Positions 1 through 64,000 of a DNA stretch of 64,000 bases are shown here, piece by piece. Position 1 is the first letter of the stretch, and the number at the start of each line of letters is the position of its first letter. Below the pieces are notes generated by a model that had not been told where the DNA came from, did not search any database, and saw only the letters and a program-made list of their open reading frames with translations. The translations under genes and the position numbers were made by a program. Source of the DNA: Macrostomum lignano (Eukaryota). Where the stretch lies: assembly GCA_002269645.1 (NCBI GenBank), contig NIVC01000412.1, positions 868,001 through 932,000 on the forward strand, given 5' to 3'.

Positions 1-379
1 GATCATTGCAGACTGCAAAGGGGACAAACTGCAAACTGCTGACGTTGGTTAGTTTCTCGAGACTTGAGCGTATAAGCTGCAAACTGCCTAGGGGATAGCT
101 GCAGACTGCTAGGATAATAATGGCAGACTTCTGAGGCGGATATCTAACTGTGAATAATTGTAGCTTGCAGAAGGGACAATTATGGGTCCCTGAGGGATAA
201 ATGAATAATAATAATAAAAGTTGTAGAGTGCAAATGAGTTGTATGACTGCAGTCTGTTTTGCGGAATTAGAAGGGATAATTTCAGGTTGTTGTGGGGATA
301 ACTGCCAATTTCTGGGGAGGGTTTAACTTTAAACTTCTGAGGCGATAATAGTAGTCACCTTTTAGCAGTTTGGAAGTGG

Positions 380-1225
380 TGCTAATCTGGGGAGCGGTGC
401 TAATCTAAGGGAGTGGGGCTAATATAAAGGAGTGGGGGGGCTAATCTGGCGGATTGGGGCTAATCTGGAGGAAGTAGCGGTGCGAATTTTTGCGGAGTGG
501 TGCAAATCTGGAGAAGTAGTGCTAATCTGGGGAGGTGAAACTATCTGGGAAGCGGCGGTAATCTGTGGAGCGGTGCTAATCTAGGCTGAGTGCTAATCTG
601 GGCTAAGTGCTAATCTGGGCTGAGTGCTAATCTTGGCTGAGTGCTAATCTGGGCTGAGTGCTAATCTGGGCTGAGTGCTAATCTAGGCTGAGTGCTAATC
701 TGGGCTGAGTGCTAATCTGGGCTGAGTGCTAATCTGGGCTGAGTGCTAATCTGGGCTGAGTGCTAATCTGGGCTGAGTGCTAATCTGGGCTGAGTGCTAA
801 TCTGGGCTGAGTGCTAATCTAGGCTGAGTGCTAATCTGGGCTGAGTGCTAATCTAGGCTGAGTGCTAATCTGGGCTGAGTGCTAATCTGGGCTGAGTGCT
901 AATCTAGGCTGAGTGCTAATCTGGGCTGAGTGCTAATCTGGGCTGAGTGCTAATCTGGGCTGAGTGCTAATCTAGGCTGAGTGCTAATCTGGGCTGAGTG
1001 CTAATCTGGGCTGAGTGCTAATCTGGGCTGAGTGCTAATCTGGGCTGAGTGCTAATCTAGGCTGAGTGCTACTCTAGGCTGAGTGCTAATCTGGGCTGAG
1101 TGCTAATCTGGGCTGAGTGCTAATCTGGGCGCAGTGCTAATCTGGGCGTAGTGCTAATCTGGGGGAAGTGGGGCTAATCTGGGGGTGTAGGGCTAATGTG
1201 GGAGAATAGTGCTAATCTGGTGAGC
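380..1225. repeat. 17-bp minisatellite (GCTAATCTGGGCTGAGT)n, homogeneous ~575-1130 with degenerate flanks
   Basis: About 33 near-identical units, CTGG/CTAG variants; directly visible. Confidence 0.95.
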
Positions 1226-2084
1226 ATTTGAAAATAATGAATAATCATAAAAGAACTATAAATGAATTGACACTGCAAAGTTTCAAACATTAAGAAATGT
1301 AACTGTTTAGAACTTTTTAGTCTCAGTAAAATTAATGTACAACTGCTTAGAGATTTGCTACTGCAGAACTTCTAGGAGATTAGTGAGATTTGCTCAGCGA
1401 CTGTGCAAAACTGCTTATATACAAGCGCTAAACTGCTAAGAAGCCACCCACCCGGAGGGGGGCTAAATGGCTAGTCCTATATACTAAAAATGAAATGTCT
1501 GTAGCTATGCGATAGATTTCAGAAAAAATGGCTCAACCGATTTTCTTCAAACTTGCACCATTCGAACAGAAATTTTCCTGGGACGGTACATGCATCTTGG
1601 CTAAGAAATTGCTCAATGTTAAAGGGATTAAATATTCGAAAAACATGCTTTTTTGCAAAGGTCAAGCCAAATTTTCGACTTGAAATGCATTGTAAGAATT
1701 CTAGAGAAAAAACTGACTGACTGAATTCCGATTGTGATAAAGATTGCATCACAACAAGTTGAAAACAGTGCCGAAGAAATGCACACACGACTTGATTAAA
1801 ATTGCGTAACCATATTGATAACTTAAATTGAGACTGATTCTGGCTGACTGAGAAATTGATTATGTCATAACTTTTTACTCCGATTGACTTGCTGTAAGAA
1901 TTGAATTATAAGGGCCACAATTCATGTTCTCCAATTGAAAAGAGATAGCCCTGATGCGAACAGACTGGAATGCTAATGTAGCAACCTGGGTTCGAATCTT
2001 AGTAGTACAAAAAGATTTTTTTTATTAAAACACCTTAAAAACACAACAAAACTGCTAAACATCAAAGAAGCGCAATGTCAAACA

Positions 2085-3460
2085 TAGAAGAGCCACCATG
2101 TCGAACATAAAAGAGCCACCATGTCAAACATAAAAGAGCCACCATGTCAAACATAAAAGAGCCACCATGTCAAACATAAAAGAGCCACCATGTCAAACAT
2201 AAAAGAGCCACCAGCTCAAACATAAAAGAGCCACCATGTCAAACATAAAAGAGCCACCATTTTGAACATTAAAGAGCCACCATGTCAAACAATTAGAAGC
2301 CACCATGTCAAACATTAAAGAGCCACCATGTCGAACATTAAAGAGCCACCATGTCAAACATTTAGGAGCCACCATGTCAAACATTAAAGAGCCACTTTGT
2401 CGAACATTAAAGAGCCACCATGTCAAACATAAAAGAGCCAACATATCAGACATTAAAAAGCGACCGTATCAAACATAAAAGAGTTACCATGTAGAACAAA
2501 AAAGATCCACCAGGTCGAACAAAAAAGAGCCACCATGAAGAACATTAAGGAGCCACCATTTCGAACATTAAAGAGCCACCATGTCGAACCTTAAAGAGCC
2601 ACCATGTTAAACATAGAAGAGCCACCATGTCAGATGTTAAAAAGAGCCACCATGTCAGATGTTAAAAAGAGCCACCATGTCGAACATATATGTGACTTTA
2701 TGTCAAACATATATTTGACTTTATGTCAAACATATATGTGACTTTATGTCAAACATATATGTGACTTTATGTCAAACATTAAAGTGCCACCATATCGAAC
2801 ATTAAAGAGCCACCATGTCTAACAGTAAAGAGCCACCATGTCGAACATTAAAGAACCACCATGTCGAACATTAAAGAGCCACCATGTCAAACCTAAAAGA
2901 GCCACCATGTCGAACATTAAAGAGCCACCATGTCAAACATAAATCTGGCATGATGTCAAACATTAAAGTGCCACCATATCAAACATTAAAGAGCCACCAT
3001 GTCTAACAGTAAAGAGCCACCATGTCGAACATTAAAGGGCCACCATGTAGAACATTAAAGAGCCACCATGTCGAACATTAAAGAACCACCATGTCAAAAA
3101 TTAAAGGACCACCATGTCGAACATTAAAGAGCCACCATGTCAAAAATAGAAGAGCCACCATGTCAAACATAGAAGAGCCACCATGTCTAACATTAAAGAG
3201 CCACTATGTCGAAAATTAAAGAGCCACCATGTCTAACATTAAAGAGCCACCATGTCGAACATTAAAGAACCACCATGTCGAACATTAAAGAGCCACCATG
3301 TAAAACATTAAAGAGCCACATTGTTAAACATAGAAGAGCCACCATGTCTAACATTAAAGAACTACCATGCCGAACATTAAAGAGCTACCATGTCTAACAT
3401 TAAAAAGCCACCATGTCTAACATTAAAGAGCCACCATGTCTAACAGTAAAAAGCCACCAT
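2085..3460. repeat. 23-bp minisatellite (ATGTCAAACATAAAAGAGCCACC)n inside Helitron unit A
   Basis: Period 23 counted directly. Confidence 0.95.
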
Positions 3461-3464
3461 GTCG

Positions 3465-3990
3465 CCTGCTATCTGGGGGTGCTTGCTATCTGGGAGAGCC
3501 TGCTATCTGGGGGTGCTTGCTATCTGGTGGTGCTTTCTATCTGGGGGTGCTTGCTATCTGGAGGTGCTTGCTATCTGGGGGTGCCTGCTATCTGGGGGTG
3601 CCTGCTATCTGGGGGTGCTAGCTATCTGGTGGTGCTTGCTATCTGGGGGTGCTTGCTATCTGGGGTGCTTGCTATCTGGGGTGCTTGCTATCTGGGGGTG
3701 CCTGCTATCTGGGGGTGCCTGCTATCTGGGGGATGCTTGCTATCTGGGGGATGCTTGCTATCTGGGGGATGCTTGCTATCTGGGGGATGCTTTCTATTTG
3801 GGGGATGCTTGCTATCTGGGGGATGCTTGCTATCTAGGGGATGCTTGCTATCTGGGGGATGCTTGCTATCTAGGGGATGCTTGCTATCTGGGATGCTTGC
3901 TATCTGGGTGATGCATGCTATCTGGGGGGAGCCTGCTATCTGGGGCATGCTTGCTATCTGGAGGTGCTTGCTATCTGGGGGGATGCTTGC
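3465..3990. repeat. 17/18-bp minisatellite (GCTATCTGGGGG[A]TGCTT)n
   Basis: Tandem units; explains the spurious GCLLSG ORFs. Confidence 0.95.
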
Positions 3991-4729
3991 TGACTTGAAA
4001 TGGATGTTTTCTTTTCGCATTGCACTTCATCTGAGCAGTTTTTCTATTGACTATGTGAAGGCTTTGTTTGGCCATCTTATTGATACTTGTAGAGAACAGA
4101 GATTCTATCTAGATGTCCCCCATCGGGGGGCGAAGATTGCTAGTCCTATATACTAAAAATGAGTTGCTTGTTTGTACGCAATCGATTAGAGAAAAAATGG
4201 CTGGACCGATTTTCTTCGAACTTGCACTGTTCGATCAGAAATTTTCCCGTGACGGTACATGCATCTTGGCTAAGAAATTGCTCCATGTTAAAGCGATTAA
4301 ATATTCGAAAAACATGCTTTTTTGCAAAGGTCAAGCAAACTTTTCGACTTGAAATGCATTGTAATAATGCTAGAGAAAAAACTGACTGGTTGAATTCTGA
4401 TTCTGAAATAGATTGCATCATAACTGAATTGTAACTCCAACTTGAATTGAAAATGCAGTGTGGAAGCGTAGCACCAGACTTAGATTGCGTAACCATATTC
4501 TCAACTTTAATTGAGACTGATACTGACTTGCCTGGGAAATTGATTATGTCATAACTGCTTCGTGAGTGAGTGTTGAATTATATAAGTGCTACAATTTCAT
4601 TTATAAATTCGATAAGAGCTAGCCTAGATGTGAACAGACTGGACTGCAAATGCAGCGACCTGGGTTCGAATCTTAGTAGTGAAAAGTTTTTTATTAAAAG
4701 CTTTTATTCAAGGACAAATAAAGGACAAA

Positions 4730-5340
4730 AGGCGTCATGTAAAAAATCATAGAAGCGACATGAAACAATCATAGAAGCGTCATGTAAAAATCATAGAAGC
4801 GTCATGTAAAAATCATAGAAGCGTCATTTAAAAAATCATTGAAGCGTCATGTAAAAAATCATAGAAGCGTCATGTAAACAATCATAGAAGCGTCATGTAA
4901 ACAATCATAGAAGCGTCATGTTAAAAATCATAGAAGCGTCATGTAAAAAATCATAGAAGCGTCATGTAAACAATCATAGAAGCGTCATGTAAACAATCAT
5001 AGAAGCGTCATGTAAAAAGCATAGAAGCGTCATGTAAAAAGCATAGAAGCGTCATATAAAACTCATAGAAGCGTCATGTAAAAAGCATAGAAGCGTCATA
5101 TAAAACTCATAGAAGCGTCATTTAAAAAAATCATAGAAGCGTCATGTAAACAATCATAGAAGCGTCGTGTAAAAAATCATGGAAGCGTCATGTAAACAAT
5201 CATAGAAGCGTCATATAAAAATCATACAAGCGTCATTTAAAAAAATCATAGAAGTTTCATGTAAACAATCATAGAAGCGTCATGTAAAAAATCATAGAAG
5301 CGTCATGTAAAATATCATAGAAGCGTCGTATAAAAATCAT
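4730..5340. repeat. 22/23-bp minisatellite (AGAAGCGTCATGTAAAAATCAT)n inside Helitron unit B
   Basis: Tandem units directly visible. Confidence 0.93.
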
Positions 5341-6257
5341 AGAAGCCTCCTTTAAAAACTAATGAAAGTGTCATTTAAAAAATTAAGAAGCATCATGGTA
5401 GAATAAAAGAAGCGTCATGTCAGACATGAAAGGTGTCATGTAAAAATTAAATGAAGCTATAGTGCTGGGCTAGGGAGAAAAACTGAGATGTCAAGGCTCA
5501 CAGAGAATAACTGCTGAGATTACGGAGGGGGTTTCTGAGATGTCAAAGCAAAAGTCAGAAGCTACTTCAAAGTTCATGTACTTTACTCAATTTTTTTATT
5601 ACATTCTTTGTTGGCTCGCCACAGGGGGGGGGCGCTGATAGAAGAAGAGTCATGTAAAAAATAAAAGTAGCACTATGTATACATAAAAGAAGAGTCATGT
5701 CGAAGTTAAAAGATTCCTTTGGGAATTGCTACGATGTCAAAGCTTGGTGGAAATCGTTATAGTGCTGTGATTCTTAAAGAAGGAATCACTAAAATGTCAA
5801 GGCTTAGGGGAGAAGAATTGCTGAGATTTCAAGACTTTAGGTTGGGTTAAAGTTAGGTTTAGGTCAGGTTTGGGTTGAGGGTTATATTTTATCGGGTTTC
5901 AAGGTTAACGGGGGGTTTTTTAGATTTCAAGGTTTATGGAGGCCATCGCTGACATGTCAAGGCTTACGGGGGGAATAGCTGACATGTCAAGGCTCACGGG
6001 GGTATAAATGAGATTTCAAGGCTAAAGTCAGAAGCTACATGTAGTTTATTGAAAACTTTTTATTACATTATTTGATGCCTCCTCAGGGGAGGGATCGCTG
6101 ATAAAAAAAGCGTAATGTAAAAAATAAAAGAAGCTTCATGTCGAAGTGAAGAGATGCATTTGGGAATCCCTACGATGTCGAGGCTTGCAGGGAATCGCTA
6201 TAATGCTGTAGTAGTGCAATAATGACTCTTAGAGAGAATTACTGAAATGTCAATGCT

Positions 6258-6307
6258 TTAGGGTTGGGTTAGGGTTAGGGTTAGGGTTAGGCTAGGGTTA
6301 GGGTTAG
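6258..6307 (+). repeat. Interstitial telomeric-type (TTAGGG)n tract
   Basis: About 8 TTAGGG-like units; degenerate second copy ~5838-5884. Confidence 0.8.
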
Positions 6308-7704
6308 AAGGTTGACAGATATTTTTAGATTTCCAAGGCTTATTGGGGGCATTGCTGAGATGTCAAGGGGGGAAGTTGATATGTTAAAGCTTGTGGGGGG
6401 GGGAATTACTGACATTTCAAGGCTGACAAGTTTTGACAGGAGATATTTAAGATTTCAAGGATACATGTAGCTTATTAAAAAAACGTGTATTGCATTTCTT
6501 TGGCTCCCCAACGGGGGGCGTAGATTGCTAGTCTATACTAGATATAATGTCTGGCCATACTAGTAGTCATAATAACATAGGCGCAGCTTTTTGGGTCATA
6601 AATCATCGCTTTCAAAGTTGGTCTGACAGCCACCTGCGCCTCACTCAGTGTTGAAGCGGGCGCCAGATGGTCTGAGAGGATGCGGGCGGTAGCTTTTTTC
6701 TCATCATTTTGACAGGCCATCAAGATTTATGAGATCAGAGCCTATTGTTCGTGTTCACTCAAGCGTGTGACAGCTTTGACAGCTATGCGTTTTACCCCTA
6801 AAAGTACCTTGGGATTAGCGATTAGCAATTTCTCTTCATTATCTTCACTTTCTATTTAATAAGAGCTTTCTAATGTATATTTTTTCATTAATTTCTGTCA
6901 ATCCTACGCGAAAAGTCATAAATCATTTTGTTGCGATTTTGATTGATTTATGGCCGCACCTGTCATCTTTTTACGACCCTGTGGGAACTGATAGGATCTC
7001 TCGGTCACGTGATTCTGGGTAGCAACAAGCTTAGCCAATCAGAAAATTCGGCGCTCATTTTAACAAAACGGCTCAGCCAATCAGAATCGACGTGTTCCAT
7101 TATAACAAACTGCGGTCCAGTTGGTGGCTATTTAAACCGGAGTTTTTGGCCCGCTCGGACTCAACTTTGGCTCGGGCCCAGCGCGCAACTTCTGGTTCCC
7201 GGAGCACGACCGTCGTTTCTTGATCCCCGGATTGCGACTGCCCCCCATCATCATCAAGGACGAGTCCCCCGGTCATCAGCAGTGAACATCAAGTTAAGAG
7301 CATCACCTGCTAGCTAACAGCGAAGATTGTGACAGCATCATCCCGAGTCTACAGCTGCAGAGCATCGAGCCGATTCGGTCACTGTGGATTACCTGGTCTC
7401 CGGCTGTTGAGTTTCTGATTGGTTGGGTGAGCTGAGGCTACCTAGACTTGCTTGATTGGGTGATCCCCTTTTCTGTCCCCTGTTGCAGTAGCTGAATTAG
7501 GCGCACACTTTTGCTCATTTTGTTCAGTAGTGCTGTTGCTGAGGCAGGAATCTTTCAATAATACTGCTAGTAGTCTAAGACTCCAATTCAATCTGAAGTG
7601 TGAAGTGAACTAAGGAGAAGGTTAAATCTAACAGTTATTTTTATCGGTTTTATTTCTTTGTTCGCCGATGGCTCAGATGAGTAGCTAAGCTAGTAGGCGC
7701 CGGT

Positions 7705-10286
7705 CACAGCCCAAGCAAGGCAGTACGTCGCCTCGACGTCGCTATGAAGTCGCCATTGGTCGCCATCGTCGCGGGCAAATATTGGTTGCAATGTTATAGT
7801 CCGGGCGACGTCATCTTGCGACGTAGGCTTTTTTTCAAAAATTATTTGATATGCTATAGAAGATCTTATATCCTTCCTTAAATCGGAATAACTTTTTTAT
7901 GAATTTTTAAACTAGTTGAGCTGAACTATCCTTTATTTCTACACGAAGGTTATTTGTTCGTTTGTTATACGATGGATAGTAAAATTTTCTTGATCGAAGT
8001 AGCAAAATACGAACTGTTTCTTTTGACAATAAGTAAATTTACTGATTAATAGTGACAGAAGTAGTAGCTAAATAATTAATTCTGGATTTGATCTCTGTAC
8101 CTTGTGTGGTATAATATTATTTGGCCAAACCAAAAGGCTTGTCAAATCAAGTTCATAAAGTGGAGCCTGTTCCTTAGTAACCTATGATGCTATGTACACA
8201 AATGATATCATTCTGCTTACAATGACATTAGAAAGCTGGGTTTGGAAAAAAAGCAATAAAAATTGGACTTTAAATAGGGGAAAACAAGCAAGGGGATAAT
8301 AGAGACTTTATTTTATAAGCTTAAGTTGGCCTTTTATATTGTTAGGCCTTTATTTATTATATTTAATAATGTAGACTATTGACTAGACCTAGGCTATCTA
8401 TATCTAATAAGATATGATTTAAAAAATTATTTATATTTATAATGACTATACATATTATTGTTAATAGTTAGGCCCTAACTTTATTTAATCTAAGCTTTGG
8501 CCAAAATTCATATTTTGAAAATTAGTCTAATGTACTATTAATTAAGAATTTAAGAGGTTAGTTTATAGATTTTTTTGCATTTTTTAGGCCTATACTTTTA
8601 TAATGACTATATATTGGGATTGCTATTAGCACGCCATTGATTAGGCCTTATTTTGTCTATTTATTTTAAATTGCTTTATAATTTATGCTCTGAAAACTTC
8701 GCTTTGAAAACTTAACCAATTTCTATGTCTAACTTGGCTTTTAGGTAAGCCTATTATTTTTTGCCTTTTATCCCTCAATTTATTGATAGAAATTAAAAAA
8801 ATTCTAATAAAATCTTATAAAATTATTAAATATCTAATAAATTAAAAATTAAATTAATGTAATTAACTAAAAAGGCCTAGGCCCTATAAATCTTTACATT
8901 AAATAATAGGCCTAGCTACCTATAGATTATTTAAAATTGATTTTTATAAGCTTTTACTCTATGTATTTCCTTGAAAAAATATTCATTTTTTGTTTCTTAT
9001 ATACAGATAATATATTTTTATCAAATTTTGCATTGCAGATGGCATACTTTGCCCAAGAAGTTACATAATGTCATGCTCCTATCATGTGCATCAGATAAGG
9101 CAATTGCAGCTAATTACAGCAGAATACCAAAGAGATTATGTCAACACAAAGCCTGAGGAACATTCATGAGCATTAAGCAAGTCCATCAGGACATCAGCAA
9201 GACAATAACTGGACAAGTGCAAGAACTTCCATTTCTGTATTTCCTGATGCATCTGAGTCATGATATGGAGGACCATGGCAAAGTTGGCTGCTTTCAGTGT
9301 CCCACCATTTCTTTTTAAGAATAGTGAGTATGCTTAATGCTTAAAGTCAGATATTTCAAGTTAGAAAAATGAAACTTAATATATTTTTGCATTCGTTTTC
9401 TTTAAAGATGTCAGCAAAATTCAGAAACTGTTAAAAGATGCTTGCTTTGTTGCTTTGTGGCATCAATTTCTCAACAGCAGGATTTTGCTGGCAGTTTACC
9501 ATTCAAGCCCCAAAGGTTAGTTCTTCTGTCACTGTGCATATTTTTGTTAACTAATATTTCTTTCCTGTTGTAAAATGATAATGTTCAGCATTGTAGTCCA
9601 ATTGTCACTAATGTACTGATAAATTTCATTGCAGCATAATTGCTTTGTCCACAAGCTGTGCATGCAGTGCAGTTCCGTCGCCGGCTCCAGGACCTAGTTC
9701 TCTGCAGTCTGAATCGAGGGGCACTTGATGAGAAGGAAATGGTTCGATTTAAGTAATAATTATGCTGCCAACATGTTGTAAGGTTTAACTGGAAAATCTG
9801 GAGCAATTTTGTTTGACACTTTTTTATTGTTCCTTTGACCCTTCTCAGTGAGTAAAATATCTGCACTTCAAAATGCATTTGTAAATTCAAAATCATTTGT
9901 TTTTGAGTGTAACTGTGTAAAAATTACTTTTCTGATAATAATAACTAAATTAACCAACAAAAAACCTTTTTGAATTGAATTATATTGAATAATTTATAAA
10001 TTCAATCAAGATATTTAACCAGAGCAAGGTAGCTTAATAATCTTCGTTTAATTTCATCTATAATCTTAGTAAAAATTAATTGAATTATGATTTCGAGATT
10101 CGCACTATATTGAAGGTGCTAAGCAATCTGTAATAGATGGTCGCCGTTTGGTCGCCAGTGCGTGAAATTCTGACGTCGCCTGGGGTCGTAATGGCGACGT
10201 CGCCGCGCGCGACAAAATGGCTGGTTTGGCGACGTTATTTTGCGACGTGTTAGCGACGTCGAGGCAACAGCATTGCTTTGACTGGG
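7705..10286. mobile_element. Candidate non-autonomous CACTA/EnSpm-like DNA transposon
   Basis: Imperfect inverted termini CACAGCCCAAGCAAGG..GCCTCGACGTCGCTA (7705-7744) and TAGCGACGTCGAGGC..TTTGACTGGG (10251-10286). Many subterminal GCGACGTCG-like motifs at both ends. No clear TSD. Confidence 0.5.
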
Positions 10287-12643
10287 AGTGGACCAATGGC
10301 AAGGCAGTTCTCAGTCGACCAATCTATCAAATCAGTGAGCAAAACTGCCAGAAGTGCAGAATCGGCGCCAGAGATGTACTTTGTGCACTCTAGGGTAGCC
10401 AAGCGGCTAGGGTAAATGAATCATGCGGTCTCTGAAGTTCGAGTTAGCCTATCATCAGCGCTATGAGAGGCTAGTTGGCGCGTTGAAGGCCAAAAGTATA
10501 TATCTTCCTATTTAGCAATGTAATAGTACATGTAGCTACCCCATAGACTCGCCACCGCAAGAATCCCCTGCACAAGTCCCCTCTGTACCTGCATGGCCAA
10601 TGCGATCTAGTCCCAGCAGTGTCCCTTATCATCGGCTATGACTTCGAGATTGACAGCAAAAAGACACTAGTTGGCAGGTAAGTGCAAAGCCCCTTCTAGT
10701 CGGAAGCCCGATTTCGAGAGTCCCGGTGTGGTGAGCCAGGGCGCACGGGCTGGTGGCAGCAAGTTAGTTGATCTGCGGATTTGCTAATTTCTACTTTCAA
10801 AATTCTCCCTGCTCGTCTCTCGCTGTCCCTCTCTTAGCTATAGGACCTAGACTGCTCGCCACACGATCAAGCTACCATGGGGCTGACCATCTGACAGGAG
10901 TGGGGGGCCAGGTCTCTAATTGATTTATTTCTGAGCCTGAGGCCCGAAGGCTTCCCTAACAAGGAGCCCGAATGTCGAAACCCATCATCACATATGCAGT
11001 ACATCGTGTAGAGTCGTTCGCACTGTCGCAGTGTACATGTACTACTGTGTCAAAAAAGGCAAGAATTCCTTGGACAAACTGAGTCTAGAAATTCAAGAAA
11101 TATGAGTGGAGTGTTGCTTAGGCAAACTATATTTCTGCAAAAGTTTCAAAGTTTATACCAACTATTTACTGATAATCTTTAGCTTATAACTTTTGAATTT
11201 TTTTAAAGAGCTAACAAAATTATTTAAATATTGAAAGACGGTACGTATAATAGTAAAACTATACCCTATAAGAAATGTCTTTTTGTTTAACTTGTGTCAT
11301 TTTTTCATAGAAGCGGTACTACTTTTGAATGCGCATACTGTAGTCGTTTCTTAGGTGTGGTGTGTGTGACTACCGAACCTTTGAGACTTAGTTGTGGTGT
11401 GCAGCATACTATTTACTTAAAAGTGATGCACACCAAATGTGCACGCCTACTTTTGGCATACAAGGCCAATGCATGCCTGAATTTTTGGGCGTATACTAGG
11501 GCCTATATGATCCAAATTGTGGATTAACTAGTAATCTAGTGCCCCCGTGGCCCCGTTGGGCGTTAGGGCTTTTAATAAGTAAGGAGCAAAATTTATTTAT
11601 GCAAATCCATTTAAAAAGAACAGCTTCCTAAGTACAAATTCCTTCCTTAGTTTTATAAATTACTTTAGGGCCTACTTTTATAAAATTAAAAAAATTGTCA
11701 CAAAGACTAGGCCTAGATGTTTGCTAAATAAAAACCTCTTTTTGGGTCTCCCTAAAACATGCACTGCACCGCCCTGCAGCGCTACACATTAAAACAAATT
11801 GGACTATAACTGAAGACATTTCAAAATGTGTTTTCTGTCAGGGGTTCATCCAGAGGTTTCAGGATAGTGGGCCCAGTTAGGCCCAGAGCAGAGCCCAGTA
11901 AAAACTGAAGAGGCACGGAAGTGTTAGTGTAGGATTGCCGCAATGCCAACATCTTAAATTGAGTTTTTTAATTATTATAAAAGCTAATTTTTACTAAAAA
12001 GTAAAAATGACTTCCAAAAAACAATGTAGACCAATTAGGTAACAAACAAATTTGGTGACAGAGATTCACAATGGACCAATTTGGCGAAAACAATTTTGGC
12101 AAAAATCCAGGCAAATTTGGCAAATATTAATACAAGGATTAGGAAAAAATTGTGTATAATTTGGATAATTTGTTTAGTACAATGGTCAATGGTATTCTTT
12201 AATGCATAGGCCCCTATTACTAATATAGTATTAGCTTTCCCTTTTAATTTAGTTTGTTTTATCTATCATTTATTCTTATAAGTATTGAAAGTCCTTTCTA
12301 AGAAATGTTTGTTAATTTAAGGTTGGGCAGCCTTGTAATAAGCAAAAACCTTTGAGACTTAGAAAAAACAAGAGAATCAATTTTCTTGTATGCCTAGGCC
12401 CTAATAAGGTTCTTCTATTGGTTACAATATCAGGGACTTAGGCCTTTATTATATGTAATTTGCTTTAACTTAATTGTCTTTAGCTATAAAAAGACATATC
12501 ACCAACTTTGCTTAGATTGTTGCCGAATATGCTTTTGCCCAATTTTTTTATGTTAAATTTCTATAGACTATTGCTAAATTTGTTTGTCGCTGAATTTGTA
12601 TGCATTCCAAAAAATCTTGCAAAGAATGAATGCAATAGCTAAG

Positions 12644-13137
12644 CCACACTCCAGATCATATAGTATATGCCCAAAAATTCGGGCGTGCATTGGCCTTGCA
12701 TGCCAAAATCAGGTATGCACAGTTGGCGTGCATCACTCCTGAGAAAAAAGTATACGTGCACACCTGGCGTGCACTTTATAGAATAATGCGTAAGAGTTAT
12801 TGTAAAGTAGAAAAAAGATGAAAAAAGTTCATTTTTAGGCGCAAATTTCAAGCTTTCTGTTTTTTTCCAGCTCGTAAGAGAGTATTTAAACAAATCTTTG
12901 CATGTATAAACTTTTTGCTATAAATAGTATCACCCAAAAAGCCTTAAAAGCAACAAAAATTATCTAATAACAAGGGTCTATTACGAAATTTTATTGTCAC
13001 AACGTAAAAAAGGTCATTTATCGTCGCAACACCGGCGTATTTTTGAGAATGAGGGCACTAATTTTTTTGGCATGCATTTGTAATTATTCAATTTTTGTTC
13101 GGGCGTGCACCCACACCCAGCATGATCTGGACTATGG
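12644..13137. mobile_element. MITE with 8-bp TSD (TAGCTAAG), nested in the 11744-15077 element
   Basis: TIR CCA(C/T)A(C/G)TCCAGATCAT; TSD at 12636-12643 and 13138-13145. Confidence 0.8.
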
Positions 13138-13339
13138 TAGCTAAGTTGATTTAGCTAACATTCTAAATGTTTTTTTGCCTAAGAACACTTTTTAGGATTT
13201 ACAATTGGAAAATTTTTGAATAGAAAGCTAAACACAAATTCATTTAACTTTATAATTTACTTTTTCTAGCAGATTCTCATCAAAAAACTCTGTTGGTTCA
13301 TTTAATTATTGGCTAATCTCTGTATTAAATTATTTTTAC

Positions 13340-14740
13340 TTTGTGAAAAGAGAAGTGAGAAGAGAAGGCAGAGAAGAAGGGGAGAAAGTAGGGAGGGAGA
13401 AATGGGAAGAGAGAATAGAGGTAAAAAAGGAGAGATAAGAGAGATGAGATAAGAGAAAAAAGAGTGGATAAGTTAAAGTAGAGGAGATAGAAGAGAGTAG
13501 AGATGAGAGACAAGAGAATAGATAGGAGAAAGTAGAGAGCAGATAGAAGAGAGGAGAGAGTAGATAGATGAGAGTAGAGAAAGGAGAGATTATAGGGTGG
13601 AGGTAAGCAAGCAGAGAGATAAGGGAGAGAGGAGATAGATAGGAGAGAAGATTGAGACAAGAAAGGGGAGAGAATAGAGATGTTAAAAGAGATGAGAAAT
13701 GAGAGCAGAGAAGTAGAAAGAAGAGAAAGAGAGAAGAGGAGGGGGAAGTTATGAGAGGGGGAGAGAGGAATGAGAAGAAGCGAGAGAGTAGAGAGCAGAG
13801 AGAAATGAGAAGAAATAAGAGAGCAAGCAGAGATAAAAGAAGAAAAATGAAAAATAAGAGAGTAAAGTTAAGAGAAAAGAGATAAGGTGGTAAAGATAGC
13901 AGGAGAAATAAGAAATGAGAGATGAGAAATGAAAGAGAAAAGATAGTAAAGTGGAAAGAGAAGAGAAGAGACAAGAGAAAAGAAGAGAGGAGAAAAGAAA
14001 GAGAGGAGTCAAAGATGGGAAATAAAAGAGTACAGGGGAAGACATGAGAGAACATATAAGAGATTAAAGTTGATAGAAAAGAGAGATGAGAAAAGAAAAC
14101 AGAGATGAGAGTAAACAGACAAGAGATAAAAGAGTAGAGAGAATGGAGGAGAGATACGAGATTATGGAGATGAGAGAAGAGAGTAGGGAGAAGAGAAATG
14201 TCTAAGAGCAGAGAAGAGACAAATGGAGAAAGAAGTGGAATAAGGAGAGAAAAGGGAAGAGAATTGACAACAAGGGAGAAAGAGGAGAGGAAAGAAGAGA
14301 ATGGAAAGGGTAGAAAGTAGAGAGAAAAGAGATGGGCAGTGGAGAACAGAAAGATAAGTAAGAGGAGAGAGGAAATAAGAGAGAAGATATGAGATGAGAA
14401 AGATGAGAGAGAAGAGAAAAGAAAAAAAGAGGAAAAGGAAGAGACGAGAGTAAAGGGGAGAGAGGAGAGGAGAGGAGAGCAGAGAGAAAAGAGTGAGGAA
14501 AGAGGAGAAGAAAAAACAGGGATGAGATAAGAGAAGAGAGAGGCAAGAAAAAAGAGGAATGTGAAGAGATAAAAGAGCAGTGATAAAAGAAGAGAAAGGA
14601 GGGATGAGAGAAAAGACATAAGAGAAGAGAGGTAGGAGAAGAGACAAAAGAAAAGGGGAGAAAGGAGAGAAGAAAGAGGAAAGAAAAGATGTCAGGAAAG
14701 AAAAAAGATGAGAAAGAAAAGAGGAAACAGAAGTGAAGAT
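13340..14740 (+). repeat. ~1.4-kb polypurine (GA-rich) low-complexity tract
   Basis: Plus strand is almost only A/G with no strict period. Confidence 0.9.
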
Positions 14741-16194
14741 AGAAGTTTCAAAGGATCCGAGGGATGTACTCGTACATGTAGAGAGGCAGAGGTCAAAGTT
14801 TTCCTGACTTTTCCAATACATGTTTTAGATCCACATTGCCTGATATTCTGCATAGCACCCCAGCCAACAAGATCAATGCTTGCCTCAAATCTTAATTTTA
14901 TACAAATTTACTCCATTTTATGTTCATCTCCATCCTAACTATTAACAAGTTTTTGTTTGAGTATGACTTCAGATTTTAGAATACATGTGAAAATAATTCC
15001 TGGGATTGGAATTTCATGGGTTCAAGATCTGCAAGTTGCGCATGTATGGTGGTGCAGTGCATGTTTTAGGGAGACCCCTTTTTTAAAGTAGGCCCCTAAC
15101 AAAAGGACACAATAAAATACTGCCTTCTAAAAGATAGGCCTAGTAGGCATTCCTTTTTAATAGAAAGCATCCCCCACCTAGGTTTTTTGCAAGTGTAATT
15201 TTAAAGCTCAGAGTGTGATTTCTCTTACTTTTGAAAACTAGGAATATAAATATAAGCATATTACACATGATTTCTTATGTCCAAAATAGGCCTCGGTATA
15301 CCTTGACCTTTTATCTTGTTTTCTATGATCTTATTTTAAGGCATTTAAGATCTCATTTAAGTCTAGATGAGGCTTAAAAGGAAAATAGATTATGATATTG
15401 TAGGCTTATCTAAATTGTATCTATTTTTTAATTTCAGGGTACAGTTTCAAGAATATAGATTCAATATATATATATAATATATATACTCTATATACTCTGC
15501 ATACTAAAACCATGGCCAGATCCTTATATTAGCAAGCCTCCCTAGATAGCAAATAGTCCCTTAATAGCAAGTACCCCCTTCCCCAAGATAGCAAGTATCC
15601 CTTTCTAAGAGCTTAGTCTAGATAGTCTAGATAGTCTAGATCATGGTAGGTGCATACCAAAAATATTAAACAATTATAAGTGCACACCAAAAGTTTTGAA
15701 TTTATGCTAGCCTATAGTTTACTAGACCATCAAACTATATAAAATGTTGTTTTCCTAATAGTCATACTATACATACTTTTACAAAAGAAAAAAATTGAAA
15801 TGTACAATTATTTCATAAATTTTTTTAAGTTTTGATAAATATAAATTGGTGTGCCAAAAATTAACTCAAGCTCAAAGTGGTATGCCAAAGTGGTATACCA
15901 AAACATCTTAACTATCTACTGGTATGATAGAAATTTCTAGCATACATGTAACATTCTGAAATATAGATGCCAGCTAAAAATGAAAAGTAAAAAGTACTAG
16001 CCAATGAAAATTCAAATGCACAAACAAATATATATTAAAACAAATTTAAAGGTTATAACTTTTTTTGGTTTATAATTTTTTGGCTGTAAAGTTTATGATG
16101 AAATATCAATAATCACAAAGATTTATTTCTTAATAGTAATGTATGCCAAGCCCAAATTTATAGGCATATCCTACATGATCCAAAGTATGGTCCA

Positions 16195-16745
16195 AGAGCA
16201 AGCAATCCTGGATAGCAAGCATCCTCTAGATATCAAGAACCTTCTTCCCCCCCCCAGATAGCAAGCAGCCCTAGCTAATAATAAGCATCTCCCATGTAGC
16301 AAGCATTTTCAAAATAGCAATTACCCCCAAAATAGCTAGTATTCCCCCAATAGTGATAGCAAACATCCCCCAATAGTAAGCATCCCCAAATAGCAAGTAA
16401 CCCAAATAGCATGCAGCCCCTAGATAGCAAGCATACATGCGCAACAGTCGGCCAATCCGGCCGACCGATTTGGCGGCCAACCAAGGAAGTCGCAAAATGC
16501 CCACCCAAAAAACACCAAAGTAGTAGTACTAAATAGCTGACGAGGCATTTCGGCTTAATAATACAGTCATAGTTACTCCTGCCGTTTACCCAAAGTTGCG
16601 GTAATTTTGCTTAAGGTTTTTTACATGTAAGTTGCATTTTTTGGCCAAAAACTACGTCGCATTTTTGTTAAAACTAAGTCGCAAGGCCGACCGAATTTCG
16701 GAGGTTGAGCATGTATGATAGCAAGCATCCCCCAGATAGCAAGTA
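16195..16745 (-). repeat. Degenerate (GATAGCAAGCATCCCCCA)n array, the reverse complement of the 3465-3990 unit, split by a MITE
   Basis: Recurrent ATAGCAAGCATCC motif; also seen ~15530-15600. Confidence 0.7.
16432..16717. mobile_element. 286-bp MITE, TIR CATACATGC(G/T)CAAC, 8-bp TSD ATAGCAAG
   Basis: TSD at 16424-16431 and 16718-16725. The TSD equals part of the host repeat, so some ambiguity remains. Confidence 0.7.
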
Positions 16746-16884
16746 TTAAGGCCCCTAGTGCAACGATTTCCTAAGTTAGTGCAATTGTTCCTCTCTCAGC
16801 TAGTAAAATCATCCTTTACTGCAATGTTTCTTTGTAATAAATACCTTTTATACCTTTTTTAGACCCTCAGCACACTGTACTGAA

Positions 16885-19800
16885 ATGCTTTGCCTGTCTG
16901 CAAGACACTGGGCACTGAGACTGCCTCATCAGCTCACCTTGACCTCCTGCCTATTGCTGCCGAGTTTGGCGCTGCTCTCCTCTGGCACATCAGCGTCGGT
17001 TCAGGCAGCTCAGAGTGAAGATAAAAGCAGAGACTTGAAGCGGCCGGGTCCCCGTATTGCCATCATTGGTAGCGGAGTAGCCGCGGCCAGTGCCGCCTAT
17101 TTCCTTAGAGACAAATTCGGCTCCAACTGTAGAATGGACATTGTCACGGACGAGTCCTCTGCTACATTAGTTGGTGGCCGTCTTGGTGTAGCTAATTTCG
17201 ATGGTCGCAAGTTCGAATCTGGCGGATCAATTATACACGATAAGAATTTGTATATGCGACATTTCGCAGATGTGCTTGGATTGAGCAGACTGTATCACGG
17301 AGAAGAGACTAGATTAGCTGTGTTCAATGGCCGAGACACTGTGTTGGACACTAGCGATTGGTACCTGGTTAAGATGGTGCAGCTTTTGCATAGGTACGGA
17401 TTAGCTGCTTTTGTTCAGCTAAGAAAATTTGTATCCGGCATGCTGGAAGATTTCGGCCGTGTCTATGCTAGGCAGAATGCTGGGCAAGCTTACACCAATG
17501 TGCTGGGTCTTCTGTCTGCCATGTCTGACAGCTTCCCGGCTATGGCGACTGAGACCATTGAGAAGGTGGGATCTGGCTTTTAACTTGCAGTTTTTACACT
17601 GGGAAATTATTATTTTAGGGGGTAGAGAGGCAGATTCAACGTGCAGAGGGTAAATGAAGGGCAGATTCTCAAAGAACAAGGGTAGATGAAGGGCAGATTC
17701 TCAAGTAACAGAGGGTAGATGAAGGGCAGATTCAAGGAACAGAGGGTAGATGAAGGGCAGATTCTCAAGTAACAGAGGGTAGATGAAGGGCAGATTCAAG
17801 GAACAGAGGGTAGATGAAGGGCAGATTCAAGGAACAGAGGGTAGATAAAGGGCAGATTCTCAAGTAACAGAGGGTAGATAAAGGGCAGATTCAAGGAACA
17901 GAGGGTAGATGAAGGGCAGATTCAAGGAACAGAGGGTAGATGAAGGGCAGATTCTCAAGGAACAGAGGGTAGATGAAGGGCAGATTCAAGTAACAGAGGG
18001 TAGATGAAGGGCAGATTCAAGGAACAGAGGGTAGATGAAGGGTAGATTCAAGGAACAGAGGGTAGATGAAATGCAGATTCAAGGAACAGGGGTAGATGAA
18101 GGGCAGATTCAAGGAACAGAGGGTAGATGAAGGGTAGATTCAAGGAACAGAGGGTAGATGAAGTGCAGATTCAAGGAACAGGGGTAAATGAAGTGCAGAT
18201 TCAAGGAACAGAGGGTAGATGAAGTGCAGATTCAAGGAACAGGGGTAAATGAAGGGCAGATTCCCAAGCACTGCTTGATCAAAGGCGCAGAATCAAAAGT
18301 AAACAAATTATTTAATTAAATCACTCCAGCTGCTGGAGTCCAGCGGCTTCAGCTCCGAGTTCATCAACGAACTGGTTGCTGGGGCGATGCGCAACAACTA
18401 CGGTCAGAATGTGAGCATTCACGGCTTCGTTGGCGCAGTGTCGTTGGCTGGCGCCGAAGGCGGTCTCTGGTCGGTCAGAGGTGGGAACCGGCTGATTGTG
18501 GCTAATCTGCTTAGCAGGCTGGCTCAGTCTCAGCAAGCGGATGAAGCAGAGTCTGGCAAGGTCAGGCTGCTGCTCAATAGTCGAGTTACTCAGATTGCTA
18601 AGGATCGCGAAGGTTGGACTGTGACCAGCACGGATGCTAGCAGGTCAACAGTGGTTGAGCAATATGATCAAGTGATCCTGACTGTGCCACCGAGTCAGCA
18701 CTTTAATATTGAGGTAAAATTGTCGGAGAGATGTATGGGTTTATTCCCTACTTTAAATGGATGCTTTGTTGCAATAGCCTTTCATAACTTTCAAATCAGA
18801 GTACATGTGAATCATGCTGTGATTCATTGTGAATCCTCTTGTGATTCATTGTGATTCATTGTGAATCCTCTTGTGATTCATTGTGAATCCTCTTGTGATT
18901 CATTGTGAATCTTCTTGTGATTCATTGTGAATCCTCTTGTGATTCATTGTGAATCCTCTTGTGATTCATTGTGAATCCTCTTGTGATTCATTGTGAATCC
19001 TCTTGTGATTCATTGTGAATCCTCTTGTGATTCATTGTGAATCCTCTTGTGATTCACTGTGAATCCTCTTGTGATTCATTGTGAATCCTCTTGTGATTCA
19101 TTGTGAATCCTCTTGTGATCCATTGTGAATCCTATTGTGATTCATTGTGAATCCACTTGTGATCCATTGTGAATCCACTTGTGATCAATTGTGACCCCTC
19201 TTGTGATCAATTGTGAATCCCATGAGGGTCAGCCCTCAAGACGCAGAAAATGCACATGCCTGACGATTAGAAAGTCAAGGCTGCTGTGTACACCCTGTGT
19301 GAGGTGTCTGTGAGTGCTTGTCTGCGTACAGTATTCGCGCGCTTCGGTCAGCGTCGGTTACGGGAAGATGTCGCCGAAAGGGTTATTATCCTGATCAATG
19401 AGCCTACTCATAACCCCGAATTCAGATAAAAGACGTTAAAGTTCCCCGAGTCGACTACCAGACCACGGTTGCAACATTTGTCAAAGGCCGACTCAATCAC
19501 GACTGGCTGGGCCTGAGAAGCCGCCAATCTGAGTACAGCGTGCTCACGGGCACGCCTGCATCGCCGCTGGACTTTAACAGCATCGGCTATCAACACGATG
19601 TTGATAAAAATCCATCCGACAATGTTTATAAAGTGTTCTCACAGCGAGTACTCACTGCTGAGCAGGTTAATCAACTGTTTACTAATGTTGAGTCTACTCA
19701 CAGTGTGAGCTGGCTGGCTTATCCGCTTTATCGTCGGGGACTGTCGATCAATGCCAGCTTTGTACTGGCTGACGGACTGTACCACACCAGCCCCATCGAG

Positions 19801-19962
19801 CTGGCAGCCTCCGCTATGGAGATGTCGGCCATTGCTGGACGAAATGCGGCCCTGTTGGCATTCAACGATTGGACTGGGAAGGCTGCGGAGCTGACGGACC
19901 CCAGCGGCGGAGGACAACCGAAGCCTGCGGATCAAGTGCTGGTGCAGAGAGACGAGTTGTGA
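16885..19962 (+). CDS. PCYOX1: Prenylcysteine oxidase 1-like; exons 16885-17565, 18330-18713, 19426-19962 (~533 aa)
   Basis: Signal-like N-terminus, FAD motif IAIIGSGVAAASAAYFL, FESGGSIIH, YQTTVATFVKGRLN, IELAASAMEMSAIAGRNAALL and C-terminal RDEL. Both introns are phase 0 with GT-AG. Confidence 0.93.
17618..18265. repeat. 31/33-bp minisatellite in PCYOX1 intron 1
   Basis: (AAGGAACAGAGGGTAGATGAAGGGCAGATTC)n. Confidence 0.95.
18817..19220. repeat. 22-bp minisatellite in PCYOX1 intron 2
   Basis: (GTGATTCATTGTGAATCCTCTT)n; each unit has a GATTCA/TGAATC inverted pair. Confidence 0.95.
19265..19345 (+). mobile_element. Diverged SINE central-domain fragment
   Basis: GCTGTGTACACCCTGTG..CTGCGTACAGTATTCGCGCGCTT aligns by eye with the body of the SINE at 47399-47761. 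Confidence 0.45.
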
Positions 19963-20059
19963 CTCTTAGCTATCTGTTTGGTACGATGTTTTCATTTCAG
20001 CCATAAACTGATGGAAGATATTTGAGTAGACATTCAAAGTAGTCGGTAGGGAAGATCGG

Positions 20060-21515
20060 AGATGCAGATTCTCGAGGACTGGGGGCAGATTCACAAGGAC
20101 TGGGGGCAGATGCTTAAGAACTGGGGGCAGATTCACAAGAACTGGGGGCAGATTCACAAGAACTAATGGCAGATTCTCAAAAACTGATGGCAGATTCTCA
20201 AAGACTGATGGCAGATTCTCAAGGACTGGGGGCAGATTTTCAAGGACTGATGGCAGATTCTTAAGAACTGGGGCAGATTCTCGAGGACTGGGGGCAGATG
20301 CTTAAGGACTGGGGGCAGATTCTCAAGGACTGGGGGCAGATGCTTAAGGACTGGGGGCAGATTCTCAAGGACTGGGGGCAGATGCTTAAGGACTGGGGGC
20401 AGATTCTCAAGGACTGGGGGCAGATTCTCGAGGACTGGGGGCAGATTCACAAGAACTGGGGGCAGATTCACAAGGACTGGGGGCAGATTCTCAAGAACTG
20501 GGGGCAGATTCACAAGAACTGGGGGCAGATTCACAAGAACTAATGGCAGATTCTCAAAAACTGATGGCAGATTCTCAAAGACTGATGGCAGATTCTCAAG
20601 GACTGGGGGCAGATTTTCAAGGACTGATGGCAGATTCTTAAGAACTGGGGCAGATTCTCGAGGACTGGGGGCAGATGCTTAAGGACTGGGGGGCAGATTC
20701 TCAAGGACTGGGGGCAGATGCTTAAGGACTGGGGGCAGATTCTCAAGGACTGGGGGCAGATGCTTAAGGACTGGGGGCAGATTCTCAAGGACTGGGGCAG
20801 ATGCTTAAGGACTGGGGGCAGATTCTCAAGGACTGGGGGCAGATGCTTAAGGACTGGGGGCAGATTCTCAAGGACTGGGGGCAGATTCTCGAGGACTGGG
20901 GGCAGATTCACAAGAACTGGGGGCAGATTCACAAGGACTGGGGGCAGATTCTCAAGAACTGGGGGCAGATTCACAAGAACTGGGGGCAGATTCACAAGAA
21001 CTAATGGCAGATTCTCAAAAACTGATGGCAGATTCTCAAAGACTGATGGCAGATTCTCAAGGACTGGGGGCAGATTTTCAAGGACTGATGGCAGATTCTT
21101 AAGAACTGGGGCAGATTCTCGAGGACTGGGGGCAGATGCTTAAGGACTGGGGGGCAGATTCTCAAGGACTGGGGGCAGATGCTTAAGGACTGGGGGGCAG
21201 ATTCTCAAGGACTGGGGGCAGATGCTTAAGGACTGGGGGCAGATTCTCAAGGACTGGGGGCAGATGCTTAAGGACTGGGGGCAGATTCTCAAGGACTGGG
21301 GGCAGATGCTCAAGGACTGGGGGCAGATTCGCAAGGACTGGGGGCAGATTCTCGAGAACTGGGGGAGGGCAGATTGTCAAGGACTGGGGACAGATTCTCA
21401 AGGACTGGGGGGCAGATTCTCAAGGACTGGGGGCAGATTCTCAAGGACTGGGGGCAGATTCTCAAGGACTGGGGGGGCAGATTCTCGAGAACTGGGAGAG
21501 GGCAGATTGTCAAGG
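20060..21515. repeat. 21-bp minisatellite (AAGGACTGGGGGCAGATTCTC)n with higher-order blocks
   Basis: Variant block AACTAATGGCAGATTCTCAAAAACTGATGG recurs at ~20161, ~20538 and ~20999. Confidence 0.95.
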
Positions 21516-21988
21516 ACTGTGAAGAGGGAGTTGTGAAGCGAAACACAGTTAATTGTACAGAGCCAATTCACATACTTATTGTATGGACTTTGATCAATAT
21601 CTGTGCTATCCCGCCATGGCCCATGACCTTAATTCATATATTCATTGTGTATTCAAAACATCTGTCAATAATGAGTTATTGCTTTCAGTTTTTAATGTCT
21701 TCCCCCAAGTGTCGCAAGTGTCACGTGCTTTAGAATGTTGCATCGCTAAATTTTCATGCCATTGTTTTGTCATATCATTAATTTAATAGTTTCTACGCGT
21801 TTTAAATTTTTTGCGTCTATCTTTGTTATAAATAATTGTTTCCTTAAAACTTTGAATTAAATATATTTTAATCATTTGTAGCTATTGTTCATTGAGCTTC
21901 ATTGTGTTAAATTAATTTTCTTTTTACATTTAAGTAAAAGATTGAGATGTATTGTTTTTTAAAAAACTTGCAAAAACACACGCTTTTA

Positions 21989-22172
21989 GCGACATTGTCA
22001 CACAAACCGGCGAGAGGCATTACTGCCCATTCAGCCGACTCCCCTGAGCAGGCATACAAGCGCGCGGATACGTACGCAGTCATACGCACAGGCACACACT
22101 CAGGAGTGTACAGCGGTCCTAACTTTATTTAACCTTCAAGGCCGTTAATTGCACGAGCAGAGCCAAGCTGAG
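21989..22172 (-). mobile_element. 5'-truncated copy of the SINE at 47399-47761
   Basis: Near-identical to ~47445-47665. Confidence 0.8.
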
Positions 22173-22252
22173 ATTTCTTAGTTGTTATTTTAAACGATTG
22201 AAAAAAAACTGTTTTTCCTTATATTTCTACTTTCAGTAGCCAGTCGAGCATC

Positions 22253-25200
22253 ATGTCTCGCAAACCGAACGCCGCAATGGCTCAGCAACAGCAGCAGCGG
22301 CCCAGGCTGTACAGCTGCTCAAGCGACGAGTCGATTCCTCGACGCCCATTGTCGATATCGCCAATTCAGACTGAGCCCGTTCAACAGCAGCAGCAGCAAA
22401 AGCAGAAGCACCGAAAGCAACAACAGCAACAGCAATATCAGCAACAGCCGTATGTGTTCTATCAGCACCCGGCAGGCATGGGCGCCACCACCGCTACGGC
22501 CGCCTATCCCTGCGTGGTCATGCCGCCCATGCCTCTTGTAGCGTCAACTGCTTTGCAGCCTTCTGCCCGAGTGGTTGCTTCTAGTAGACTGGCTTCTGCT
22601 AACGGTCGTCACGCTGGTGCGGCTCCCGATTATCCCAGCTACGAGTACAACGGAGGCGGCAATGGCTGCGATCAGTACTTTGCTTCTGCTGCTCCATCTG
22701 CGGCGGCTGCAGCCGGAGGAGCCCAAATGCAGCAGCAGCAGCAGCAACAGAAGACTAGGAAGAAACGAACTCAGCAGCAGCAGCAGCAGGAGACAGGCAG
22801 CGCTAATTACCTGCGACAGGAGAAGCCTGTAAGTAGGGAAGAGTGTTCCGTGTCCTGGAAAGTGTAAAAATTCTTTAATTCCTCGAAAGCTTGAAGTTTC
22901 TCTCACAATCTCACTCAGTTTCTCTCACAATCTCACTCAGTTTCTCTCACAATCTCACTCAGTTTCTCTCACAATCTCACTCAGTTTCTCTCACCATCTC
23001 ACTTAGTTTCTCTCACAATCTCACTCAGTTTCTCTCACAATCTCACCCAGTTTTTCTCACAATCTCACTCAGTTTCTCTCACAATCTCACTCAGTTTCTC
23101 TCTTAATCTCACCCAGCTTTCTCTCACAATCTCACCACCCAGTTTCTCTCACAATCTCACCCAGCTTTCTCTCACAAGCTCACCCAGTCTCACTCTTTAT
23201 CTCACCCAGTTGCTCACCGTCTGACACCATGCAGTCAGACCTAAAAGCTTTTATTTAAACTCCCCGTTTCCCCCTCTCACATCGTTCAGCCGCGTCGTCA
23301 AGGCCTGGCTGCCTCCGCGCCGGCGAACTGCATCGATAAGCCGGCTGCAGCAGGCGGCGACACCCCGCCGGAGGTGTACCGCCTGCTGCTCCGGCAGGAG
23401 GAGCAACTCCGCGACCTTCAGGACCAGCTCAAGCGGCTGCTTATTGACCAGGATGTGTCCAGACAGAGGTACGAAGAGCTCTTGGCTGCCACTGCTAGTT
23501 CCAGGACTCCAAGCGTTAGAAATGTTACCAGTGTGGGCGTCAACACGGTTGCCATGGTTACGACTAGGGACGCGGCCACTTCAACGTTGGATTTGCCCGT
23601 AGCCGCTGCCGCCGCCTCTCGACCGCCCGACAATTCGGTGGACGCCAACGTCAAGGCCAACATGTGGAATGTGGGCGCCGGCGCCGGCGCCGGCGGCGCG
23701 AACGGCGCTGGTGCACCTGCGGTTCGGTGCGACTGCACCCACTGCCGGCTGGAGAGCCTGGCACCGACTTCTGGCACCAACCCAGTCGGCACTGCAGATG
23801 CGGTTGAAGCTGCGGCCGTGTCGGAATCTGCGCCGCTAGCTGGTGCCGTTGTTGGGCCGACAGCGACTAATGGGCGACATGATGAGGTGAGTCAAGCGAT
23901 TAATCCGATAGCTTTTAATCCGTAGCTGATAATCCCATTGTAGCTGATAATCCTATTGCAGCTGATAATCCCATTGCAGCTGATAATCCCATTGTAGTTG
24001 ATAATCCCATTGTAGTTGATAATCCCATTGTAGTTGATAATCCCATTGCAGCTGATAATCCCATTGCAGCTAATAATCCCATTGAAGCTGATAATCCAAT
24101 TGTAGCTGATAATCCCATTGCAGCTGATAATCCCATTGAAGCTGATAATCCAATTGTAGCTGATAATCCCATTGAAGCTGATAATCCAATTGTAGCTGAT
24201 AATCCCATTGAAGCTGATAATCCCATTGTAGTTGATAATCTCATTGTAGTTGATAATCCCATTGTAGTTGATAATCCCATTGCAGCTGATAATCCCATTG
24301 CAGCTAATAATCCCATTGAAGCTGATAATCCAATTGTAGCTGATAATCCAATTGCAGCTGATAATCCCATTGTAGCTGATAATCACATTGCAGCTGATAA
24401 TTCCATTACGGCTACTAAGAAAAATGTTAAAATAATTCCAGTTGGCCATCCAGAAGGCTGAGTCAGCACCAGCCGACGGCGAGGATGCTTCCACGCAGAA
24501 AAAGTACTTTAGAAACTTGCTGGTAAGTGTGTTTTAAATATTAAATATAATATGTAATAATCCATTCAAGTCCGTTATATTAAAGCATTACTAAATAGTT
24601 ATATATATACACTGTACTTGGGAGTTAAAAAATTGTGACTGTTTAAATAATGTTTGGCTAGTAAATCTTAACTGGCAAATGTCTGGCTGGTAAATCTTGG
24701 GTAACAAATGTCTGGCTGGTAAATCTTGGCTGGCAAACTCTTTAGACCCGGTTATGATTCCTTTTTCCCTACGCTATATTTTTCATAAACAGAACACAAT
24801 TGAGGAAATGCTGCTCAGACAGCAGCAGCAACAGCAGCAGCATCCGAAACAAACAAAGCAACAACAGGCTCAGCAAAAGCAGAAACTGCAACAACAGCAG
24901 AAAGAAGTTCAGCAGCAGCAGCAGCAGCAGTTGTCTCTGACCAATGGCAGAACTTTGCTTAACCAACAAAATGGACTTGTCGACTGCGATTTTACTGATT
25001 TCTGGTTCGTAATCGAGGCTTTTCCTTTGCTATTTTGCTTGATTTGCTGTATTTCTGGTTTCTTTTGCTCGATTGGCACTACTGATGCATCACTAACAAT
25101 GTCACCTTTCACTCCCGGTGTCACTCCGATGTCACTATCGATATCACTCGCTTGTCATTTTAGATTTTACTCACTTTCACTCACTTGTCACTCTAAGTTT

Positions 25201-26022
25201 TACTCACTTGTCACTCTCGATGTCACTCGCTTGTCACTCTCGGTTTCATTCACTTTTCACTCTGGTATCACTCGCTTGTCACTCTCGATTCCACTCACTC
25301 GTCACTTTCGGTATCAGTCTTAAATTTTCTTTGTCAGTCATTTGTCCTTTTATTTGTTTTGCCTCACTCTCTGTTGCCTTGCCGAGAGGACTTCACTGAA
25401 TAAGTTGCTATCAAGAGCCCAACTCGCACAACACGCCATTCACAGCGCCAACAGCGAGCCAGCAGGCGGCGCCGTCCCCTCTCTATTGGCGGCCGCAGCA
25501 GCCGCAGCCGCCGCGGCCGCCACCGCCTCCACAACAGGATGCGATGAGCTCAGCCTGCTGGCTCAGAAATATGCCTGCAACAGGGACGACACCTCAGCCT
25601 CTATTGGTGACGCCGCCGCGCTCTACCGGCCCACCTATTTGACTCTGGACACGAAAAACTACCTGATGCGGCATCAGTTATTGAATGGCACAACCAGCAT
25701 CTACCAGCATCATCAGCAGCAGCAGTACAGACTTGTGCAGGAGTCTGCTGCCGCTACTCATATGGATTATTCAACTGCTCCAGCTGCCGCCGGTGCCGCA
25801 TCAACCACCACCAGAACCATTGTATCGGAGACTGTTAGAACGCTATTGAAAAGTGATAAATTGATGAAGCTGCCAACTGGAGATGCTGAAGATGCTGGAG
25901 ATGCTGAGGAGCTATCGTTGCTGTCTTGTAGGCCTCTTTTAGCCGGCTTGCAAAAGCAGAACTGGCAACAACAGCCGCAGTTGAAGCAGACTTCCGATAG
26001 GGACAGTTGTGACAGTGACTGA
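22253..26022 (+). CDS. STIL: STIL/Ana2/SAS-5-like centriole duplication protein; exons 22253-22828, 23290-23886, 24442-24522, 24793-25004, 25389-26022 (~699 aa)
   Basis: PEVYRLLLRQEEQLRDLQDQLKRLL resembles the STIL central coiled coil; QKKYFRNLL-NTIEEML; STAN-like DELSLLAQKY and YLTLDTKNYLMRHQLL motifs, collinear with STIL as recalled. Splice phases are consistent; the exon 4/5 junction is less certain. Confidence 0.78.
22896..23200. repeat. 22-bp minisatellite in STIL intron 1
   Basis: (CTCACTCAGTTTCTCTCACAAT)n. Confidence 0.93.
23923..24405. repeat. 18-bp minisatellite in STIL intron 2
   Basis: (GCTGATAATCCCATTGTA)n. Confidence 0.95.
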
Positions 26023-26726
26023 CTGACCGCTTCTTGACTTGTCATCTCTTTTATGCCGTCCTTTTGTTTGTTGTACTGATTTATCTATGCTATTTAAATC
26101 TATCTTTAGCTAAGTTGAGCACTTTAATCTGCTTACAATAAGAAACTTAAATAATTAAAAGCCTTCAAATAGTTACTAGGAAACTGCAAAGTTTCCATTG
26201 ATCTTAGGTGAACTCGCATCGTGAGCTTGATTTTTTACGAAAGCTTATTTTGTAAACAAAACCATAGGGGAGAAGCTGTGCTATGGTATGTTTAATTACA
26301 ATATTTTTGCATTAAAACAACATTCTTCATCGTGTTTTTTTAGTTTTTTATTGACATCGTCTTCTTAACGCAGACTATACTACTCGTCCCCTAGCCACTA
26401 GTAGTAATATGCGTTTCTGTGTATGCATTAACTGTGGCGCACAAGTTTTATTACCTATCAAAATTTAACCAGCAAGTTTAAATCCATTCCAAAAACATTT
26501 TAGTTTTTCTAATAGTACCCATTGCCATGTAATCTGTTTTTTAACTTTAATTTGCATTTGCTAAGTAAAATAAATTTATTTCAAAGTTGAATTAGCGTCC
26601 CAACAACCAATGTGAATTGAAATGCACCAAATTTATTTGCTATGAATATCTTAATGCCCTAAACATTTGTAAAGTTTCAAACTTATTTTTCATTTGTCAG
26701 TTCGTCTTCAACTTCAAAACAGGCAT

Positions 26727-27836
26727 ATTAATCTCCCATTTATGGCATTCTGAGCAGACATATTAATCTCCCATTTATGGCATTCTGAGCAGACATTAAT
26801 CTAATTAATCTCCCATTTATGCCATTCTGGGCAGACATATTAATCTCCCATTTATGCCATTCTGAGCAGACATATTAATCTCCCATTTATGCCATTCTAA
26901 GCAGACATATTAATCTCCCATTTATGGCATTCTAAGCAGACATATTAATCTCCCATTTATGGCATTCTAAGCAGACATATTAATCTCCCATTTATGGCAT
27001 TCTAAGCAGACATATTAATCTCCCATTTATGGTATTCTAAGCAGACATATTAATCTCCCATTTATGGCATTCTGAGCAGACATATTAATCTTCCATTTAT
27101 GGCATTCTAAGCAGACATATTAATCTCCCATTAATGGTATTCTAAGCAGACATATTAATCTCCCATTTATGGTATTCTGAGCAGACATATTAATCTCCCA
27201 TTTATGCCATTCTGAGCAGACATATTAATCTCCCATTTATGCCATTCTAAGCAGACATATTAATCTCCCATTTATGCCATTCTGAGCAGACATTAATCTC
27301 CCATTTATGGCATTCTAAGCAGACATATTAATCTCCCATTAATGGTATTCTAAGCAGACATATTAATCTCCCATTTATGGTATTCTAAGCAGACATATTA
27401 ATCTCCCATTTATGGTATTCTAAGCAGACATATTAATCTCCCATTTATGGTATTCTGAGCAGACATATTAATCTTCCATTTATGGTATTCTGAGCAGACA
27501 TATTAATCTCCCATTTATGGCATTCTGAGCAGACATATTAATCTCCCATTTATGGTATTCTGAGCAGACATATTAATCTTCCATTTATGCCATTCTGAGC
27601 AGACATATTAATCTCCCATTTATGGCATTCTGAGCAGACATATTAATCTCCCATTTATGGCATTCTGAGCAGACATATTAATCTCCCATTTATGGCATTC
27701 TAAGCAGACATATTAATCTCCCATTTATGGTATTCTGAGCAGACATATTAATCTCCCATTTATGGCATTCTGAGCAGACATATTAATCTCCCATTTTTGG
27801 CATTCTGAGCAGACATATTAATCTCCCATTTATGGT
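26727..27836. repeat. 35-bp minisatellite
   Basis: (GACATATTAATCTCCCATTTATGGCATTCTGAGCA)n, about 31 units. Confidence 0.95.
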
Positions 27837-27995
27837 ATATTTTAACACAAAATTCACTAAGACACAACGCAGGCTAAATAGCGGAGAGGGAATCAATATT
27901 TATTTCGATGCCTTAAGCTTCAAGTAATTTCTAATTATTGATAGAACGGTCAGGTACTGGATTAAAAGTTAATAAAGTGTTATATTAGCCGACAG

Positions 27996-30598
27996 TCAGT
28001 CAGGCAGGCAGTTGGGCCCGGCGGCCTCAGCTGAGCAGAGGCACACGCAGACTAGAAATCCTTTCTTAGAACGGAACACTCTTGGCCCGGCGCCGGAGCC
28101 GCAGGAAACCGGATATGGGATGCCGCCGTAGGAGCAGGGAAAGTAGGATATGACCTCGCCTCTGCTGGCGACTGGTGCAGCTGTTTGAGAGCGGCGGTGG
28201 ACTGCTGTAAAATTTAACATTATTTAGTCAGTTTAGCACGCATTTATTGATCTACACAAGTGCAATCCCCTGTCACTTCTTCCTCAGCCAGCAATTCCCC
28301 AACCAGCAATTCCCCAGTCAATTCTTCCTCAGCCAGCAATTCCCCTGTCACTTCTTCCTCAGCCAGCAATTCCCCAGTCAATTCTTCCTCAGCCAGCAAT
28401 TCCCCAGTCAGTTCTTCCTCAGCCAGAAATTCCCCAGTCACTTCTTCCTCAGCCAGCAATTCCCCAGTCAGTTCTTCCTCAGCCAGAAATTCCCCAGTCA
28501 CTTCTTCCTCAGCCAGCAATTCCCCAGTCAGTTCTTCCTCAGCCAGAAATTCCCCAGTCACTTCTTCCTCAGCCAGCAATTCCCCAGTCAGTTCTTCCTC
28601 AGCCAGAAATTCCCCAGTCACTTCTTCCTCAGCCAGCAATTCCCCAGCCAGCAATTCCCCAGTCAATTCTTCCTCAGCCAGCAATTCCCCAGTCACTTCT
28701 TCCTCAGCCAGCAATTCCCCAGTCACTTCTTCCTCAGCCAGCAATTCCCCAGTCACTTCTTCCTCAGCCAGCAATTCCCCAGTCACTTCTTCCTCAGCCA
28801 GCAATTCCCCAGTCACTTCTTCCTCAGCCAGCAATTCCCCAGTCAGCAATTCCCCACACCGACACAAGCACCCAGTTCCAGTTTCAATGGCATAGCAACC
28901 AAAAGGACATTGCCAGCCACCTAGAATGAAACATTTTTGCTTAGCCAATTAAGTAAAAAAATATTGCACCGGCTGCTTGTTGAGATGATTGACAAAACTT
29001 TCCACGGCTCCATCAGTTGAGGCAATTAATAGTTTATTTGCACAGTGCACTAAATGCTGATCAAGTTGTCTAGTGAACAGGGGCTCGTTATGTCGGGTTT
29101 ATTGACCCCGAGGCAAAAACTAAATTCGAGATACGGCATGTAGCCCCCCCGCGGCTGTAGGTCTGTGACATGAAGGATCATAAAGGAAAAAGTGAAAAAC
29201 TTTATGACAGCACTACATACGTTCAGAGCCAACCAATAGACGGGCGCTAACCATGAGACAACTGGGCGCCAACCATGAGACAACTAGGCGCCAACCATGA
29301 GACAACTGGGCGCCAACCATGAGACAACTAGGCGCCAATCATGAGACAACTGGGCGCCAATCATGAGACAACTGGGCGCCAACTAAGAGAAAGTGGCGCC
29401 AATCATGAGACAACTGGGCGCCAACTAAGAGAAAGTGGCGCCAACTAAGAGACTGGGGCGCCAACTAAGAGACAGTGGCGCCAACTAAGAGACAGTGGCG
29501 CCAACTAAGAGACTGGGGCGCCAACTAAGAGACAGTGGCGCCAATCATGAGACAACTGGGCGCCAACTAAGAGAAAGTGGCGCCAATCATGAGACAACTG
29601 GGCGCCAACTAAGAGAAAGTGGCGCCAATCATGAGACAACTGGGCGCCAACTAAGAGAAAGTGGCGCCAACCAAGAGACTGGGGCGCCAACTAAGAGACA
29701 GTGGCGCCAACCAAGAGACTGTGGCGCCAACTAAGAGACAGTGGCGCCAACTAAGAGACAGTGGCGCCAACTAAGAGACAGTGGCGCCAACTAAGAGACT
29801 GGGGCGCCAACTAAGAGACTGGGGCGCCAATTAAGAGACAATGGCGCCAACTAAGAGACAGTGGCGCCAACTAAGAGACAGTGGCGCCAACTAAGAGACT
29901 GGGGCGCCAACTAAGAGACTGGGGCGCCAACTAAGAGACAGTGGCGCCAACTAAGAGACAGTGGCGCCAACTAAGAGAAAGTGGCGCCAACTAAGAGACA
30001 GTGGCGCCAACTAAGAGACAGTGGCGCCAACTAAGAGACTGGTGCGCCAACTAAGAGACTGGGGCGCCAACTAAGAGACAGTGGCGCCAACTAAGAGACA
30101 GTGGCGCCAACTAAGAGACTGGGGCGCCAACTAAGAGACAGTGGCGCCAACTAAGAGACAGTGGCGCCAACTAAGAGACAGTGGCGCCAACTAAGAGACA
30201 GTGGCGCCAACTAAGAGACTGGGGCGCCAACTAAGAGACTGGGGCGCCAACTAAGAGACAGTGGCGCCAACTAAGAGTCAGCAAATAAATCAACAAATCA
30301 GCAATATCACAGACAAGGACACCAACCAAGACACTAAATATTGGCGCCCCTACGGCTCCCTAAAAATTAAAAGTTAATCCATGCACGATAAACGTTTTGC
30401 TGCTGTCAGTCACGCACAACAAATTGTGTAAAATTTCTGACCTTGCGGGTCGGGAATGGAGTAGGCCAGCCGCTCGTACTTCTGCACCCACATGGCCTGA
30501 GCTGTTCCGGCAAAGAATCCAAACATCATCAGGAGCAGCAGAAAGAGGCGAATTTTGGGCGGCGAAGTCGACCAACAGCCTGTAAATCGGCTGCGCAT
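27996..30598 (-). CDS. Orphan small secreted Cys-rich protein; proposed exons 30598-30442, 28920-28858, 28204-27996 (~142 aa)
   Basis: Signal peptide LFLLLLMMFGFFAGTAQA; good GTCAGA donor and TTCTAG / TTACAG acceptors; GC-rich Cys-containing frames. The exon 2 donor is weak. Confidence 0.5.
28262..28856. repeat. 33-bp minisatellite
   Basis: (CAGTCACTTCTTCCTCAGCCAGCAATTCCC..)n; open in all three frames shown. Confidence 0.95.
29243..30277. repeat. 20-22-bp minisatellite (GGCGCCAACTAAGAGACAGT)n
   Basis: Tandem units in intron 1 of the orphan gene. Confidence 0.95.
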
Positions 30599-30719
30599 TG
30601 CGGCCGCGAAGTTTCTTGCTGTCGGCAGCTGCTTGAGGGCGCTCTGTGAGCGAAGTTCAGTGATAGACAGTTTACTGATAAAACTGCGAATTTGAGACTT
30701 GACTTTGGGCTCAGCTTCT

Positions 30720-31310
30720 GACTCAATATTGGCGACTCGACTCAATATTGGCGTCTCTTTCGACTCAATACTGGCGCCTCTTTTGACTCAATATTGGTGC
30801 CTTCTTGACTTGATACTGGGGCCTTTTTGACTAAACTCTGGCGCCTCTTTTGACTCAATATTGGCCTCTCTTTTAACTTGATACTGGGGACTTTTTGACT
30901 AAACTCTGGCGCCTCTTTTGACTCCATGTTGGTGCCTTCTTGACTCAATATTGGCGCCTCTTTTGACTCAATATTGGCACCTCTTTTGACTCAATATTGG
31001 CGCATCTTTTGACTCAATATTGGTGCCTTTTTGACTCAACATTGGCGCCTATTTTGACTCCATATTGGTGCCTTTTTTGACTCAATATTGGGGCTATTTT
31101 GACCCAATATTGGCGCCACTTTTGACACAATATTGGCGCCTCTTTTGTCTCAATATTGGCGCCACTTGACTCATATTGGCGCCTCTTTTGATTCAATATC
31201 GGCGCTTCATTTTACTCAATATTGGCGCCTCTTTTGACTAAATTCTGGCGCCTGTTTTGACTCATATTGGTTGGCTCCTCCTTTGACTCAATACTGGCGC
31301 CTCTTTTGAC
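30720..31310. repeat. 23-bp minisatellite (GACTCAATATTGGCGCCTCTTTT)n
   Basis: Tandem units, moderately diverged. Confidence 0.9.
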
Positions 31311-31884
31311 AGTAAATATTAGTGCCTCTCTTCACTCAATTTACGGCGTTTCCGACCTAATTTTGGCACCGCTTTTATATTCAATTTTTTGCGGTAAAAG
31401 CCACGTCGATTTGTACATTTACGATACTATATACACTGATGTACATGGCTCAGTTTCCAGTAAAAATTGATGCAGACAATTGTCGATTTGGGAATTTAGT
31501 TTTTTTCCCAATTTCGCTCGTTGACGGCGTCGCAATGCATCGAAAAGTCAATTTAAAAGGCGGCGACAGTCGCGAATTGGAATTTTATTGTGTAAACTGT
31601 TTTTTTCTGGGAAATTCCCTCAATGCGCCTCCGCCTGCCTGCAGTGGCCACTCAGCCACTGATCGAGTAGAAAGCAATTTCAAGGCCCTGGGGACACCCG
31701 GAGGCTCTAATAGCCGTCAGAGTCCAGTCATCAGCGACTTTGCCGATTTTATAATCATCAGTGATAAATTTTTAACAAGCCATGGACGACTGAGGCCATG
31801 GACTACTTTTAGACCTGGATTGGAATTCGGAACCATTTGCGCCCGGCGGGCTTGATTTTAGCGCCTGCGCTGACTACTGTATTT

Positions 31885-32260
31885 TTGGCGCCATTCCTAA
31901 TGATTATAATTTGGCGCCATTCCTGATGATTTTAATTTGGCGCCATTCCTGATAATTATAATTTGGCGCCATTCCTGACGATTATAATTTGGCGCCATTC
32001 CTGATGATTATAATTTGGCGCCATTCCTGACGATTATAATTTGGCGCCACTCCTGACGATTATAATTTGGCGCCATTCCTGATGATTATAATTTGGCGCT
32101 ATTCCTGACGATTATAATTTGGCGCCACTCCTGACGATTATAATTTGGCGCCATTCCTGACTATTATATTTTGGCACCATCCCTGATGATTATATTTTGG
32201 CGCCATTCCTGACGATTATCTTTCGGCGCCATCTCTGACTATTACAATTTGGTGCCATCC
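31885..32260. repeat. 26-bp minisatellite (GGCGCCATTCCTGATGATTATAATTT)n
   Basis: Tandem units. Confidence 0.92.
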
Positions 32261-32999
32261 CCTAAAAGCTTTAGCACTGACAAGCCCTGATTTCTAGGCC
32301 AGACAATCATGCTAATGAATGGTGTTTCGGTCTGACAGTTTTCAAATCCAGGATGTACATAACCGATTGAAAATGGCAGTCCTTGGAAAGTTGCCATTGC
32401 ACCAACCAATGCTTGCTTTGAATTAGAATTGTGAAACCATGAAACCAATTATCGAATGCAGAGGAAGTTTCTAAAAACCTCAACACGAAGTTTTTCCTCA
32501 GTTCTCGCGAATTTCTACAAAAAAGCATAAAAAGTGGAATAAATTTGGCCTTAACTTCAGCCCGCTTGCTTCTGTTGCATTGTTTGGCTGTCAACTGGGA
32601 ATTATGAATTATTGATCGGCTGACTCAATGACTCAATCGGCTGTTCAGATATTTCATTGCAATTTGATGGCTATAGTTTTAGCTGATGGCCATTAATAGA
32701 TAAGAGCTATAGCCCTGTCTCACTCTGACTGGTCATTGATGAGTAGCTGCGCACTTAGATTGGACTATAGCGGTGCTAGACTCATGCCAGTGTACCTGTA
32801 CATTTTTACTCCCTCACATGTACAAGTGCAAGTGCAGACTGGGCACTGATAGCCTCAACTATATATGAATTAGATATATTAATGCAAAACTGGTTTTAAG
32901 TTTTTATAAATTTATAGAATTATGAGCTAATTAGATGATATACATGTAGCGGATAGAGATAAGCAGTTTACAGGTACTCAGATTTATAGATAGGGAAGG

Positions 33000-33260
33000 A
33001 GGGGTGCGGCAGGGGAGATGCAGAGGATTTCGAGGGGGGAGATGGAGGGGATGCAGAGGGGGAGACGGAGGGGATGCGGAGGGGGAGACGGAGGGGATGC
33101 AGAGGGGGAGAAGAAGGGGATGCGGAGGGGGAGAAGGAGGGGATGCAGAGGGGGGACAGAGGGGGAGACAGGATGCGGAGGGGAAATGGAAGGGATGCGG
33201 AGGGGATTTGGAAGGGTGCAGAGGGGATGCGGGGGGGAGATGTATGCAGGGGATTCGGAA
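33000..33260. repeat. G-rich degenerate repeat (GGGGAGACGGAGGGGATGC..)
   Basis: Similar to the 36865-37420 unit. Confidence 0.75.
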
Positions 33261-33964
33261 GAACATGCGGAGGGAAAAATGAAGTCAAGATGAGGGGAGC
33301 AGAAGGAAGCAGTACCTCATGAAAAGAGCCAAAATTTCTCCTAGTACCGCAAATCTCACCCAATTACTCACCGGTCTGATAGCCGAAAAATTCTAATCGA
33401 TAAAATAAACACTAAAACAGTAGCACTCCTCCAGCAACTTCCATAATATACTAGATTTAGATTTTAAGTGTTAATTAGGACTCTGCAGACTGCTCACAAC
33501 GCAAGCACTACCAGTAAAAATTTGAGAAGTTATTTGGCAGCAGTTTAGCATAAGAGACTGTCTAAATTGTATAAAACTGTCCCTTTTTATACAAGCCGAG
33601 GAGTGCAAGCCGATTGGTTGGCTCCTTGATTAGGCGTTGCCGTTTATATTTGGAGAAAAAATAACCACCCGTACTACTTACTCGGCGTTTAAAGCGTAAG
33701 AGAAGGTAATTAGAATCAAACCAGTTTATTTAATAAATAATAAATCGCTGCATTTACCCAGCTCTAATGCTTGTAACAAGCAAATGTTTAAACAGAAAAT
33801 CACAATATAAGCCCAACAAAACCAAATGGAACTAGCCGCCTTGAATATCTAAATTCGGCTCCTATTGCTCTGCCACTGTAATCAGTCTCTGCTTCATCAA
33901 CTCCTCAACAATAACACTTTTTCTTACTATTTCAATCCTCCCCGGTCTTTCCTTACTCAACAAC

Positions 33965-34798
33965 CACCCCACCGCTCTTTCCTATACCCACCACCCTACC
34001 GCTCTTTCCTACACCCACCACCCCACCGCTCTTTCCTACACCCACCACCCCACCGCTCTTTCCTATACCCACCACCCTACCGCTCTTTCCTACACCCACC
34101 ACCCCACCGCTCTTTCCTACACCCACCATCCCACCGCTCTTTCCTACACCCACCATCCCACCGCTCTTTCCTACACCCACCATCCCACCGCTCTTTCCTA
34201 CACCCACCATCCCACCGTTCTTTCCTACACCCACCATCCCACCGCTCTTTCCTACACCCACCATCCCACCGCTCTTTCCTACACCCACCATCCCACCGCT
34301 CTTTCCTACACCCACCATCCCACCGCTCTTTCCTACACCCACCATCCCACCGCTCTTTCCTACACCCACCATCCCACCGCTCTTTCCTACACCCACCACC
34401 CCACCGCTCGTTCCTATACCCACCACCCCACCGCTCTTTCCTACACCCACCATCCCACCGCTCTTTCCTACACCCACCACCCCACCGCTCTTTCCTATAC
34501 CCACCATCCCACCGCTCTTTCCTACACCCACCACCCCACCGCTCTTTCCTATACCCACCACCCCACCGCTCTTTACTACACCCACCACGCCACCGCCTTT
34601 TCCTACACCCACCACCCCACCGCTCTTTCCTACACCCACCACCCCAACGCTTTTTACTACACCCACCACGCCACCGCCTTTTCCTACACCCACCACCCCA
34701 CCGCTCTTTACTACACCCATCACCCCACCGCCCTTTCCTACACCCACCACCCCACCGCTCTTTACTACACCCACCACCCCACCGCCCTTTCCTACACC
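33965..34798. repeat. 27-bp minisatellite (CCACCGCTCTTTCCTACACCCACCATC)n
   Basis: Tandem units; source of the HRSFLHPPS and VGVGKSGG ORFs. Confidence 0.95.
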
Positions 34799-35984
34799 CT
34801 AAAAACTACTAAATTTGAATCCAGTTGTCACTACTTAAAGTAGGAAAAAGAAAAAAACAAAATTAAAGTGTGTGCTTCATAATAACAATTGCAATAAAGA
34901 CAAACCCAAAAAACCTTATGTCAAATTATGTATTTTAACTAATTTAAATATGTTTATTAAAATCAATAAAAAGATCAGAAAAACAAAAAGTTCTTTTGAT
35001 CTTTTGAGCCAAAAATATCACCTAGTTAAAAAAGAACTACATTATGAACTGGATCACGCATCTTACGAAGCATACATATATTGTAGTTTGAATTTTATTT
35101 CAGTACAATAGTAATAAGAGTCAATGCAGAAACACCGAACTGAAATGAGATTACAGTTTTGTGACCCGATATAACAAGGCTCGGATGCAAAAACAAGTAG
35201 TAAATCGATTAAATCGTTTGATAGCTAGGCAACTACTTTTATAAAGGAACCTGTTGGAATGCTTAAAAATCTTAAACAGTTAAGAAAGACAATAAATGTT
35301 TTTGCTTAGCAATCAAAGGAATATTTTGATTGGGGTAGAGCATAGATACTAGAATAACTATTATATAGATGGGCCACTCAGCAAATTTGCGTGAGAGCTA
35401 CTTTCAGTTCAGTAGTAAGGTAAACAGAAGCATTTTCATGTATTTTTAAAGCCAAGGCTCATTTATTGAACCCTCCAACCGAGCCTTTCCACACTCACCC
35501 AGCCCCAATTTTTATTGCCTTTTTCGGAATTCCAGCCTAAAGCTGCTATGTACATTTCAGTGGACTGGCTAATGTACATTATTGCTGAACCAATTAGCAA
35601 GTTGTTTAAACCTGCAAGCTTGAGCTTCTAAACTTATCAAAGTTATTTTAGCCGCCTTTATTTTTATAAAATAGCTTATGTATTCTTCTTTGCTACTGAA
35701 CTGAAAGTAGAATGAAAGTAGAAAGCTGTTTTACTAGGTAAAGGTGCCTGAGTGGCCCATTTAGTTATCTTAGAATCTGTGGGGTACAGTTAATATATAC
35801 TATTGATAATATTATGTAATATGAAATAACTATTTAGTATGTAAACATTCGCAACAAGGCAACATTGTCCCGCAATGCATCAACCCAGCTGGGGTTTTAT
35901 TACTTTTTGTCTATGGCCAAAATCTGACGACAAAGCCTGGTGCTTGAAAATCTGCAGTCTAGATTAGAAGCCCAGAGCAACAGT

Positions 35985-38900
35985 TCACCTAGCAACCAAC
36001 GCGGCAGCTGGCTGCTCGAGCACCTGCACTCGAACTCGACTGGTGACGCACAGCACAGGGTACAGGCTGCTGCACCTCGTGCCAAGCAGTTCAACTCCGC
36101 TAAGCGAAGCATTGCTGCTACTAGAAGAAGAGTCTTGCTGCTGCTGTTGTTGTTCGGAGATTTCATAAGCCAGTGCAGCCGGGCCGTGCGGCGGCAGGGA
36201 CAGGCGGAAGCAGACCCGCAAGGAAACGCTGCCATTGCTGCTACTAGAAGAAGAAGAAGCGGGAGATAGCGGCAGCCGGCAGACAGGCCGCTGGGCCAGC
36301 TCTCCGCCTCTAGCAATGAAAGCGACGCAGCGCTCCGTCACAATCAGTCCGAATCCGCAGTCGCCAAGCAACAGTCGCTGCTGCTGTTGCTGCTTCTGCG
36401 CCAAAGAAGAAGACGAATTGGAATTAAAATTCCCAGCAGACAAAATTGGACGCTCTGATACGCCTGTAGAAGCGAGAATATCCGACCACTGAGGCTGCTG
36501 CTGATGCAAGTGCTGGTGCTGGCCCCAGCCAATCAGAATCGTCCACGAAGTCCCATTAGAGACTGGGCAGTCGGGGCTGAACACGGCGGTTGAGAAGCCC
36601 CAAGTGGACGCCTCGCGCGGGAACAGCGCCTGCGCAGCTGACGGCTTGCCAGTGCCGCCGCCATTACTATGAGTAGTTGAAGCCGTATCAGGATGAGACT
36701 CGGGAATGCTTCCGGCAGTTCCAGGTGGCCGGCAGCTGCAAAGCACGCGCGATTGATTGAATGGGAATATGATAGCTTCCGTGTCGCAATTGAGGGATTT
36801 AGGGAAACAGGGAGACAAAAGAGACGGGAAGATGGAAGGATGGAGAAGTTGTGAGAAACGGAAAGGAAAGTGGGGAGACGGAGGGGAAAATAAGAAGACG
36901 GAGGGGAAAGTGGGGAGACGGAGGGAAAAGCGGGGAGACGGAGGGGAAGTGGGGAGACGGAGGGAAAAGTGGGGAGACGGAGGGAAAAGTGGGGAGACAG
37001 AGGGGAAAATAAGAAGACGGAGGGGAAAGCGGGGAGACTGAGGGGAAAGCGGGGAGACGGAGGGGAAAGCGGGGAGACAGAGGGGAAAGCGGGGAGACGG
37101 AGGGAAAAGTGGGGAGACAGAGGGGAAAGCGGAGAGACGGAGGGGAAAGCGGGAGACGGAGGGGAAAGCGGGGAGACGGAGGGGGAAGCGGGGAGACGGA
37201 GGGGAAAGCGGGGAGACGGAGGGGAAAGCGGGGAGACGGAGGGGAAAGCGGGGAGACTGAGGGGAAAGCGGGGAGACGGAGGGGAAAGCGGGAAAACGGA
37301 GGAGAAAGCGGGAAAACGGAGAAAGCGGGAAAACGGAGGGGAAAGCGGGAAAACGGAGGGGAAAGCGGGAAAACGGAGGGGAAAGCGGGAAAACGGAGGG
37401 GAAAGCGGGAAAACGGAGGGGAAGAGCCATAAGAGAGCACAAGACGTCCCGCCAGCACCTCGCACCCGCGTCTCACCTGCGCTCCTCGTCAGCTGCCTGC
37501 CCGGCTCTCGGCGGCGCCGCCAGCAGCCAGACCTCCGCCAGGTGTCGCCGCAGCCGGTCGTTGAACTCGGCAGGCAGCTGCTTGGCCTCGGCCGCCCGAG
37601 ACTCCAAGCCGAGACGCAGAGCGGCGCCAGAGTCGGCCAGCGAGCTCGCCTTGTCGGAGCAGCGGTCGAACTGGCGAAGGCCGGCCAGGTAGGCGGACAC
37701 CTGCAGGTCTGTCTGGTCAGTGGCTGCATCGGTTGCTAGGGAAGTCCCGGCTGATGATGGCGGCGAGGCTGAAGACTGCAGCAGCTGGCGGGACACTCGG
37801 GTCAGCCGGGAGGAGAGTCGACTCTGGAGAATATGACCCGTCATTTAATAAGTAAGATCAGTCATTCAGTATCCATGACTACAGTTATTTATTCTCTATG
37901 ACCAGTCATTTAATATGCATGACCCGTCATCCAGTATCCATGACGCGTCATTCAATATGCATGACCAGTTATTCAATATGCATGACCCGTCATTCAATAT
38001 CCATGACCAGTCATTCAATCAGTATGACCAGTCATTCAATATTCATAAACGGTCATTCAATATGCATGACCAGTCATTCAACATCCATGACCCGTCATTC
38101 ACCTGAGCAGCCAGCTGTCTCTCCAGCCGCGCCGCCGCCTCCGCGGCATCTTCAAGCGCCGCAGCCCGGTATTCCGCGTCCGCCCGGACCGCCCGGACAG
38201 CCGCCGCCAAATCCAGCGCCGCCCGCCGACTCTGCAGCTCCAGAGTGCGGCGCGCCTCGACAATCGTCGACCTGAGCCGGTCCCTTGCCCGTCTGGTCGA
38301 CGTCGCCTCTCTGTCGACTTCCAGCGCTAGGGCGGCGGCTTTCTCGCCAAGCTGTCGACACTTGGCACGTCGAGCTTCGGCTGCCGCTGTTAGTGTGATC
38401 AACGAGTGGCCGGCGTGTCGGCCAGCTGGCGTCGATGTCGACGGGGCTGATCTCGACATCGACGCCGATGTCGATTCGGGACTGTCGTCGTCGACGGCGA
38501 GACAGTCGGTGCAGACGCCGACGTCGCAGGTGGCGCAGTGCAGTCGAATCTGGTTGGCGGGATGTCGGGGGCACAGCGGGAGGCTGCCGCCGGCGCCGAC
38601 GCCGCGCTGACTTTGGCGACTCCTCGACTTCTCGCCGTTGGCACTCGAAGAAGGCGGCAGCGGTTTCGGCGGCTGTTGCTGGCCTCGGCGATAGCGGAGG
38701 GAGCGTCTAAGGCGTCTGAGAACGTCGGCGTCTCCGGCTAGTTGGACTACGGCGTGTCGACGCAACGGCCCGAGGCTCGGGTGGTAGCGGCGAAGGCAGT
38801 CGGTGCAGTAGGCCACCTCGCACTGGGGACAGTAGAGCTCGGCTGGCCGGCTGCAGGGGGCGTGGGATTCTCATGCTGATGATTGGGATTTCTCATGCTG

Positions 38901-40632
38901 ATGAGTGGGATTTCTCATGCTGATGATTGGGATTTCTCATATTGATTGGGATTTCTCATGATGATTGGGATTTCTCATGTTGATGATTGGGATTTCTCAT
39001 GATGATTGGGATTTTTCATGCTGACGATTGGGATTTCTCATGATGATTGGGATTTCTCATGCTGATTGGGAATTCTCATGATGATTGGGATTTCTCATAT
39101 TGATGATGGTAGGGATTTCTCATATTGATGATGGTAGGGATTTCTCATTATTGATGATTGTAGGGATTTCTCATATTGATGATGGTAGGGATTTCTCATT
39201 ATTGATGATTGTAGGGATTTCTCATATTGATGATTGTAGGGATTTCTCATATTGATGATTGTAGGGATTTCTCATATTGATGATTGTAGGGATTTCTCAT
39301 ATTGATGATTGTAGGGATTTCTCATATTGATGATTGTAGGGATTTCTCATATTGATGATTGTAGGGATTTCTCATATTGATGATTGTAGGGATTTCTCAT
39401 ATTGATGATTGTAGGGATTTCTCATATTGATGATTGTAGGGATTTCTCATATTGATGATTGTAGGGATTTCTCATATTGATGATTGTAGGGATTTCTCAT
39501 ATTGATGATTGTAGGGATTTCTCATATTGATGATTGTAGGGATTTCTCATATTGATGATTGTAGGGATTTCTCATATTGATGATTGTAGGGATTTCTCAT
39601 ATTGATGATGGTAGGGATTTCTCATATTGATGATTGTAGGGATTTCTCATATTGATGATTGTAGGGATTTCTCATATTGATGATGGTAGGGATTTCTCAT
39701 ATTGATGATTGTAGGGATTTCTCATATTGATGATTGTAGGGATTTCTCATATTGATGATTGTAGGGATTTTTCATATTGATGATTGTAGGGATTTCTCAA
39801 ATTGATGATTGTAGGGATTTCTCATATTGATGATGGTAGGGATTTCTCAAATTGATGATGGTAGGGATTTCTCATATTGATGATTGTAGGGATTTCTCAT
39901 ATTGATGATTGTAGGGATTTTTCATATTGATGATTGTAGGGATTTTTCATATTGATGATTGTAGGGATTTTTCAAATTGATGATTGTAGGGATTTCTCAT
40001 ATTGATGATTGTAGGGATTTTTCATATTGATGATTGTAGGGATTTCTCATATTGATGATTGTAGGGATTTTTCATATTGATGATTGTAGGGATTTTTCAT
40101 ATTGATGATTGTAGGGATTTTTCATATTGATGATTGTAGGGATTTCTCATATTGATGATTGGGATTTTCCTAATAGAAAAAAAACAACAAAAATGAACGC
40201 GCAAACAACGCACTGCTCACTCTCCCCGCGGCACAGCTCGCAGCTCAAACCGCCGGACTCGTCTTCATCCTGCCGCGACTTTTTCTGCAACAAAACTTGC
40301 CGCTTTTGCTCCAGCTCCGCCTGCTTCAACTGGCGCTCCTTAGCCCGGCTCTTTCTCTGCTGCTCGTCCCGAAATCTGGCAACAAACGCTGCCAGCGCCA
40401 GATTCCGGGGCAGCGCCGCCACGGCGCCGTCCAAATCGGCGCCGACACCGAACGGCAGGTCGCGCCGACACTGCGGACAGCGCCGGCCAACAGCGGACAG
40501 TGTCCGGCGAAGGCATTCGCGGCAGAGGCTGTGCGAGCAGGGCAGCACAACAGGGTCTGTGTACAGGTCCAGGCACACTGGACACAGCAGCTCGTCTTCC
40601 AGATCGTCGGTGGCTGACGATGGTCGGTCCAT
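35985..40632 (-). CDS. TRIM E3 ligase (RING, B-box1, B-box2, coiled coil, divergent SPRY-like domain); exons 40632-40214, 38850-38103, 37823-37477, 36735-35985 (~754 aa)
   Basis: C3HC4 RING CPVC..CSHSLCREC..CPQC, LPRNLAL motif, CELC..CPQCEVAYCTDC..H and CPRH..CATCDVGVCTDC..H..H; C-terminal LYPVLCV. Splice phases 2/0/2 join in frame. Confidence 0.85.
36865..37420. repeat. ~20-bp G-rich minisatellite in TRIM intron 3
   Basis: (GGAGACGGAGGGGAAAGCGG)n. Confidence 0.93.
37895..38100. repeat. 21-bp minisatellite in TRIM intron 2
   Basis: (ATGACCAGTCATTCAATATGC)n abutting the donor at 38102. Confidence 0.9.
38863..40166. repeat. 25-bp minisatellite filling TRIM intron 1
   Basis: (GGGATTTCTCATATTGATGATTGTA)n. 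Confidence 0.95.
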
Positions 40633-40845
40633 CCGCTGCGAGGCCTGCTGAAGCACACACGGTGTACATGTCGGGTGTGACAGACAGGCCTTGCGCTTGT
40701 TGAGTCTCTTCTATTTTAGTCCTAATCTACGAGACCTGCCCATGCAGTGCTTCATCTAGAACTCATTCTTCATCTTACAGTACTGAGACGTCCAGCGTGA
40801 TCTTTCTCTTATATAACAGAAACCTGTCTGAGACTTCTTTACAGT

Positions 40846-41733
40846 CCATTACTCTCTCCCTCTGCCCCGGTCATTACTCTCTCCCTCTGCCCCGGTCATT
40901 ACTCTCTCCCTCTGCCCCGGTCATTACTCTCCCTCTGCCCTGGTCATTACTCTCTCCCTCTGCCCTGGTCATTACTCTCTCCCTCTGCCCCGGTCATTAC
41001 TCTCCCTCTGCCCTGGTCATTACTCTCTCCCTCTGCCCTGGTCATTACTCTCTCCCTCTGCCCCGGTCATTACTCTCCCTCTGCCCCTCTGCCCCGGTCA
41101 TTACTCTCCCTCTGCCCCTCTGCCCCGGTCATTACTCTCTCCCTCTGCCCCGGTCATTACTCTCTCCCTCTGCCCTGGTCATTACCTCTCCCTCTGCCCT
41201 GGTCATTACTCTCTCCCTCTGCCCTGGTCATTACTCTCTCCCTCTGCCCTGGTCATTACTCTCTCCCTCTGCCCCGGTCATTACTCTCTCCCTCTGCCCT
41301 GGTCATTACTCTCTCCCTCTGCCCCGGTCATTACTCTCCCTCTGCCCTGGTCATTACTCTCTCCCTCTGCCCTGGTCATTACTCTCTCCCTCTGCCCCGG
41401 TCATTACTCTCCCTCCGCCCCTCTGCCCTGGTCATTACTCTCCCTCTGCCCCTCTGCCCCGGTCATTACTCTCTCCCTCTGCCCCGGTCATTACTCTCTC
41501 CCTCTGCCCTGGTCATTACCTCTCCCTCTGCCCTGGTCATTACTCTCTCCCTCTGCCCTGGTCATTACTCTCTCCCTCTGCCCCGGTCATTACTCTCTCC
41601 CTCTGCCCTGGTCATTACTCTCTCCCTCTGCCCTGGTCATTACTCTCTCCCTCTGCCCTGGTCATTACTCTCTCCCTCTGCCCTGGTCATTACTCTCTCC
41701 CTCTGCCCCAGTCATTACTCTCTCCCTCTTCCA
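40846..41733. repeat. 25-bp minisatellite between GEMIN7 and TRIM
   Basis: (CTCTCTCCCTCTGCCCCGGTCATTA)n. Confidence 0.95.
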
Positions 41734-42133
41734 TTACTCTAATTGACTTCTGAAAAATAACAGTTTTTGACTAATTAGACTAAAATGAAAATGACGCAAT
41801 GCACAACACTATTTGTTAGAAAGAAAAAACGCACTACTGGACAGACAGTAGTGTGATAAGTACATGCTAAAGCACATATCTATGCGAGTGTAATAGTATA
41901 AGTTAAATATTCACAGATGAATTATTAGACTTATAGTAACTGGACGCACTATACGGTTTTATTAAAACAATTTCATACTGACAATTAGCCTGATAATGGC
42001 GATTGCTAAGTTGAGCAGCTTACATAGGAGATAAATATTATGGACAGTTTCTAGTTTACAATATGTTCCTCATCTATTAACTGACAAACAAGTGTGACCA
42101 AGAGGAAATAATCATATTAAGAAATAAGCATAA

Positions 42134-42442
42134 TTATTGTTTATCGCAGGTGTCTCCCAGTGTTGCCATGGAGACCAGATCCCCGGTTCGAATTAGAGCT
42201 TTGTCCACTTTGCCCAGCGGAGCGGCCAGGCCCCGGACGCACAGCGCCGTGAAGTTGATGTCCGCGGCCAGAAACTCATCGGCTTGCAGTGGCGGCCGGC
42301 GACAGCCGTGAAACCGGAGCGTCATCGGACGACCTTCGGCAGCTTCCAGAGCTCGAAGAAATCGTTTGCGCAGTTCGGCGCGCTGATCGACTGAGGCTGC
42401 CTGCTCCCCCTCAGCAGTAGCTTTTGTTGACGGCGAAGTCAT
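42134..42442 (-). CDS. GEMIN7: Gem-associated protein 7 (SMN complex), single exon, 102 aa
   Basis: QRAELRKRFLRAL..FLAADINFTALCVRGLAAPLGKVDKALIRTGDLVS matches recalled Gemin7 (LRERYLRSL..QTPIGVQAEALLRCSDIIS). Confidence 0.85.
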   Translation of the reverse strand: MTSPSTKATAEGEQAASVDQRAELRKRFLRALEAAEGRPMTLRFHGCRRPPLQADEFLAADINFTALCVRGLAAPLGKVDKALIRTGDLVSMATLGDTCDKQ

Positions 42443-42529
42443 TTGCAAGTGAACAAAATTTTACACTGGATTTAATCTTTGGTCTGCAATGGACAATCGA
42501 AATGGTTGAAGCTTTAGAAAAGACTACTA

Positions 42530-42900
42530 CAAAGAGTCAAATGACGTCAAGCTTTTATTAAGCACTAAGCTACTGTTCAGACGCATGACATCAGTTGCCA
42601 TTTTTAAGTATCATGCTTTTCTACAAAGAGTTGAACTGTATGACGTCAAGTGGCTATTTTTAGCATCAAGTTGCCAAGAATTTAACTGCATGACGTCAGT
42701 GGCTATTTTGAGCATCGCGCTAACAAGAGCTGAACTAGATGGCGTCAGTAGCTATTTTTAGCATCATTCTACCAAGAGCCGAACTGTATGACGTCGTGAC
42801 TATTTTTAGCATTCATTCTACCAAACGGCGAACTGCATGACGTCAGTTGCTATTCTTAGCATCATTCTACCAATAGACTAACTGCATGACGTCAATTGCT
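42530..42900. repeat. ~49-bp degenerate tandem repeat with TGACGTCA core
   Basis: About 8 units between the TM2D1 stop and the GEMIN7 ATG. Confidence 0.8.
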
Positions 42901-42978
42901 TTTTTTCAGCCTTACATAAATAGATGCTTGCATAATATCCCAGGACTCACTCAGTTCAGTAAGTTTTAAAAGCTATGA

Positions 42979-44128
42979 TTAGGACGTTCCACCAGTAAAC
43001 AGAGTATCGTTGCTAGCCGGTATCCGAGTGACCAACGGGCCGTAGTGCGGAGACACGTAGTGAGATTGATCAGCTGGCCTGACAATCTGCAAGCTAATTA
43101 ATATGACGTCCAACAGGTGCAAAAACCCGTAGCCGCCAAAGGTGAATAGCTTGGCCAAGCCAATAGCCGGATAGCCCAGATAGAATCTGTCCAAGCCGAG
43201 AAAGCCGGTGAAAACGGACAGCAGAACGGCCACGTGAAACTGTTTGCCGTTCGTCCAACGACAAGCGGTGGTCGATTGGAAACAGCGATTGGGGAACTGG
43301 CTGGCGCCGGATAGGGACTGCAAATGTTGAGTTTGAGAGCTTGCTTAAAATTACTCGTACCTTGAATGCATTACAGGCACAGATGAGGTCAGATGCTATT
43401 TTAGAACAGACACGCCAGCCATTAGGGATGAGGTCAGATGCTATTTTTAGAACAGACACGCCAGCCATTAGGGATGAGGTCAGATGCTATTTTTAGAACA
43501 GACACGCCAGCCATTAGGGATGAGGTCAGATGCTATTTTTAGGACAGAGACACGACAGCCAATAGGATGAGGTCAGATGCTATTTTTAGGACAGAGACAC
43601 GCCAACCAAACGGATGACGTCGGAATGCTATTTATAGAACACCAAAATATAGACAAATTCAACACTTAAAAGAATGAACAGAGAATGACGTCAGATACTA
43701 TTTTTAGGACATGTTTAAGAATCTCCAGAACACACTTTTACACTGAAAAGAAAAGCTTTCCCTACCGTCGGGCAGAGAAAGTCGCCAATGCAGGTGAGAT
43801 TATCTGCTAATTCGCACAGGACGGGAGCGAAGCCCTCCTTGCTGCAGTTCACAGCCTGCTGAGTGGCCGGATTAATGTCCGGTTCAGAGCACAAGTACTG
43901 TCCGGGACGCAGCTGGTCGCAAGACAGCCGACTCGATTTCGACGTCGACGGCCAATCAGCCGTGGCTGAAGAAGTCGGCGAAGCCGCCGACGACGAAGAA
44001 GATGCACTGGCTGAAGCCGATGGAATTGCTGTTAGCTGCAGGAGCAGAAAAAGCAACAGACAGGCAAACGCAGGCGAGTAGAGGCGAATTTGATTGAGAA
44101 TAATTTTGGCGAATGGATGATGGAGCCG
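42979..44128 (-). CDS. TM2D1: TM2 domain-containing protein 1 (BBP-like); exons 44128-43766, 43317-42979; no ATG in the genomic frame
   Basis: CDQLRPGQYLC.EP.I.PATQQAVNC, CRWTNGKQFHVAVLLSVFTGFLGLDRFYLGYPAIGLAKLFTFGG is the TM2D1 signature; phase-0 intron. Confidence 0.9.
43380..43710. repeat. ~46-bp tandem repeat in the TM2D1 intron
   Basis: (GATGAGGTCAGATGCTATTTTTAGAACAGACACGCCAGCCATTAGG)n. Confidence 0.9.
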
Positions 44129-44394
44129 CTGAAAACGAAAAAAGGCAGTTTTAGTTTGTGACTAATTAGTGAAAAATTAAAATGAACCTTTCCAGACACT
44201 GTAATAATCCGATATTTTTCAAGATTTTACATCCTTCTTCTAATCTACTAAAAGTAGACTATTGTGACTATTAAATTGAACAATGAATTAATGTTATCTA
44301 AGTAATAATTTTAATAGCAATATTTATAACTGATTATTCCCGCTCCAATGACCAGATGTGCAACGGACAGCTCAGCCGAAGCTTTTGCGCGGCG

Positions 44395-44545
44395 CCTCTG
44401 AAGACACCCTCAATTACCCCAGCTAATGCTGGCACCCATTTTACAGCTGGGTGAACTGAAGCAATGCAGAGTTAAGTGTCTTGCTTAAGGACACAACTTT
44501 TTTGAGTGGGATCGGGACTCGAACCCCGACCTTCTGGGTCTGGGG
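44395..44545 (-). mobile_element. tRNA-derived SINE with CORE-like central domain
   Basis: Minus strand: B-box GGTTCGAGTCC followed by GTGTCCTTAAGCAAGACACTTAAC..CAGCTGTAAAATGGG, resembling the CORE/Mermaid-type domain. (CT)n at 44576-44645 interrupts the head. Confidence 0.7.
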
Positions 44546-44573
44546 TTTTAATTAGTAACATTACATAATTCAT

Positions 44574-44644
<71 letters not shown>

Positions 44645-45289
44645 CATGTCCCCTGACTACCACGCTAGATAAATGAGCGTGGTAATTCTAAAAAAGTGAC
44701 TGATTTACTGGGGATAGTTTCTAAGAAACAGTTTGTGGTCGTTTCTAAGAAACTCAAATCTATATCGGTGGTCTTTTCTTACTCGTAGAAATTTATTTAT
44801 GCCATGCTGTTTTTAGAATGTGATACCTTGGACGTGTGTTTTTTATAATTTTATTTATTGCTGTCGTTAACTGATTTTTTATGACGGATTGACTATTTCT
44901 AAGAAACATACATTTTAAGGCCTTTTGCGCATCACTCGTAGTACTAAAACAAAATTAAAAAAATTAAATAAGATCGACCAGATAAACAGTAAACTTGGAC
45001 AATACGTTTTTACACTTTATTAACTCGAAGCCGGCATATGCGAAGTTTACAGAAAAAGTGCATGCAAAAGTACCAATCGAAGGTGCGAACAGTTTAGTTT
45101 CTAAAATAAGATACAGGCAAGATACCATTATCTACGCACCTTTCCAAAAAAATTGCAGGGTTAATTAAAAAGCAAAAGAAATGCGAGCGTGATTTTTACT
45201 TAAAAATTTAGCAATATTTATCAGCAACAAGGAATCCGTCAACTGTAACATTAGGATTCATATAACTAGCGAACATTGAGGGAGGGAAG

Positions 45290-45835
45290 CTGAGGGTGGG
45301 GTTGGCCAGAGCGAGTGTACATTGGGGGAAGGGGAGCTGGGTGGGGTTGGCCAGAGCGAGTGTACATTGGGGGAAGGGGAGCTGGGGTGGGGTTGGACAG
45401 AGCGAGTGTACATTGGGGGAAGGGGAGCTGGGGTGGGGTTGGCCAGAGCGAGTGTACATTGGGGGAAGGGGAGCTGGGGTGGGGTTGGACAGAGCGAGTG
45501 TACATTGGGGGAAGGGGAGCTGGGGTGGGGTTGGACAGAGCGAGTGTACATTGGGGAAGGGGAGCTGGGGTGGGGTTGGCCAGAGCGAGTGTACATTGGG
45601 GGAAGGGGAGCTGGGGTGGGGTTGGACAGAGCGAGTGTACATTGGGGGAAGGGGAGCTGGAGTGGGGTTGGCCAGAGCGGGTGTACATTGGAGGAAGGGA
45701 AGCTGGGGTGGGGTTGGCCAGAGCGGGTGTACATTGGGGGAAGGGGAGCTGGGGTGGGGTTGGACAGTGGGCGTGCATTGGGGAAGGGAAGCTGGGGTGG
45801 GGTTGGACAGAGCGAGTTTACATTGAGGGAAGTTC
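45290..45835. repeat. 46-bp G-rich minisatellite between UCKL1 and TM2D1
   Basis: (GTTGGCCAGAGCGAGTGTACATTGGGGGAAGGGGAGCTGGGGTGGG)n with four G-runs per unit. Confidence 0.95.
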
Positions 45836-46151
45836 AGTAGACGGGTGTACATTGGATGATTCAGTAAACCTAGAGCTCCAGATGTATTTTTATGGCTCAA
45901 TTTACAGACTCAAAGCGTCCAGTTCTGGTGCACAAAAATGAACAAAAATAACCTTAAATGTTACTAAAAAAAATGATTAGTGATAAGAATGCAACGGAGT
46001 CAAGTAAAAAAACTTGGCGATCAACTATACCGTTATGCTTGTACAGAATCCTTTCTACTCCAACAAAATATTCTTTAAAAAGCTAATTTTACATTTTCGA
46101 TAGTAGTAGCAGGACGCGTATGCAGTAAAATATTGCAGAATCAAGCATCGA

Positions 46152-49100
46152 TCATTCGCACACAACAGCCGTCTCGCACTCCGAACAGTCGTCAGTCTCT
46201 TCTCCAGCTCCATCGTCGCCGCTCAAACCTGACGCAGTCGAATCGGTGCCGAAATACCGATCGCCAAAGTTGCCCAGGCCCGGCTGGATTCGGCAGGCAG
46301 ACGACAGCACCGGATCCACGGCCGCTGCCACCAGACGGACACCGGGAAAAGCGTAGGCCACTGCGGCTAGGCCGGCTGCTGAGGCTAACAGGCAGCAGAA
46401 GGTGATGTTCTCTTCTTGGCAGTCGTGATCCAGTAGCACTCGGATGGCCATCATGGCCGCTGCGCCACTGGCAACTGTGGCGTCCATTAGCAGCACCTGC
46501 CAACCAATATAATATAGGTTTGTGCAGATTTACCTGCTAGCTAAGTTAGAGATGAAGGTAGAATTCTAGTGAGAAGTAGAGGTGGGGGTAGAACTCTATC
46601 TAGTGAGAAGTAGAGGTGGGGGTAGAACTCTATCTATTGAGAAGTAGAGGTGGGGTAGAACTCTATCTAGTGATTAGTAGAGGTGGGGGTAGAACTCTAT
46701 CTATTGAGAAGTAGAGGTGGGGTAGAACTCTATCTAGTGGGAAGTAGAGGCGGGGCAGAACTCTATCTATTGAGAAGTAGAGGTGGGGTAGAACTCTATC
46801 TAGTGAGAAGTAGAGGCGGGGCAGAACTCTATCTATTGAGAAGTAGAGGTGGGGTAGAACTCTATCTAGTGAGTAGTAGAGGTGGGGGTAGAACTCTATC
46901 TAGTGAGAAGTAGAGGCGGGGCAGAACTCTATCTATTGAGAAGTAGAGGTGGGGTAGAACTCTATCTAGTGAGAAGTAGAGGCGGGCAGAACTCTATCTA
47001 TTGAGAAGTAGAGGTGGGGGTAGAACTCTATCTAGTGAGAAGTGGAGGCGGGGCAGAACTCTATCTATTGAGAAGTAGAGGTGGGGTAGAACTCTATCTA
47101 GTGAGTAGTAGAGGTGGGGGTAGAACTCTATCTAGTGAGAAGTAGAGGCGGGGCAGAACTCTATCTATTGAGAAGTAGAGGTGGGGTAGAACTCTATCTA
47201 GTGAGAAGTAGAGGCGGGGCAGAACTCTATCTATTGAGAAGTAGAGGTGGGGGTAGAACTCTATCTAGTGAGAAGTGGAGGCGGGGCAGAACTCTATCTA
47301 TTGAGAAGTAGAGGTGGGGTAGAACTCTATCTAGTGAGAAGTAGAGGCGGGGCAGAACTCTATCTATTGAGAAGTAGAGGTGGGGTAGAACTCTATCTTT
47401 ATTATTATTAGAGGCAGGGGGGTTGTGTGCACCCTGGCGCACTTTAAGCGACATAGGCACACAACCGGCGAGAGGCATTACTGCCCATTCCGCCGACTCC
47501 CCTGAGCAGGCATACAAGCGCGCGGATACGTACGCAGGCACACACTCACACAGGAGTGTACAGCGGCCCTAACTTTATTTATCATTAGGCATGTACACTT
47601 CACTGCGCCTTGGGGGGTTGGCTCTCAAGGCCGTTAATTGCACGAGCAGAGCCAAGCCGAGATTCCAATTCAGTCCCAAATTAACGTGACTACACTTGGA
47701 ATCGAGCCTGGGTCGCTGGCACACCAGAGCCTGCGCTAGACCGCTGGGCTACGGCCCCCCTTAGAACTCTATCTAGTGAGAAGTAGATGTGGGGACAGGA
47801 ATCTAAAAGACTTAAACCAAACGATTTAAACTTTAATACCAGAGTATTAATATTATACGAGAACACGGCCACCCACCTGAGCCTCTGATGTGCCGGGGGG
47901 CAGGCGCAGATAGTGCAGCTCCGGCTCACCAGTGTCTCTATTAGTCTGTATGAGTATCTTCCCTAATCTGGCGTCCTTAGCAACCGCTGCCAGGGCCGGT
48001 TCCATTGTTTCGCCAGCGCGTAGAATACTGACTCCCACTAGTATGGGATCCAGACGGCGCAAGCCCCTGTGGGATTGCAGTGAGCACGTTTGTATTATTC
48101 AATTTGACTCCACTGCCTATCTGGGTCCATCTTGGCACTCTAGTTGCCACCCACGCATCCATCTTGTCACCCTAGCTACCACCCACGCATCCATATTGTC
48201 ACCCTAGCTACCACCCACGCATCCATATTGTCACCCTAGCTACCACCCACGCATCCATATTGTCACCCTAGCTACCACCCACGCATCCATATTGTCACCC
48301 TAGCTACCACCCACGCATCCATATTGTCACCCTAGCTACCACCCACGCATCCATATTGTCACCCTAGCTACCACCCAAGCATCCATATTGTCACCCTAGC
48401 TACCACCCACGCATCCATATTGTCACCCTAGCTACCACCCACGCATTTATATTGTCACCCTAGCTACCACCCACGCATCCATATTGTCACCCTAGCTACC
48501 ACCCACGCATCTATATTGTCACCCTAGCTACCACCCACGCATCCATATTGTCACCCTAGCTACCACCCAAGCATCCATATTGTCACCCTAGCTACCACCC
48601 ACGCATCCATATTGTCACCCTAGCTACCACCCACGCATCCATATTGTCACCCTAGCTACCACCCACGCATCCATATTGTCACCCTAGCTACCACCCACGC
48701 ATCTATATTGTCACCCTAGCTACCACCCACGCATCCATATTGTCACCCTAGCTACCACCCAAGCATCCATATTGTCACCCTAGCTACCACCCACGCATCC
48801 ATATTGTCACCCTAGCTACCACCCACGCATCCATCTTGTCACCCTAGCTACCACCCACGCATTTATATTGTCACCCTAGCTACCACCCACGCATCCATAT
48901 TGTCACCCTAGCTACCACCCACGCATCTATATTGTCACCCTAGCTACCACCCACGCATCCATATTGTCACCCTAGCTACCACCCAAGCATCCATATTGTC
49001 ACCCTAGCTACCACCCACGCATCCATATTGTCACCCTAGCTACCACCCACGCATCCATATTGTCACCCTAGCTACCACCCACGCATCCATATTGTCACCC

Positions 49101-50334
49101 TAGCTACCACCCACGCATCCATATTGTCACCCTAGCTACCACCCAAGCATCCATATTGTCACCCTAGCTACCACCCACGCATCCATATTGTCACCCTAGC
49201 GACCACCCACGCATCCATCTTGTCACCCTAGCTACCACCCACGCATCCATATTGTCACCCTAGCTACCACCCACGCACACATCGTGGCACTCTACATTAG
49301 CTACAACTCCCTGGCTACATGATACGATCAGGATACGATAACTTGGATACTCAATCAATGGTCGACCCTTTAAGCACTCCATCACCAAATTATCCCACGG
49401 TATAAAAACTGGACTGGATTTCAATCCCACTAACTTGTAGGCCGATCCATCTGGCAGTTGAACTTCAACCGGTGCCCAGGCCTTCTCCGGCAGCTCTGCC
49501 ATGGCGTACTCAAACAGCAGCCGCATCAATCTGTTTGAATAGAATACGAACTCATCTCTAGCCGTGTCCCTGTTGCGCAACAGGGTTAACAGATGGCGCA
49601 CCTGCTGCGTCTGAGGCAGAATGCGTACGCTGGATGGGAGGCGTTCCGGTTTCTGTGAGGACGGGTTGAGATTGGGTATGGATAGCCATATGGTAGATGG
49701 GAGTAAGGATGAGCTAGGCAAGGATGCAATTTCATTTTACCATCTACTTAGTACAATCTGTACTCTGAGTTCTGCTTCTCTAATCTCATCCCAGCGTAGT
49801 ATCTACTCTCACCCTGAACCCTCTACTCTTATCCTAACCTATCTACTCCAATTCGGATCTCTCTACTCTCATACTAAACTTATCTACTCTCACCCGATCT
49901 CTACCCTCATCATCCGGCCTGATATATCTACTCTCTACCCCCTGATATCTCTCTCTACTCTCTCCTGCCGATCTCAGCGCACTCACCTGAAAAATATCGC
50001 CATAAGCCTCAGCCAATTGAGATCGCGTACTGACACCCCGCAGCACAAGCTGATTGCGCACGTGCCTACAGATCAGATCGATAGCCACCTGATTGTGGCC
50101 ACCCCTAGGTACAATTATGTCAGCTTTGCACCTGGTCGGCGCGATAAACTCGTCAAAGCTGGGCTTCACAAATTTTTCGTAGCTCTCAAGCACGCTGGCA
50201 ACGCTGCGACCGCGCTCGCTGATGTCACGGAGTAGCCGGCGGGCCAGGCACTCGTCTTCGTCTGTGTCCACAAATACCTGCGCGGTTTAATAAATGACTC
50301 AATAATAGCTGAGGTTGACGGGCTCAGGGTGGGT

Positions 50335-50380
<46 letters not shown>

Positions 50381-50477
50381 GAGACAGACAGGCAGAGAGA
50401 CAGATAGACAGACAGACAGACAGACATACACTAAGACAGGCAGACAGGCAGACAGACAGACAGACAGACAGACACTA

Positions 50478-50530
<53 letters not shown>

Positions 50531-50649
50531 CTAAGACAGACAGACAGACAGACAGAGAGACAGACAGGCAGAGAGACAGATAGACAGACAGACACTAAGA
50601 CAGACACACAGACAGACTGACAGACAGACAGACAGACAGACAGACACTA

Positions 50650-50682
<33 letters not shown>

Positions 50683-50685
50683 CTA

Positions 50686-50722
<37 letters not shown>

Positions 50723-50769
50723 TACACTAAGACAGGCAGACAGGCAGACAGACAGACAGACAGACACTA

Positions 50770-50802
<33 letters not shown>

Positions 50803-50805
50803 CTA

Positions 50806-50838
<33 letters not shown>

Positions 50839-50881
50839 CTAAGACAGACAGACAAGACAGACAGACAGACAGACAGACAGA

Positions 50882-50936
<55 letters not shown>

Positions 50937-52528
50937 GCCAGACAGACAGACAGACACAGACAATAGGACAGACAGGCAGACAGACAGACAGACAGACAGA
51001 CACAGACAATAGGACAGACAGGCAGACAGACAGACAGCCAGACAGACATACACTAAGACAGGCAGACAGACAGACAGACAGACAGGCAGACAGACAGACA
51101 GACAGATAGACGACAGACAGACAGACAGGCAGACAGACAGACAGACAGACACAAACAATAGGACAGACAGGCAGGCAGACAGACAAGCAAAAATGACCAA
51201 TGACGTGAGTTGATCAGTACAAAAACGTCCTACTCCCCGAATCGTACCTTCAAATCAATGAGATCCAGCAGTCGTTTGTCGCAGAAAGCCAAAATGCCTT
51301 CAAAGATGACAACATTGGCGCCGTAGATAATCTGAGTATTGTCGGGCACGCGGGCGTTGCTGGCGAAGTCGTACACGGGCACGCGGACCTGCTTGCCCTG
51401 TTTGAGCCTGGCCAGGGTCTCAACCAGCAGCTCAATGTCGAATGCGCACGGATGATCGAAGTTGAAATTATTCGATTCGATTAGATGCGTCTCTTCGGGC
51501 GTGGCGTCACGGTAATAGGAGTCCATGCTGAGCAGGGACACCCAGCGCTGGCGAAGGCGCTCGATTATCGACCTGAGTAAGCGTTGAATGTGCGTTGGCG
51601 ATTCTAAGAAAGTGACCAATTTATTGGGGAAAGTTTCTAAGAAGCAGGTTTAAAAACTGGTTTCTAAGAACACCTACTTTAGGGAGGCGTTTCTAAGAAG
51701 CAACCGACTGATTTACTGGGATTTTTATCAGGACACAGAAGAATTTAAGGGTAATTATTTCATAGAAATTGATTTTTTTCTACACCGGTTCTCAGAAATT
51801 GTTGTACTCTAGGCTGATTCTTAGAAACTGGTTTATTTTAATTGGGTTGGTTCTTAGAAATATATTTTGATAGACCGATTCTTAGAAGCTGGTATTTAAA
51901 AATGATTCTTAGAAACTTATTTATTCTACTAGGCTGATTCTCAGAAAATGGATTTATTGAAGGCTGGTTTGTAGAAATAAAAAATCAGTTTAGCATATGG
52001 ACTTTTCTTGACCGAGTCTTAGAAATCGATTTATTCTAGGCGGATTCTTAGAAACTGATTCATGCAATTTAAAAAAAGCGAACCGACTATTGTAAATTGA
52101 AGTCGTCTTTAAAGAGTTTCCCGATTTTATTGAATGCTTTGAGAGAGAAGCCAGCCTCAAAAAAATATTATTATGATTTTCTTGGAAATGCAAATTCCAA
52201 CACAACGGACCAATCAAAGTTATCCCCTACATTTTAAATAATCACAGCTGTAATATATTCAAATTTCACACCTGGCCACTGTAGTCTTCCCCGAAGCGCT
52301 GGCGCCGCACAGGCCAATTACAAACGATTGTCGGACGGCGCCGCCATCCGCGCCAAACCAGGGCGGCCGACCGGCAGTGAACACTCGGCACTCCGGCGCG
52401 CCGTCCAGTTGCAACACCGATTGCATCTTGTCAGCGCTGGTGCTGGTGAGGCGACGCCGACGTCGGCTACCATTGAGATGCTGGTGCTGGTGCTGCCGAG
52501 GCTGCGTTGGTGACGTCATTTTTTGCAT
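46152..52528 (-). CDS. UCKL1: Uridine-cytidine kinase-like 1 (UCK + UPRTase domains); exons 52528-52272, 51572-51248, 50277-49987, 49652-49435, 48066-47877, 46496-46152 (~541 aa)
   Basis: P-loop [78 protein letters not shown]; all splice phases compatible. Confidence 0.95.
46555..47398. repeat. 33/34-bp minisatellite with alternating variants in UCKL1 intron 5
   Basis: (AGAACTCTATCTA[G/T]TGAGAAGTAGAGG[T/C]GGGG[T/C])n. Confidence 0.95.
47399..47761 (-). mobile_element. Full-length tRNA-derived SINE with 13-bp TSD
   Basis: Head GGGGGGCCGTAGCCCAGCGG..GGCTCGATTCC (A/B boxes), (TAA)n tail, TSD TAGAACTCTATCT at 47386-47398 and 47762-47774. Confidence 0.85.
48145..49278. repeat. 32-bp minisatellite in UCKL1 intron 4
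   Basis: (CCACCCACGCATCCATATTGTCACCCTAGCTA)n. Confidence 0.95.
50336..51184. repeat. (GACA)n microsatellite filling UCKL1 intron 2
   Basis: Long imperfect tetranucleotide tract. Confidence 0.97.
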
Positions 52529-52716
52529 GAAAATCAGCAGTCATACTACTTATTAGTAGTTTTGCATCATTATTGCAAATTTTCAATCTTAAGAGGAATT
52601 TTACGTACTTGCATTTGAATACATGTCGATAGATTTAATTTGACTGTAGAGTACTGCATAGGTTAACTGAAGGGAGCCGGATAGTCATTTCACTAACATA
52701 TTGCTAAAATACATGG

Positions 52717-53160
52717 GGCATTTAAGCTAGCTAGAGGCCACCGGTGGGGGAGCTAGATGGCTAGTCCACATACACTTACACTAAAATCTGAGACTAATTG
52801 GTTGGATCATTTAAGCTACAGGCCCATGTGGAGAAGCTAGATGGCTAGTCCACATACACAAAAATCTGAGACTATTGCTTGGATCATTTAAGCTACAGGC
52901 CCATGTGAAGGAGCTAGATGGCTAGTCCACATACACTAAAATCTGAGACTATTGCTTGGATCATTTAAGCTACAGGCCCATGTGAAGGAGCTAGATGGCT
53001 AGTCCACATACACTAAAATCTGAGACTATTGCTCGGATCATTTAGGCTACAGGCCCATGTGGGGGAGCTAGATGGCTAGTCCATATACACTAAAATCTGA
53101 GACTAATTGCCTGGAGCATTATAGCTATAGGCCCCTAGTGGGGGAGTTAGATGGCTAGTC
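52717..53160 (+). repeat. ~77-bp tandem array of Helitron-like 3'-end/5'-start junctions
   Basis: GG..AGCTAGATGG-CTAG|TC.. with CTAG at 52761, 52845, 52922, 52999, 53076 and 53155. Confidence 0.75.
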
Positions 53161-53450
53161 TAAATATATTGATAGTAAACATTTCAGAAAATGACGATTA
53201 AGTCGCGTAAAAAATATTTTTAAATAAATTTATTTATATGCAAAGCTAACTTAAATTAATTCCGGTTGAGCTTTCAGGTAAGAGAGACAAAATCGAGAAT
53301 GAAATCATAGAAAAATGCAGTAAATTTTTTTGTTTTATAAATTATGAGCTATAAGAAAGATATAAAATTGACATTTACACCAATGGATATAAAAACACAG
53401 ATAAGTAATAAACCATAGCCGCGCAAAGTAGATTTGCAGTTTAAAAAATC

Positions 53451-55291
53451 TCAGCTAGAAGCACCCAATCCAGAGCCAGTCGATTTCTCGGATAGTCGAA
53501 ATGCCGGCTGGCTTCGATGCACGCCAACCGAAGCATGCAGTTGATCAACTCCGACTGACAACTGGTCGATCAGTGGCTCGCATTCCGCTAGCAGGCGGTC
53601 AACAGTATCAGCGCAGCTCGTCTCACTTAGCTCGGCGTCTGCTTGGCGTCGCTTCAGCGCATCGCAACTGCGGCGCAGGCTGGCAGCGGCGGCGCCGATT
53701 GCGGCGCCTGAGCGTCGGGCGATAGCGCGCGACTCAGCGGCGCGAATCTGGCGGCGGATTTTAGAAATTGGAGAAATGGAATTTGAAGGCACTATAAAAA
53801 TCTGCCTGTGATTTCAAGGGATACTTGCTGCTCAAGCACTTCTAAATCTGTATCTTCAACCCCAGTTTTTTTAGAATCTGCCTCTCCGCCCCTATAAATT
53901 TTTTTAAGAATCTGCCTCTCCACTCCTCACAGTTATTGGGAATCTGCCATTCCACCCCCCCCCCCCAGGCCCCAGTCCTTGGTAATCCGCCTCTCCGCCT
54001 TATCAGATAATCAATAGAAACCCAGCTTGCCAACCTCATCCTCCAGCAGCCGATGCAGACTGTACAATCCGTGACCTTCGTCAGCCAGTGTTTGATACTT
54101 GAGTCGACTTTCGCCACTCGATTCTCCATTGCTAAACGATGAAGCTGCTACCGCAGCTAAAGTGGTCGCAGTCGCAGCCTCCTGAGCCAACAGCGCCAGC
54201 TCAGAGTCTGGCCGCTGAAACGAGTCCAGCATCAGCCTGCTGGCCAGGCGCCTCTGCTCGGCTAAATCTACGCGCGCATCACCTCGTAGTAGCGCCGCTA
54301 TGGCGCCCTGATTAGCGCGCAATCGATCCGCCGCGGCGCCAATCAGACGGCGACGAAGCGCCACAGCCGAAGCGTGCTCGCTAGCGCCGCCGCCGCCGCC
54401 ACCGCCAACAGACGATAGACTGGCGGCGTAGCGGCGCCTCGCATCGGCGCCGGCGCGTTCAGCGGCCCCGCAACCGTTAGCGCGATAGGCCACGACAAGA
54501 GCTGCTTCATCTGGCGACAGGCCGGCCAGCTGGAGGTGCCGGCTGAACTGCTCGCTCAGGCTGGCGAAGTCTGACTCCGCAGCGGCTAAAGAGCGCCGAG
54601 CTGACAGGCAGTCCAGACAGGCGCGCGACTGAGCGGCGTGGGCCAGCGTCTCAGGCGGCACAGCGGCGGCGGCCTTAGGGGAGGTTACAGTGCCATATAT
54701 ACGTAGTTCAAGGAAATAGGAGCACAAGATTTCCCCAGAGTTTCTTCTACCAAACATCTCCTACAGAGCTCCTCCCACCAAAATCTTCCCATCGAGCCTC
54801 TCCAACTGAAGCTTTCCCACATTTCCAAACGACTCGAGGAGGAGACAAGTAAGCTACAAACTACTCACATCTTGATTGTCACCATCTCCAACTACCCCAT
54901 CTGGCTGTTCCTCATCGTGAATTTGTATCTCAGCAGCCTCTTTAGCCAGCCGAGCTAGAGCAGCCTCAGCGGAGTCTGCATCCTCTGACTCTGTTGGCTT
55001 CTTCTTTGAAGCAGACGATGATGCAACCAGACTGGCAGCTTCCGCCGCTCCGCCAATCTGACTTGCCAATCGACGCAACGACGCTGTTGTTAAGCGACGC
55101 CTAGCCAGCCGGTTGGCGCGCTCAATAGCGCCAAATTGGCGCGCCGCTAGATGAGGATTAGCGCCAATAGAATTTGTAGACATTGACAATGATGAATCAT
55201 CAGTGGCTAACTGGCAGTTGTTGTTTAACTGATTGCAACGGGCCCGAGCTGCGGCTATGTGAGCTTCTAGGCGGCTTAAATAGGCTTGCAT
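53451..55291 (-). CDS. Ala-rich coiled-coil protein, possibly augmin subunit HAUS5; exons 55291-54869, 54673-54035, 53747-53451 (~452 aa, 5' end may be incomplete)
   Basis: Three GC-rich exons join in phase 0. Collinear weak motifs IAALLRGDA, LYSLHRL and VGVHRSQPA resemble recalled HAUS5 (IRALIKGNS, LPSIHQL, VGDWWEQPG). Confidence 0.65.
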
Positions 55292-58040
55292 GCTTTGAAC
55301 TTTTTATTTCACAGAACAACAGGGCACAAGACAAGCTGAAATGTTTTTTATCTACATATTTACGAGTAATATAGCTGACTTACTCTGTTGATTTCAAGTT
55401 TTCATGAAGAGTTCACAATCAATATGCTTTTTATCATGATTATTCAAAGAGATAGACTACTTAAAGTAAATATCTTATTGTGTGTACAATCTCAGCTTAG
55501 TAGCAAGAAGCTTACATTGTTAATGCTAGAGCTATATTAAAAGCTTAATACTTAAGCTTGAACTTAGAGGCTTTAGAGTCATTATACAAAGCTCTATGTG
55601 AAGTGTATATCATAGCTTAACTGATACAACTTCCATTTATGCATTTTATAAGATTTTATAGTGTAAAAAACTTTTATATAAAAAGAGCCATCTACTCAGA
55701 GTATACAATGCAACTATAGCAATCAATAATTAAATATTATTATTAGCAAGAGTATACATTTGGAAGGATACAAGACTTAACATAGCTTAGCATATTAGAC
55801 CATTGTTCATTGTTTCATTATACCTCTAGAATTGCATTTTAAATAAAATCTATCTAGCATTCATTATTGGCTTAATTTAGCTTTTAAGAAGTATAGCACT
55901 TTGAATTTATCAATATAAAGCAAGGAATTTTGACTAAATAGATAACTTATAACTTATATTATAGCTATTATTTGTCTAGGTACATTTTTAGCTAGGGCCT
56001 ACTCCTCTTTTCTAGTAAGCATAAGCTATAAAAGAATGATAACTAAACCCATTGCCTTGCAAGATCTAATTCAAAATTAAAAATTTTGAATTTATGGTGC
56101 CTATTATGGTGCACCTCTTAAGTCGGCTTATAAGGCCTTTGGCACTGGGTGCCCCCATTCTTAGGCCACTATTAGGAAGGTATCTAGTGTATACCAGAGT
56201 TTTTTTAGGCAAATTTTTAGGTGTACACCTACACCATGCCATTTTGGTAATAGCCACTTTGGTATCAAATGAGAATAACAATATGTATTAATATTGCTAT
56301 GCTTTAAAATAAAATGCTAATGAAGTTTAAAGAAAGAACAACAAAAATAATTAAGATATGTTTTTGCACCCTTCAATAGATTTGTTATGATGATGTTATG
56401 ATGTCACAACTTAAAACTGCCAAAACAAATCTGCTAATAATGGGCACCATTAATGAAAGTCTTTAACTTGTTTATAATAATAGCAAAAATGTTATCATTA
56501 AAACAAAATAATAACATTAACTTTTTAAAATGTAATTTTGTAAAATTAAATAAAAGTTAACTGATAATCATTAATAAGTGTTAATCTGTTAAAGCCATAG
56601 TCAAGAAGGTGGCACAGTGTACACCAGAATAATTTTTTGGAAGAATATCTATGCACTATCTGTGTATTATAGTTTTGATTATGTGTTAGTATATTTCAGG
56701 GGTTTAATACAAAAAAATAATGAAACCTTATTTCTAGTGTCATGGTGTATCAAATGACCTTTTTTAACCTTTGTCTTGTCATGGTGGCGCACATTAAAAA
56801 CACCATGCATATTGCAGCAGCTGAGGCCCCGTAATGCATTTTTGCTTGACTCTTAGCATCCACATATTTTTAGGCACCAAATATTTTAGAAACTATAGTG
56901 TGTCTCATAATTATGTGCCATATACATTCTATATTGTAGATCATATTACATATACACCTGAAAGTATTTTGCTATCTAGTAAAGTGTATGCCACTAAAAA
57001 TTGTGATTAAAAAGCACCTGAACAATGCAATAAACAGTAGATATGTGCATGCATGCAGCAAAATAATTGCTGCAAAAAATGAAACCTGTATTATTTAAAT
57101 ATTAAAATAATTAATAAAACAAAATAGTTATGTATACTTTTGTTTTAGGTATACTGTATTTACTATTTTACACTAGTAACTGTAGAAACTTATAACTTCA
57201 GTGTTGGGCACCATTAATATAAAATATTAACTTATAGCTTAATAGCAATAGTGTTAGCATTAAAACAAAAAATCTTAACTTATTAACTCTTAATTTTAGC
57301 ACTAATTTCCAAAGCAGACTTCATAATGCACTGTCTTTGATTTTCCACCTTTTTAGCAAAACACAGAGGTCATCTAAGCAATTTACAAGCTAAAAAGTAA
57401 TAAATAATATTTTTTTAAAACTTGTATGTATAATACTACTAAAAGTAAGCATACAGTAAAATAATTAACTCAGCTATTTGAAACTTGAAAGCTAATTAGT
57501 TAATCATGAAATATGAATAGGAAGGTTGTTTTAGTAGCATTAACAGGCACAGCAGAAAGTCAGGAAAGATTGGGAAAGAAGTGAATCAAAGCGATTGATG
57601 CTCACGCGCAACAATAAAGTTCAAATTGTAATTTATTATTAAAGTTCATTAGTAAGTTGTTACATTTTCATGATCATCGTTATAAACAAAGAGATTAATT
57701 AGGCATTTAGGTAAATTTGAATACATTTATAATGTTGTAACTTCCTGTCAGACTTATATTTTGGTTCTTTCTTTGCATCTGTATTTGGTCATTGACATTG
57801 CCATTAACATTAACAATGAATTTGTTGTTAACTCACACAATTATTAACACAAATTTGTTAATCCATTAGTTCAAAAAAATCTTAATGACAGTCTATTAAT
57901 GTTAATGAAAAATCTTAATGCTTATTAATGCTTATTAGCGGATTGTGGTGCCCAACACTGCTTATAGTATATTATTTAAGAAATTAATTTATTATCATAA
58001 ATTTGAAATAGACTTTACACTATAGCAAAGGATTGTTTAA

Positions 58041-58127
58041 TGTATTTTCACGGTAGGCCGTACCCATATCCGCAGCAGGTCTCCAAGGTGAACAGCCTCT
58101 AGTCCTAGAACAATGTAGGTAAGGGAA
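58041..58127 (+). pseudogene. Isolated 28S rRNA fragment
   Basis: GGCCGTACCCATATCCGCAGCAGGTCTCCAAGGTGAACAGCCTCT..GAACAATGTAGGTAAGGGAA is conserved eukaryotic LSU sequence; flanks are AT-rich non-rDNA. Confidence 0.88.
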
Positions 58128-59176
58128 TTTATGTAATTATGACATACTTCAACACTTTTGTTCGCTGCAATGCAAGCTTGAACATGTATAGTTATAAATG
58201 ATTGTGCCAGAAAGTTGTATTTCCTCCTTGTACGCTATATGTGCACTAGGCCCTAGCTAAAGCATTTGTATGCCAGATGTACACTAGCTAAAGTGTTTGT
58301 ATATTGGAATTTTCTAGCATATACTACACTTACTGCAATATAGCATCCACTGGGGACCTCAGTATGTACTGCTTTTGTGTACCAAGTATACCAAGGACCC
58401 CTTTTATGCACCAGAATTTTCCATGGCATACACCACCTTCCTGACTAGGCCTATGCTATGGTATTAAAAGTTAACATAGAAAATACAGAATCTTAAAGGC
58501 TTATCTTTTTTCTAAAATAGATTTTAAAATGCATTCTAGTTCTCTTTGCTTTTCTATTTTTTGCAAAATACAAAGGTCATCTAAGCAATTTACAAGCTAA
58601 AACTAAAAAGTAATAAATATAATAACAATTTTAAAAAATTATATATAAAATACTATTAAAAGTAAGCATACTATTGTGGTAAGCCAGTCTACCACTTGGG
58701 TTCCAGCAGCAGTTGGTAGCAGTGCAATGCCTCCTACCAGTAGAGTGACTTGACGTCAACTAGCGGTTCCAATAATTGTTTTCTCCATTTTCCCCCGTTG
58801 TTCCCACCACTGCTCTTATAGCTATTCCTTCCCTTGGTCCCACCCCTTGTTTTAGCATGTTTTTGCGTTTCCCTTATTGGGTTTTATTGCTTTTTCCCTC
58901 GAGTATTCCACCCCATGCTCCTCTCTGTGTTCCACTCCCTGAATTATGCTGTGATTTGCATATAAAACTATTTGCATGTTTTATTTCTATTTTAACCCCC
59001 TTTCCTTCTTTTTGCCTCCTGCCTCTCCCTTGTCTAGTTTGTGTTTATCGTATCACATTAATCACTTATTCTGGGTTTTTTTTTCGCCAGAGATAAGGTG
59101 CGAAATCGCACCTTGTGCCAAATTTCAAGGTGCGATTTTAAGGCTCAGAGTGCAATTTCTCTTGAGTCTTGTTTAG

Positions 59177-61665
59177 AATGTGAGGGTTTCACGAGAGATA
59201 TTCAGACAGACATTCGAAACGATTGTCTGTAACTTCAAACAAAATTGACCCGCTTCAACCATCTTTTTGGCAAATACTTACGCAAGTGTTGGGCGTCAAA
59301 TAAGCTTTAATTTATTAACTGAAGTAAAAATCCTTCTGACATACATTGATTTAAAAATTGCTTAGCAACACTAGCTCTGATTAGAAATCGCTTTACTGTT
59401 GACTAAAATTGTTTTGATCGTAGCAGCCTAAAAGCAGATACTGGATTTAAAAATGCTTCGATTTACTCTATACGCATGTCTCAGCTTTAAAATGACACCT
59501 CAGGCGTCGCAAAAGACAGCTTTGATGCTGAGATATTCGACACTAAACATGCATTGCTTTGCGCAATCTCACATTCAGAAATTTCACTGATTTTTTGTCG
59601 ATATTTGTGCAGTTGCCATGTCCTTGTTTTTCATCAGAATCTTGTCAAATTCTAGTCATGTCCAGTTTAAACCTGGACTTCTCTTAAACTGTCTTAAGTA
59701 TTTGATTTTTAATGATTCCTGCCTTTATATTGCATAGATTGTACCTGAGTCAGTGAGACTGTGAGTGTACATTTGTACATATGGCAACCAATCATGACTT
59801 TTTCACCGCTTTGCGGTTCAAATAAATATACGAGTGTACGAGAAACATGTTCCAACTGTTATTGAGAGAAATTGACGTCGCGTTTATTAACAGTCAGTGG
59901 CAATTAATATGAAGCAAATAGTTTATTGTTATGTTTTTACTTTTTTTGCGTGGCAATTCTGCTATCCAAATCGGAATGAGGTAAGCGGTGGGAATAAAAT
60001 AAAAAGGAAGAATTTTTTCTACTGTTGTTGCAACCCAATAGCTATATGTACTTCAAACTTTTTAGATTGAACAGGCGATTTCTAATGTACTGCTAAGCTT
60101 TCCAATCCCTACGGACTACAGTAGCAGTTCTTAACTTTTTTTCTGTCTTGACTTCTAGACTCGGAATTCGGAACAACCTAAGGAGCCGCATGAAAATATT
60201 TAATTGGATAAAGATATTTTCTAAAAACAGCTCAAGTCGTGACACATCTTCTTCTCACCTCAGTCCATCAACTGCTGCTCCTTCTGAGACCAAAGCGATC
60301 GTGAAAGTAAAACAGATCAGTTTAGATCCCATGGCCATGAATACAACCATTTCAATTGTGAACCTGCTTCGCTTACAAGTACGAGCACTAGCCTTCCATT
60401 TGATGCCATTAGCTCACTTAACTCTGAAATAGTTCAAGGACGGTTCCAAATGTTGAGATCTGACGTAGAAGCAGTCCAATTTGTGGAAATTTATCAACTG
60501 GACTCCATGAATCACTCCAATGAAAGGCGGCGAATAGCTGCAGAATGCGTAAACAAGTTTAAGTGAGTCACAAAAACCCCATTTACTGTAACTACATACA
60601 CTTGTACGTTAGCAAGGCTCCATACGATGGTTAATAAATGGAGAAGTAGACAAGCATCTGAACAAATATTGAATAAAAATCAGTGAAGTTTCCGAATGTG
60701 AGTTTGAGCAAAGCAATGTTTAGTGTCGAATATCTCAGCATCAAAGCTGTCTTTTGCAATGCCTGAGGTGTCATTTTAAAGCTGAGACATGCGTATAGAC
60801 ATGACTAGAATTTGACAAGATTCTGATGAAAAACAAGGACATGGCAACTGCACAAATATCGACAAAAAATCAGTGAAATTTCTGAATGTGAGATTGCGCA
60901 AAGCAATGCATGTTTAGTGTCGAATATCTCAGCATCAAAGCTGTCTTTTGCGACGCCTGAGGTGTCATTTTAAAGCTGAGACATGCGTATAGAGTAAATC
61001 GAAGCATTTTTAAATCCAGTATCTGCTTTTAGGCTGCTACGATCAAAACAATTTTAGTCAACAGTAAAGCGATTTCTAATCAGAGCTAGTGTTGCTAAGC
61101 AATTTTTAAATCAATGTATGTCAGAAGGATTTTTACTTCAGTTAATAAATTAAAGCTTATTTGACGCCCAACACTTGCGTAAGTATTTGCCAAAAAGATG
61201 GTTGAAGCGGGTCAATTTTGTTTAAAGTTACAGACGATCATTTTGAATGTCTGTCTGAATGGGTCTCCCTAAAACACGCCCTGCACCGCCCTGCAGCGCT
61301 ACACATTAAAACAAATTGGACTATAACTAAAGACACTTCAGAATGCGTTTTCTGTTAAGCTTCAAGTTTTTATTAAATTTAGTTTTTTTTACTTTGAAAT
61401 ATAAAATTCGGTGAACAATAAGTGATATTAATAATAATATTAATAAAATAATAATATTATAATTTAATAATGAAAACGAGAATATAAAAAATAATAATAT
61501 TTAAAAAAATAAATAAAGATATTTATTCCATTACTATTTTAACTTTTCCTTGCAATCAAATACTGCATTGACAAAAAATGTTATAATGTGTAGCAGTTCG
61601 GGGCCCGGTGCGGGGCGTGTTTTAGGGAGCCTTTGTCTGAATATCTCTCGTGAAACCCTCACATT
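59177..61665. mobile_element. Nested long-TIR (Mutator/foldback-like) element with ~480-bp inverted arms
   Basis: 59177-59660 is the reverse complement of 60808-61260 plus 61634-61665; no clear TSD. Confidence 0.8.
61261..61633. mobile_element. MITE with 9-bp TSD TGTCTGAAT inserted in the right arm of the long-TIR element
   Basis: TIR ..CTCCCTAAAACACGCCC; TSD at 61252-61260 and 61634-61642; same family as 11744-15077. Confidence 0.85.
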
Positions 61666-63617
61666 GCTCACATTTCAGACAACTGGGAATGTATATTTTA
61701 ATATCTTACATAAGGCTATAGCTATAGGCTATATCGCCTATATGACTTAATAGGATTTAAAGAGTTATTTTGTTTCATATTTTAAGGCAGTGCATAAAAA
61801 ATAGCTTAAGCATGGTTAAGCCTTTAAAGAAAAATGGTTATAAGACCGCACCTAAACCGCACCTACTTTTTTAATTTCAGGGTGCGATTTTATAATTTAG
61901 GGTGCATATGCACACTCTGCGCACAAAAAAAAACCCTGCACTTATTTGTTTAGTACTTAACTCAGTTATCTTATTAATCTACTCTTGGCAATGCCAAACC
62001 AACTCAGTCGTAGTAAGCTAGTATTTAACATTTAATACATCTAATAAGTTTTAATAATTTCATTAATTAGTGTTTGATTATCCCGTGCTTAATATTAATA
62101 AGGAATTACAACAATTATTTATTCAATTGTTCCTAATTGAAGCCTCTAGTCTCTATTGAGTCATTTGCCTGCAGGGTGAAAACAATCAATTAGTCTCAAC
62201 TCAAGAAAGCTCTGAGACCCTTAATGTTCTATAATACGAAATTATGGTGGTAGCAACGCTACTTTATTATTGACAGTAACAAATTGAGCATATTGACAAA
62301 CTACAAATTTTTTGGTGTCTAAAGAACCATTTGAATGACCATGCGATGCTATTAAAGGCTGCTTGACTGCAAATCAAGACTACCCTCCCCCCAGAATTGA
62401 GGACCCAGCAGACAGAGTATCAAGGAGAAGTTGAATGCATATGTTTGTGAAATTTTCCAGCTTTATGAGTGCCAAGACAATGCAGGCAGCAATTCAAATG
62501 TGAAGTCTGCCTTACCTCATTGGTGTCAACAACTAATTTCAAACCACCAATTTCCAATAAAACTTTCTCCACCTCCACCTTAGACCTTAGTCACCTTATT
62601 TTGTTAAAATAAGTTACTTATTTAATCAAAACTTTAATTTTGAAGCTAATTAATTAGTTAATATTAAAATACAAATATGGCAGTTTTAATAGCATTAGCA
62701 AGTGCAACAGAAAGTTACAAAAGATTAGGTAAGAAATTAATCAAAGCAATCAATGTTCACAACCAAGCAGTAAACTTCACTAGGCCTATTTAAATTAATT
62801 AGGCCTACTATTCACTAAAGTTTACTAGTATGAAGTTGTTATATTTGCATGATCATTGAATCATTGTTATAAACAAAGGTATTAATTAGGCCTAGGCATT
62901 TAAATTCATAGGGTCTAATGTTGTAACTTCTCTTTAGACTTACGCTTATTGAAGCTTATTAACGGATCAACACTTATTAATGGACTGGTGAGTGGTACCG
63001 AACCTGCAACCTTGCAACAAAAAACGAATCGATCAGATTCAATCATTCATTAAGTACAAGTAGGGTCTAAACTCCTATGTACTAAATCGTTTGCTAAAGC
63101 TAAAAAATTAATATTTGACTATTTGCAAAATGACTCGGATCATTCTTAACACATTAGGCCTACATATTTGAATAAGCAAGGCCAGTGTATTGCTAGTGCC
63201 AGCTGCTTGAGGATCCACGAAAAAAATCGTTTTCCAAGAAAGAAAGGTTTCGTGGGAGTGGGAGGGAAGCAAACAGCAAAGTATCGTCGTCGTGTGTAAA
63301 ATATTTTTAGATTATTAAAATATTCAAAAGTCTTATTATTAACATACTTTTTAAATTCCTGTAGCAAACATGTAAAGACTGCAATAAAGTAAAACTTGTT
63401 TAATACATTAAAGAAATTAATATTTTGTTTTCTTAGAAGCGAAAAATTTGCTTGAAAGCGCACAAAAGTTGTTGACTATAGTGAGTAGTGACCTGTGACT
63501 TTGGGATCTTATATGATACAGCATATTACTATCTTAGTAGTTTTAATAGCAAATTTAGGTACTTCCTATTCAAAGGAATCATTTAATTAAGTTTTTTGTT
63601 CCAGCGAATCAGTAATT

Positions 63618-63774
63618 ATGGGAGAAAGCAAACTAGCAGGACAAGATTTTATTAAAAAAGTTTTTTCTCCAACTCTGGCGGTGCTTGCTAGTCATGATGC
63701 GGAAACTATCTGTCAGAAGAACAACCTTTCATTCTGTGAATTGCTTAAGCCATTCCTTAAAATTTCACAAGATG
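63618..63774 (+). CDS. TRAPPC8: TRAPPC8 first coding exon (gene continues beyond the window)
   Basis: FIKKVFSPTLAVLASHDAETICQKNNLSFCELLKPF matches the TRAPPC8/Trs85 N-terminus (..NHLSFAELLKPF); GTAAGT donor; TTCCAG acceptor at 63604. Confidence 0.85.
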
Positions 63775-64000
63775 GTAAGTTTTTGCTTTAAAGCCCTATT
63801 ATGATTAATATTATAAGTTATAAATCATAATATAGGCTAACTAATGTGTTTTCTCTTGGCCCTTGAATTGAGTTTAACCCAAATTTATAGCTGAAGTTTG
63901 AGTTGGAAGTTAAAACTTTGTTTAAATTATAGTTGTCATAGTCCTAATATTTTATTTGCGTAGGGCCTATTATATTAGCCATAAAAGGTCCTATGGCAAT

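Follow-up and report, generated by a model that had tools for sequence, protein, structure and literature searches.

A probable spliced-leader operon of Macrostomum lignano with five co-oriented genes

Why do five genes lie in a row on one strand, separated by repeat-rich gaps, and could a single polycistronic transcript account for them? The DNA analysed here, a window of 64,000 nt, is identical to contig NIVC01000412.1 of the Macrostomum lignano Mlig_3_7 assembly. In this species, genome-wide work has documented both trans-splicing of a spliced leader (SL) and operons whose spacers are filled with repeats (PMC5730564, PMC8629364); the operons number in the thousands and take in about 15% of the genes (PMC8629364). 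The SL is single, 35 nt long and carries an ATG at its 3' end, and the published trans-splice acceptor motif is [T/C]TNCAG (PMC8629364). Most operons are small (two genes in 75%, three in 18%, with a largest of nine; PMC5730564, PMC8629364), and their spacers are swollen by repeats, with a repeat-adjusted mode of about 100 bp (PMC8629364). The gene models derive from transcriptional units that were split wherever SL or poly(A) addition had been mapped (PMC5730564). We put at roughly 70% the probability that this run of genes forms one of the species' spliced-leader operons. As such it belongs to a class of feature that has been described before, in a genome already annotated, and is no discovery; the original prediction had offered a “candidate” operon, and its first three genes are already annotated under one unit prefix.

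The five genes run in one direction on the minus strand between positions 55291 and 35985 of the window, as had been predicted (Table 1). No opposite-strand gene interrupts them: GenBank gene lists for three copies of the locus, together with searches of either strand for ORFs and Pfam domains, gave adjacent same-direction genes throughout. The UCKL1 product carries an N-terminal uridine/cytidine kinase (PRK, PF00485) domain fused to a C-terminal UPRTase (PF14681) domain and is 52–59% identical to annotated animal UCKL1 proteins. TM2D1 has the TM2 domain (PF05154), with TM2D1, biscotti and CG10795 as its best named matches, and GEMIN7 matches PF11095 (E = 7.9e-17) over 71 of 76 profile positions. 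GenBank annotates no gene between TM2D1 and the TRIM-like gene, so that GEMIN7 marks a gap in its gene set; the GEMIN7 ORF is intact in all three copies (97–100% identity by tblastn). In the tripartite motif a RING is followed by one or more B-boxes and a coiled coil. The TRIM-like protein contains a RING at residues 15–53, B-box matches at 129–171 and 229–254, a helical region and a C-terminal domain. Constrained splice enumeration of its gene returned exactly the GenBank protein, and an AATAAA lies 3' of the stop codon at 35901.

Gene 1 encodes an orphan protein that is predicted to be all-helical (AF2 single-sequence model, mean pLDDT 51.5). It had been labelled HAUS5-like, and we abandoned augmin subunit 5 as its identity when every sequence test was negative. 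Pfam at E ≤ 1 gave only a weak, unrelated match to DUF1993 (E = 0.53), PDB chains gave no sequence match at E ≤ 10, and no homologue beyond copies of the gene itself was found among 5.8 billion clusters or, with phmmer, among 1.84 billion representatives. Those own-copy relatives were P0138, returned by the searches, and the fused UniRef model P0130 of the same cluster.

Table 1. Features of the locus, in window coordinates
Feature	Position	Strand	Details
Gene 1 candidate acceptor CATTTCAG	55336..55343	-	44 nt 5' of ATG; exon start would be 55335
Gene 1 (BOX15_Mlig008918g1)	53451..55291	-	452 aa, own ATG; exact match PAA83685.1
Gene 1 introns	54868..54674 and 54034..53748	-	
Spacer 1	52526..53450	-	925 nt; 77-nt-period minisatellite 52729-53160
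ATTAAA in spacer 1	52639-52634	-	108 nt before UCKL1 exon start
UCKL1 trans-splice acceptor site	52526..52528	-	ATG here; CAG (gattttCCAG, then CAA) in both other copies
UCKL1 (BOX15_Mlig008918g2)	46152..52525	-	six exons, 540 aa, annotated 5'-partial
UCKL1 exons	52525-52272, 51572-51248, 50277-49987, 49652-49435, 48066-47877, 46496-46152	-	
Spacer 2	44129..46151	-	2023 nt; 46-nt minisatellite 45273-45832; (CT)n 44576-44644
Dispersed-repeat pieces in spacer 2	44411-44533 and 44672-44734		about 190 nt
TM2D1 acceptor cgttttCAG	ends 44129	-	matches published motif
TM2D1 (BOX15_Mlig008918g3)	42979..44128	-	annotated 5'-partial; intron 43765..43318
Spacer 3	42484..42978	-	495 nt; 49-nt minisatellite 42619-42906
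AATAAA in spacer 3	42559-42554	-	70 nt before GEMIN7 candidate acceptor
GEMIN7 candidate acceptor ccattGCAG	G at 42484	-	second AG at 42466
GEMIN7	42134..42442	-	single exon, 102 aa, own ATG; Pfam Gemin7
Spacer 4	40648..42133	-	1486 nt; AATAAA 41963-41958; 25-nt minisatellite 40847-41729
TRIM-like tandem acceptor gcttCAGCAG	40654-40645	-	
TRIM-like gene (BOX15_Mlig023376g1)	35985..40647	-	752 aa, annotated 5'-partial, own ATG at 40632
TRIM-like introns	40213..38851, 38102..37824, 37476..36736	-	

The annotated units bear indirectly on whether these genes share a transcript. Gene 1 (g1), UCKL1 (g2) and TM2D1 (g3) have the GenBank prefix Mlig008918 in common, and in a second copy of the locus gene 1 and UCKL1 are g1 and g2 of Mlig000183. 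We rejected the idea that “.gN” gives the position within a unit, because TRIM-like copies on different scaffolds (g1 and g3) share a prefix. This sharing across scaffolds indicates that a prefix denotes a cluster of units at 95% identity, and hence co-transcription is implied only where non-homologous genes have a prefix in common. An annotated mRNA model of another copy (PAA90266.1, P0122) joins the donor of gene 1 exon 1 to the UCKL1 acceptor, a chimera for which a continuous pre-mRNA is needed. There are also fused models, P0126 and P0130; TM2D1 is merged with GEMIN7 in a UniRef model. The gene identifiers of the locus are mentioned neither in the paper texts searched nor in two supplementary files of the 2018 paper.

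Candidate acceptors of the [T/C]TNCAG type precede all four downstream genes, and SL addition at each of them is plausible on the sequence. UCKL1, TM2D1 and the TRIM-like gene are annotated as 5'-partial. In the other two copies of the locus (L002 and L003), the TM2D1 coding sequence begins (RLHH) directly after tttCAG; no ATG lies ahead of its signal peptide, and an SL AUG would be in frame, giving MRLHHPFAK... A gene that lacks an ATG and starts at a perfect acceptor must be either trans-spliced or cis-spliced from an upstream RNA. The UCKL1 coding sequence likewise begins directly after ttCCAG in L002 and L003, its frame fits an SL AUG (M-QKMTSP...), and the same pattern of acceptor and coding start was seen in a paralogous UCKL1 elsewhere. 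For the TRIM-like gene, the annotated coding start falls within 3–21 nt of a motif-type acceptor, again with the SL AUG in frame. By chance, a coding sequence would start exactly on [T/C]TNCAG at about 1/500 per site. The acceptor AGs originally pointed out at 44129 and 40648 are present and conform to the published motif, and each coincides with an annotated 5' end or adjoins one. A third, at 42466, does exist (ATCCAG), but TTGCAG ending at 42484 is closer to the motif. The motif match makes trans-splicing of GEMIN7 a plausible prediction; an SL AUG at this site would create a short upstream ORF, which counts against the operon reading. At gene 1, whose candidate acceptor is also kept in L002, an SL AUG would open an upstream ORF of 9 codons.

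Exact-protein look-ups for M. lignano RNA contigs with the 102- and 104-aa forms of GEMIN7 gave no match, and no Macrostomum protein of Logan origin came up in the protein searches with gene 1 and TM2D1. One Logan-derived protein (P0003), 66% identical to the UCKL1 query, was discarded as SL evidence; the 5' end of its contig is without the SL and is uninformative.

The UCKL1 acceptor itself is unusual in this copy. Its AG is missing from the NIVC01000412.1 scaffold, which counts against an operon. The replacement of CAG by ATG accounts for the sole two differences from the other copies within ±150 nt, both toward the terminal bases of the SL, and it seems that the acceptor was overwritten with SL bases in the assembly. 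Such an overwritten site could mislead motif or splice-site surveys based on Mlig_3_7. We regard it as very improbable that the change is real, the 3' end of the SL having been copied into the genome at the trans-splice site by RNA-templated conversion. If it were, an SL-dependent UCKL1 would have gained a genomic start codon, and one copy would be uncoupled from operon processing.

The gaps between the genes, predicted at about 0.9, 2.0, 0.5 and 1.5 kb, agreed with measurement: from stop to next acceptor they span 925, 2023, 495 and 1486 nt, the third being 536 nt when taken to the GEMIN7 ATG. Tandem repeats make up 432, 629, 288 and 883 nt of them. The gaps had been described as filled by minisatellites or SINEs, and minisatellites do occupy 31–59% of each, whereas for SINEs there is only a dispersed repeat of about 190 nt in the second gap. 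No tRNA, tRNA-like match, Rfam family or gene for the SL RNA was found in the window. Subtraction of tandem repeats leaves 493, 1394, about 210–250 and 603 nt; the predicted unique spacing of a few hundred bp therefore holds in three of the four gaps but not between UCKL1 and TM2D1.

The published operon calls use adjacent same-strand genes, SL addition to the downstream gene and a repeat-adjusted gap of < 1 kb (PMC8629364). Counted from the stop codon, the remainder of spacer 2 exceeds the 1-kb limit, which speaks against an operon; it would come under the limit only if the UCKL1 3'UTR and the interspersed repeats (about 190 nt) were also deducted. Several copies of AATAAA/ATTAAA are present in spacer 2. 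The final 110 nt of spacer 3 are near-identical across the three copies of the locus.

The five-gene order is complete in three assembly copies, including L002 and L003. Different neighbours surround both the 67%-identical UCKL1 paralogue of M. lignano and the UCKL1 of Lingula, which speaks against an operon. The linkage of the five genes is not ancient; the cross-species synteny put forward as a check on the original prediction is not kept in Lingula.

An SL-resolved operon of gene 1, UCKL1 and TM2D1 appears well supported, while operon membership of GEMIN7 and the TRIM-like gene is plausible, as is a single promoter for the locus. The locus may instead consist of two or three units, with GEMIN7 and/or the TRIM-like gene transcribed from promoters of their own in spacer 3 or 4 and trans-spliced singly, as about 60% of the trans-spliced genes in M. 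lignano are. The TRIM-like gene has a separate prefix (Mlig023376 here, Mlig021474 in the other copies), which weighs against a five-gene unit; according to the authors, however, assembled units often break inside repeat-rich operon spacers (PMC8629364), and spacer 4 is 59% minisatellite. With 1486 nt, 603 of them unique, this spacer could accommodate a promoter, yet the adjusted gaps on either side of GEMIN7 (about 230 and 603 nt) are within the published < 1 kb. M. lignano operons mostly hold two or three genes (PMC8629364), and GEMIN7 is missing from the GenBank set; against this, the AATAAA in spacer 3, 70 nt before a motif-type acceptor, is the classical intercistronic layout, and TM2D1 and GEMIN7 are fused in a UniRef model. 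TM2D1 in turn forms a separate unit (Mlig019512) in the other two copies, which also counts against the operon. Such splits among copies may come from breaks in repeats, and separate promoters would give the same split. On balance we consider a division into two or three units rather unlikely.

If there were no operon at all, each of the five genes would have its own promoter, and the shared names, fusions and chimera would be read-through noise or over-merging of short reads. Four same-strand neighbour pairs would arise by chance in about 1 in 16 cases, spacer 2 is long, and unit boundaries vary across the three copies. However, TM2D1 begins without an ATG at a perfect acceptor, coding sequences start exactly on the motif despite the low chance rate given above, the chimeric mRNA uses a real gene 1 donor and a real UCKL1 acceptor, and thousands of comparable operons exist in M. 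lignano (PMC8629364). We therefore judge the absence of any operon extremely unlikely. What stands of the original prediction is the kind of explanation, an SL-resolved polycistronic unit, in view of the habit of the species, the prefix common to genes 1–3 and the acceptors; its extent of five genes is inferred.

Under the preferred reading of a spliced-leader operon, RNA polymerase II would initiate 5' of gene 1, at a window position above 55335, where the DNA is AT-rich and contains no annotated gene over > 7 kb. One transcript would cover gene 1, UCKL1 and TM2D1, and would probably also take in GEMIN7 and the TRIM-like gene. Every upstream cistron would be cleaved and polyadenylated, and the single 35-nt SL would be joined to each downstream cistron at its [T/C]TNCAG acceptor. 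The SL would bring the cap and, for TM2D1, the sole start codon too; in UCKL1 and TRIM its in-frame AUG would lengthen the N terminus by a few residues. The kilobase-scale spacers would be ordinary short intercistronic regions expanded by minisatellites. Since SL operons of M. lignano are known and the locus is partly annotated as a single unit, its relevance beyond confirmation is slight. It does offer a tidy worked example, with an SL-donated TM2D1 start, a cis-spliced read-through isoform and three diverged copies.

The locus resembles the described SL operons of M. lignano in its assembly, SL, acceptor motif, co-oriented conserved genes and minisatellite spacers (PMC5730564, PMC8629364). 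It does not differ from them in kind, and with five genes it would belong to the upper tail of their sizes. Like the operons of C. elegans, it would produce a polycistronic pre-mRNA resolved by SL trans-splicing and by the 3' end formation coupled to it, and in spacers 1 and 3 a poly(A) signal lies about 70–110 nt before the next acceptor. In contrast to C. elegans, an SL2-type downstream leader is unreported in M. lignano, where a single SL has been described; repeats stretch its spacers to as much as 2 kb, and the SL brings an AUG usable as a start codon. Nematode SLs are not known to donate a start AUG. The SLs of Schistosoma, Echinococcus and planarians do end in AUG, as does the one that TM2D1 would require here, and the 3'-terminal AUG of flatworm SLs can reportedly act as the initiator methionine. 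Few operons are reported in Schistosoma, whereas they are far more extensive in M. lignano (PMC8629364). As in Ciona and Oikopleura, one SL class serves monocistronic and operon genes alike. In tunicate operons the genes follow one another with hardly any intercistronic sequence, in contrast to the spacers of 0.5–2 kb found here.

All five genes follow one another in a single orientation on the minus strand, which confirms the co-directional arrangement from which the original prediction started, in a part of an already published, annotated flatworm genome and in a species, Macrostomum lignano, where the phenomenon is already known. Contig NIVC01000412.1 of the Mlig_3_7 assembly (GCA_002269645.1) equals the reverse complement of the window at every base over 26 kb, and a provisional join of the uridine-kinase and UPRTase ORFs matched its protein BOX15_Mlig008918g2 at 95% identity. 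GenBank lists no GEMIN7 gene in any of the three assembly copies of the locus, although its ORF is intact in each. The best named matches of the TM2D1 protein are TM2D1/biscotti. By contrast with these assignments, the label "HAUS5-like" for gene 1 failed in Pfam, homologue and PDB searches. Apart from one weak, unrelated match (DUF1993, E = 0.53), gene 1 hit no Pfam family; among 5.8 billion clusters its sole homologue was its own duplicate, an exhaustive phmmer search of 1.84 billion representatives recovered only that duplicate, and zero PDB chains matched even at E<=10. The AF2 model is all-helical and of low confidence (mean pLDDT 51.5). The most fitting description of gene 1 is a helical protein restricted to its lineage. 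Convergent with the cluster lie a prenylcysteine oxidase/lyase gene and, downstream of it, glutamine-rich ORFs, which may be another co-oriented pair.

Features of the cluster and its surroundings (window coordinates unless a copy is named; record coordinate = window coordinate + 868,000)
Feature	Position	Strand	Description
Gene 1	55291..53451	-	two introns; exactly reproduces PAA83685.1
UCKL1	52525..46152	-	six exons; reproduces PAA83684.1; PRK and UPRTase domains
TM2D1	44128..42979	-	one intron; reproduces PAA83683.1; TM2 domain
GEMIN7	42442..42134	-	single-exon ORF; clear Gemin7 domain (Pfam)
TRIM-like gene	40647..35985	-	three introns; reproduces PAA83682.1; RING and two B-boxes
UCKL1 acceptor	52526-52528	-	ttttcATG|CAA
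UCKL1 acceptor CAG counterparts	L002 3146-3148; L003 2000-2002		ttttcCAG|CAA
cAG-to-cTG site	L005 26340 vs L006 17515		just upstream of WW-domain gene start
Intronic minisatellites of UCKL1/TRIM	50335-51185, 48126-49277, 46565-47398, 39087-40161, 36865-37423		(GACA)n and 32-, 33-, 25-, 20-nt units
Prenylcysteine oxidase/lyase gene	16885-19962	+	three ORF blocks, Pfam PF07156
Glutamine-rich ORFs	22253-26022	+	no Pfam match

M. lignano has a single 35-nt spliced leader (SL), CGGTCTCTTACTGCGAAGACTCAATTTATTGCATG, and the trans-splice acceptor motif [T/C]TNCAG (Ustyantsev & Berezikov 2021, PMC8629364). UCKL1, TM2D1 and TRIM are annotated as 5'-partial in GenBank. In the other two locus copies (L002, NIVC01002137.1; L003, NIVC01000118.1), the UCKL1 CDS starts directly after gattttCCAG and the TM2D1 CDS directly after cgttttCAG; a paralogous UCKL1 elsewhere in the genome starts directly after catttCAG, and TRIM models start 3-21 nt past a tandem acceptor, gcttCAGCAG. 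The acceptors predicted at 44129 (TM2D1) and 40648 (TRIM) are correct in sequence. The start of the TM2D1 frame (44128-44060, minus strand) contains no ATG ahead of the signal peptide, and joining the terminal ATG of the SL to this exon gives in-frame MRLHHPFAK.... Judged from the genomic sequence, the start codon of TM2D1 must be the SL-terminal AUG. The same AUG likewise matches the reading frames of UCKL1 and TRIM; GEMIN7 is a trans-splicing candidate by motif match only, and there the SL AUG would yield a four-codon upstream ORF.

The UCKL1 acceptor reads ATG here versus CAG in the other copies. Over ±150 nt the three copies differ nowhere else than at these two adjacent bases, and both changes yield the bases with which the SL ends (..GCATG). 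Because the Mlig_3_7 assembly was polished by Pilon with RNA-seq as well as DNA reads, overwriting of the acceptor by SL-bearing reads is the simplest explanation; a real allele is conceivable, but the ATG is probably a polishing artefact. Such an artefact would be an indirect record of SL-joined RNA at this very junction. At the 5'-partial start of another gene, L005 differs from L006 (two sequences from outside the window) by a change in the like direction, cAG to cTG.

Gene names carry further evidence of co-transcription. The unrelated neighbours gene 1, UCKL1 and TM2D1 are named Mlig008918 g1, g2 and g3, and in a second locus copy gene 1 and UCKL1 are Mlig000183 g1 and g2. Each Mlig prefix stands for a group of transcriptional units with 95% identity, and such units were set apart from the individual genes into which they are cut because one precursor can hold several trans-splice sites (PMC5730564); a prefix common to non-homologous genes therefore means that at least one assembled unit must have spanned them. 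In addition, the 681-aa chimeric protein PAA90266.1, annotated in L003, represents a read-through isoform cis-spliced over spacer 1: gene 1 exon 1, through its normal GTGAGT donor, is joined directly to the UCKL1 acceptor. Such a splice demands a single RNA that starts at the promoter of gene 1 and continues into UCKL1. Protein look-ups and searches with gene 1, TM2D1 and GEMIN7 found no M. lignano transcript contigs for cluster genes.

The proposed SL-resolved operon is thus right in kind, as the shared prefix, the acceptors, the TM2D1 start and PAA90266.1 indicate, but its extension to all five genes is not demonstrated. On the sequence and its annotation, an operon of gene 1, UCKL1 and TM2D1 appears well supported (probability roughly 0.8), whereas a single five-gene operon would be about an even bet, its main rival being two or three transcription units. 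TRIM stands under a different prefix, Mlig023376, and TM2D1 is split off as Mlig019512 in the other two locus copies. In older UniRef models, gene 1 is fused to UCKL1, and TM2D1 likewise to GEMIN7. The operon promoter is predicted to lie somewhere within 56000-64000. This AT-rich stretch (28-37% GC), which reaches >8 kb upstream from gene 1, contained neither a convincing ORF nor an annotated gene.

The five-gene order is collinear in the three assembly copies (35000-56500 here, L002 and L003) at 92-98% identity, with minisatellites of varying length. The DV1 line has a duplicated karyotype, which the triple presence of the cluster fits. Synteny across species, proposed as a check, did not emerge: the order is absent around Lingula UCKL1. 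Nor is the cluster kept at the paralogous M. lignano UCKL1 locus, and nothing at these two loci suggests an ancient linkage.

Stop-to-acceptor gaps measure 925, 2023, 495 and 1486 nt in cluster order, in agreement with the predicted ~0.9, 2.0, 0.5 and 1.5 kb. Minisatellites do fill much of them (432, 629, 288 and 883 nt of spacers 1-4; Tandem Repeats Finder), but nothing supports the suggested SINEs, and a unique spacing of only a few hundred bp does not hold for spacer 2, where ~1.4 kb of non-tandem sequence is left, only ~190 nt of it dispersed repeat. Large minisatellites also occupy UCKL1 and TRIM introns, and several yield long spurious ORFs in several frames.

An ATTAAA lies 108 nt upstream of the UCKL1 exon start in spacer 1, and an AATAAA 70 nt upstream of the best GEMIN7 acceptor (ccattGCAG at 42484) in spacer 3; a poly(A) signal followed by an acceptor is the classical operon layout. 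SL-containing and poly(A)-end reads have been mapped onto this assembly, and ~7% of assembled M. lignano transcripts proved to be precursors that carry multiple trans-splice sites (Wudarski et al. 2017, PMC5730564). In this species 30% of genes are trans-spliced and 15% belong to operons, which hold two to nine genes and have repeat-inflated spacers; the modal spacer length after repeat subtraction is ~100 bp, and 1 kb served as the cut-off (PMC8629364). Spacer 2 stays above 1 kb unless, as in the published measure, the 3'UTR of UCKL1 is assigned to the gene. The operon originally proposed repeats this published account of M. lignano nearly verbatim, and is not new.

What the first reader, a model, noticed from the sequence alone, without database searches (positions are those of the whole stretch)
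42979..44165. Met-less TM2D1 gene: initiator AUG probably supplied in trans by the flatworm spliced leader
Seen in sequence: the whole TM2D1 frame (both exons) has no ATG. An in-frame TAG lies at 44164-44162. A strong acceptor TTTCGTTTTCAG ends at 44129, and the next base starts the frame in phase 0 (CGG CTC CAT.. = RLHHPFAKIILNQIRLYSPAFACLLLFLLLQLTAIP, a plausible signal peptide). Established: flatworm SL exons end in AUG, which can act as the initiator Met. Inference: SL-AUG + exon gives M-RLHHPF.., making expression dependent on trans-splicing.
Basis: partly seen in the sequence, partly recalled or inferred. Interest (0 to 1): 0.88.

Follow-up and report, generated by a model that had tools for sequence, protein, structure and literature searches.

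The report
Flatworm TM2D1 gene lacking own ATG
A conserved membrane-protein gene (TM2D1) of the flatworm Macrostomum lignano has no start codon of its own and almost certainly borrows the AUG at the end of the trans-spliced leader, a mechanism shown in flatworms in 2006, so this is a tidy new example and not a new kind of biology.

Summary
The window is Macrostomum lignano assembly Mlig_3_7 (NIVC01000412.1). On the minus strand lies a two-exon TM2D1 gene (44128-43766 and 43317-42979, 233 codons) with no in-frame ATG. An in-frame TAG sits 36 nt upstream, and exon 1 starts in phase 0 straight after ttttttcgttttcag.

The published M. lignano spliced leader ends in ...TTGCATG. SL plus exon 1 therefore reads ATG CGG CTC... 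= MRLHHPF..., which puts a Met in front of a normal signal peptide that aligns with those of orthologues.

GenBank models of the two other genomic copies start exactly at this acceptor and are flagged 'partial'. Two UniProt models also lack a Met. The most divergent copy differs at 6 CDS sites, all synonymous, so the gene is under purifying selection. No upstream ATG exon with a consensus donor exists in 2.4 kb.

No RNA reads could be examined, so trans-splicing at this site is inferred, not shown. The mechanism is established (Cheng et al. 2006; over 40 schistosome cDNAs need the SL AUG) and has been noted for Macrostomum. This is a new member of a known kind with low interest. Its main use is to correct a 'partial' annotation. 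One extra curiosity: the 702-nt CDS has no ATG in any frame.

The parts
44129..44144 (-). Polypyrimidine tract plus AG acceptor (cttttttcgttttcAG). This is the proposed SL trans-splice acceptor.
   Evidence: 92% pyrimidine, the best of all AGs within 130 nt either side. It matches the M. lignano trans-splice motif [T/C]TNCAG and is identical in all three genomic copies.
44162..44164 (-). In-frame TAG 36 nt upstream of exon 1. It closes the frame, so an unspliced transcript cannot supply an in-frame ATG.
   Evidence: There is no ATG between this TAG and 44128.
44129..44196 (-). Last 68 nt of the outron. This is the only upstream stretch still collinear with the divergent copy L001.
   Evidence: Homology to L001 breaks at about 44196 and resumes at 44403.
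43766..44128 (-). TM2D1 exon 1 (121 codons, phase 0 at both ends). It encodes RLHHPF..., the signal peptide and the Cys-rich ectodomain.
   Evidence: GenBank CDSs PAA60561.1 and PAA90267.1 start at the homologous base.
44006..44128 (-). Signal-peptide coding part. With the SL AUG it reads M-RLHHPFAKIILNQIRLYSP (n-region), AFACLLLFLLLQLTAI (h-region), PSASA (c-region).
   Evidence: Hydropathy peak at residues 19-37. It aligns with the orthologues' signal peptides. Synonymous-only differences occur at codons 13, 19, 32 and 39 against L001.
43318..43765 (-). GT..AG intron (448 nt) carrying a 46-nt tandem repeat at 43382-43641.
   Evidence: Intron length varies among the copies (448, 449 and 1013 nt).
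42979..43317 (-). TM2D1 exon 2 (112 codons plus TAA at 42981-42979). The TM2 domain is encoded at about 43248-43102, including the DRF motif.
   Evidence: (TM2 at residues 145-193).
46152..52525 (-). Upstream same-strand gene, UCKL1-like (PRK + UPRTase), whose stop lies 2,023 nt before the TM2D1 acceptor. It is a possible operon partner.
   Evidence: L003 1592-7965; window position = 54117 - L003 position. The locus tag Mlig008918g3 for TM2D1 marks it as the third gene of one transcriptional unit.

Best explanation
This is the M. lignano orthologue of TM2D1 (biscotti / beta-amyloid-binding protein family). Its pre-mRNA may be part of a polycistronic unit with the upstream UCKL1-like gene. It is processed by spliced-leader trans-splicing at the acceptor ending at 44129. 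The 35-nt SL exon ends in AUG, and joining it to C44128 creates AUG-CGG-CUC..., so the SL supplies the initiator Met of a 234-residue precursor, MRLHHPF.... The Met sits in front of a cleavable signal peptide. An mRNA that has not been trans-spliced has no AUG anywhere in the coding region and an in-frame stop upstream, so it should yield no TM2D1. Shown here: the sequence anatomy, the host identity, the SL sequence from the literature, the frame compatibility, purifying selection, and the absence of a credible cis exon with an ATG. Inferred: that the SL is actually joined at this site, and that ribosomes start at the SL AUG.
For: (1) The window is M. lignano Mlig_3_7. (2) The SL is CGGTCTCTTACTGCGAAGACTCAATTTATTGCATG followed by a GTAAG donor, and 30% of genes are trans-spliced. 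(3) SL plus exon gives one ORF of 234 aa from the SL AUG, and that AUG is the only one before the stop in any frame. (4) The acceptor has the best polypyrimidine tract nearby and fits [T/C]TNCAG. (5) The annotation pipeline (TBONE) sets 5' gene ends from mapped SL-containing reads. The GenBank CDSs of copies L001 and L002 start exactly at the base after the AG and are 'partial'. The window's own model starts 12 nt later and is also 'partial'. Two independent UniProt models also lack a Met. (6) The names Mlig008918g3 and Mlig019512g1 follow the convention for genes cut out of multi-gene transcriptional units. (7) All 6 differences between the L001 CDS and the window CDS are synonymous, two of them in the codons before the hydrophobic core. 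CDS divergence is 0.85% against 3.5-8% in the flanks. (8) Orthologues start with a Met 0-17 residues before the same hydrophobic segment, so nothing but a Met is missing. (9) In 2.4 kb upstream there is no ATG-ORF ending in a phase-0 GT[AG]AG donor. (10) Precedent: the SL AUG has been shown to act as initiator in flatworms. It is in frame in 28% of S. mansoni trans-spliced cDNAs and required by more than 40 of them, with conserved use in Echinococcus. The Macrostomum SL ATG has been described as a translation start codon.
Against: No SL-bearing read or cDNA for this gene could be examined. An exact look-up of the M-prefixed protein found nothing. The annotated CDS at the window's own locus starts 12 nt inside the exon, not at the acceptor, so annotated 5' ends are not always SL-defined. 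The neighbouring RING gene's 'partial' starts do not abut an AG either. Two other in-frame AGs, ending at 44162 and 44036, could also accept the SL. The SL AUG has a weak context (U at -3, C at +4). Flatworm acceptors are often shared between cis- and trans-splicing, so a minor cis-spliced isoform cannot be excluded.
Confidence: 0.8

Rival explanations
1. An unannotated upstream exon carries the real ATG and is cis-spliced to the acceptor at 44129, either as the only form or as an isoform alongside the SL form.
For: Flatworm 3' splice sites are extensively shared between cis- and trans-splicing. The window's gene is the third gene of a longer transcriptional unit, so upstream RNA exists. 101 ATG...|GT phase-0 combinations exist upstream by chance.
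Against: None of the 101 has a GT[AG]AG donor. Most lie in a 46-nt tandem repeat or inside the last UCKL1 exon. Three GenBank models and two UniProt models all lack such an exon. Exon 1 already starts with a complete signal peptide that aligns with orthologue N-termini, and an N-terminal extension would bury it.
Confidence: 0.07
2. The SL is joined at a neighbouring in-frame AG, either the one ending at 44162 (giving MSQTKTAFFRFQRLHH...) or the one ending at 44036 (giving MLTAIPSASA...). The SL AUG still initiates, but on a different N-terminus.
For: Both AGs leave the SL AUG in frame with no stop. The AG ending at 44036 has an 85% pyrimidine tract.
Against: The 44162 site (aattAG) does not fit TTNCAG and has a poorer tract. 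Splicing at 44036 would delete the hydrophobic core of the signal peptide, and its pyrimidine richness is simply Leu/Phe codons. The annotated CDSs start at 44128 in two copies.
Confidence: 0.05
3. Translation starts at a near-cognate codon inside exon 1 (ATT at codons 10, 11 and 14; CTG/TTG at codons 24-25), independently of the SL.
For: Non-AUG initiation is documented in SL-bearing mRNAs of other taxa. The SL AUG context is weak.
Against: A cognate AUG 33 nt from the cap lies in frame upstream of all of these codons. Starts at CTG or TTG would remove the n-region and part of the h-region of the signal peptide. Codons 13 and 19 show synonymous-only change, which suggests they are translated, though with only two sites.
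Confidence: 0.04
4. The locus is a decaying or mis-assembled copy, and a Met-containing functional TM2D1 lies elsewhere in the genome.
For: M. lignano is a hidden polyploid with many duplicated loci.
Against: All three assembled copies encode the identical Met-less protein with intact splice sites. 6 of 6 substitutions are synonymous. The homology search found no other M. lignano TM2D1 cluster.
Confidence: 0.03

Closest known systems
Flatworm mRNAs that use the SL 3'-terminal AUG as initiator Met (Cheng, Cohen, Ndegwa & Davis 2006, J Biol Chem 281:733; 'slORFs' of slORFfinder)
   Same: The SL exon ends in AUG. The acceptor sits directly in front of an ORF that is in phase 0 and has no AUG of its own. 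The orthologue N-terminus is restored only if the SL AUG is used.
   Different: The species is the free-living macrostomorph M. lignano, whereas the documented gene sets come from Schistosoma and Echinococcus. This TM2D1 gene was not found named as an example in the literature searched. The CDS is free of ATG in all three frames, a property not reported as a feature of the class.
TM2D1 / biscotti (CG10795) / beta-amyloid-binding protein, TM2 domain family PF05154
   Same: Signal peptide, conserved C..L.PGQY.C..P.I...TQ..C ectodomain, two TM helices with the DRFYLGYPAIG motif, and 40-50% identity to animal orthologues.
   Different: There is no genome-encoded initiator and no internal Met at all, whereas orthologues have several. 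A Ser/Ala/Thr-rich linker follows the signal peptide.
Downstream genes of SL-resolved operons in M. lignano (Ustyantsev & Berezikov 2021)
   Same: A same-strand upstream gene, a TTNCAG acceptor, and a gene name indicating a multi-gene transcriptional unit.
   Different: The intergenic distance is 2,023 nt. After subtracting about 630 nt of tandem repeats and a 200-nt copy-specific insertion it is still around 1.2 kb measured from the upstream stop codon, which is at or above the 1-kb operon threshold. Operon membership is therefore unproven.

Membership tests
SL-AUG-initiated flatworm mRNA (Cheng et al. 2006 class) | The host has an SL RNA whose exon ends in AUG. | tested here: met
   The window is 100% identical to M. 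lignano NIVC01000412.1. The published SL ends in ...TTGCATG followed by a GTAAG donor. No SL RNA gene lies in this window, as expected.
SL-AUG-initiated flatworm mRNA (Cheng et al. 2006 class) | The mRNA is SL trans-spliced at the acceptor immediately 5' of the ORF. | tested here: inconclusive
   Support is indirect only. The acceptor fits the motif. The pipeline defines ends from SL reads, and the partial CDSs of two copies start exactly after the AG. The window's own model starts 12 nt later. No reads were available.
SL-AUG-initiated flatworm mRNA (Cheng et al. 2006 class) | [quoted passage not shown] | tested here: met
   The in-silico SL+exon junction gives a 234-aa ORF from the SL AUG.
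SL-AUG-initiated flatworm mRNA (Cheng et al. 2006 class) | No genome-encoded AUG can give an N-terminus matching the orthologues. | tested here: met
   There is no ATG in any frame of the CDS. An in-frame TAG lies upstream. No consensus-donor ATG exon occurs in 2.4 kb upstream. Orthologue alignment shows that only the Met is missing.
SL-AUG-initiated flatworm mRNA (Cheng et al. 2006 class) | Ribosomes initiate at the SL AUG in vivo. | not testable with these tools
   This needs ribosome profiling or reporter assays.
TM2D1 (TM2 domain-containing protein 1) | A TM2 domain with the DRF motif between two TM helices. | tested here: met
   Pfam PF05154 at E=8.2e-13, residues 145-193. DRFYLGYPAIG is invariant in the alignment. 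Hydrophobic segments lie at 148-164 and 186-201.
TM2D1 (TM2 domain-containing protein 1) | An N-terminal signal peptide and a conserved Cys-rich ectodomain, with closest relatives named TM2D1 and not TM2D2 or TM2D3. | tested here: met
   The named top hits are TM2D1/biscotti/CG10795. Conserved C71, G77, Q78, Y79, C81, C96, C106, C114 and C141.
M. lignano SL-resolved operon | Adjacent same-strand genes with a repeat-adjusted intergenic distance under 1 kb and a trans-spliced downstream gene. | tested here: inconclusive
   The strand is the same and the gap is 2,023 nt, about 1.2 kb after removing repeats and before subtracting the unknown 3' UTR of the upstream gene.

The most novel reading that the evidence does not exclude
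The complete absence of AUG in all three frames of the TM2D1 coding region, conserved in all three copies, is selected and not accidental. It would make translation strictly conditional on trans-splicing, a fail-safe against translating unprocessed polycistronic RNA, and it would tolerate leaky scanning past the weak-context SL AUG. In the same window, the UCKL1-like copy whose acceptor CAG has become a genomic in-frame ATG would then show that SL-supplied and genome-encoded initiators can replace each other during evolution.
Probability: 0.1. Interest if true: 0.5.

Novelty: new member of a known kind. Interest (0 to 1): 0.22.

Why it matters
The main value is practical. Three GenBank proteins (PAA60561.1, PAA90267.1, PAA83683.1) are labelled 'partial', and two UniProt entries (A0A1I8IQ82, A0A1I8G3Q7) are Met-less and wrongly fused to a Gemin7-like ORF. 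In fact the gene is complete once the SL is added. This illustrates that flatworm gene sets built after trimming the SL systematically mislabel SL-AUG-dependent genes. A genome-wide count in M. lignano of such genes (CDS open to an SL acceptor in phase 0, with no nearby ATG) has not been published to my knowledge. It would extend the Neodermata data to a basal free-living flatworm that can be made transgenic. TM2D1 is a conserved gene linked to Notch signalling and amyloid, so its obligatory dependence on trans-splicing could serve as a simple reporter of SL function. None of this changes current understanding.

Tried and rejected
(a) Exact look-up of the M-prefixed 234-aa protein, hoping for a transcript-derived ORF that includes the SL, found nothing in the collection.

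(b) Supplementary gene tables that might flag Mlig019512 or Mlig008918 as trans-spliced: none are held for PMC8629364, and there are no hits in those held for PMC5730564.

(c) Cheng et al. 2006 itself is not held, so it is cited through three papers that summarise it.

(d) A search for an SL RNA gene in the window found none with up to 3 mismatches.

(e) A homology search with the UCKL1 C-terminal exon, meant to recover the neighbours' locus tags, returned nothing at my too-strict E<=1e-30. That was a wasted search.

(f) tRNA and Rfam scans of the outron/intergenic region found no hits. The tRNA-like look of 44400-44550 was not substantiated.

(g) The downstream Gemin7-like ORF was checked as a second SL-AUG-dependent gene and rejected. 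It has its own ATG at 42441, and the fusion seen in UniProt uses an acceptor inside its CDS.

(h) The pseudogene reading was rejected on 6/6 synonymous changes and identical proteins in three loci.

Full report
**What is in the sequence**

- A polypyrimidine tract and acceptor, cttttttcgttttcAG, ends at 44129.
- The next base, C44128, is the first base of a codon (CGG CTC CAT CAT CCA TTC... = RLHHPF...).
- Exon 1 runs to 43766 (363 nt) and is followed by GTAGGG.
- A 448-nt intron ends in ...catttgcAG at 43318.
- Exon 2 runs from 43317 to 42979 (339 nt, TAA at 42981-42979).
- Both junctions are phase 0.
- The 233 codons contain no ATG.
- An in-frame TAG lies at 44164-44162, with no ATG between it and the exon, so an unspliced RNA cannot supply an in-frame start.

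The 702-nt CDS has no ATG trinucleotide in any frame. That occurs in 0.8% of codon-order shuffles and 0.04% of mononucleotide shuffles. Lack of an in-frame ATG alone occurs in 6.8% of shuffles.

**Identity of gene and host**

The protein carries a Pfam TM2 domain (E=8e-13, residues 145-193). Its best named relatives are TM2D1, biscotti and CG10795 proteins of molluscs, annelids and arthropods at 40-50% identity.

The only near-identical cluster is from Macrostomum lignano. The window is 100% identical over 21 kb to GenBank NIVC01000412.1 of assembly Mlig_3_7 (locus L003). The window therefore corresponds to NIVC01000412.1:868001-932000.

Two further genomic copies exist: L001 on NIVC01002137.1 and L002 on NIVC01000118.1. 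This is expected for a hidden polyploid.

**How existing annotation treats the gene**

- GenBank PAA60561.1 and PAA90267.1 (copies L001 and L002) are exactly the 233 residues RLHHPF...GGTS, are labelled 'partial', and start at the base after the AG.
- PAA83683.1, the model at this window's own locus, starts 12 nt later (PFAKII...) and is also 'partial'.
- Two UniProt models from an independent annotation (A0A1I8IQ82 and A0A1I8G3Q7) start 6 nt upstream of the acceptor (FQRLHH...). They are also Met-less and are fused to a downstream Gemin7-like ORF.

No annotator found a start codon or an upstream coding exon.

The Mlig_3_7 annotation pipeline (TBONE) sets 5' gene boundaries from mapped, SL-trimmed reads and cuts multi-gene transcriptional units at those sites. 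Genes cut from one unit are named .g1.g2 and so on. The window's gene is Mlig008918g3, the third gene of its unit.

A CDS that is open to the first base of its transcript, where that base directly follows TTTTCAG in two copies, is hard to explain by a transcription start site. This is the strongest evidence for trans-splicing here, but it is indirect.

**The spliced leader**

M. lignano has one 35-nt SL, CGGTCTCTTACTGCGAAGACTCAATTTATTGCATG, followed in the SL RNA gene by a GTAAG donor. About 30% of genes receive it, and the enriched motif at trans-splice acceptors is [T/C]TNCAG.

The acceptor here (TTTCAG) fits the motif. It also has the highest pyrimidine content (92%) of all AGs between 44260 and 43990.

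Joining SL and exon in silico gives ...UUGC-AUG-CGG-CUC..., a single 234-codon ORF. The SL AUG is the only AUG in the mRNA before the stop codon.

**Is anything other than a Met missing?**

Hydropathy shows three hydrophobic segments: residues 19-37, 148-164 and 186-201. This is the signal-peptide plus two-TM layout of TM2D1.

In an alignment with nine orthologues, the first segment aligns with their signal peptides. Their initiator Met lies 0-17 residues upstream of it. The predicted precursor has a basic n-region (MRLHHPFAKIILNQIRLYSP), a 16-residue h-region and a PSASA c-region. No conserved N-terminal block is absent.

**Is the gene functional?**

The most divergent copy, L001, differs from the window at 6 of 702 CDS positions. 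All six are third-position synonymous changes, at codons 13, 19, 32, 39, 53 and 206.

Flanking and intronic DNA differs by 3.5-8% and by large insertions. All copies keep both splice sites, the acceptor and the AUG-free state. This argues against a pseudogene. The two synonymous sites at codons 13 and 19 weakly support translation of the codons ahead of the hydrophobic core.

**Search for a cis-spliced ATG exon**

Between 44129 and 46600 on the minus strand there are 101 combinations of an ATG-initiated open frame ending in phase 0 at a GT. None has the M. lignano donor consensus GT[AG]AG. Most fall inside a 46-nt tandem repeat (45273-45832) or inside the last exon of the upstream gene.

Only the 68 nt directly upstream of the acceptor remain collinear with L001, and they contain no ATG. 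A minor cis-spliced isoform cannot be excluded, because flatworm acceptors are often shared between cis- and trans-splicing. Nothing in the sequence supports one.

**Context**

The upstream same-strand gene is a UCKL1-like uridine kinase/UPRTase whose stop is at 46152. The 2,023-nt gap contains 560 + 69 nt of tandem repeats and a roughly 200-nt copy-specific insertion.

The repeat-adjusted distance is about 1.2 kb measured from the stop codon. That is close to the 1-kb threshold used to call M. lignano operons. Operon membership is therefore plausible but unproven.

No SL RNA gene, tRNA or Rfam family lies in the region.

**Comparison with what is known**

All reported flatworm SLs end in AUG, which can serve as an initiator (Cheng et al. 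2006, as summarised).
- In S. mansoni the SL AUG is in frame in 28% of trans-spliced cDNAs, and more than 40 cDNAs need it.
- In Echinococcus granulosus, 143 of 187 SL-bearing clusters are full length if the SL ATG is used.
- Use of the SL AUG is conserved for 10 of 15 orthologues examined.

The mechanism is therefore known, and known to the Macrostomum community. What is new is only this particular gene. I did not find it named in the literature searched, and public databases mislabel it as partial.

**Verdict**

- Observation: confirmed.
- Interpretation: supported, with confidence about 0.8. The missing piece is direct RNA evidence.
- Novelty: new member of a known kind.
- Interest: low, about 0.2.

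The most novel reading still open is that the all-frame AUG depletion is selected, making translation strictly dependent on trans-splicing. A neighbouring paralogue-specific CAG-to-ATG change would then show interchange between SL-supplied and genomic initiators. I put this at about 10%.

Noticed in passing
window 52525-52530 (minus strand); L003 1586-1592 versus L001 3143-3149 and L002 1997-2003: In copies L001 and L002 the annotated CDS of the upstream UCKL1-like gene starts right after gattttcCAG|CAAAAAATGACG. An SL AUG would be in frame there (M-Q-K-M-T-S...). In the window's copy the same site reads gattttcATG|CAAAAAATG. A CA->AT dinucleotide change destroys the AG acceptor and creates a genomic in-frame ATG exactly where the SL AUG would sit. 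It could be a real allele or homeologue difference, or an assembly or polishing artefact caused by SL-bearing reads.
   Followed up: partly
window 42979-44128 (CDS only), also L001 and L002: The spliced 702-nt TM2D1 CDS has no ATG in any of the three frames, and the mature protein has no Met at all, whereas orthologues have several. This occurs in 0.8% of codon shuffles. The test was post hoc, so the result is only suggestive.
   Followed up: partly
window 42134-42448 (minus) and about 42990 / 42420: A Gemin7-like ORF (PF11095 in the UniProt fusion models) lies about 540 nt downstream of the TM2D1 stop on the same strand. It is not annotated in GenBank and has its own ATG at 42441. UniProt A0A1I8IQ82 and A0A1I8G3Q7 join TM2D1 to it by a donor inside the last TM2D1 codons (ACTG|GTGGAA) and an acceptor inside the Gemin7 CDS (caacaaaag|CT). 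This probably reflects a read-through or polycistronic RNA, or a model artefact.
   Followed up: partly
window 43382-43641, 42619-42906, 45273-45832, 46565-47398, 44576-44644: The gene is surrounded by dense tandem repeats. There is a 46-nt unit x5.6 in the TM2D1 intron and a related 49-nt unit x5.9 (sharing the core TGACGTCA...CTATTTTTAG) in the 3' flank. A 46-nt G-rich unit x12 and a (CT)34 microsatellite lie in the outron, and a 33-nt unit x25 lies in an intron of the upstream gene. Intron length differs between copies (448 vs 1013 nt).
   Followed up: no
window 44196-44403: A stretch of about 200 nt just upstream of the conserved outron end is present in the window and L002 but replaced by about 700 nt of unrelated repeat in L001. 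It looks superficially tRNA/SINE-like, but ARAGORN and Rfam found nothing.
   Followed up: partly
window 40626 region (L003 13491; L001 13404; L002 13508): The 'partial' CDS starts of the downstream RING-finger gene differ between the three copies: 6 and 9 nt before, and 6 nt after, an ATG (CAGCGGATGGACCGA). They do not abut an AG. This shows that 'partial' 5' ends in this annotation are not always SL-defined. At the window's locus both this gene and TM2D1 start 12 nt later than in L001.
   Followed up: no
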